A DNA stretch of 47,738 bases, the filler included, from Jimgerdemannia flammicorona (taxonomy: Eukaryota): assembly GCA_003990765.1 (NCBI GenBank). It is 2 parts of 2 records of this genome, joined end to end, with 100 filler letters (N's around TTAATTAATTAA, not from the genome) between each part and the next. Parts side by side here need not be neighbours in the genome. Positions count along the whole stretch, not along the records: positions 23,920 to 47,738 come from RBNJ01001059.1; 1 more part is not named here. One strand, given 5' to 3'. The notes beneath the pieces are model-generated. The model had not been told where the DNA came from. It was given only the letters and a program-made list of their open reading frames with translations, and ran no database searches. Position numbers and translations under genes: made by a program. This document shows positions 1 to 47,738 of this stretch, in pieces. Position 1 is the first letter of the stretch. Each line of letters opens with the position of its first letter.

Positions 1-49
<49 letters not shown>

Positions 50-50
50 G

Positions 51-91
<41 letters not shown>
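1..91. repeat. poly(A) mononucleotide tract
   Basis: Near-pure run of A with one TAG interruption at the window start. Confidence 0.95.
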
Positions 92-94
<3 letters not shown>

Positions 95-984
95 ACATGG
101 TGGCATATCTACAGGCCTGCCGATGGCCACCAACGGACAGCTTTGCGAATAGTGATATATGGCAGACAACGCGGTGCTCTTCGTCATAGCCCGTAATCCG
201 GGTTAATGTTTTGTATATAGACTACGAAGCAAGGACAAAAACCGGCGTATGGCGCTGGTGGCTTGGAACTGGTCACCGAAATTTCGTGTTAACTGCGCCT
301 CTCTTGTCTTTTCAAGGGGTCGATGGCGGGAAAGGTCAAAAAGAGGCTGAAGGGGTTGACGGCGGAAAAGGCCCAATGGCGCCGAGAGGTAAAAAAAGAT
401 GATCAAGGGTTGCATGCACACCAAACACAAAAAAAAAAAAGGGATAAATGGCCGATTGGAAAAGTCACGGCTGCTTTTGGTCCGTACGCGTGACGTCACT
501 TTACCAATCGCTCCTAACCCTGTTCTCTAGTGGTATCAAAGGCAACAAATAGAGCTGTTTATTATGGGCGTTGGCAGTGGGAAATGGTGATGAGTAAGAC
601 GCAAAGTTCAAGCGAGAGGATATCCATACTTAATTATATGAATAAGCACAGGTCAAACGGGTGTTGGCCAACATAAAGGTGGCTTGTGGTCATCTGATAT
701 ATCGCCCACCAGACTATATAATAAGGTCTTTACTATTCACGCACCTATTCTTTTATACAGCCTTTTCCTGCCTCTCTAACCAATGCTATGGGCTATGCAA
801 AGGGATCGCCACATAAGTTCACACGTAGCCATTGGGAGTACACGCAGAACCGTTTCAGCTTGCATAGAGCATCATCTCCAAAACACGTACCTATAAATTC
901 CTTTCTATCACCCTAACACCCTAGCAGGGTCACCCTACTAGGATTTAGGCAGGATTGGAACGAAAAAATGTCAGTTGTCTGTAG

Positions 985-1361
985 TCTTATGAACCCCAAG
1001 GTTACAGTGGCACTTCATCAGGCGCCGCACTATATCGACCATCCAGAAGATGGGAGGGTGAAGGAGGATTATTTGCGAGGGGTTTGACGGATGCTCTATA
1101 GAAACCTGCATGTCTTCGGTTCAAGGATAGTGGGTAGGTGTTGCCTTTGACATTTCTTCTAAACAATACGTAGCACTTCATTTGCCCGAACTTCTCTGAT
1201 CTGTTTATTTTATTTCTCCTTTTAAAAGGCTTATGTGGCAATATTTCATTCATACAGTTATGCCACCCGAGGTCTACCGTTTTGGAGACCTCGCGAGCTT
1301 CACTATTCCGAGGAATTATGAAGACATCGTGGATATTTTGGGAGCAATAAAAGCGCTACAG
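985..1361 (+). pseudogene. degenerate exon fragments of an unidentified protein gene
   Basis: Segments bounded by AG and GT sites; 1260-1361 reads MPPEVYRFGDLASFTIPRNYEDIVDILGAIKALQ followed by GTACAT. No family recognised with certainty. Confidence 0.25.
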
Positions 1362-3179
1362 GTACATGCAACATTCCAACTATACACCCAGATATCTTCA
1401 CGTTACTGACATTGTGGTCCATTATACACTTTCAATACTACCTCAAGAATACAATATCCGATATTCAGCAGATCAAAAAGGCGGACAGAGATTCCGTCGA
1501 CGGTGTCTAGAATCTGCTGCTCCTGGCTTATTCACCACTTCCCTTCACACGCCTCACCAGCTTCCTCTCCGGGCTGCGACAAGCCTCCTGACCCGGCTGC
1601 AGACAAACACTGCCGAACTCGCGGGCCAAGCACGTGGGCAAGAAGAGTACGAGGGGGGTGGAGAGTATGCTTTGTTCAACTGCACGAACGGGCGGGTGGG
1701 ATGCCCAGCGGCTGCTTAAGGTTGTAACGAGGGTGCATGGCGATGTCAGGTTTGACGTGGCCATATTTTACACCAACATGACGTTCCGAACAAGGTATTT
1801 CGGTGGTAAGTCATCGTGGTCGGGTCAGTGGAGGAGGCAGTGTCGCGGAATGTGCAGGTTCATACTATCGAGAGCTTGATTTTAGTAGGAAACCAGTTGG
1901 CTGTGATGGGATAGAATCGGATTAGATGGTGGCGACAATTAAGGCGGTACCCTCTTCTACCAAAGAACATAGTGAATAAAGGCATAAAGCTTGATGTGGT
2001 GATTATTCGAGCCCTGGTTCGATTCTCGAATGCCATTCGGGTGAGAAAGGTTGAGATAGTGTGGCGGGGGGGGGAGTCAACCAGTGCGGATGCATGTGTA
2101 TTGAACAGCGGGCTTGGAGGATGATTTCGAGCATATACCCCTTGGACGATGTGGAGGTTGGCGAGTGGCTCCAGTTTTTTTCTACATCATCAACTGTTCT
2201 TTTAATAGACGCGCCAATAATACAGGGATGTTTAACTGACAAAGATTTATACTGTAATAAATCTATATAAAAATATTACTAATATAATATTACTAATATG
2301 TTTGAATTGACGTTGTGTGAGCAAAAGGGGTGTCGCTTTCAAGAAACTCGCGATCGTATCATCCTGGGATGTTTTTCGTCGGCGCAGGTTTTCCTTCGAA
2401 GCTATGGTTCGGGCCGCAACAAACGAAGGGCTCCAGTATCATAGACACGCCTGACCCGAATCCGCTCGTCGATCAAAAAGCTCGGAGGTAGGCAATGTTG
2501 CCGTCGTTCCTGTTGGAGGTGTAATGTAACAATTAAAAATAAAAATAAAATTCGCTTCCGCCAAGATTTATTTATTGATGTTCCATCAAAGAGGCCCGCC
2601 TTCAATTGCGTAATCAATGTGTATGCACTCAGCATCCCAAGTATTTTGCAATGAACATTTCTATGTATCCAGCCCACTAGTGAGCGTGCGGCCTCAATGC
2701 AGTTGTCGGAAACATGATACGAACAGGTAACCAACAGAAGTATCATTACACCACCTCAAGTGCACAAAAATTATAGACCCCTGCTTATTTACATCTTTCC
2801 CAATAAACAACGTCTAGGAGATTGAAGCCCTTGGTTCGGCCGCGACGGGTCGAATTGAAATTTTGCATTTCGAATGAAAGGGAGAATTTTTTTTTATAAT
2901 AATAATAATAACCCAGAACATTGTTCGAAGAAAGCTACTATGTAATACTGTGCTAACCAGCGGAAAACCAACGGAAAACCAGCATAATCTTATTGTTTAT
3001 TTATTGTATGTATGTGAAAGAACATAACTTCTTGATTGGAAGCAGAAAAAAAACCATCTCAATACCTGGGATTTTCTTTCATATATGAATTGTTCTAGCT
3101 CTTTCCGACGACATCACGCGCCTCGCTCATACTTCGCATGACGTCACCCCATATTAATTCGCGTCACGCACCCTCCGCC

Positions 3180-5730
3180 CTCATTCGTGGATTCAGCTCT
3201 TTCGATCCAAATGGCACATGCCCCCTGATCGTACTCTGGCAAGACGGTATATATTGGCTGCCAGAATGATTATACCACGTGGTAGGAAAGGCATATAAGT
3301 GTTAGACTGTGATGATATTGGCGCTCACGATTTTACTCTGACTCTCCTCTGGAACACGATTACCTTGCTGGCTATTATTGAATGTTTCAAGTACGCGTGC
3401 ACAGGCATTCTCTGCCTAACAGCAAAGGTGGCACGTTCATTCATTCATTCACGATCCCAAGGTACGTGTCAGCGAACATTGGTACAACGAACATTGGTAC
3501 AAATTTGCCTGCACCTCTGGAACGTATTGCCGAAATTGACTCAGACATTGGAATACTATTTTCGCTAAAGGTTGTTCACTATACGGAGGTCTTGGCGTCG
3601 GTTAAGCTCAAATCCATAACGTGAAAGGACGCCAAATGTTTTGCACCCACAAGCTCTACGGCAGAAAAACAAGTTGAATGTGAAGCCACTCGAGAGCTCA
3701 TTGCTGGCGAAAGATCCCGAAACAGGAGAGGTAGTTTTTTTTTTTTGTTTTTTGTTTTTTGTTTTTTGTTTTTTGTTTTCCCTTTTTGTTGATTAGTTTC
3801 GCGATGAGTGAGTGACGGTCCGATTTGTGTGTTAATGCGTTTTTTTTCGGACCTGACCTCTTTTTTGCGTCGCTATATTAAAAAAAAAGCTTTCTATTGA
3901 CATGGACAATTGCTAGATTTTGCCATGTCCCGCCATCAAGATGAATCTTCTTGGTAGGGCGTGCGCTTATTGATTGTCGTGGGATGTTTGAGCCATTCGA
4001 TTGTAGTAGAGAGTTCGTCTATTACGCCCCTACTCTATTTGTCAAAAAATACTCATCTCGATCAATCTCGCGCAGACCTCTTTTCGAACCTAGCAGCCTC
4101 AAGAAGAAATTCGATAATATCTTTGCATGCATAAGGTAAGTCGATCGATGCATACAATCTCGGCATTGGTTTGATTAGTCGATTTCTGAATGTTGTTGAA
4201 TATATAAAACGACTTTAGGTATACCAAAGCGATTGACATTATCAAGTCATTTGCGCAAAGAACATATGATATTAGACCGGAACGAATGAAGCTCGAGTAT
4301 CTCCAATCCAACAAGCTGAAAGCAGAAGAGGTAAGGTGTTGTCCATACTGATACCCTCGACGAATGTGTGTCAATCATCGATACCCATCCGAGAACTGAA
4401 ATCCGATACCACTGTTGACTAATTCATTTCGTATAGACCTGCAACAGGCTTGAAACCACGCGAGTCCAGATCGATTCATACCACAATAGCGTTGGTGAGC
4501 TGTAAGCAAAAATCGGCAGTTTCAATGAATTTGAGGGAGTTGATGGAAAAGCAGCAAAAGATTAGGACGTTGTGTCGTCGATCAAGGAGCTTGAGATTAG
4601 GAAAACAATGTTAACGACGGCTCAGACGGACTTGGCGCTTCATTTCGAAGAGCTTTTGGGTTATGTAAGAAGGGATCAGGCTTTTGTCTTCCCAAACCGT
4701 GATGCGAATATCGTCTTACACATCATATTTGTCTCGCGTTTCCTTCATAAATTTCTGCTGTTCAACAGAGTCAAAGCAAGAGCTTGACAGGCTGATGGCC
4801 GAGCAAACCTTAAAACTCGCCAAGCATGACGGCATGAAATACCGTAAGAATCGGAATCTGACAACCTCAACCAGCTGAGGTTCACTCTTACCGAAATAAC
4901 GGGCCAGAAGAGCGTAATGCAGGCCGAACTGGAAGTAGGACATCCCTAAAAATTTTGTGCTCATTTTGGGATTCGGTGGCGGTTGTGTTGTAATTAGTAC
5001 TAACTGGAGTTTTTTTTTTTTTAACATAATCAAGAGATTGTGAAGCGATGGAGTCACACGGAAGATCAGCTGTGAGCACCATTTCAATGTATACAAATCA
5101 TCGTTTTATTCTGAAGATGTTCAGAGCGGGCATCTCGGGTGGAGAAAATCAAGGTACGCAGTGTATCCTTAAACACTATATATAGGTGACTCGAATTTGG
5201 TGCGATGCTCATAGTGCTTGTGCCTCTAATAATTCGCATATTCATGCACCAATAGATGGATCTCGTGATATTGACAGCGCTGAACAAGGCTATGGCTTCA
5301 CAAGTTGAATGAAGGAAGAATACCAGAGTCAAATGGTCCGTGCCCGATTGAAACTATTTCTAGTTCCTGCTTAGATGCTAGCATCGTATAGTGAAATAAT
5401 AAACATTCTATTTCTCTCCATCAAACTGCCAGGACTCAAAGCAGGAAACGATCGAACATTTGAAGGCGCAACTAAATCGCCTCGAAATATCAGAAGCGGC
5501 GTTGGGACTGTTGCAGAACGAGCTTAAGGACGAGGTATGCTGTCTTTCCTCCCTATTTCAAACTTTGCGTGAACTTATCTGTAGGACGACTCCTGAGGTA
5601 CCTTTCCCCCCTTCCCCCTTTCCCCAACAATGTGTCTCGACCCCGCATTCGCAGCTTGTTGCAATCTACTCAAATCAAATCTGCAGAAAGAGCGTCTGCA
5701 GGGAGTCACAGAGCTCCAGATAGAAAATGT
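3180..5730 (+). pseudogene. RAD50: RAD50 pseudogene (N-terminal ATPase half and start of coiled coil), intron-containing, truncated
   Basis: Exon remnants occur in Rad50 order: LIRGFSSFDPN..SGKT|gt (Walker A, ~3180-3246), IIECFKYACTG..LPNSKGGTFIH..HDPK|gt (~3374-3461), EVLASVKLK..NVKGRQMFC..LESSLLAKDPETGE|gt (~3571-3730), HQDESSW|gt (~3933-3953), PLFEPSSLKKKFDNIFA (~4078-4135), YTKAIDIIKSLRK (~4220-4330), then coiled-coil exons to ~5730. Frameshifts, deletions and stops throughout; no zinc hook or C-terminal half seen. Confidence 0.9.
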
Positions 5731-6044
5731 TCATGTTTATGACAATTCTGACTGGATCAGCTTTCAAAGTTGGTTGCATCGACTCCTTGGAATTTCTTTC
5801 ACACTGCCTCGATCCTGGCTGCTCTGACAAAGACGGAGGATTTTGATTTAATCTCTAAGCATTTGGTCTCCACAGATTAGAGCAAAATATATACGCGACT
5901 CCTCAGGAGAAATACCGTTCAAGCTAACAGCGTGATAGAAATAATCAATCTCTTGGAGTAAGAAGAAGACAAATTGCATTCTGTATCATTTTTTGTGAAA
6001 CCCATAAACCACTGATAATATATAAAGTCATTGAATATTGATTT

Positions 6045-6297
6045 CTGTGTGGCGTCGTTGAACGGCGCGGTGACAAACCTCGGCACGAGCGGAGCCCAAG
6101 GAACGCCCATGGAATGCTTTCGTGAACGCAACGATGCCGTACTTTTTCTCCGGGTCCCCGCCGCGCTTCTTTGCCACGAGCTTGCCCCACTTGCGGGAGC
6201 CAAGGTGCTGAACATTGAACATTACACATACCACAGCTCGCACAGTAGCAGCAGCACGCAGCGGGGTCAGGGCGGATCGAGTGGAGGCGGCGTGCAT
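6045..6297 (-). pseudogene. ARG8: acetylornithine aminotransferase (class III PLP aminotransferase) relic
   Basis: Presequence-like first exon MHAASTRSALTPLRAAATVRAV with a GTATGT donor, then RKWGK..KYGIVAFTKAFHGRSLG (class III FHGR motif) joined by a deletion/frameshift to PLVPRFVTAPFND. Most of the gene is missing. Confidence 0.75.
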
Positions 6298-6530
6298 GGT
6301 GTTGTCGGGGACTGGGAGTTGGAAAGGATGAAAAAAAAAAGGGGAGACGAAATACGTTATAGTCCCGACATCACGTGACATCCGTTTCAAAGCAGCCACA
6401 TCGGAAATTAGAATAAGGTTTAATAAATAATTGTTATCTGAATTTATTTTAATACAGTAGATAATAGTGACATCACTCTCACTAACCAATAGAAATTACC
6501 AATTTGGATAACATCATTGTTGCCAACCAA

Positions 6531-6750
6531 TGTGACTGCCTTTTAAATTTTTAATTTTTTTTAGATACATAAAATTTTTGGATTTTTTTTTTTTACAGCC
6601 AAATTTTGCTGTAATATAGAATAAGGGATAAAAAGTGACCAACTTTAAACAATATCCTAGTATTTAATTTGAATAAAAGAAATCATAGATTTATAGAAAA
6701 ATAACCTTAAAATTTATAGAGTTTCAAAAAATTTTATGTCCGTCACTGTA
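6531..6750. mobile_element. MITE-like relic, copy 1 (Tc1/mariner-type ends)
   Basis: Starts GTGACTGC and ends GTCACTGTA. Internal AT-rich core (ATAAAAAGTGA.CAACTTTAAA..TATTTAATTTGAA..ATAGATTTATAGAAAAA.AACCTTAAAA) is shared with 6969-7207. Confidence 0.5.
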
Positions 6751-6968
6751 GTGTTCCGAACGGGTCACGGGTCTCCCGATTTCTCTAGGAAATATAAGTT
6801 TTGTGAGTATTTGAGAAAATTGAGGTGTCGTGGTTCGGGTCGAGACCCGTAAAAGGTACTAATCCAGATAGGTCATAAGGTACGTTTTAATAAACTTTGC
6901 CTCGAAACCTGTATTTCCGGAAACCCTTAATCAGGCGAATCCAACAATTTGATTTTGGACACACACTC

Positions 6969-7207
6969 TATAGTGACTGCTTTACACTCTAGAGTGACTG
7001 CATTTCCTCATGTTTCAATTTCCTCCGCACATATAAAAAGTGATCAACTTTAAATAACTAAACTCAACATCCTAATATTTAATTTGAAAAATAAAATTAT
7101 AGATTTATAGAAAAACAACCTTAAAACAAAAGTGTGAAGCAATTTTTAGAATACCTCTTGTATTTTTAAAGTTATAGGATTTCAAAAATTTGTTGTTTGC
7201 CACTGTA
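6969..7207. mobile_element. MITE-like relic, copy 2 (Tc1/mariner-type ends)
   Basis: TA-TAGTGACTGC ... GCCACTG-TA termini, consistent with TA-flanked CAGTG-type inverted ends. Direct repeat of 6531-6750. Confidence 0.5.
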
Positions 7208-7263
7208 AATCTCATTTTGTGGCTTGGTCTTCCTGAAACGCTTTTTCTTCGCGACATCCACAT

Positions 7264-9794
7264 ATGCTTAGCATCGCAAAAAGCCTCACAAAAGGACCTC
7301 AGCCCAAGTGGGTGAGTATACGTCCCCCCGACCCCCCACCCACCCCCCCTCCCATACTTACATTAGGACTTTTCCCTTTTTTACTTCCCATGCCAGCTTG
7401 CTTCCACGCGGTATCTCTGTGCGTCCATCGCCACCCGTGCACCTTCCAAAGCAGAACCTGCCAACCCGAATCTCAAAACTACCCCCATTGTTCACGATCC
7501 AAGGAATCGGCCGCGGTATCGCATTCTCTTCTTCGGCTCAGATAACTTTGCCGTCAAGCACCTAGCTGCCCTCATCAAGGAGAAAGGTTGGTTTACAAAG
7601 ACGCGTAATTGAACGCGATTCTTGCCTTAAAGAGATTTTTAGTGCACACAGATGTAGGGTATTTTGAGGCGTTAAAATAGATCTAAAGGGGGATTAATTC
7701 AATTTGGTTATAAAGATTACATTCGTAATGTCCGTTCTCACTTTAACCGTCCTCGCAGAACGCCCAGAGTCGGTCATTCGCTCGATTGAGGTCGTCACGC
7801 CACCTGACCGACGCACGGGTCGCAAGCTAAAGGAAATATCCCCTAGTGAGTATCCGATATTGTCGATTTTACAGCAGAAGGAAAACAGAGAGAAAACACA
7901 TCATTATTTACGAATGAGAACAATACGGTAGAGAGTGTACCGCTCATACCCATTCACCACCGTCATCATTTGACTGCAAAATTTCTGATACATTGTTGAA
8001 ATCATCATAAGTGCCGACCAAGGCCCTCGCCGAGCTCCACGATCTCGCCGTGCACCACATCCCTTCTGACATCCCTTCCGGCATCCACTCGTTAGCGGAA
8101 TGGAACGTACGTATTCTCGACCTCATCGTGAGATAGCTCCGTATCCGTGACCCTCACATTCCACCCGCCCCCCATTGGACCGCACTCCGCTTGCCCGTTC
8201 CTGTCCCTCACTATCTAGCTCCCCTCCTCCGCCGACCTCTCCTCGACCGGATTCGATCTGGGCGTGGTCGTCTCCTTCGGCTATTTTCTCCCTCCACACA
8301 TCCTCCACGCCTTCCCGAAGGGCGTCATCAACGTCCACCCTTCGCTCCTACCAAAGTATCGTGGCGCCGCACCGATGCAGCACACTATAATGAATGGTGA
8401 CGTAAAGACCGGAGTCACGGTGCAGGAACTGGATGAAAAGGTGTTCGATGCAGGAAAGATTTTGTTGCAGGAGGAATGGGTGGGTAGGTCCAAAATGCCA
8501 AAAGGGAGAAGTTAATGAAAGGAGTGTCACTTAGTGGGTGTTATTGTGCCGGTTTGGTTTGGCTGCGGGTGTGATTTGAGCGTGGATTTGAGTTGCATAT
8601 GTGATCATGTTGAATTGTTCCATTGCTCGTGATTTTGTCCAAAACACAGAAAATACCCACAGACAAACCCATCATGTTCGATTCGCTGGCAGGGACCCTC
8701 GGCTTGAAGGGCGCTACGCTCTTGGTCAAAACCCTCTGTAACTATGATATATACAAGGTAAACCCTTCGAACAAGACACGATTTGATTCTGTATCACGTG
8801 TCTCTCCATAGTTCGGTCCGGCACGGCCGTAATATTGAAGACGCGGCCGATATTATAAATCCTGGCTGATCTCCGTGTCCAATTCCAAATAGGAGAACGC
8901 AACGACGCAGGTCACGACTCAGGTGACGCACGCCCCCAAGATCACAAAGGATATGGCCTTCATCGACTTTGAAACTATGCCCGCTGAGACGATCGAGCGG
9001 CTGCACAGAGCCATCGGACATCAGGTAGCCATCATCGTCGTATAAACACGCTAAGAAGGAGGATTGTCATCGAGTTTTATCGGGCATTTTTTTTTTTTTT
9101 TTTTTTTTTTACAATTTGCGGCCATTCTTATCAACCCTACCTTTCACAAAACCACGCACATCAGTATCCCATCACGACATACTACACCCTGTGGCGCATC
9201 AAGCGCTCGCTCAAGATCAAGCACAAGCACATCTCCATGCAGCTCTTCAACATTTACCTCCCCATTAAATCGCCGGCACACATCGCGGTCCCGTTCCCGG
9301 ATCCCGGGACCATCTTCTGGGACTTCGATACGAAGACGATGCACGTGGTGTGCGCTGACGGTAACGTGATTGGACTGACGCACATCAAGGCCGAGAGCAG
9401 GAAGGAGATCCCCGCCTACGACTTCTTCAACGGGTATTCGGTGCGCAGCGGTGACGGCCGCTTTGGTGCGTTCGACGACGAGTCGGAAATCGAGCCTGGA
9501 AAGAGCGGCGTGCAGGTCACGAAAAGGAGGGAGGATTATGAGAAAGTTATTAGGAAGAGGATGAAGAGAGCGGCGATAAGGGAAAGGCAAGAGGAAAGAC
9601 TTAGGCGCGGCCTGAGCTATGATACGAACAGTCGGGGGTCGGACGGGGGAGAAGAGTGGTGGAGGGAAGAGAGAGGGAGGGAGAGGGAGGATGGTGCCGA
9701 GTGGCGGAGGGAAGAGAGGAGTACGGGTTGGGGACGGGAGAGGGAGAGTGAAGGAGGGTGGGGGGAGGGAGGAGAAGGGTTTCGAGCCCGATGA
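7264..9794 (+). CDS. FMT1: mitochondrial methionyl-tRNA formyltransferase; exons 7264-7311, 7397-7586, 7759-7845, 8012-8106, 8219-8479, 8650-8757, 8893-9024, 9165-9794 (516 aa)
   Basis: GT-AG splicing gives one open frame of 1551 nt with ILFFGSD, VVTPPD..GR, DLGVVVSFG, INVHPSLLPKYRGAAP (formyltransferase HPSLLP signature), TGVTVQEL..FDAGKIL, APKITK and IERLHRA. Basic, hydroxylated N-terminus resembles a mitochondrial presequence. Confidence 0.93.
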
Positions 9795-10533
9795 CTACGA
9801 CTAAGCGCAGAATGACAATAATAAGTGGCTTCTAGCCACCGCAAAAATATTTTCTTAGTGACCCCAAGACCAAAACCACAGTGAAATATTTCCTGAATGA
9901 CTTCAAGAGGCGAAGACCCACCACTACGATTTTCTAAGGGATATTCACAAAGCGATTTCGGCCATTCAAGGTGAAGAGAGGTCGTGGAGTGCGTTCACGG
10001 CAGGGTGACCATGTGGCAGTGGGGGATTGGGGGGGAATAAAGGAAAGAGTAGAATGGCGCGTGCCAAGACATGAATCTCGGTATAATTACATGTCGCGTA
10101 GTCATCGTTCATGTCATGATCCATGGTCCGTTAGATATCCGTTGGCAATTTGCCAGGCACCAGAAAATTTTTGTAAATGGACAAAGAAAGATTTTAAAAG
10201 TGGCCGCCTCAAATGGTCAACTTAGACACACGTTTGGCCATTTGTATATACATTTTGTCAATACCTAAAGTCCCTGCCAAAATGTGAGGCCGCTGCTATT
10301 AGTGAAAATTAACCTCTGGATGTTTTCCATAAGTAATTATTTTTATTAAATGATATTTAGTGTACTAGAGTATCAATGACTAGTATGTGGTTTCAATGAG
10401 CCTAAGTTTATTGAATTTGAATGATAGATTGTTGAGAAATGAAAGAAAATAATTAATAAGCACTAATTTGATAGCAGTCATCTGGTCTATGATATCTATT
10501 TAGTATATACTCTAGCAATCTATATAGACAGAT

Positions 10534-10830
10534 TTTAGCTCCAATTTAACACTATAATCTTAGTTATTAATATCAGTATTATATTAATTTTAGCTCTAAT
10601 TTAAGACTACTATTTAAGCTATTGATATTAGTATTATATATATTTATTTCAGTTTAATTTAAGACTGTAATCTTAGTTATTATTATCAGTATTATATTGA
10701 TCTCAGCTTTAATTTAAATTAATTTTATTTTTAATTTAAATTTATATTATATTAATTATAGAACTATAATATTAGGTATTAATATATATCAAAATTATAT
10801 TAATTCAGCTCTAATTTAAGTCCAACTTAA
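10534..10830. repeat. AT-rich minisatellite, ~55-57 bp unit, 4-5 degenerate copies
   Basis: Recurring TT(T/C)AGCT.TAATTTAAGACT.TAATCTTAGTTATT.ATATCAGTATTATA at ~10534, 10589, 10647, 10702 and 10804. Confidence 0.75.
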
Positions 10831-11584
10831 GAACTATAGTTATTTTATTGAAAATAAGTAAGTAAAGATCTTTGGTATTGATTCTCTGCTCTACTATCTC
10901 AGTTGTTGATGTTGAAAATAGGAATGACATAGTTTTTTTATTAAAAATAATATAGCAAAGATCATCACTGCTTAATGTTTTAATGTCTTCTATATATATA
11001 ATTAAATCAATTATGATAGGTTGAGGTCAAGAGATTTTTTTTTTTTTTTTAGTTCCAAAACGAAAAGCGGTGACTTGTTGCAGCAGCGTCCAGGTCGAAT
11101 TAGAATACGGATGATCTAAAAGTCAAAGTAAAACACAGGAAATATACTGCTCTCTGCATCGTAAACCACATTGCATGCATGTCGTCCAAGTGCTGGAATA
11201 CATATGATGGGTACTCAAACGTTTATCAACTCCAGTGATACCCATCCCTTTCTAATTCTATGAAATCCACAACGGGATAACTTTGCATTGGTTCGTTTTG
11301 AACAGTATTAATAATGCGACTGTGTGGCAATCCACCAAATATCCGACCTGTCGCGGTGTAGGCATCGCAAACAGAGCGACGCTATAAGCGGTGTGTGTAA
11401 TCAAGAGAGAAAGCGAAACGCCAACGAAATGTGTGGCCGGAAATAGCGAACCAATATGTTAGATTCGCATCCCACCACCCCACAGCCAAAAGGCACATCT
11501 CGCTATAAATGTGAGACGGAATTATCAAACCCAGATCAAATTCATAATCCTCTCATTTTTGTCAAACTACCCATTGTATCACCA

Positions 11585-11891
11585 TCTACTGCAGAAAAAC
11601 AAGTTGAGGGTGAGAGCTCATTGCAGACGAAAGATCCGGAAACCGGTGAGGTAGTTTTTTTTTTTTTTTTGTTGATCAGTTTCGTGATGTATGAGTGATG
11701 GCTCGATATGTCAATGCGTTTTTTTTTCCGGACCTGACCTCTTTTTGCGTCGCCATAGAAAAATGCTTTCGTGTTATGCCATCAAGATGAATCTTCTTGG
11801 TAGGGCGTGCGCTTACGGATTGTTTGAGCCATTCGATTGTAGTGGAGAGGTCGTTTATTACACCCCTACTCTCTATTTGTCAAAAATACTC
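11585..11891 (+). pseudogene. RAD50: second RAD50 relic, segment A (direct copy of ~3655-4052)
   Basis: Encodes ESSLQTKDPETGE|gt and CHQDESSW|gt. Intron sequence also aligns with 3730-4052. Confidence 0.85.
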
Positions 11892-12179
11892 GGTGCACTT
11901 TTCATTAGAAGACAGTAAGTTGTGAAAATCAGTAAAATTATTGGCAATCGATTTTTATTTATTTATGTATATATATATTCTTATCTGCACTTTTCCCTTT
12001 TATTTTGTATAAATATCCTAGTAACTTGTTTGAATAAACAACAGTTCAATATTCTCAGTACAATTGGATCTAATTATGTGCCTATCTTCGAAAACGTAAT
12101 TGGAGGCCCCCTTAATTTGTGTCACGAACAGGAAAAGAGTGGCGACGTCACGCTCCGCTTGAGACGACCCCTTTTCTTT

Positions 12180-12248
12180 GGAATCCCAGATTTTCCTATT
12201 CAAATCCCAGATCTTCTCTTCAAATCTCAGATTTCCCTTCAAATCCCC
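12180..12248. repeat. short tandem repeat, ~19-21 bp unit, ~3.5 copies
   Basis: AATCCCAGATTTTCCTATTC / AAATCCCAGATCTTCTCTTC / AAATCTCAGATTTCCCTTC / AAATCCCC. Confidence 0.75.
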
Positions 12249-12417
12249 ATGTTTACATGATCTCCGTTGGCACCGGAACTTTTTATTATTCGGGCAAACT
12301 TGCACCAGCTACCAGCTAGCTTTACAATTAACAAACAGCGTATATACATGCTACCTCGGAAAACCGGCAGCTTGGACCAACGCACATTTCCAAAACGGGA
12401 ATCTATTCCAATGTTGG

Positions 12418-12675
12418 GTCAATTTAGGCAAAACGTTCTCCAGAGGTGCAGGCAAATTTGTATATACCAATGTTCGTTAACACGTACCTTGGGGATTGTG
12501 AATGAATGAACGCTGTTAGGCGGAGAATCGCCAGTGCACGCGTACTTGAGACATTCAATAATCTGCAAGGTAAATAAATTGCCAGAGGAGAGCCAGAGTA
12601 AGATCGTGAGCGCCAAGATCAGCCTAACGCTTATACGCCTTTCCTAGAGCCCGCGATCAGGGTCAGTAGGCTGGT
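12418..12675 (-). pseudogene. RAD50: second RAD50 relic, segment B (inverted copy of ~3283-3540 plus LTLIAGS remnant)
   Basis: Reverse strand reads LLTLIAGS (PLTLIVG motif), intron, ag|IIECLKYACTGDSPPNS..|gtacgt, intron. Aligns to 3283-3540. Confidence 0.85.
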
Positions 12676-15225
12676 GTTTTTAGAGTACCTCTTGTACCAC
12701 AGCAACAACCAGCCTGTAGATAAACGACGAAAGCCAGCACCGCCCGTAATGAAGAAGCTGAGTATCATGACTATTCACCAGCAAGATCAACACCTTCACA
12801 ATAACAGTACTTGGCAGCCCAGCCATGACAGCACTCCCTAGAACGGCCACTCCGATCCAGGACCAGCTAATCCTTGGAACAGCTATAGCAATGCTTCAGG
12901 CGCATCTGCAGTAGTCGTTTTTCTAACATTGTGCAGAAGGATAAGCGGATACACGTACTTGTGGAAAAGAGCAGGCAAGAACGGAGGAGTGAGATAGCGA
13001 TGCAGATGGAGGAGAGCGAGATCAGCGGGAGGCGGTTGTTGTCGGGTCAACTCACAAGATGGAAGGTGCGGGTTAAAAAAGGACAGAAGGAGGGAGGGGC
13101 GATGCGATCCGACGTGGTTAAGGAGCAACCCCTGTGTCGTCGTCAGAGCAGCCGAAACCAACGCAGCAGAAGATCAGGGTGAGGATTGTGGCGCCCAAGA
13201 TTGCGAACCCCGCCGGCAAGTGGCCCTCAAGTAAATTCTGGCGTCCAGTGATGGTTATTATATATAATATATATATCTTTTATTCATACATATTAATACA
13301 TGCATCGCGCTACTTTGTGTAAGTAACTGCGCGGACGTGGTAGTTTGTATGGATTACCCTAGAAGAATCGAAATATAAAGTAACCTGTTACTACAAATTC
13401 CAGCTGGAGAGCCAACTATACATGAACCAATCTTACGCCTGAAACAAAAAACAATCATGACATACCTCTAGCACGATCACGTCGACAGTTTGACATGCGA
13501 TCGCCAGATCGTCGTCAACGCGGCGCAGATCGAGGCACGGACGACTAGCTGGTTTTCGTTCCACGCCTTTTGCGATTGTCTCGTCGAGTTGAATTCTGAC
13601 GCCTGTTTGAGATTAGTGGTGATGTGCAGCAGGACGACAGTTGAGAATTAAGTATAACATGGAAAATAGAACACCATCACCCACTCTCACTGTTATATCA
13701 TTTTCACAGCTGGGAACGAATTCGCCGCCAAATGATCTCTTTTCACTTTAACCTACCTGCCTGCGACATATTTCATCCTACCAGAAAGTCCATGTGATGA
13801 TCTGGATGTGTGTGCAAGTCCGACAGGGGCTTATCGGCTGACGAGCGTGTTCAAGGCCGGTCGCTCACGCTGGACGCGGGGCGGGGCATGCTGGAATGGT
13901 ATAAACGACGGTGGTGCTGCCTGAATCACCAGTGTTGCCGTACGACGATGGTAAAAGATCCGCGGCTGCACGGGAGATCGAGTTAGTCTTGCTTGTGTTG
14001 CACAGGACAGGTAGAAAGAAGCAGGGTAGGGACGAAGTAAACTAACCGCTCAGAATATTTCAATATGGTAGGCACCAGCGCCAGTTGCCGTGATAGGTGA
14101 AGACGCCACCGCCGGAAGGCCGCGCTCGCATATATGGAGACAATGGTTTCACAATTTTCATCAGAAGAAAAATTGTTAGTAAAATGCTAAATCAGTCGAA
14201 GTCAAATCATTTGTCCTTACAAGTGCGAAAGGTCGTGGAGTAACGAGGTCATAGAGTAACGGAGAAGGAAGGATAGCCAAGAAAAGAATACTTATTTTTT
14301 ATGATTAAGCACGTTTCACGCTTGTGCAGCGGCGGTGGCGGCACAAATGTTAGTGTATTTTATGAGCAGAAGAGAGGTTGAGGCCCAACCCCCGCAGGAG
14401 TTCGTCTGGCCTCCCGAAGGTTAAGTATGGCTTCTCGCGGCTTAGGTACCCCGGCTTTGCCAGTAGGTGCTGCGCAATTGCTTACATGGCTGGTAGTACG
14501 TGTGTAGTGCAGATTAAATAATTGACGAGACGCTGACCCGAGACGAAAACTCGAAGCCGCTGCATGACACACCCAGTGGTCGCCACCCGGATAATGCCGA
14601 GTCTCGAACGAATTAGGGGATTAGGGGATAACAGGGGATGGAATGATGGGTGATGGAAGTAGTGCGGTGATCCGTGATAATTATGATAAAAAAAAACATT
14701 TGCCACAGATGGTGACGTCATAAGGCAGTGACGTCCTGCCATTTGTAGTTTTTCTCGAGCCTACCCCAGTTCTCACTTTACATCAATCCCCACATACACA
14801 TCTTCCACCCCTATATAGACGAACAGATAGGCAAAGTACAATCCGCTCGTAACCCTCAAATTCGCCACCACTCGGGCGTCTCTGCACAACTTTGAACTCT
14901 TTATAACGATCACTTAAATACAAATGGAAAAAAATAAAAAAAGAAAAGCACGCGTGCCTGCCAATGACACTTGTCCGATGTTCCAACTAGAGCCAGAGTT
15001 CAACAAATTCAGTCTGTAATTCATCAATAAGCTAGACTTTTGATACATCAAACTAAGCTTACATTCTCTTACAATTTTATCCGACATTCTTACTGAGAGG
15101 TCATAAAACTCTACTTCAACTTTAGCTGGTGTGCTTGTTCCCCTTGAAGAGGTCTTCTGTGCTGGGCCTGTATTCTGTTGGAGTGAGCCGATAGCGATTT
15201 CACAGGATTACATTTGAATTGGTCG

Positions 15226-15238
15226 GTTTTCTTTTTTT

Positions 15239-15292
<54 letters not shown>
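15226..15292. repeat. poly(T) tract directly followed by poly(A) tract
   Basis: About 50 nt of near-pure T, then about 17 A. Confidence 0.9.
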
Positions 15293-16227
15293 GAATCGAG
15301 TTGTTTATTGTTCACTGCCTCCTTTCACAAAAGTTCTGGTTTAGATTAATGGAGACTTACACATTGACTATGCATCTCGGTAATGTGAGATTCGGCGCCC
15401 CCCATTCTGCCCCACTTCTCACAGGAAATCTCCGCTAACGAACAGCATTCAGAGATGGCCGTTGAGCCGAAAGGCCCACAGGCCACGAAGCTCCATCAGG
15501 GGTTTGAAAAATGACTTTCGAAAACCATTGAAATTATTAGGTGCTAATAAGAATTGTACTAGAACAGAGAACAGCACAATTCATCACTATTCCGGCTTTG
15601 AATATTTTTCGTACGACGAGTTTAAACACGCCTCTTTTCAGTTATAAGAAAATGGCCGAGTTCCTCTCTTGTCCACACCGTACCCCTTCTCCTTGATCTC
15701 ATCACAATGGCTTCGTCCTCATTGCATTTGCCCAGGTTTTGGTAAAACCCACCCTAATTGTTCAGAGTAGTTGCCATGCTCAGGTGCCCTGGTTCCAATA
15801 CCTTCTCAGAAATCGCCAAGCCCCGTTGATAGAGCTGTTTACTTGCCTTGTCCCAACAACCTCTCAAGATCATCGACCCCTGTCGATACAGCTGCGCCCC
15901 CGTCGTCGGACAGTCATCGATCACGAGCACTCAGTTTGATAGAAATTTATTTTATTCTTGCAGAAAATGCCACCATCTTTAAAATAATCAACGTGGCAGA
16001 TTTTAACAGTTCAAGTTTTATACAATCTGTTTCTGCACTTCCTGATTACGTGATATCTCAATTTATTGCGACGACTTGTAGTAATCTCTGCAGTATAAAC
16101 TTGCTAATAAATATCTTAACTCTATTGCAGAGTGGAAAAAATGGATATAAAATATGCTGCATGGCTTTTTAGCTTACATATTTCTTTTGTGGTAATTTAG
16201 AAATGTTTGTCAAATGCTCATAATTGC

Positions 16228-16770
16228 TTATACCCCCTCAATAGTTTCACCATTTCGGTCTTTTTGTCTTTCCTTGGCATTTATGTCGGCGCCCTTGCTA
16301 AGAAGCAGCTTTGCAATCTCAATCTGACCACGCGACGCAGCTTCGTGTGATGGCGTCCATTTATTGCTATTCACGTTGGCGCCCTTGTCAAGAAGAAGGC
16401 TTGCTATCTCAATCTGACCATAACGCGCAGCCTCCTGTAATGGCGTCCAACTCCAGAAGTTATTTTCGTTCACGTCGGCGCCTTTGTCAAGAAGCAGCTT
16501 TGCCATCTCAATGTGAACCATTCAACGTGGCCAGATTAAGTAGCGAACTAGGCGATATGTACATGTCAACCACGCTGGCACCATTGGCATGAAGCAACTT
16601 TGCAATCTCAATGTGACCATTCGACACAACATTACGTAATTAGTAGTGCCAATTTCAATTTTGTCATAGCGAGCATCTGTCAAGTGACCAATGCTGGCGG
16701 CCAGATGCAATGGCGTAATCCCATCATTGTCTTTGGCAATCACGTTGGCACCCTTGTCAAGAAGCAAGGC
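16228..16770 (-). pseudogene. ankyrin-repeat protein relic (about 5 repeats, frameshifted)
   Basis: LLLDKGANVIAKDNDGITPLHLAASIGH, HIEMAKLLLDKGADVNE..WTPLQEAARYGQIEIASLLLDKGANVN..WTPSHEAASRGQIEIAKLLLSKGADINAK. Repeats are split across frames with deletions. Confidence 0.85.
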
Positions 16771-18110
16771 TAACCTTGGTTTAAGCCGTTGAAGGTTTCT
16801 TGAACTTCGAACCAAAACCGTACTGAGACCACGATTTCAGACTTGGATCACCTGATCATTCATTAATGGTTTAAAATCAAAGGTGGGCGATCCAGAGGTC
16901 TGTGATTTTTTAAAAAAGGCCGTGTGGTTACTTTTTTTTTTGAGGGTTCAATGCACGCGAGCTCAGACGTCGGGTCTCCGTTTTAGGTTCTTAGCGAGGG
17001 CTGGTGCTGGAGTTGAAGTTTGGGACAAATTCGAGCGCTAACGAAGTTTTACCGATCCATGAATTGTGTTTGCTATTGCAACTTTTCATATTCACATTTT
17101 CGCTCAACAAAACCTTGAGTGAGAAAAACTTTCGTAAGAAAAATTTTCGTTCGTTTATTGTGCAATACTTGCATTATGCCACAATCACAGGAACATATTT
17201 TGAATGTAAAAATAATGAAACAAATAGACAAGACTAGCTAAAAAAAAAAAAAAAAAAAAAAAAAAAAGACAAGCAAAAAAAAAAAAAAAAAAAATTCTAC
17301 AAAGAGCCTTTACCGCCCGCCCCTATGTATATATATGCTTCCTTCTATGATCGTATTCTCTTGCCTTCCTCCGCCACCACTATCCCTATCTCTCGACACC
17401 TTCCTTTCCACCTCTCAAACTACACGACACAACGTGATCCTCTGCCCCATTCCCACTTACTACTCACTGACTCAGGTAAATCCATGGCTTTTTACATCTC
17501 CTCGTGCAATACATACCGCCAAATGCCAGAGCTGACATATTACCCCTATGCACATGCACAAACGAATCCTCACATGCAATGTGTGCTTGCACAACCTCAT
17601 TGACATGCCGCAGACACCGCAAAATAGAAAAGTAGAAATTGGATCAGTTATCGTCAAAGCGAACAAGGAAACATTGCAATATAAACACATGCATAAATCA
17701 TACCTGTTCTATCCCCTGTGGACGCTTGCCTAGTGAAATAATAGAGAGAAGAATCAGACATCTTTGGTGCAAAAGAAAAGAAAAAATGGCAAGATCATGA
17801 CAAAATACTCGCCTTTCATTAATCTGACCGTAGTTAGTTCGCGGTATATCAGTGAGATTGTGCAAGCAAAGACCAATGACATGAGCGGATTCGTGTGTGC
17901 ATAATACATAAGAGTAGATATTCAGCGCCGGCCTTGGGGAAGTAAAGTCGAGAAGACGGCCACGGTCACCTTTATCGTCAGTGTTAGTAGATAAGCGAGA
18001 GGTGGTGCATCGGGCGTAGCATCAATGCAGAGTGAGTAGGTGTTAGAAAAGGTACCTCAAGATAGAGGACTGTGAGTGAACAGAGTGGCAAAGAGAACTT
18101 GACCACAGAA

Positions 18111-18786
18111 TTAGGCATATACCACATATCCCCTCACATTGCACTCCCCCCACCCTCCCTCCCCTCCCCTACATCCAGCCCTACACCCAGGTACTCCTCC
18201 CGGACGGTCCTTTACCCGATGTAATCTGTGATGGTCCCGTACTTGATGGCATCCATGACGATACAGATGCGACCACAAATTCCGATTCGCAACCATATTC
18301 ACCCAGCCAAGGATCTCAGCGGCAGTTGGGTCAGCGCAAGCAATCCGCCAGGCTCCTCCACAGATGGCTAGATAGAACATCCGTCCGAACTTCGTGTGAA
18401 GAAGCCGGACGAACATCATCACGGTGCAATGCTCAAGCCACATTGCAAGCTCCTGGTGAAAATAGGTTTCAGATGTGTTAATACAAGTGGGGTTATGTAT
18501 AACATGTTTTTATGTAAGCAAAAAGAACCGTGCAACATACCAAATCTTCAAGCATCTGGCCACATTCTTCCAAGAGGAGTTCCCCTTGGCGTACTGCCAG
18601 CTCGATATCGGCTGTGCAGCAGCCAATTGGAGGCAACTCCTCAACGTACGAATCTATGGTCACCTCACTGACCAACGCCTTCTCCACCTCCGCAATCATG
18701 TTCGTCATCCTCAACAACAACCTTTCGTACACCTCGTCGTCCTCGAAATCGTCCTCGAAATTTTTGGTAAAGATGATGTTGGACAT
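18111..18786 (-). CDS. hypothetical protein, at least two exons (18786-18541, 18452-18111)
   Basis: ATG at 18786; a GTATGT donor and TTCACCAG acceptor join ..QMLEDL to ELAMWLEH.. in phase 0. No recognisable domain; the 3' end is uncertain. Confidence 0.45.
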
Positions 18787-18790
18787 ATTT

Positions 18791-18820
18791 GTGTGTATGT
18801 GTGTGTGTATGTGTGTGTGT

Positions 18821-18868
<48 letters not shown>

Positions 18869-18958
18869 ATATGTGTGTATGTGTGTGTATGTGAGTATGT
18901 GAGTATGTGAGTATGTGTGTATGTATGTGTGTATATATATGTGTGTGTGTGTGTGTGT
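18791..18958. repeat. compound (GT)n/(GTAT)n microsatellite
   Basis: About 170 bp of GT, GTAT and GAGTATGT units. Confidence 0.97.
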
Positions 18959-19285
18959 GGATATGAAATTTGCGATAATGCACAGCGGTGAACTGCGCAG
19001 GATTTTATAAAGGAGTGTCACCCTCTGTAAGGGACAGGGATCTACTGAAAATGGAGGGTCCTACCGAAGATGGTGAGCCTTATTGCCAATCAAGGGATCG
19101 GCTTCCCAGCAAACAAAGATTTCAGAAAAATTGATCTCGTGCTCGAATTTGGCCCATTCCACTAATTCGTTAAATGAAAAATAAAGTACATGACACGAGC
19201 TTTTAGAGGACATACAACTTCATGAATAATGGTTGAAAACTCGTAGAGAAATAATTAAGAGAAGTCTTCATTCTGTGAGTTTGAC

Positions 19286-19338
19286 GCAAGAACACCTTGC
19301 CTATAAAAAAAAAAAAAAAAGCAAGAACACCTTGCCTA
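19286..19338 (+). mobile_element. poly(A)-only retroposition footprint with 18-bp target-site duplication
   Basis: GCAAGAACACCTTGCCTA (19286-19303) + T + A16 + GCAAGAACACCTTGCCTA (19321-19338). Confidence 0.65.
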
Positions 19339-21038
19339 CATTGGTATTATCACAAGCAGCGTGTGTCGTACGACGATAATCGCCATCAGTGAACCCTTCC
19401 TCGTGGACCCTCCCTCCCCGTGGACCCCTCCCCTGCAGGTCTCAGACCCTTAAACTGCGAAGTACCAAACCTTGATCAGTCGTTGTCCGACTTGCATGAA
19501 ACCGGAAGCAGAACATGAATTTTTCAACAGTACATATAGCTGTCTTTACTTTTGACTGTACTTTCCAGGCAACTACTCCAGGCACAAAACACACATGGGG
19601 CAGCGGAAATAGAAAAAGTACGTTATGTGCGGCGCCGTAAAATTCTTTTCCATCGTAGCTCTACTAGTATTGGCCTGAGATGCATTCCGCATTAGTCGAT
19701 CAAAACAAACAAAATGAAATCTGCATGCCGAACATTGACTCAGAATGGACGATAAGAACCGAAAATCTCAACCACATGTTCTTACATAGGGATAGCTGAC
19801 AGAATCTAAATTCAGCGAAACTAGACCCAAGACCAAGAATAAAGAAAAGACTACAACTACGTTAGATCTTGCTACTACCTCGAATTCTTTGTCGACTATT
19901 CTTTGTTCATTTGATCATCTTTTGCACTGGCGCGCGGAATACTTGAATGAACCAGAACAAAAAAGCCCACAAAAAAAAAAAAAAAAAACCCCCCTTTGTA
20001 TTGCGGAATGTTACACCAAAAACGCCGTAATTGGTAGAGATCGAGAAGACGAAACGCGTAACTTTCGTCTTCTTTACCTCCCTTCCCAACTTTTTAAACA
20101 TGCTTCTAGTAACGAATTGATATTGAGACTTTGGCTTCGATCGATGGGCATTTAGAATCCCAATGCAGAGAGCGAGAAGAGACAGAGCTCTTTAACGTAG
20201 TCAACGTGGATCGTTCATTGATCAGAGAATTTCTATATTTGGGCATCTAAACAACGAGGGTTAAGGGCTGAATCTAGTTCTAAATCTACCACTGCTCGTA
20301 CATAGCAAAACAGTTCTTGCCGGTGCTCCTAACGAGTCGAGAGTCATGGGGTGTCTCATCCACATGCCAAACAATGTCAAACTCCCATGTCAAAATTCGG
20401 AGTACTAAAGTTCTTTCGGGCGACCCGGTGCATACCAATATCACCTGACGAGTTCGTTTTGATGCTTTAGTTCAACATTCTATGTGTTTAATATAATTGG
20501 GCATGTTTTGATATAATTATATGCGTGACTAAGAGCGAGAAGCTGGCGTTGGCAATTTCCTCACCAAACGACTTACAAAGCAATAAAATGAGGAAAAGAA
20601 AATGAAAATACAAAGTGAAATACTTCCAACATACGGGGCACTCATAATTAACTAGAGACTGGAACATCAAATCACACATTGATACCAAAAACCGTGCTTG
20701 CGAATTGGTGGCTGTCGTCACGTTCTCGTGTGTCGCTCCCCGCTTGCAAGGTAACCTTACACTCCTCATGGATAATTACTTAAGGCAAGGTTCTCTAAAT
20801 CTCCTTAAAACGCGGCACAATCTTGCACGCCGTCTGCATCATACATCTAGGCATTCGGATGGCCAGAACGGAGTCCCTCAAGATGCCCATCAAATACACT
20901 AGCATTATTATTTTATTAAAGGATGACGCAACGAGGCAACGGACAATACCGTCTCTGCTCGCTGTACTTGGCACTTTTCCAGTCAAGAATGAAATGCAGT
21001 TTGATATCCGTCCCACAGCTCAAAGCATTGAGCATACG

Positions 21039-21074
<36 letters not shown>

Positions 21075-21419
21075 TTGATTCAAGGCCGGCTAACGTTCTC
21101 GCCTAGAACGTGCACATGCATTTGACAGAAACCACGCACATTTGTGAGTTCAAGTTTTATGGGAAATGAAGGCAATATGGGTAGATAGGGTCGGTTGCGG
21201 GATAGCGAGAATTTCATTGTTTGAAACAGAAACAAAGCAAAGATATACCCAATTGTTACGACAAAAGGCCCCGTGGTACTGTTGGGCATCTTGAGTAGCG
21301 TCACGACACTAAAACCATGCAAAGCGTGGGATGGGTGTTTTAGATGCTGTAATATGGTTTCTATTCCCTTGGTATAACACACCAATGAGTTGGCGATCGC
21401 CATAATGTATTTTACTAAA

Positions 21420-21487
21420 TCGGTTCAGCTAGAGGAAGACTAGTGTTAGCAATCTTGAAGTCGCTAGTTCGAATCTGGCAAGCCGAA
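21420..21487 (+). pseudogene. tRNA pseudogene, tRNA-Tyr-like with intron remnant
   Basis: Intact T arm GCTAG-TTCGAAT-CTGGC, acceptor pairing TCGGTT/AGCCGA, GGAAGACT..AG-intron-ATCTT typical of eukaryotic tRNA-Tyr, and a downstream T-run terminator (21493-21497). The D arm and anticodon carry deletions. Confidence 0.6.
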
Positions 21488-22828
21488 CGACCTTTTTATT
21501 TTCTCCCCTCCTAGCATGTATGCTCCCGCCATCACGCAGTCGAACGCGATTGGTTGGAATGACCGAGACGCTAGTCACTCGTTTGGTCTCGAGGTATACG
21601 CGTGATTTATGCTTCCCCAGCTCGCCGATCACGTCCATGATCGACTTTCAAATCAATCGCGGGAGTTCTTGAACCCTGCAATGAATATCGGTTCATGTCT
21701 AAGGCAGTTTGACACAAAGTAATTCGTGTAGCGGATATGGCTCAATGGTATCATCAGCACATTTTCGTCCCGTAATCTTAGACCGCGGGAAAGGAATAAA
21801 GATAACGATAAAGGACGGTAACACTAAGACGGGTGGGGAGTGGGGGCGGAAGCAGGGGTGCGCCAATTTGGAAAAGAGTAGGTTATCTAAGCAATGACGA
21901 AGGATGACCATTACTTAGCGTGTCATGGGATATTTTGACCATCTGACCATTTGATCACCCATTGCCATTTTTTTTTTCAAACAAAGCAAAGTCATTCACG
22001 TTCGTTCGGATGCACGCGAATTCGTAGACCCATAATTTAATTTTAACCAAGTGTTCTCGGCCAGTTTTTGCAAATCCATTGCATCCATCCATTCACAGCT
22101 CAGCATTATCTAAGTGTGGAACGGCGGCTCTCGCACCTTTTGCAGCTTTTGTTTTATCGATCATTGGAAGAAATCGCCGACACCGGTGTATGAATATAAA
22201 TGGAGCTCTACGTGCAAGCTCTGGGGTAGTGCCGTAGAGGACTGTAGTACGCCTTACCTTCGAAACGGTTTGAGAAAGGACTCAATCCCATCATTGTGCT
22301 TTTATTCTCTCGCACCTTCCTTCTTTATTCCTTATCAATTGAATTCCTCAACAGTGGATATGGCCAGATGGTCATTCGAGCAATCAAGTTTTATTTTAAA
22401 TCGACGGTTTTGTGATGGCTATACCCAGGAATTTAAGTAAAGGCATTTATATATACAGTTTAGAAATCCCCATCCTCACATTGTATACGTAGCTCTATGG
22501 ATTATGTACTCGGGCGTTTCCAATTGTCCTGTTGCACACATCACTTATTTCTGCTTATGTGGCAGCTCTGCCTATTCGCCGACATGACTGAACAACTTTC
22601 TGGTTTTGTGTGGATAAGTGGTAGCATGCGTGCGTAGAGTAAACCTTGCAAACAGAATATCAAAAAGGGATGTCGCACATTCTCCCCCCCCCAAGCGAAA
22701 TATCCGACGGCGTGGTGTATGAATGGGTTGGATAACTCATATTAAAAGTCAGAGACTTGTGCTCCCCACAAGTTATACAAGTTATTCGTGACCACCGGAT
22801 TTGGGGAATCACCTGTCCCGGCATCCCG

Positions 22829-22974
22829 GCGGCTCGGATGGACGATCGACATGACCGTCACGCCACTTGACGTGGAATCGTGCATCGGCTCGGCTCGGAT
22901 GTGCGTCACGCCCACTTGACTTTCGGAATTGCCCCATCCCCTGGATGTGCGTCACGGAACTTGACGTTTCGGAA
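22829..22974. repeat. three spaced copies of a GGATG..CGTCACG..ACTTGAC..GGAA motif
   Basis: Copies at ~22829-22878, 22891-22930 and 22943-22974. Confidence 0.65.
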
Positions 22975-23511
22975 AGAACAATTTTGGATGTGTTTATGGC
23001 CGGCGTGTCCAAATCCAATTAGCTGACTCTCATTTCCGGAAATTTCTAGTCCCAAAACCAGAAACGTGCATAATTTAATCTCAATAAATGACGTTTCACA
23101 TCCTCAACGAAACTGTTCGTCATTTGTATCTCAGGCCAAGGCCGACCTGCGGTATCTGTTACCTGAGCCAGAGAGATGTGCCGCCGATCGGCTGAAACAA
23201 CCTTTAGTTAGGAATGAAGTCATATAGTGGATTTTAGGACAGCATCCTCAGTCCTAGTCTCAACCCTTTTCCTTGGCGGCTTTTCACCTGCTATCATGAA
23301 CCGTAATTTGCGTTCACCACATCTCTCTATTTGTGACTCAATTCCAACGAAAAACGTGAAGTAGTGACATATGACTGATAGTGATTATAAAAATGCCACT
23401 TTATTCCAATGTTGACAGCGCACGATAAATAAAAGTATCATTACCACCTTTATTCATCACGAAATTCATTACGAAAGAATTTTGGCATTCTCGCCTTATG
23501 TATGACATTCT

Positions 23512-23700
23512 AGGCATTCTGGGTGCATTCGTCTCCAGCAGCATTCGGAGTGGGCGCATCGTTTTCTACGGCACTATATGAATCAATACATTCAGGGTGT
23601 ATCTTCTTTTACAGAATTCGAAATTGACGCATTATGGGTACATCCTCTTCTACAGCATTCCGAACCCACATTCTGGATACATCTGCTTCTACAGCATTCT
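23512..23700. repeat. degenerate minisatellite (CATTCTGGGTACATC..CTTCTACAGCATTC core), ~4 copies
   Basis: Core recurs at ~23514, 23589, 23630 and 23669. Confidence 0.6.
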
Positions 23701-23819
23701 ATTTCGGATACATTCCAGATTGATTTATTTCGGATGGAGCTTGCAAATTGACGATTCCCTTATTCAGTATACATATGTCCAAGTATTACGTCGGATGCCA
23801 ATCGTTTCGGGTGGGTGGG

Positions 23820-23919
23820 NNNNNNNNNNNNNNNNNNNNNNNNNNNNNNNNNNNNNNNNNNNNTTAATTAATTAANNNNNNNNNNNNNNNNNNNNNNNNN
23901 NNNNNNNNNNNNNNNNNNN
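23820..23919. other. assembly gap with synthetic six-frame-stop linker
   Basis: 100-nt block of N containing TTAATTAATTAA (23864-23875), which has stop codons in all six frames. Confidence 0.95.
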
Positions 23920-23921
23920 CT

Positions 23922-26900
23922 TCAACCAATGCCCCGGGGGCCCAATCCCCCTCCCTCAACCTCCTCTCGCCCAAGCACCACCCAATCACCTACTACCCGA
24001 ACCCTCCCCCCACTCTTCTGGGAGATACACTGCACCAAACCCTTGTGGTACTCCCCACCCAAACCCCAACTCCACCACCAGCTATTTAAAATGTCCAGCA
24101 GCAACCATTCCCACCATATCGCCTTTTCACCAACCCCGACCCGACGCCCGTCCTCAAATACATACACCCAATGCCCCGCCAACCCAACCCACATGGCCAA
24201 GGCCCAACCAAGTGTCAGCCATTCATCCCCGACCCCACCCACCAATCGCAGATGAAGCTCTCCCCATCTCCCCCCTCCCTCCCCTCCTCCAGCCCCCAAC
24301 CCTAACCTGTCCATTATATGTCTCCAGAACTCCCCCAAAACCTCGCACTCGCCAAGCCAATGTTCAGGCATTTGTACTACTCCTCCCTCCTGATCAACAT
24401 TGAAGCAATCCTCGCACTCGAATACCCCACCATCCACCAAGTAACCAGATCGATAGTTTAGCATCATGTTCCGCCAAAGGACCTGCCACCACGCCAACCA
24501 GAACTTGGGGGGCAGCCACTGCCTTACCCTTTTACTCCAAAGCCAGAGCCTATTCCAATCCCACTCTTTCCCGATTCCAACCCTCTGCCAGGCTTCAGGC
24601 CACAGGTCTCCATCCAGGCCTCGCAGGTACTCCAGACCCTCGCCAAGCTGAAAGTCCTCCACCGGAACACTACCCAAAAGAAGCCTGTCCCATCTCCACA
24701 TCTGCGGTCCCCAAACCTCCTCAGCCTCATCACCTCGCCACTGAAGGTCGATTTTCCTAGCTCCATCCACCACTCCCCACCAAAAGCCTGTAAACCGCAT
24801 CCTCCGGCTTCCATCCATGGCCACCATTGCAAGCAGGTCGCCGGAGCCACCATGTGGGGAGTATCGAATCTCCCACAACCTCTGCATGAGTGGCACCCAC
24901 TCCCGACCTCTAAGCTCACTTGCCCTCCTCAGCCACCAGACCCTCAGATACAAAAGCCGCTTAGTAAAGTCCACTAAGCCCAGTCCACCTCTTTCCAAGG
25001 GCAGTGTGAGCACCTCCCAACCAACCTGGCTCCGCTGCCCTCCCCAAATCCATGACCTCGCCATCTTCAACAACCCCTTAACTACCTACGGTGGGAAATC
25101 CAAATGATATCCAACATACCACAGCTTTGGCATCCAGTACACATTCAACACCATCACCCTTCCGGCAAGAGACATATGCCGACCTCCCCACCATATCAAG
25201 ACATCGCCCCACTCCAGCAGTTTACGGTCCCACCATGCCCGGGGAAGAAGAGATCCGAACACCGAGAAGTAGATCTCCAAGTAGCGTACTGGTTCACTAG
25301 CCAGAACCACCATCCCAATAACATCACCTCCTACAATTCCAGCACCCAGCACCAGCGTCTCGCATTTGTGCCAGTTCAGTTTAGCACCAGAACCCTGCTC
25401 ATACTATTCTACTGTCCTCTGCAACTCCCCAACATCCCCCAAGGAACCCAGTCTGACCACCATGTCATCGGCAAAGGCCCCCACCTTCCAGTTCACCCCC
25501 AAAATGTCCAAACCTCCAATCCTCTGCCGAATCCTGTCCAGTAGTGGCTCTAGGGAAAGGGCATACAATATGGGTGACAAGGGGTCCCCTTGCAGCACCC
25601 CATGGCCCAGGGGGAAGGTCACCCCCCGGTGGCCATTGATGACCAATGCCACCTGACTGTCCTCCAAGAGTCTGATCAATGAACCTCGGAACCCCAAGGG
25701 GATACCAATCCGCTTCAGCACTCCTTCCAGCCAAATTCGCCACACTCTATCATAAGCCTTCTCCTGGTCCAGAAACACCAATCTGCCATCCACCCCTGTA
25801 GCCCGGGCACCTTCAATCACTCCATGAACCCAGGCCGTCCCATCTCGAATCAACTGACCACTGACAAACCCACGTTGCTCCAAACCAAGCACTTGCTGTG
25901 CAATCCCTTGCAACCGCAACACCAAGATTTTCGTCACCAGTTTGCGGTCCATGTCCAGAAGCATGATCGGCTGCCAGTTCTTCCAATCCTCCCTCCTGCC
26001 CTTGTTCTTATACAGCAAGGAGATCAGCCCAAAGCGCTGACCCCCAATCCAGGCACCAGACCGAAGAACTTCATCGCACATAACCATCATTTCCTCCAGC
26101 ACCTCATGCACCCCTATCATCTTCTGCCAAAAATCCCAGGGGAGTCCATCTTCTCCCAGAGCTGTCCCTTTACTCATAGAGGCCACTACCTTGCAAATCT
26201 CCTCGCTGCTCACCAGGTCCCCCAATGCCCCAAGTCCCATGGCAGGGTCCAGGTGCCAATCCCCCAGCTGCCTGTCAATGTTCTGAGCATCCAGTCCCCC
26301 TTCATCCTCACTCCAAAGGTTCCCCCACTGGGAACGCAATAGGCCCAAAATTGCCGGAGTCCCCACCACCAGCTTGCCATTCTCATCCAAAACTCCCTCC
26401 CACCGCTGCCTCATTCGTCGCGCTTGTAACAACCGTGACAAGAACCTGGTAGGTCTCTCCCCTTCCTCTAGCCCCTGCCAGCGCAAGTGGGTCACCATCC
26501 CCTGCAACTGCTCCTCTTCCTCCCTCCGTAATATCCCTTTGAGCTCCTCCACCTCCTGCCGGATCCTTGTAATATGCCAATCAGTCTTGGCCCTATCCTC
26601 CAGCACACCCGCCCATCTCTCTATGAGCACCACCAAATGCTGCGAGGCCCACATCACCCGCCGCCTTCGCTGAGCACACTTCCCTTTCCCCGCTTCTCTC
26701 TAATACCCCTGAGCCTTCACCTTCAACCTTCTCCAGCGGTCCCCAATCACCAGTCCTTGATCCCGCTACCTGCCAATAACGCCAACCACCTCTGCTTTCC
26801 AACCCTCCCACAATGCCCTATCCTCCAACAAGGAAGAATTTAGCCGCCAATGTCCAGGCCCATCCTCATTTCCCCCAAACTTTCCCCCTCCAAGCAACCC

Positions 26901-27584
26901 CCAGTGATCAGACCATGGACACCATATGACTCCCAGCACTGTCCAGACATCTGCTCCCCAACACTCCGCTGTGAGAACCCAGTCAATCCTAGAGCCCAGT
27001 TCTGCTGCCCAATGGGTATACACCCGCCGATCAGTCCAAAAGTGTCTCCCTGAGTCCACTAAAGAACACAACCTTTCCGTCTCCAACCAGTCCGCCAACC
27101 CACCACTTTCACCTCGCATGCCTCTCCCTCCATCAGTCCTGTCCAACTCCTTATCCCGTACCATATTGAAGTCTCCTCCCATACAGTCTAACCTAACTTC
27201 TCCCAACAAATCAGCCTCTTTCAACCTGCGAATCCAATCCACTCTCTCCCCTCTCTCAGCCAGGCAGTAACAAGACTCAACCGTCAGCGAGCCCCATCCA
27301 GGCCTCTTCCATACTCCCCACACCACCTGTGACCCCCAATGTCCAATGTCCCCAATGTCCCCCATCCCTTTCCGAACAAGAATACCCACTTTCCCCCTCC
27401 AAACTGCTGCACCCCCCCATTCCTTAGTCCAATCCTGTAAATCCACACCTGCCTCATACCAAACATCCTGTAACAAGAAGAGGTCCGCATCCAGACCCCG
27501 AAGCCAACTAAAGATGTACTTCCTCCTAGCCACCCCCCGTAACCCATTAACGTTCAATGAAAATATCCTTGTTATACTATTCAT
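23922..27584 (-). pseudogene. LINE ORF2 (APE endonuclease, reverse transcriptase, C-terminal zinc motif), ~1220 codons, one frame with 4 TAG stops
   Basis: SLNVNGLR, LLQD, GGDFN, SRIDW, SDH (APE); PIMLLDMDRK, LDQEKAYDRV, GVLQGDPLSP, AFADD, YL (RT); CEDC..PEHWLGEC. The ORF pieces ending at 26766, 25404, 25086 and 23922 are all in the same frame. Confidence 0.92.
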
Positions 27585-27615
27585 ATTGAATAGAAATTGT
27601 AAAAGAGACCTCAAC

Positions 27616-29547
27616 CTATAATTCCATGCTCATCTCATCCCTCGCCAAGTCCAAGAGCCGCTCAGCTTCCAATTCACCCTCTGCAATATCCCGAGCATCC
27701 AGTGCCCCCAAAATTTCCTGACACTCCACCCTGTCCACCTCCTCCATATTCGCCCTGTAATCCAAGCAGACTGCACGCCACTTCTCTAGTCCCTTCCTCG
27801 AGTTCCACAAGACAAGTACCCAGTCACTCACAATCCTTCTAAGCTCCTCCTCTCGCTGATCATCAACCTGATACTCGACCAACTCCAGAAGGACAGCCAG
27901 GATCTCATTCCTCATCTTCCTCGGCACCTCTTCCTCACATAGAATCTCCTCCCAATGCCTCTCCTCCATCACCCTGAAGTCCTCACCCCCCAGCTCCTCA
28001 GCCACTACCCCTTCCAGGGTCTTCCACATCCACTTCTCCTCATCGACTGCCTCCACCGCCCCCTGAGCAATCTGTCCCCCATCCACCTCGGGGTCCACCA
28101 GTGCGCTCCTCCTCACTGACTCATCCCACTCCTCATCTGGCACATCCATCAGCTCCTCCTCTCCTTCTGCCCCATTTGGAACACTATACTGAGGGTACCC
28201 ACCTTCTCCCATTTCAGCATCCACCTCCAAGTTATTCTCCCACTCCTCCCCAACTCCAATCTGAGCCCCGCCCTGGGCCATCTCTCCCCCTTCAGCCCAG
28301 GTGCTCTCCCGCAACCCTGCAGCCCCTGCTCTGGAGCTTCCACCAGCCCCACCCCCACCCAACTTCGCTAACAACTCCTTCTGAATCTTCCTCCCCTGCA
28401 ACTTCTCCCAGGCCCCCTTCTCCATCCGAACCCTCTTCCCATCCACCTCCTCCACCACCGTCCTCATCTCAAATTCCTTCCAGGCTAATCTCCTCCTTGC
28501 AACTGCCCCTTCCAGATCCTCCAGAGCCTCCAACAGATCCTCCTCCTCCTCCTCCTGAGTCCCCTTCACCCTAGTGACCTTACACTCCACCGGTCCCCAC
28601 CTCAGTGCTGCTGGCCAGTCCCTTGACTTCCCCGTATTCTCCTTTCCAGCCAGTCGCACCCTGACATCGACATCTCCAGTCCTAAGCTCCGTGCCCTCCC
28701 AGACCTTGAACTCAACATCCACAATCTCGCCATACTCCTTGATCGCCTCCACAACCAACTCTCTGGTCCTTTCCTTCGACATGGTAGGGAGGTCCAACAC
28801 TGTCAACTGTACCACCCAGAGGTCCCAGCATATACACTGGGCCATAGGGACCACAACCCCGCCAACTACCACCCCCTTCTCCATGGCTGCCAACAAGGCG
28901 TCCTCCTCCTCAAACCCCACCTCAACCCCTTCCTTTCCCCTCAAGAACTTCACCGATGCCACTCCCTTAGCCTCCTGCGCCACCAGCCCCAAAATCATTC
29001 TCGCCATCACGGCCAAGCCCTGGAAGCACATTGTGACCACGAACTTGGACCTCAACTTCTTGAGTAACGGGGCCGACACCATGCTCGTCACCCCATCCAC
29101 CAGGTCTCCGGGCCTCATGCCCCCTCCAAGTCTCAAATTGCCGACTGCTGTCACATCTGGATTTTTTGCCAGATCCCCAGTCACAGCCCCATCAGCAGTC
29201 ACATCTCCAGCCCCTACTCCAGCCCCTTCCCTACCACCAGAAGTACCCTGGAGTGTATCTCCCTGACCCCCGGCAGTAGCCATCGATGCCTTCTCCAGTC
29301 CCAGCCAACTATCCAGCCCAGAAGCCATCTTCCCCATCCTGACCTTGTCAGCAAAGATCGACCGCTCCCCTCCTCTCTGCCTCAGACCTCCCCTCCCTCT
29401 GCTGCTGGGGCCCCGGCTAGCCATCGAGGCCCCTGGCATCCCCAAACCATCTCCCCTCCTCCCCACCTGCTGCCAGCCAAAGGCGCCGTCACCCCCCTGG
29501 CCAGTACGCTCACCAGATCGATCATTGCCGTCCATATTGTTAGTCAT
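27616..29547 (-). CDS. LINE ORF1 (nucleic-acid chaperone, RRM-like core), 643 aa, intact
   Basis: Uninterrupted ATG-TAG ORF directly upstream of ORF2. Central VQLTVLDLP..EAIKEYGEIVDV..RTG resembles the Tx1/L1 ORF1 RRM region; acidic helical C-terminus. Confidence 0.8.
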   Translation of the reverse strand: MTNNMDGNDRSGERTGQGGDGAFGWQQVGRRGDGLGMPGASMASRGPSSRGRGGLRQRGGERSIFADKVRMGKMASGLDSWLGLEKASMATAGGQGDTLQGTSGGREGAGVGAGDVTADGAVTGDLAKNPDVTAVGNLRLGGGMRPGDLVDGVTSMVSAPLLKKLRSKFVVTMCFQGLAVMARMILGLVAQEAKGVASVKFLRGKEGVEVGFEEEDALLAAMEKGVVVGGVVVPMAQCICWDLWVVQLTVLDLPTMSKERTRELVVEAIKEYGEIVDVEFKVWEGTELRTGDVDVRVRLAGKENTGKSRDWPAALRWGPVECKVTRVKGTQEEEEEDLLEALEDLEGAVARRRLAWKEFEMRTVVEEVDGKRVRMEKGAWEKLQGRKIQKELLAKLGGGGAGGSSRAGAAGLRESTWAEGGEMAQGGAQIGVGEEWENNLEVDAEMGEGGYPQYSVPNGAEGEEELMDVPDEEWDESVRRSALVDPEVDGGQIAQGAVEAVDEEKWMWKTLEGVVAEELGGEDFRVMEERHWEEILCEEEVPRKMRNEILAVLLELVEYQVDDQREEELRRIVSDWVLVLWNSRKGLEKWRAVCLDYRANMEEVDRVECQEILGALDARDIAEGELEAERLLDLARDEMSMEL

Positions 29548-29621
29548 CGGGCACCAAAAACGTTGTAAAAAGTGTTGTCTGAGTTTTGTGTCACCCGAAT
29601 GTTACTGGTGAAAGCATATCG

Positions 29622-30507
29622 CCCATGACTCATAGTACTGTAACCTATAGAAGGTATGCAGATAGCAAATCTGATGAAAGTGAAGACGATGTACCCCTCC
29701 TTCACCCACCAACACCTTATCCAGCATATGAGACAGATGATGCTATTCTGTGAGATAGTGATGAAGTTCCAATGTATTATTACCTCAATAAACAAGAAGA
29801 AGTAATCTGCAAACCACTCTTCCTAGATGACTACTTCATCAGAGATGATACAATTGATGGTGATGTCATCGAGGACTACCCAGACAGCACCTAAACCCAT
29901 AAATAGCCTAGCAGTCATAGTATAGTTAGATTAGCCTTGTACTATATAACTGTATTCTGACTCAGTAAGGTACTTAGTGCTATATCCATATTCAGCATAG
30001 TCCAGATAGCCCCTCACTAGTATAAATACCCCCTCTCCCAGACCTCAGAATCTTAGACTAGAACACACAAGAACATTCCTGAATACTTCCCCACAATATC
30101 CCTTCACACAACTACTCCTAGTATAACAATATCATGAATAGCGAATAAACCTATTTAATAACCCACAAACCACTCTTAAGTAAATCTGCCCCCCATTAGG
30201 TCCCACTCCTAACCCCATCATGAAATTTCCTAATTGGGTATTGTCTGTAGCAATACGCCGATTCAACTAAGCTGGTCTTAGTTTTTTGAACTTCCTGAAA
30301 TACAGAAAATCCTGAACATCCAGAACTAGTCTGAAAAAGGACCTTGGTTGAGATGTCAACCCGATCTTGAAATCAATAAGCATAGAGGACGTACTCTATA
30401 TGAAATTGATCTTGACCATAAGAAAACAGTCTTCCAGAATATCCAGAACTTCCAGAAAACCCTTCTAGAACTATGTAATGGCTACCCTAAAAAGTAACCC
30501 TCTTACA
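29622..30507 (+). repeat. 5' LTR of copy 1 (3' portion only; first ~1082 bp absent)
   Basis: Aligns with 38110-38951 and ends CTTACA. TATAAATA at ~30021 and AATAAA at 30144-30149. Confidence 0.93.
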
Positions 30508-30510
30508 ACT

Positions 30511-30522
30511 TGGTAGCAGTGG
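30511..30522 (+). promoter_or_regulatory. primer-binding site, initiator tRNA-Met type
   Basis: TGGTAGCAGTGG three nt after the LTR. Copy 2 has TGGTAGCAGCAG, implying ancestral TGGTAGCAGCGG. TGGTAGC is complementary to the 3' end of eukaryotic tRNAiMet. Confidence 0.8.
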
Positions 30523-30643
30523 TTTACAATCCAATTCTGCTTCAAGACACTTCCTCACCCCGCTACAAACCCCTCTGTAAATTCCTACAAGTTGGTATAA
30601 AGCCCAACCTCTGAACTGGAATTTATCTGAACCATCTAACAAT

Positions 30644-32457
30644 TTGGAGAGAATTGAACCTGACGTACAAGGACAATTTGACCTTCACACCTGCAACAAG
30701 TGGGACAAACTTCATTCGAAAAAAGAAGTACTCCAACTAAATCAGCAAATAGATGAAACCCTATTCACTGAACTCCTTGCACTATACCCAGTAAGTCAAG
30801 ATGAAGAAGGTCTTATTGAAGTCTTCTTTACTCTTCTCAACAAGAGTTTTGTTAGCTCTACAAATCCAAGCGACCTAGGACAACCAGCAGCAGTCTTTCT
30901 AGCCTTAGTTTCTTACAAAGTCCAAGCCTCTGTAGCTAAGTGGCTCAACTCTACTGACTTTCACTATACCAGGACCAAGACCACATTATACTATCAATTC
31001 CAGAACAGCAAGGCCTGCCATATTCTTAAAGAAGAAGCAAGAGAAACCCTTCATCAACTATCTGACCCTGAACCTGAAGCAGGCCCTGCTACAGTCCTAC
31101 CTGAATCTGAAACCAATACCGAACCTGAACTTGACTTTGAATTAAGTCTATCTGAAATCAGATATACAACTAATTCTGTCTACTTTGATGCTGAGCAAAT
31201 CCAATTACATGGGGACCAAACTGAAGAAGAGGAGGAGTATCTCAGTAAATTCAATCCCAGATATACTACTGAAGGAGACACCCTTCCATCAGGACAGAAT
31301 ACACCTACTCAGCAACAAATAGCTATCTATCAAGCCCTTACTCCAGATCCACAACTATTACTCCAGCAACTTACACAGACCCAAAGAACCCCATCACACT
31401 CTACACCAGTATCTCAAGTAGTATCAGTAACACCACTACTAGCAGTCCAACCACCTCCAGTAAACAATATAGTGAACCAACAGATTCTAGACCTCACAGC
31501 CCAGGTAGCCATAATGGCAGCAACCATTACTGCCTTAGCTGAACAGACCCAACCTACCAAAAATCTGAGCCTACCTACCTTCAATGGTACTGTACAAGAA
31601 GTCCAAAGCTTCATTAGTGTAGTTGACACCAACTTCGAAGCCAATCAATAGACCAATGAGCGAGTTGCTGACTACATCCTGACAAATAATCAAGACCACA
31701 CTCTGGAACAACTCTTTGCTACCACTATAGCCTATGTCTGCCAAGTTGTTACATTCTTCTGAGGACCTGCCAAAGAATGGTGGCAAACCCTTCCTGAAAA
31801 ACCCCTCATATGGGATACCTGATCTGCAGTAGTTGCTCAGAATGCAGCGAACAATACCCCAGGATATGGAGCCCATCCTGCAGCCCCTGGACTCAAACAA
31901 CTCATAATTGCCCAATACCACAGCAAAACCATGATCACTGAATCCCGAGTAAAACTCTGCAACCTCAAATTCGATGTACATGGTAAAGAAGAATTCAAAA
32001 CCTTCTGTATAAAACTCAAGTCACTCCTGAACACTGTTGGCCTAGGATATATTGCCAATGATGAAGCACAAAATGGTACAAGAGTAGACCATTTATTCAA
32101 TGCCCTGCCTGAATGGCTTACTAGAAAAATCTGAGAACAAGGCTGCCCAGTTGATTGTGATTACCAACAATGGTGCCTGGTAAGAATCAAGACTATGGTC
32201 AAGTAAATCCTAACAGCTGGACCAATTCTGCCTGAAGACAATTCAATAATAAGGAAAGGACTTGGACCAAGAAAGAAGAACCCAAGCATGAAGCATCCCG
32301 AGCTCCCTCCACATCCACCTCTTGGACACTCAGAAATCATGAACCCACTCAGCCAAGTACCTTCAAGAAACTTACTGAAAGTGAAAGGAATGAACTTCGA
32401 AGAAGTAGAGCATGCTTCTATTGCCAAAAGACAGAACACATGACCAGTGCCTACCCT
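30644..32457 (+). pseudogene. gag: gag (long N-terminal extension, capsid, CCHC nucleocapsid)
   Basis: LPTFNG, F(R)GPAKEWW and ALPEWL capsid-type motifs. Zinc knuckle CFYCQKT(G)HMTSA(C)P at ~32413-32457, restored from copy 2. In-frame stops present. Confidence 0.8.
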
Positions 32458-32529
32458 AACCAAAAACCCCAAACAGCAACAAGAGCAACTATTACCACTC
32501 TGCACCACCTCAACAACTTGACCACCAGA

Positions 32530-32940
32530 ATACTAGACTTTGTGAAGTTAAGACAAACTGCTAAGGCCCCAACCAAAGGAAGTCAGAAAGCAGCTGGATA
32601 TGACCTGTATGCAGCCGAAGAAGCTACAGTTTCCAACCAAGAAGTTAAACAAGTCTACACAGGAATCAGCATCCATATCCCTGAAGGACATGTTGGAAGA
32701 ATATGCTGTCACAGCAGCCTAGCATTGAAAGGACTCTCAGTAGAAGGAGGAGTTATTGATGAAGATTACACAGACAAAATCATTGTCCTCATCTGAAACC
32801 ATAGTTGGACACTCTTCAAGATCCCTATTAGTTTCTGCATTGCCCAGATTCTATTCGAAAAAATCGAGTCAACCCTGACAATTAAGGAAGTCCCTGAACT
32901 ACTGCCCCCTATCCGAGGATTCAAAGAATTTGGCTCATCA
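32530..32940 (+). pseudogene. dut: dUTPase domain of the retrotransposon polyprotein
   Basis: All five trimeric dUTPase motifs recognisable: AAGYDL, GRI..(R)SSL, GGVIDEDY, IAQI, RGFK(G)FGSS. One TGA at 32794. Confidence 0.92.
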
Positions 32941-33159
32941 AACAAGACCCCAACTCAACCTACCATGAGCAAAGAAGAACAATTCTACAAGAAGATCGAA
33001 GATGGATATGTACCAAGTGGCTGATGCCCTCATGGTATTGGAATGTACTCTTCCCAAATAATTGATGATTGCTTCTCTTATATCAATGAACTAGCTCAAA
33101 GAAGAACCAACAGAAGAAAACCTCCTATAACTGAAATCACTACCATTAGATCAGACAAA

Positions 33160-36100
33160 CTGCTCACACTTAAGGCTTTTGTCAACCGAGTACCTGTTAA
33201 GATTATGATAGACAGTGGTGCCTCAGGCAACTTCATCAATGAAGAAAACAGCCAACAGACTTAAAGTCTTCACCTCTCCGGTACAACAAACCCAAGCAGT
33301 GGCCACAGCCGATAGAACCTCACATATTATTAGCAAGGAAGTCCACAACCTACCCTTCTGAATTGGCAATTATCAAGTACATGTCACTCTCCAAATTGTA
33401 CCACTTCCTGACAATGAAATCATCCTTGGGACTCCATGGTTAAAACAAGAGAACCCCATGATCGATTGGGTAAACCATTCTCTGACCATCAAGAAAGGAT
33501 GCCACAACTTCAAACTGCAAGGCAAGAAGGACCCACTTAATTCTAGTGACCCTGGACCAAAGATCACCTACATTAACAAGCTACAACTTAAGAAATTGGC
33601 CAAGAAATGCCCTCTCTTCGCCATCTCCATCTGTCTATCCAAAGGAGAACCCAAGAACCCTGAAGAAGATTTTTTCAAAGTTAATAGTCATGTCAGACCA
33701 CTACTCCAGAAATTTCGAGACATATTCCTAAAGAAGCTCCCGAAAGGCCTACCTCCTAAACGAGCAGTAGACCACACCATTAAGACTATCCCAGATGCCA
33801 AACTAGCCTTCAAGTCAATCTACCACATGTCTCCAAGAGAAATCGATGCACTTAAGAAAGAAATTGACGAACTCCTAGAACAAGGATTCATCAGACCCAG
33901 TGTATCACCCTATAGTACACCAGTCCTCTTTGTTGTCAAAAAAGGAGGAGACCTGTGAATGTGTATTGACTACCACAATATCAATGAACAGACCATCAAG
34001 AACTATTGCCCACTACTGAGGATCAATGAAATATTTGATAGACTTACCAACCCACAATTCATGAGCTCTTTTGACCTATGAAATGGCTATTGGCAAATTG
34101 CTATAAAAGAAGAAGATATCTACAAGACAGCTTTCTGAACTTGCTATGGACACTTTAAGTTCCTGGTTATGCCCTTTGGCTTAACTAATGTTCCAGCAAC
34201 CTTCCAGACACTAATGAATACCATTCTGCATCTATACCTGGACAAATTCGTTGTTGTCTACATTAATGACATCCTAGTCTTCAGAAAAACTCTGGAGGAA
34301 CATCTTGAACACCTTGAGCTAGTACTACTGAAACTCCAAGAAAACCAACTCTTTGCAAAACTCAGCAAATGCGAATTCCTCCTGAAAGAAATTCAATTCC
34401 TTGGACACATTGTCACTCCAAATGGAATCAAAGTGGACCCCAGCAAAATCGCTGCAATCAAGGATTGGCCCAGACCCAAGAAGCTAAAAGACCTCCAGTT
34501 ATTTCTGGGATTAGCAAACTATTACAGATGATTTGTTACCAACTTTGCTAAAATTGCTACTGCCCTCACCCAAATGACCAAGCATAGCAAGAAACAAGAA
34601 CAACTCTGGACTATAAAACAAGAGAAAGACTTCAACAATCTTGTAACTTGGGGACCTGAGCAAGATACTGCCTTTCAAGTACTGAAAGATGCCCTGATAA
34701 TGACTCCAGTACTTCAAGTGGCAAATCCTGCTCTACCATATGAAGTTACTACTGATGTCTCTGATCTAGCTCTTGGAGCAGTGCTCATGCAAGAAGGACA
34801 CCCTGTGGCCTATCACTCCTACAAGTTCAATGATGCTGAAATTAACTATGCAACTCATGAGAAGGAAATGCTAGCTATTATAGATACTTTGATCAAATGG
34901 CAACCCTACTTAGAAGGAGCATACTTCACTGTATTAACTGACCACAAGTCATTAGTCAACATCAAGATACAGGCTACCCTTTCTCGAAAGCAAGCCAGAT
35001 GGATGAAAGTCCTCACCAACTTTGACTATGAAATCCAGTACCACCCTGGCAAGAAAAATATTGTTGCTGATGCAATCTCCAGACCACCTATTAAAGAAGT
35101 TATCCAAACTCTCACCTTGGTTACCAACACTATCATGGAGCAAATTATTGCAGCATATGCTGATGATAAGGAAGCTTAAGCACTGTGAGGAATCCTGAAC
35201 AGTGATGATGCCGACAAGTATACACAGTATCATTAATACCACCTGAAGGACAATGCTATCTACTACAAAGACAGACTGTATGTCCCAAACAACTGAGACC
35301 TCCGAAGGACAATCCTATTTGAATGTCATGATGCCCCTATAGCTGAACATTTAGGATTCGATAAATGCTACAAAGTTATCTCCCGAAACTTCTATTGGCC
35401 CCACATAGCAGATCAGCTCAAAACCTAATCACTTCCTGTGATGCCTGCCAATGAAACAAGTCCTCAATACTAGCAAAACCTGGCTTACTTTACCCTATCC
35501 CAGTACTATCTGTGAATTAGGAACAAATCTCTATAGACTTTATTGTACAACTACCCCGAATCAAGAACAAGAAAGATGCAATTGTTGTCTTTGTGGATTA
35601 CCTCAGCAAATAAGCCCACTTTGTGTCTACTACCACTACTGCAACAGCACCAGACATAGCCAGACTCTTATTTGACAATATCTTCCGCTATCATGGTCTT
35701 CCTAAGATCATTATTAGTGACCAAGACCTGAAATTCACTAGCTATTTTTGGAAAGCCCTCCATGCATACCTTGGAACAAAACTTGCACTATCCACAGTCT
35801 TTCACCCAAAAACTGATGACCAAACTGAAAGAATGAACTGAACTCTGGAATAAATGCTAAGGAACTATGTTTCCTACAGATAAGATAACTGGCATGAACA
35901 CCTCACTGCAGTCAAGTTTGCTTATAACAATAGCAAGCAAGCCTCTCTCAGAATGACCACATTCTTTGCCAATACTGAATAAAATCCAAACACCCCTTTG
36001 ACACTTATCCGAACCACTAAAGAACCCTCCACAGTTGAAGCTGTTGAAGAATTCTTACTCTGAATGTACAATCTAAGCCAGATTGCCATCGAGAATTTAT

Positions 36101-36600
36101 CACAAGCCCAAGAACAACAGTCACAGTATGTTAACCAATACCACCAAGAAGAAACCTTTGATATTGGAGAAAAAGTTCTACTAGATATCAGAGGATACTG
36201 AGTTGACAACCTCAAGTACAGACCATCTACAAAGCTGAATAGAAAGTTCATTAGACCATTTGAAGTCATTACACAAGTCTCTCCAACCTCCTACAAATTG
36301 GCACTACCAGATACTATTAAGATTCACCCAGTCTTTAATGTTCAATGTCTCAAGTAATATAATGAGAATAATGACAAGCTATTTCTAAACCGGACCACCA
36401 AACCACCTGTACCTATCATCATTAATGACCAGGAAGAGTACAAAGTTGAACAAATTCTTAACAAATGTGGCAACAAGAGCCACCCTGAGTATCTTGTCAA
36501 ATGGAAATGTTACCTGATCCATGATGCAACCTGGGAACCCAAGACCAATCTCCAGAATGCTACTGACCTACTTTAGGAATATGATTCCTTGAACGACTAG
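33160..36600 (+). pseudogene. pol: pol: aspartic protease, RT, RNase H, integrase, chromodomain
   Basis: IDSGASGNF (PR); [16 protein letters not shown] (decayed YIDD); [24 protein letters not shown] (RNase H); CHD..HLG..CDAC, IISDQD, QTERMN (IN); EEYKVEQIL..EYLVKWK..ATWEP (chromodomain, ~36430-36570). Nonsense codons and two 1-nt frameshifts (~33245, ~35427). Confidence 0.95.
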
Positions 36601-37013
36601 AACCAGATACTCTGCACCTATCCATACATACTATATATTATCCTCCCGAACATTATAATTATTGCAAACTAAATCAAGAACTCAGCAAAACAAGACAAGA
36701 ATACTGACCCTCTGGAAAAATAGCAAAATTGAAAGCAAGCCTATTCTCCCTATACCACTGGTGGGAAACAAGGCATAGATAATTAAGAAGATTCCTTAGA
36801 GGAAATTCTCCAGCAGTGAATGACGTCAGAATCACTTCTGGCATATGTCATTGAATATACGGCCCTTTAACATGTGAATCCAATATGTTAGGCAACTGTA
36901 CTACAAGCATGTCACTTTCTGAGAAAAATAGACTTTACTAGACTTTTGACCTCCCAAACGGTGTAACAACACTAGAACAAAATTAGAAGGCCCCAATGAG
37001 GATGCCAAAAGCT

Positions 37014-37026
37014 AAGAAGGGGAGAG
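37014..37026 (+). promoter_or_regulatory. polypurine tract
   Basis: AAGAAGGGGAGAG ending one nt before the TG of the 3' LTR. Confidence 0.9.
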
Positions 37027-37105
37027 TTGTAAGCACACAACTGCCAAGCCACTGAAATTACATGTCACTCTCTGAACAAATCTGGAAATCACCTGCTTGA
37101 TCATG

Positions 37106-37168
37106 AAGCTGAGTCAAACCGAAGTCACAGTACACAAAGCTGAGTCAATATAAAGTCACAGAATACAA
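37106..37168 (+). promoter_or_regulatory. 31-bp tandem repeat in U3 with two TGAGTCA (AP-1/Gcn4-type) sites
   Basis: AAGCTGAGTCAAACCGAAGTCACAGTACACA / AAGCTGAGTCAATATAAAGTCACAGAATACAA. TGAGTCA at 37110 and 37141. Confidence 0.5.
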
Positions 37169-37284
37169 GATTTACACAAATGGAATCTTACCAATCAGGA
37201 CCAAATACATATATACCGAGCACTGAGACACGTCAAATCAGAGAACCAAAACAAACAACAACTATAACTTCCAAACACACAAAT

Positions 37285-38382
37285 ATGACCACCAAGATCT
37301 ATATCTGTATCCGCGCTGACATTTGGAATGCCATTGTCAATAGAGCGACACCCCCTCTGCCCCTCATAAATATCCATAGCCTAGCACCCCTCTACTTTGT
37401 GGAAGCCTGATAGAATGCTCTGAACATACTTAGTGAGGTCCACCGAATTGGACAAATCTCAAGCTACTACCAGATTGGCTGCCTCCTGGAAGACATGATC
37501 GAACACCACCACAATACAGACATTATCCAGATGTCTCAATACCAGAAGCTTATCACCCACAAACATCGAGAACTCTTCTATGAGTATAGCACCATTATTC
37601 CCTGCCTCCGAGTTACCACAGCCAAAATGGTTGCTACTCTTTCCTATGGCCAAATCGACAACATAATACAAGAACTCAATCACAAGTACCTTGAGTATGT
37701 CGAAACCATAGACAGAACCTTCCTACACCCCAATGATCATATCCTACAAATGCCCCAAGTTGGATATGCCATGAAGGATATCTATGATATAATCCACTTT
37801 GATGAAGACAAAGCAGAAGACAATGATCCCTCTGATGCCAATATGACCTCTAGCCAAGGATCTCTGCCAACCCTGATCATACTGCCAACCTTGCTGATGA
37901 ACTTACAACAATTCATAACAGCATATGAGACTTATTGGGACAATGACCACTAGTATGAATACCAACTTGCATTTACCCCCAATTACTTCAACTACAATGA
38001 AGAGACCGGAGAACACAACCTATACCTCCAGACAACCCTCGAGATTGAACCAACCACTCCACCACCTGAGTATGAGTGATATGAACCACAGCCACCAGCT
38101 TACTACAACCCCATGACTCATAGTGCTGTAACCTACAGAAGGTATACAGATAGCAAATCCGATGAAAGTGAAGATGATGCACCCCTCCTTCACCCACTAA
38201 CACCTTATCTAGCATATGAGACAGATGATACTATTCTGTGGGATAGTGACAAAGTTCCAATATATTATTACCTCAGTGAACAAGGAGAAGTAATCCGCAA
38301 ACCACTCTTCCTAGATGACTACTTCATCAGAGATGATATAATCAATGGTGATGTCATTGAGGACTACCCAGACAGCACCTAA
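37285..38382 (+). pseudogene. LTR-encoded accessory ORF, 365 codons, unknown function
   Basis: ORF pieces 37180-37410, 37495-37953 and 38113-38382 share one frame. Four stops; at three of them copy 2 has a sense codon, and all can be explained by C-to-T/G-to-A decay. Confidence 0.8.
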
Positions 38383-38951
38383 ACCTATAAATAGCCTAGC
38401 AGTCATAGTATAGTTAGATTAGCCTTATACTATGTGACTGTATTCTGACTCAGTAAGACACTTAGTACTACATCCATATTCAGCATAGTCTAGATAGCCC
38501 CTTACTAGTATAAATACCCTCTCCCCCAGACCTCAGAATCTCAGACTGGAACACACAAGAATATTCCTGAATACTTCCCCACAATATCCCTTTACACAAC
38601 TACTCCTAGTATAGCAATCTTAAGTAAATCTGTCCCCCATTAGGTCCCACTCCTAACCCCATCACAAAATTTCCTAATTGGGTATTGTCTGCAGCAATAT
38701 GCTGATTCAACTAAGCTGGTCTTAGTTTCTTGAACTTCCTGAAATACAGAAAATCCTGAACATCCAGAACTAGTCCAAAAAAGGACCTTGGTTGAGACGT
38801 CAACCCAATCTTGAAATCAATAAGCATAGAGGACATACTCCATATGAAATTGATCTTGATCATAAGAAAATGGTCTTCCAGAATATCCAGAACTTTCAGA
38901 AAACCCTTCTAGAACTACGTAATGGCTACCCTAAAAAGTAAACCTCTTACA

Positions 38952-40067
38952 AAAACCCTCTCCCACCACCTATCAAGTACTGCTCCCCTATTAACCTAGG
39001 CTAGCTATTGTTCAGTAGCTCAACCATACCAGGTGTAGCAGGACCTATAGTGGCCTGTATCTCATTCTGCACACCATGCTCTTCCTACTACTAGGGGAAA
39101 CTCAACCATATACCAATGATCAAAAGCATATGCCCAAGAACTCGATGTATATACAAAGCTATGCCTGAGCCAAATAGAACAACCCCTACCATTCCAAAGA
39201 GAATAACAGATAAAGAAAAACCCTCATCAAAGTACAACATGGTGGGTAGGGCCTTGTTCTCCTAGTTGAGGTGAGTAAAGGACTTACACATAAGGCAGGA
39301 GGAGACCCCCAATACCCCACTACTCAAGTCTGTGAGCCTTGATCATATTGTCATATTAGCTCCTAGTTCCAGTTGAGTGCAGCCAAGATGCCTGAAATGA
39401 GTAGCCTCAGGCCCCCTGACCCCCCTTAATGACCGGAGCCTAACCTGCCAACCCACCAAAAGAAGCTGAGAGTATCACTTACCACCTAACCATGCCACAC
39501 CAATCAAAAGGCCCCACTGAAGTAGCACCTACCCCAGCCCTGATGACCACCCCCAGCCTGGCACCCTACTGGTTTACCATTATCACTCTTCCTCCTATCT
39601 GTGATGGCCATCTCTCCTCCCATCCCAACAATATCTGAAAAGCAGTCACCTATGCCAGAACTACACTTACTGGGAAGCTTACCAAAGCCAGAGGGCCCCA
39701 CTATAGGTACCAAGGACCTGCAGGTAATCTATACTGAGCACTTAACACCTAAGGTTGACCGACTCCCTACATAGCCCAAGACACACCAAGACACCACCTT
39801 ATTAGTGACAGCAAAAGGAAGAAGGCACTGCACCAAAATGAATGCACTCCAGATGCAGCTGAAGGTACCAGAAACTGCAAAAAAGTGGAGAAGACACTGA
39901 TCTGACACCAATAAAGGGGCAACTCATCACCATTGTCCTCCTCTCACTATACCTATGCAGGCACAGCAAACTAACCTAAGGTAGAGGGGGTAATAATAGG
40001 GGAAAGAGACTCGGAAGATTGCCTATCAAACCTTGTGACTGATAAGGTAGCAGAGAAAGGAGTGTTG
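38952..40067. mobile_element. unidentified decayed TE-like sequence between the two Gypsy copies
   Basis: CpG-depleted, C-rich on the plus strand like the LINE, not alignable to the Gypsy element. No diagnostic motif read. Confidence 0.3.
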
Positions 40068-43000
40068 TTGGTGGTGTTGGTTAACATACTGTGACTATTG
40101 TTCTTGAGTTCACAATAAATTCTCAATTACAATCTGGCTTCGATTGCATATTCGAAGTAGGAATTCTTCAACAGCTTCAACTGTAGAGAGTTCATCAGTA
40201 GTTTGAATAAGTATCAGAGAGATGTTTGGGTTTTGTTCAGTATTGGCAAAGAATGGGAGTCATTTTAAGAGAGACTTGCTTGCTGTTGTTATAGGCAAAC
40301 TCGACTGCAGTAAGGTATTTATGCCAATCATCTTGTCTGTAGGAAATATAGTTTCTTAGCATTTATTCCAGAGTTCAGTTCATTCTTTCAGTTTGGCCAT
40401 CAGTTTCAGGGTAAAAGACTGTGGATAGTGCAAGTTTTATTCCAAGGTGTGCATAGAGGGCTTTCCAAAAATAGCTGGTGAATTTTGGATCTCAATTACT
40501 AACAATGATCTTAGAGAGATCATGATAGTAGAAGATATTGTCAAACAAGAGTGTAGCTATGTCTGGTGCTATTATAGTAGTAGTAGTTGACACAAAGTGA
40601 GTTTGTTTGCTGAGATAATCCACAAAGACAACAATTGTATCTTTCTTGTTCTTGGTTTGGGATAGTTATATAATGAAATCTATAGAGATTTGTTCTCAAT
40701 TAGCAGATGGTACTAGAATAGGGTAGAGTAGGCCAGGCTTTGCTAGCATTGAGGACTTGTTCCATTAGCAGGCATCACAGGAAGTGATATAGGTCTTGAG
40801 CTGATCTGCCATGTGGGGCCAATAGAAGTTTTGGGAGATAACTTCATAACATTTGTCAAATCCTAAATGTCTAGCTGTAGGGGTATCATGACATTTGAAT
40901 AGGATAGTCCTTCAGAGATCTTGGTTATTTAAAATATACAATCTGTCCTTGTAGTAGATTGCATTATCCTTCAGTTGATATTGCTGATACCAAGTATACT
41001 TATCAGCATTATCACTGCTTAGAATTTCTCAAAGTGCTTGAGCTTCTTTATCATCAGCATATATAGTGATAATTTGTTCTATGATAGAGTTTGTAATCAA
41101 GATGAGAGTTTGGATAACTTCTTCAATTAGTGGTCTGGAGATTGCATTGGCAATAATATTTTTCTTACCAGGGCAATACTGGATTTTATAGTCAAAGTTG
41201 GTGAGAACTTTCATCTATCTGGCTTGCTTTTGAGAAAGGATAGCCTGTGTCTTGATGTTGACTAATGACTTGTGATTGGTCAATATAGTGAAGTGTGCTC
41301 CTTTTAGGTATGGCTGCTATTTGATCAGAGTGTCTACAATGGCTAGCATTTCCTTCTCATGGATTACATAGTTGATTTTGGCATCATTGAACTTGTGAGA
41401 GTGATAGGCCACAGGGTGTCCTTCTTGCATGAGCACTGCTCCAAGAGCTAGATCAGAGGCATCAGTAGTAACTTCATATAGTAGGGCAGGGTTTGCTGCT
41501 TAAAGTACTAGAGTAGTTATCAAGGCATCTTTCAATGCTTGAAAGGCTGTATCTTGTTCAGGTCCCCAATTTACAAGATTGTTGAAGTCTTTCTCTTGTT
41601 TTGTGATCTAGGGTTATTCTTCTTTCTTACTGTGCTTGGTCATTTGGGTAAGAGCAGTAGTGATTTTGGTGAAGTTGGCAACAAATCACCTGTAATAGTT
41701 TGCTAATTCCAGGAATGACTATAAGTCCTTCAGCTTCTTGGGTCTGGGTTAATTCTTGATTGCAGAGATTTTGCTGAGGTCTACTTTGATTCTATTTGGT
41801 ATAACAATGTAACCAAGAAATTAGATTTCTTTCAGGAGAAATTCATATTTGCAAAGTTTTGCAAAGAGTCAGTTTTCTCAGAGTTTTAGTAATACTAGTT
41901 CAAGGTATTAAAGATATTCCTCCAGGGTTTTGCTGAAGACTAAGATATCATTGATATAGACAATAATGAATTTGTCCAGGTATGGGTATAGGATAGTATT
42001 CATTAGGGTTTGGAAGGTTGCAGGAGTATTAGTTAAGCCAAAAGGCATAACTAGGAACTTGAAGTATCCATAGCAAGTTCAGAAGGCTGTCTTGTAGATG
42101 TCTTCTTTTTTTATGGCAATTTACCAGTAACCATTTTGTAGATTAAAAGAGCTCATGAATTGTGAGTTGGTAAGCCTATCAAATATTTCATCAATTCTGG
42201 GCAGTGGGCAACAGTTCTTGATGGTCTGTTCATTGAGGTCATGGTAATCAATGCACATTTATAGGTCTCCTCCTTTCTTTATAATGAAGAAAACTGGTAT
42301 ACCATAGGGTGATACACTGGGTCTGATAAATCCTTATTCTAGGAGTTCATTGATTTCTTTCTTGAGTACATTGATTTCTCTCAGAGACATGTGGTAGATT
42401 GACTTGAAGGCTGGCTTGGCATCTGGAATAGTCTTGATGGCATGGTCTACTGCTTGTTTAGGAGGTAGGCCTTTCAGGAGTTTCTTTGGGAATATGTCTT
42501 GAAATTTCTGGAGTAGGGGTCTCATATGGCTGTCAATCTTGGAAAAGTCTTCTTCAGAGTTTTCAAGTTCTCCTTTAGATGGGCAGATGGAGATAGCAAA
42601 GAGAGGGCATTTCTTGGCCAATTTCTTGAGCTGTAGCTTGTTGATATGGGTGATCTTTGGTCCAGAGTTACTAGAGCTAAGTGGGTCCTTTTTGCCTTGC
42701 AGTTTGAAGTTGTGGCATCCTTTCTTGATGGTCAGAGAATGGTTTACCCAATTGATTATGGGGTTTTCTTGTTTTAACCATAGAGTTCCAAGAATGATCT
42801 CATTATCAGGAAGTAGTACAATTTGGAGGGTAATATGTACTCAATAGTCATCAATTCAGAAGAATAGATTGCAGACTTCTTTACTAATGATATGGGAGGT
42901 TTCATCAGCTGTAGCAACTGCTTAGGTTTGTTGTACTGAAGAGGTAAAGACCTTGAGTCTATTGGCTGTTTCTTTATTGATAAAGTTGCCTGAAGTACTG

Positions 43001-45697
43001 CTGTCTATCATAATCTTGACAGGTGCTTGATTGATAAAAGCTTATAGTGTAAGCAGTTTGTCTGATCCAATGGTGGTAATTTCAGTTGTAGGAGCTTTCC
43101 TTCAGTTGATTCTTCTTTGAGCCAATTCATTGATACAAGAGAAGTAATTATTAATCATTCAGGAAGAGTACATTTCAATATCATGGGGGTATTGGCCACT
43201 TGGTATATATCCATCTTTGATTTTCTTGTAGAATTGTTCTTCTTTGCTTGTGATAGATTAGGCTGGAGCCTTATTTGATGAGCCAAATCCTTTGAATTCT
43301 TGGATGTGGGTAGTAGTTCAGAGACTTCCTTGATTGTCAGAGTTGACTCAATTTTTTTGAATAGAATCTGGGCAATATAGAAACCAATAGAGATCTTGAA
43401 GGATATCCAACTATGATTTCGGATAGGATAATAATTTCACCTATATAATCTTCGTCAATGACTCCTCTTTCTACTGAAAGTCCTTTCAATACTAGGCTGC
43501 TGTGACAGCATATTCTTCTAACATATCTTTCAGGGATTTGGATGCTGATTTCTGTGTAGACTTGCTTAACTTCTTGGTTGGAAACTGTAGCTTCTTCGAC
43601 TACATATAGATTATATCCAGCTGCCTTTTGACTTTCTTTGGTTGGGGCCTTAGCAGTTTGTCTTAACTTGACAAAATCCAGTGTTCTGGTAGTTAGGTTA
43701 TTAAGGTAGTGTAGAGTAGTAACAGTTGCTTATGTTGCTGTTTAGGGTTTTTGATTGGGGCAGGCACTGGTCATATGTCCTGTCTTTTAGCAATAGAAGT
43801 ATGCTCCACTTCTTCAAAGTTCATTCCTTTCTCCTTCAGTGAGTTTCTTGAAGGTACTTAGCTGGGTGGATTTATGGTTTCTGAGTATCCATGAGGTAGA
43901 TGTTAAGGGAGCTTGAGATGCTTTATGCTTGGGTTCTTCTTTCTTGATCTAAGCCTTTTCCTTATTGTTGAATTACCTTCAGGGCAGAATTGGTCCAGCT
44001 GTTAGGATTTGCTTGACCATGGTCTTGATTCTTACTAGGTACCATTGTTAGTGGTCACAACTAACTAAGCAACCTTGTTCTCAGATTTTTCTGGTAAGCC
44101 ATTTAGGTAGTGTATTGAATAGATAGTCTGCTCTTGTATTATTTCATACTTTGTCATTGGCAATATATCCTAGGCCAACAGTGTTCAGAAGTAACTCAAG
44201 TTTTGTATAGAAGGTTTCAAATTCTTCCTTGCCATATATATCAAATTTGAGGTTGTGGAGTTTTACTCAAAATTCAGCAATCATGATTTCACTGTGGTAT
44301 TGAGCAATCATGAGTTGTTTGAGTCCAGGAGCTGCAGGATGAGCTCTATATCCTGGGGTATTATTTGCTACATTCTGGGCAACTACTGCAGGTTGGATAT
44401 CCCATGTGAGGGGTTTTTCAGGAAGGGTTTACCACTATTCTTCAGCAGGTCCTCAGAAGAATGTAACAACTCAGCAGACATAGGCTGTAGTGATAGCAAA
44501 GAGTTGTTCTAGAGTATGGTCTTGATTATTTATCAGAAGGCAGTCAGCAACTTACTCATTGGTCTATTGATTGACTTCAAAGTTGGTATCAACTATACTA
44601 ATAAAGCTTTGAACTTCTTGTACAGTATCATTGAAGATAGGTAGGCTCAGATTTTTGGTAGGTCAGGTCTGTTCAGCTAAGGCAGTAATAGTTGCTACCA
44701 TTATAGCTATCTGGGCTGTAAGGTCTAGAATCTGTTGGTTCATCATATTGTTTACTGGAGGCAGTTAGACTGCTAGTAGTAGTGTTACTGATACTACTTG
44801 AGGTACTGGTGCAGAGTATAAGGGTGTTCTTTAGATCTGTGTAAGTTGCTAGAGTAATAGTTAGTAAGGGCTTGATAGATAGCTATTTATTACTGTGTTG
44901 GTGTATTTTGTCCTGATAGAGGTGCATCTCCTTCAGTGGTATATCCAGAATCAAATTCACTAAGATACTCCTCCTTCTCTTCAGTTTGGTTCCTGTGTAA
45001 TTGGGTTTACTTAGCATCAAAGTAGACAGAATCATTATATATCTAATTTTGGATGGACTTAATTCAAAGTCAAGTTCTGGTTCATTATTAGTTTCTGGTT
45101 CAAGTAGGGCTATAGCTGGGCCTGCTTCTGGTTCAGGGTCAGATTGTTGATGAAGAGTTTCTCTTACTTCTTCCTTAAGAATATGGCAGGCCTTACTGTT
45201 TTGGAATCAGTAGTATAATGTGGTCTTGGTCCTGGTATAGTGAAAGTTGGTAGAGTTGAGCTACTTGGCTATAGAGGCTTGGGCTTCATAAGGAATTAAG
45301 ACTAGAAAGACTGCTGATAGTTATCCTAGGTCACTCAGATTTGTGGAGCTGACAAAACTCTTATTGAGAAGAGTAAAGAAGGCTTCTATAAAACCTTCTT
45401 CATCTTGACTTGCTGGGTGTAGAGTAAGGAGTTTGGTAAATAGGATTTTACCTATCTGCTAATTTAACTGGAGTATTTCTTTCTTTAAATGAAGTTTGTC
45501 CCACTTATTGCAAGTGTGAAGATCAAATTGTCCTTGTATATCAGGTTCAATTCTCTCCAGATTGTCAGATAGTTCAGGATAAATTCCAGTTCAGAGGTTG
45601 GACTTTATACCAACTTGTAGGAATTCTCAGAAGAGTTTGTAGTAGGGTGAGAAAGCATCTTAAAGTAGTATTGGATTATAAACTGCTGCTACCAAGT

Positions 45698-47738
45698 TGT
45701 AAGAGGGTTGCTTTTTAGGGTAACCATTATGTTGTTCTGGAAGACCATTTTCTTAAAGTCAAGATCAATTTCATATAGAGTATGTCCTCTATGCTTATTA
45801 ATTTCAAGATTGGGTTGATGTCTCAACCAAAGTCCTTTTTCGGACTAGTTCTGGATATTCAGGATTTTTCATATTTCAGGAAGTTCAAGAAACTAAGACC
45901 AACTTAGTTGAATTGGCATATTGCTGCAGACAATACCCAATTAGGAAATTTCATAATGGGGTTAGGAGTGAGACCTAATAGGGAGTAGATTTACTTAAGA
46001 GTGGTTTGGTTGTTATTAAATAGGTTTATTTGCTATTCATGATATTGCTATACTGGGAGTAGTTTGTGTAAAGGAATATTGTAGAGAAGTGTTCAGGAAT
46101 ATTCTTGTATTTGAGTGTTCAAGTCTATTTGAGTCTTTCAAGTCTGAGATTCTGAAGTCTGGAAGAGGGGGTATTTATACTAGTAAGGGGCTATTTAGAC
46201 TATGCTAAATATGGATATAGTACTTAGTACCTTGCTGAGTCAGAATGCAGTTATATAGTATAAGTATAATCTGATATATCAAGAGATCATCTGACTGCTG
46301 AGTCAGTTTACAGTCATTTCATATAAGGCTAATCTAACTATACTATGACTGCTGAGCTATCTATAGATTTAGACACTATCTGGGTAGTCTTCAATGATAT
46401 CACCATTGATGTCATCATCTCTGATGAAGTAGTTATCTAGGAAGAGTTGTTCATAGATTAATTCTCCTTGTTCACTAAGATAATAATATATTAGAACTTC
46501 ATCACCATCCTACAGAATAGTATCATCTGTCTTATATGCTGGATATGGAGTTGGTAAGTGAAGAAGTGGTGTATCATTCTCACTTTCATCAGATTCGCTA
46601 TCTGTATACCTTCTATAGGTTACAGCACTATGAGTCACAGGATTATAGTAAGCTGGTGGCTGTAATTCATGTTGCTCATACTTAGGTAGTAGAGTGATTG
46701 GTTTGATCTCAAGAGTTATCTGAAGGTACAGATTGTGTTCTCCAGTCTCTTCATCATAGTTGAAGTAATCAGAAGTGAATGCAGATTAGTATTTATGCCA
46801 GTGATCATTGTCCTAATAGGTCTCATAGGTGATTATAAATTATTGTAAGTTCATTGGCAAGGTTGGCAAAGTGATCAGAGTTGGTAGAGATTCTTGGCTG
46901 GAGGTCATATTAGCATCAGAGGGATCATTGTCTTCTACTTTATCTTCATTGAATCAGATTATATCATAGATGTCCTTTATGGCATATCTGACTTGAGGCA
47001 TTTGCAGAATATGGTCATCGGAGTATGGGAAGGTTCTGTCTATAGTCTCAACATACTCGAGATACTTGTGGTTGAGTTCTTGTATCATATCATTGATTTG
47101 GCTATAAGATAGAGTAGTGATCATTTCAGTGATAGTAACTCAGAGGCAGGAAATAAAGGTGCTGTACTTATAGAAGAGTTCTTGATATTTGTGGGTAATG
47201 AGTTTCTGATGTTGGGACATCTGAGTAATATCTGTATCATGATGGTGTTCAACCATATCTTCTAGGAGGCAGCCAATCTGATAGTAGCTTGAGATTTGTC
47301 CAATTTGGTGGACCTCACTAAGCATGTTCAAGGCATTCCATCAGGCTTCTATGAAGTAGAGGAGTGCTAGACTATAGATATTCATGAGAGGTAGAGAGAG
47401 TGTAGTTCAGTTGACAATGGTATTCTAAATGTCAGTGCAGATGTAGTTGTAGATCTTGGTGGTCATGTTTGTATATGTTCAGAAGTTATAATTGTTATTT
47501 GTTTTAATTCTCTGTTTCAATACATCTTGGTACTTGGTATATATGCATTTGGTCCTAATTGGTAAGATTCTGTTGTGTAAATCTTATATTCCATAACTTC
47601 ATATTGACTCAGCTTGTATGCTATGACTTTGGTTTAACTTAGCTTTGTGATTGAGTAGGTAATTTCCAGATTTGTCCAGAGATCATGTGTGATTTTGGTG
47701 GCTTGTTTAGAGGATGATATGTGATTTCAGTGACTTGG
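45698..47738 (-). repeat. 5' LTR of copy 2 (runs ~16 bp past the window end)
   Basis: TGTAAG at 45698 is the CTTACA end on the minus strand. The window end corresponds to ~37044 of the 3' LTR of copy 1. Confidence 0.93.
46369..47466 (-). pseudogene. LTR-encoded accessory ORF, copy 2
   Basis: ATG ACC ACC AAG ATC TAC at 47466 to TAA at 46369; 1098 nt, the same length as in copy 1. Confidence 0.75.

Follow-up and report, generated by a model that had tools for sequence, protein, structure and literature searches.

A formerly selected 365-codon frame, probably an accessory gene, inside the long terminal repeat of a decayed chromovirus in Jimgerdemannia flammicorona

Long terminal repeats (LTRs) are usually treated as non-coding control regions and are masked by annotation pipelines, and solo LTRs are usually counted as inert scars or promoters. 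In mouse mammary tumour virus (MMTV), the superantigen gene sag lies in the U3 part of the LTR, and in HIV/SIV (nef) and the foamy viruses (bel/bet) an accessory coding sequence that begins upstream of the LTR overlaps U3. Apart from the locus described here, we know of a sense open reading frame (ORF) lying wholly within an LTR only from retroviruses, namely MMTV sag. An ORF in the MMTV LTR is also noted in PMC9412291.

The additional ORFs (aORFs) described from LTR retrotransposons are found in the internal region. Plant elements carry them in both sense and antisense, for example ORF1 of Ogre (extracts from PMC7264820), and ORF0 of Retrosat2, RIRE3 and RIRE8 lies upstream of gag in the internal region (extracts from PMC3485330). 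In Botrytis, the brtn of Boty/BcGypsy1 is an antisense additional ORF (cited in PMC8365987 and PMC7264820, both in extract). Among the fungal chromoviruses, dUTPase-bearing elements have been described, including the PosPlaTy3 elements of Postia placenta and others from Phanerochaete and Tuber; one described family has the dUTPase at the amino end of Pol, and for some fungal element the legend of Figure 3 in the same source marks an “add. ORF” with no known function (extracts from PMC2864245). An exact-phrase search of the open-access literature returned no case of an LTR-borne ORF in retrotransposons, its matches being a review of MMTV and unrelated uses of the wording, which does not imply absence from print.

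The ORF studied here lies in a 47,738-nt stretch of J. flammicorona DNA, filler included (assembly GCA_003990765.1; hereafter “the window”), the right third of which holds two members of a single LTR retrotransposon family, both decayed and oppositely oriented, here called elements A and B (Table 1). Like MMTV sag, it is a sense gene (about 320–365 codons) wholly within a long LTR (1.3–1.9 kb) and duplicated with it. Sag is a membrane glycoprotein of type II from a vertebrate retrovirus; the LTR protein, by contrast, has no transmembrane (TM) segment, no sequence likeness to Sag and no known target, and unlike MMTV, the element belongs to a fungal-type host and is without env, and the placement of its ORF in U3 is putative. 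It resembles nef and bel/bet in being accessory coding sequence in the 3' LTR, but those genes start upstream and merely overlap the LTR, whereas this ORF starts 257 nt inside it and ends 569 nt before the LTR end. With the aORFs (Ogre ORF1, the ORF0 of Retrosat2, RIRE3 and RIRE8, and brtn) it shares the character of a lineage-restricted orphan beside gag-pol, kept in diverged members and without an assigned function; unlike them, which are all internal (either ahead of gag or in the stretch from pol to the 3' LTR) and in the case of brtn antisense, it is in sense, sits within the LTR and is present twice per element. Retrosat2 ORF0, moreover, evolves faster than ORF1 (extracts from PMC3485330), whereas the dN/dS of the LTR frame equals that of pol. 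The ORF is thus an additional ORF carried inside the LTR, and it is the LTR placement that sets it apart from the described aORFs. The “add. ORF” of PMC2864245 may overlap with it, a comparison made by text and legend only; the extracted text of that paper places no additional ORF inside an LTR.

Element A is a decayed fungal-type Ty3/Gypsy chromovirus with many stops and frame changes. Its Pfam matches run in the order RVT_1 (5e-25), RT_RNaseH (2e-29), Integrase_H2C2 (9e-10), rve, SH3_Tf2-1 (5e-15) and Chromo (6e-12), the rve match being weak (5e-5, below its cut-off). The pol order is therefore PR–RT–RNaseH–IN with the chromodomain 3' of the integrase, as in chromoviruses generally, and the remaining landmarks agree: the LTR ends are TG...CA, the primer-binding-site-like (PBS-like) TGGTAGCAG follows both 5' LTRs, and a polypurine tract (PPT) precedes the 3' LTR. 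The dUTPase (PF00692, 3.6e-27, 126 of the 129 profile positions) is part of the polyprotein, which groups the element with the dUTPase-bearing fungal chromoviruses by domain content rather than by an RT tree. Since the CCHC motif precedes the dUTPase and the protease DSGA follows it, the order of the element is NC–dUTPase–PR, as in betaretroviruses. The earlier note on this DNA had spoken of a betaretrovirus-like design; the order itself stood, but the dUTPase part is no novelty, as the combination of Ty3/Gypsy, chromodomain and dUTPase, with the dUTPase at the amino end of Pol in one family, is already in print for the PosPlaTy3-type elements (extracts from PMC2864245). Element B is preserved in part, its internal region on the minus strand breaking off near 40056. 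Contigs from four public runs, which belong to three studies, show the family in abundance.

Table 1. Positions in the window of the two elements, the three copies of the LTR-borne ORF and the motifs discussed in the text.
Feature	Position	Strand	Basis
Element A, 5' LTR, truncated; PBS-like TGGTAGCAG after it at 30511	29622..30507	+	LTR alignment, motif positions
Last 89 codons and stop of the ORF, in the truncated element A 5' LTR; 1 internal stop	29625..29894	+	LTR alignment, translation
Element A, internal part: gag, CCHC, dUTPase, protease, RT, RNase H, integrase, chromodomain; many stops and frame changes	30508..37027	+	Pfam on X-read frames, translations, motif positions
Element A, CCHC	32413	+	Motif position
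Element A, dUTPase	32560-32940	+	Pfam
Element A, protease DSGA	33211	+	Motif position
Element A, RT	34004-34414	+	Pfam on X-read frames
Element A, chromodomain	36439-36585	+	Pfam on X-read frames
Element A, polypurine tract AAGAAGGGGAGAG, just ahead of the 3' LTR	37014..37026	+	Pattern match and sequence inspection
Element A, 3' LTR, complete, 1924 nt, TGTAAG...CTTACA	37028..38951	+	Three-way LTR alignment; ends; preceding PPT; contig joint returning to 37028
31-nt tandem repeat, 2 copies, before the ATG; candidate own promoter/enhancer (putative function)	37106..37168	+	Tandem Repeats Finder, motif scan
TGAGTCA sites in the upstream repeat	37110, 37141	+	Motif scan
Upstream TATAAA, 136 nt before the ATG	37149	+	Motif scan
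LTR-borne ORF, copy 1 (copy A), 365 codons and stop; internal stops at codons 42, 43, 223, 265	37285..38382	+	Translation; matches to copy 2, P0003, P0004
Downstream candidate genomic promoter (putative function): TATAAA 38386, TGACTCA 38446, TATAAA 38509	38386..38514	+	Motif scan
Element B, 5' LTR, running off the window end; then PBS-like TGGTAGCAG on the minus strand	45698..47738	-	LTR alignment, motif positions
LTR-borne ORF, copy 2 (copy B), in the element B 5' LTR; 9 internal stops	46369..47466	-	Ungapped 1098-nt alignment to copy 1, 83.1% identity

The frame is 1098 nt long in both full copies, and the truncated 5' LTR of element A retains the final 270 nt of it; the three positions given for it in the earlier note were all recovered. 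The ORF lies upstream of the PBS in both 5' LTRs and is therefore truly LTR sequence and not the tail of an internal region, and in the 3' LTR of element A it is likewise bounded by LTR on both sides, away from the internal location of the described sense and antisense aORFs. The frame had also been placed after the PPT and before the main TATA box; the PPT does precede it and two TATAAA follow it (38386 and 38509), but a further TATAAA (37149) precedes the ATG. A spread by solo LTRs had been proposed too and was not seen in the window, where the third copy belongs to the truncated 5' LTR of element A and is not a solo LTR. Copy A reads MTTKIY...DYPDST, interrupted by TGA at codon 42, TAG at 43, TAG at 223 and TGA at 265. 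All three window copies are dead, and an uninterrupted full-length frame of 365 codons was not found in any single record.

That the frame nevertheless coded for protein is seen from its stops, its substitutions and its indels. Mononucleotide shuffles gave 18.6 ± 4.2 stops for copy A and 22.6 ± 4.5 for copy B, against 5 and 10 seen (terminal stop included); as few stops as these were reached in none of 2000 shuffles for copy A and in about 2 of 2000 for copy B. Copies A and B, from the 3' LTR of element A and the 5' LTR of element B, differ at 186 of the 1098 sites (169 of them by transitions) and by no indel, and the differences fall 60/35/91 on codon positions 1/2/3 (chi-square 25.4). By NG86 the proposed frame has a dN/dS of 0.185, whereas the other sense frames yield 0.77 and 0.98 and the antisense frames 0.47–1.24; these estimates of selection come from two lineage pairs. 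For comparison, the true frames of the internal regions of elements A and B give 0.169 (RT–RNaseH–IN), 0.245 (dUTPase/PR) and 0.225 (gag). Frame contrasts are weaker in an 880-nt gag/NC block and a 530-nt IN block (at best 0.39 and 0.34, respectively), both of which contain frame changes, and a non-coding LTR block of 269 nt gives 0.32–0.80 from very few differences, so short blocks are noisy for this measure. G content by codon position points the same way: the ORF has 0.25/0.10/0.12 and pol 0.26/0.11/0.13, an almost identical base composition with an excess of G at position 1. Between the two LTRs of element A itself, on the other hand, 21 of the 270 shared ORF sites differ, spread 7/6/8 over the codon positions, and this even spread is the neutral pattern expected once selection had ceased after insertion.

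The indels follow the borders of the frame. Between copies A and B there is no gap event in the 1098 nt of the ORF, while the aligned flanks have 3 within 208 nt on the upstream side and 5 within 538 nt on the downstream side; at the flanking rate of 8 events per 746 aligned nt, 11.8 would be expected in the ORF, and the Poisson probability of none is about 8e-6. (A 6-column “event” scored inside the frame was not counted, as both rows are gapped there and the third row of the alignment imposes it.) The indel-free zone begins and ends close to the frame: an indel of 2 nt is situated 8 nt ahead of the ATG, and one of 63 nt is situated 41 nt past the stop. The contigs of the four public runs show at least 3 indel places within the ORF, of which two, separated by 6 nt, form a +1/-1 pair, and at least 9 in the surrounding 1003 nt. 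The earlier note had taken the frame for an accessory gene, and had named a dN/dS below 1 and an avoidance of indels as what such a gene should show; the shuffles, the codon-position bias, the dN/dS between elements A and B and the absence of indels from the frame all bear this out. The LTR frame is as constrained as the element's own gag and pol, and it is, or was, a genuine protein-coding gene inside the LTR, duplicated with the LTR and under purifying selection.

The decay of the copies is of one main kind. Observed/expected CpG is 0.19 and 0.04 in the two elements, against 0.44 in a neighboring LINE and 0.98 in the non-repeat DNA of the window. For 12 of the 13 internal stops in copies A and B, a codon for R, W or Q one transition away is found in another copy or in one of the two protein relatives described below, with TGA, TAG or TAA standing where the others read CGA, TGG or CAA. 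Codon 171 of copy B is the exception, being more than one step from copy A, and codon 265 of copy A is possibly another, as a single step suffices only from an ancestral CGA. At codon 42 both full window copies have TGA, and a sense codon is found there only in the relative P0004. None of the four stop positions of copy A is among the best-supported differences listed for the public-run contigs, which neither confirms nor denies sense codons at these places. Transitions of the C>T and G>A kind, in DNA depleted of CpG, thus account for most of the inactivation of the copies, and the attribution of the stops to deamination made at the outset stands, with the two partial exceptions.

A profile search of 1.84 billion representative proteins returned exactly two matches, both open. 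The first, P0004 (128 aa), has the same MTT start and 80% identity to residues 1–128, and reads Arg-Trp where the window copies have TGA-TAG or TGA-TGG. The second, P0003 (247 aa), has 60% identity to about residues 115–365, with two 2-residue in-frame gaps and no others; a frame open over 247 codons at this identity is hard to explain without selection. P0004, encoded on a contig of 1180 nt, ends at residue 128. P0003 begins at a Met aligned to M115; its contig, of 998 nt, is about 250 nt longer than the frame needs, so that the upstream part of P0003 may be closed or absent. As in the described aORFs, then, an ORF belonging neither to gag nor to pol is conserved among members of the family.

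Beyond these two, the searches were negative within their scope. A word-index search gave one match near the lengths sought, one shorter and none longer, the null at longer lengths being weak evidence. Pattern matches were confirmed as relatives in 0 of 35 and 0 of 444 cases among metagenome contigs, 0 of 281 among viral contigs and 0 of 38 among genome contigs. Pfam returned no family at E ≤ 1 for either X-read copy, and the sequence profile search of the PDB returned no solved relative, only noise at E 0.24. In the ESM Atlas, P0003 had no usable feature match and structure rows of TM ≤ 0.30, and P0004 had only unnamed or unrelated clusters at 0.90–0.93, recognition staying under the bar. Within the window, tblastn with P0001, P0003 and P0004 found the three LTR copies only, so the ORF did not arise by divergence from gag or pol of the element. 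The earlier note had thought of an undescribed system; no described family matched in the Pfam, PDB and 1.84-billion-protein searches, and the protein appears, from these sequence comparisons, to be an orphan whose relatives are confined to this element family.

The product is a soluble, acidic, Tyr-rich and Cys-poor protein with a pI of 4.4. Of its 365 residues, 57 are acidic and 20 basic, and Tyr makes up 8.9% and Cys 0.8%. Much of this character is concentrated in the C-terminal 220 residues, which hold 43 acidic residues, 22 Tyr and 20 Pro. No usable fold model was obtained from AlphaFold2 (mean pLDDT 30.6 with a 4-row and 44.5 with a 3-row alignment) or from the Atlas (0.39 for P0003); the low-confidence models weakly suggest helix for about the N-terminal 140 residues and mostly coil in the acidic, Pro/Tyr-rich C-terminal part. 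The short-motif scan covered PPxY/LPxY, YPxL, PTAP, NLS-like and other motifs. A late-domain function was considered for the PPEY/PPAY of the window copies (PPxY-type, at 260 and 270) and dropped, as these are absent from P0003.

Two groups of promoter-like motifs, consensus matches only, flank the ORF (Table 1). In copy B one TGAGTCA survives but the upstream TATAAA is gone; the TATAAA at 38509 is kept in all three LTR copies. Divergence within the LTR is lowest over roughly its final 340 nt (8.9% over 38615–38883, against 16.9% in the ORF), which would fit a usual short R–U5 downstream of the ORF. The borders of U3, R and U5 are not readable from DNA alone; on the evidence of divergence and motifs, the ORF probably lies in U3.

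Our preferred explanation, to which we give a probability of about 0.8, is that the LTR of this dUTPase-bearing chromovirus carries a genuine 365-codon accessory gene, formerly selected and copied with the LTR. It might be asked whether there is a gene at all, as the A/C-rich sense strand, poor in T and G, lowers the frequency of stops, and antisense frame 0 is also low in them (9 and 14); yet shuffles of the same composition hold 18.6 and 22.6 stops against the 5 and 10 seen, and the codon-position bias, the dN/dS, the avoidance of indels and the two open homologues contradict a chance opening, which we regard as very improbable. That the gene encodes a membrane protein, envelope-like or of the type II kind of Sag, is suggested by its place inside the LTR, which recalls MMTV sag, but is barely conceivable given the acidic protein itself. 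An env product would have a signal peptide and a membrane anchor or fusion segment; here the N terminus (MTTKIY...) is not hydrophobic, and a hydropathy scan of the LTR protein found no TM segment, the maximum 19-residue Kyte–Doolittle mean being 1.33. With the same hydropathy, no Pfam family and no PDB relative, there is no Sag likeness either, and the earlier judgment that the protein is not env-like is upheld. The frame could, alternatively, be a passenger: part of a host gene or of another mobile element would have been captured in an ancestral LTR, of no benefit, and conserved in appearance by way of a recent master copy. Captures of foreign sequence are known in the LTRs or internal regions of other elements (the 5S of Cassandra; Bs1), and the ORF has no assigned function or known domain. 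A recent master, however, sits badly with a synonymous pS of 0.40 between elements A and B at a dN/dS as low as that of pol, and with a relative at 60% protein identity that is still open and has in-frame gaps only; no host-like homologue was found among the 1.84 billion representative proteins or in the 5.8-billion-cluster searches, and we consider a passenger improbable.

A different question is where in the LTR a real gene would stand. Were transcription to start from the TATAAA at 37149, the ORF would lie in R/U5 as the first cistron of the genomic RNA, a leader ORF in the manner of Ogre and Retrosat2 whose place in the repeated part would be incidental. This TATAAA follows the tandem repeat with its two TGAGTCA, at a distance of 136 nt from the ATG, the borders of U3, R and U5, as far as DNA shows them, leave room for such a start, and upstream additional ORFs are known in plant elements (extracts from PMC3485330). 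A 365-codon ORF ahead of gag, however, would hinder the translation of gag, and the well-conserved LTR end, together with the TATAAA at 38509 in all three copies, fits a short R–U5 downstream. An R or U5 longer than 1.5 kb would also be unusual. We therefore think a leader ORF unlikely. For a gene in U3, expression from a promoter of its own, located within 250 nt of the LTR start, and ending at the 3' processing site that the LTR itself provides, is a candidate that seems quite possible from the motifs, if short of an even chance; by analogy with MMTV sag, a spliced or 3'-coterminal subgenomic RNA is only a little less likely.

The gene is duplicated with the LTR at every reverse transcription and, during the active period of the family, was maintained by purifying selection that matched in strictness the selection on gag and pol. 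A gene in a selfish element would be kept only if it helped the element to multiply; as selection within such an element acts through the element's copying success, the protein would most likely aid retrotransposition or counter host control in trans. A helical head with a long acidic, Tyr/Pro-rich tail, as the low-confidence models have it, fits a binding adaptor better than an enzyme, and the most likely product would be a trans-acting adaptor with a tail that binds host or element proteins, thereby promoting retrotransposition or blunting host control. The PPxY-type motifs are not kept in P0003, so there is no conserved short motif behind the adaptor idea. The anti-silencing or host-manipulating factor that the earlier note had offered as an example finds support in none of the results. 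A more far-reaching reading, which we offer as tentative at best, is that every LTR, whether 5', 3' or solo, would be a self-contained cassette of enhancer/TATA, 365-codon gene and 3' processing site, scattering throughout the genome, even without an internal part, a trans factor that promotes retrotransposition or counters silencing.

A selected gene inside an LTR means two copies of the accessory gene per element, and solo LTRs could remain coding. It would also mean that a fungal-type retrotransposon has independently reached a layout known from a betaretrovirus; were the cassette reading true, the MMTV sag design would have a non-viral counterpart in fungi, and the product would represent a new class of retrotransposon accessory protein. 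The finding adds an orphan protein family whose only plausible role would be in the contest between retrotransposon and host, a contest for which fungal genomes with heavy cytosine methylation are good systems.

In other copies of the element family, the 365-codon frame borne by the LTR (37285-38382) carries a 1-nt insertion behind 37618 together with a 1-nt deletion at 37624, a pair seen in contigs from three of four public sequencing runs; two codons are altered and the reading frame is restored. The pair is the majority form in one of these runs, X5 (depth 18.8/20.8). Stops are also scarce in the antisense frame across the same interval (9 in one copy of the ORF, 14 in the other), but dN/dS in that frame is 0.57. 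The antisense frame looks like a by-product of the codon pattern of the sense strand rather than a second gene.

Close to the start of the LTR, a unit of about 40 nt (CCAAG.CACTGAAAT.ACA...) varies in number between copies; element B, the second decayed copy on the - strand, has one unit more (47650-47738, -) than element A, the dUTPase-bearing chromovirus copy on the + strand (37045-37085, +). Loose contig ends at 37045 in the public runs show such unit-number variation in other copies of the family.

Coordinates of further features in the window
Feature	Position	Strand	Remarks
268-aa open frame	8988-9791	+	in GC-rich patch, GC 0.52
Non-LTR (LINE-type) retrotransposon	23920-29601	-	Exo_endo_phos and RVT_1 matches
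First ORF of LINE-type element	27619-29601	-	661 aa
Spacer, 1.1 kb	38952-40055		from the end of the element A 3' LTR to the broken end of element B

The LINE-type element has Pfam matches to the Exo_endo_phos endonuclease (2.6e-9) and to RVT_1 (4.8e-19), and its first ORF matched no Pfam family. Its GC content is 0.55, and C is in strong excess on the + strand, where the GC skew is -0.43 to -0.50. At its 5' end it adjoins element A's truncated 5' LTR, with the junction at about 29601/29622, and the N runs (23820-23863 and 23876-23919) lie at its opposite end. The 268-aa frame gave a weak match to Formyl_trans_C (E 6.6e-4), whose 20.3 bits are below the cut-off of 21.1.

The observed/expected ratio of CpG is 0.98 in positions 1-23800 of the window, in contrast to 0.19 in element A (29622-38951) and 0.04 in element B (40056-47738). 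The excess product in these CpG-depleted Gypsy copies is strand-biased: on the Gypsy sense strand, TpG reaches 1.55 in element A and 1.45 in element B, for which the value is that of CpA in the + strand, whereas CpA is about 1.03-1.04. The spacer between the two copies, with a CpG ratio of 0.07, is depleted like both of them. It does not match either element and is probably another decayed repeat.
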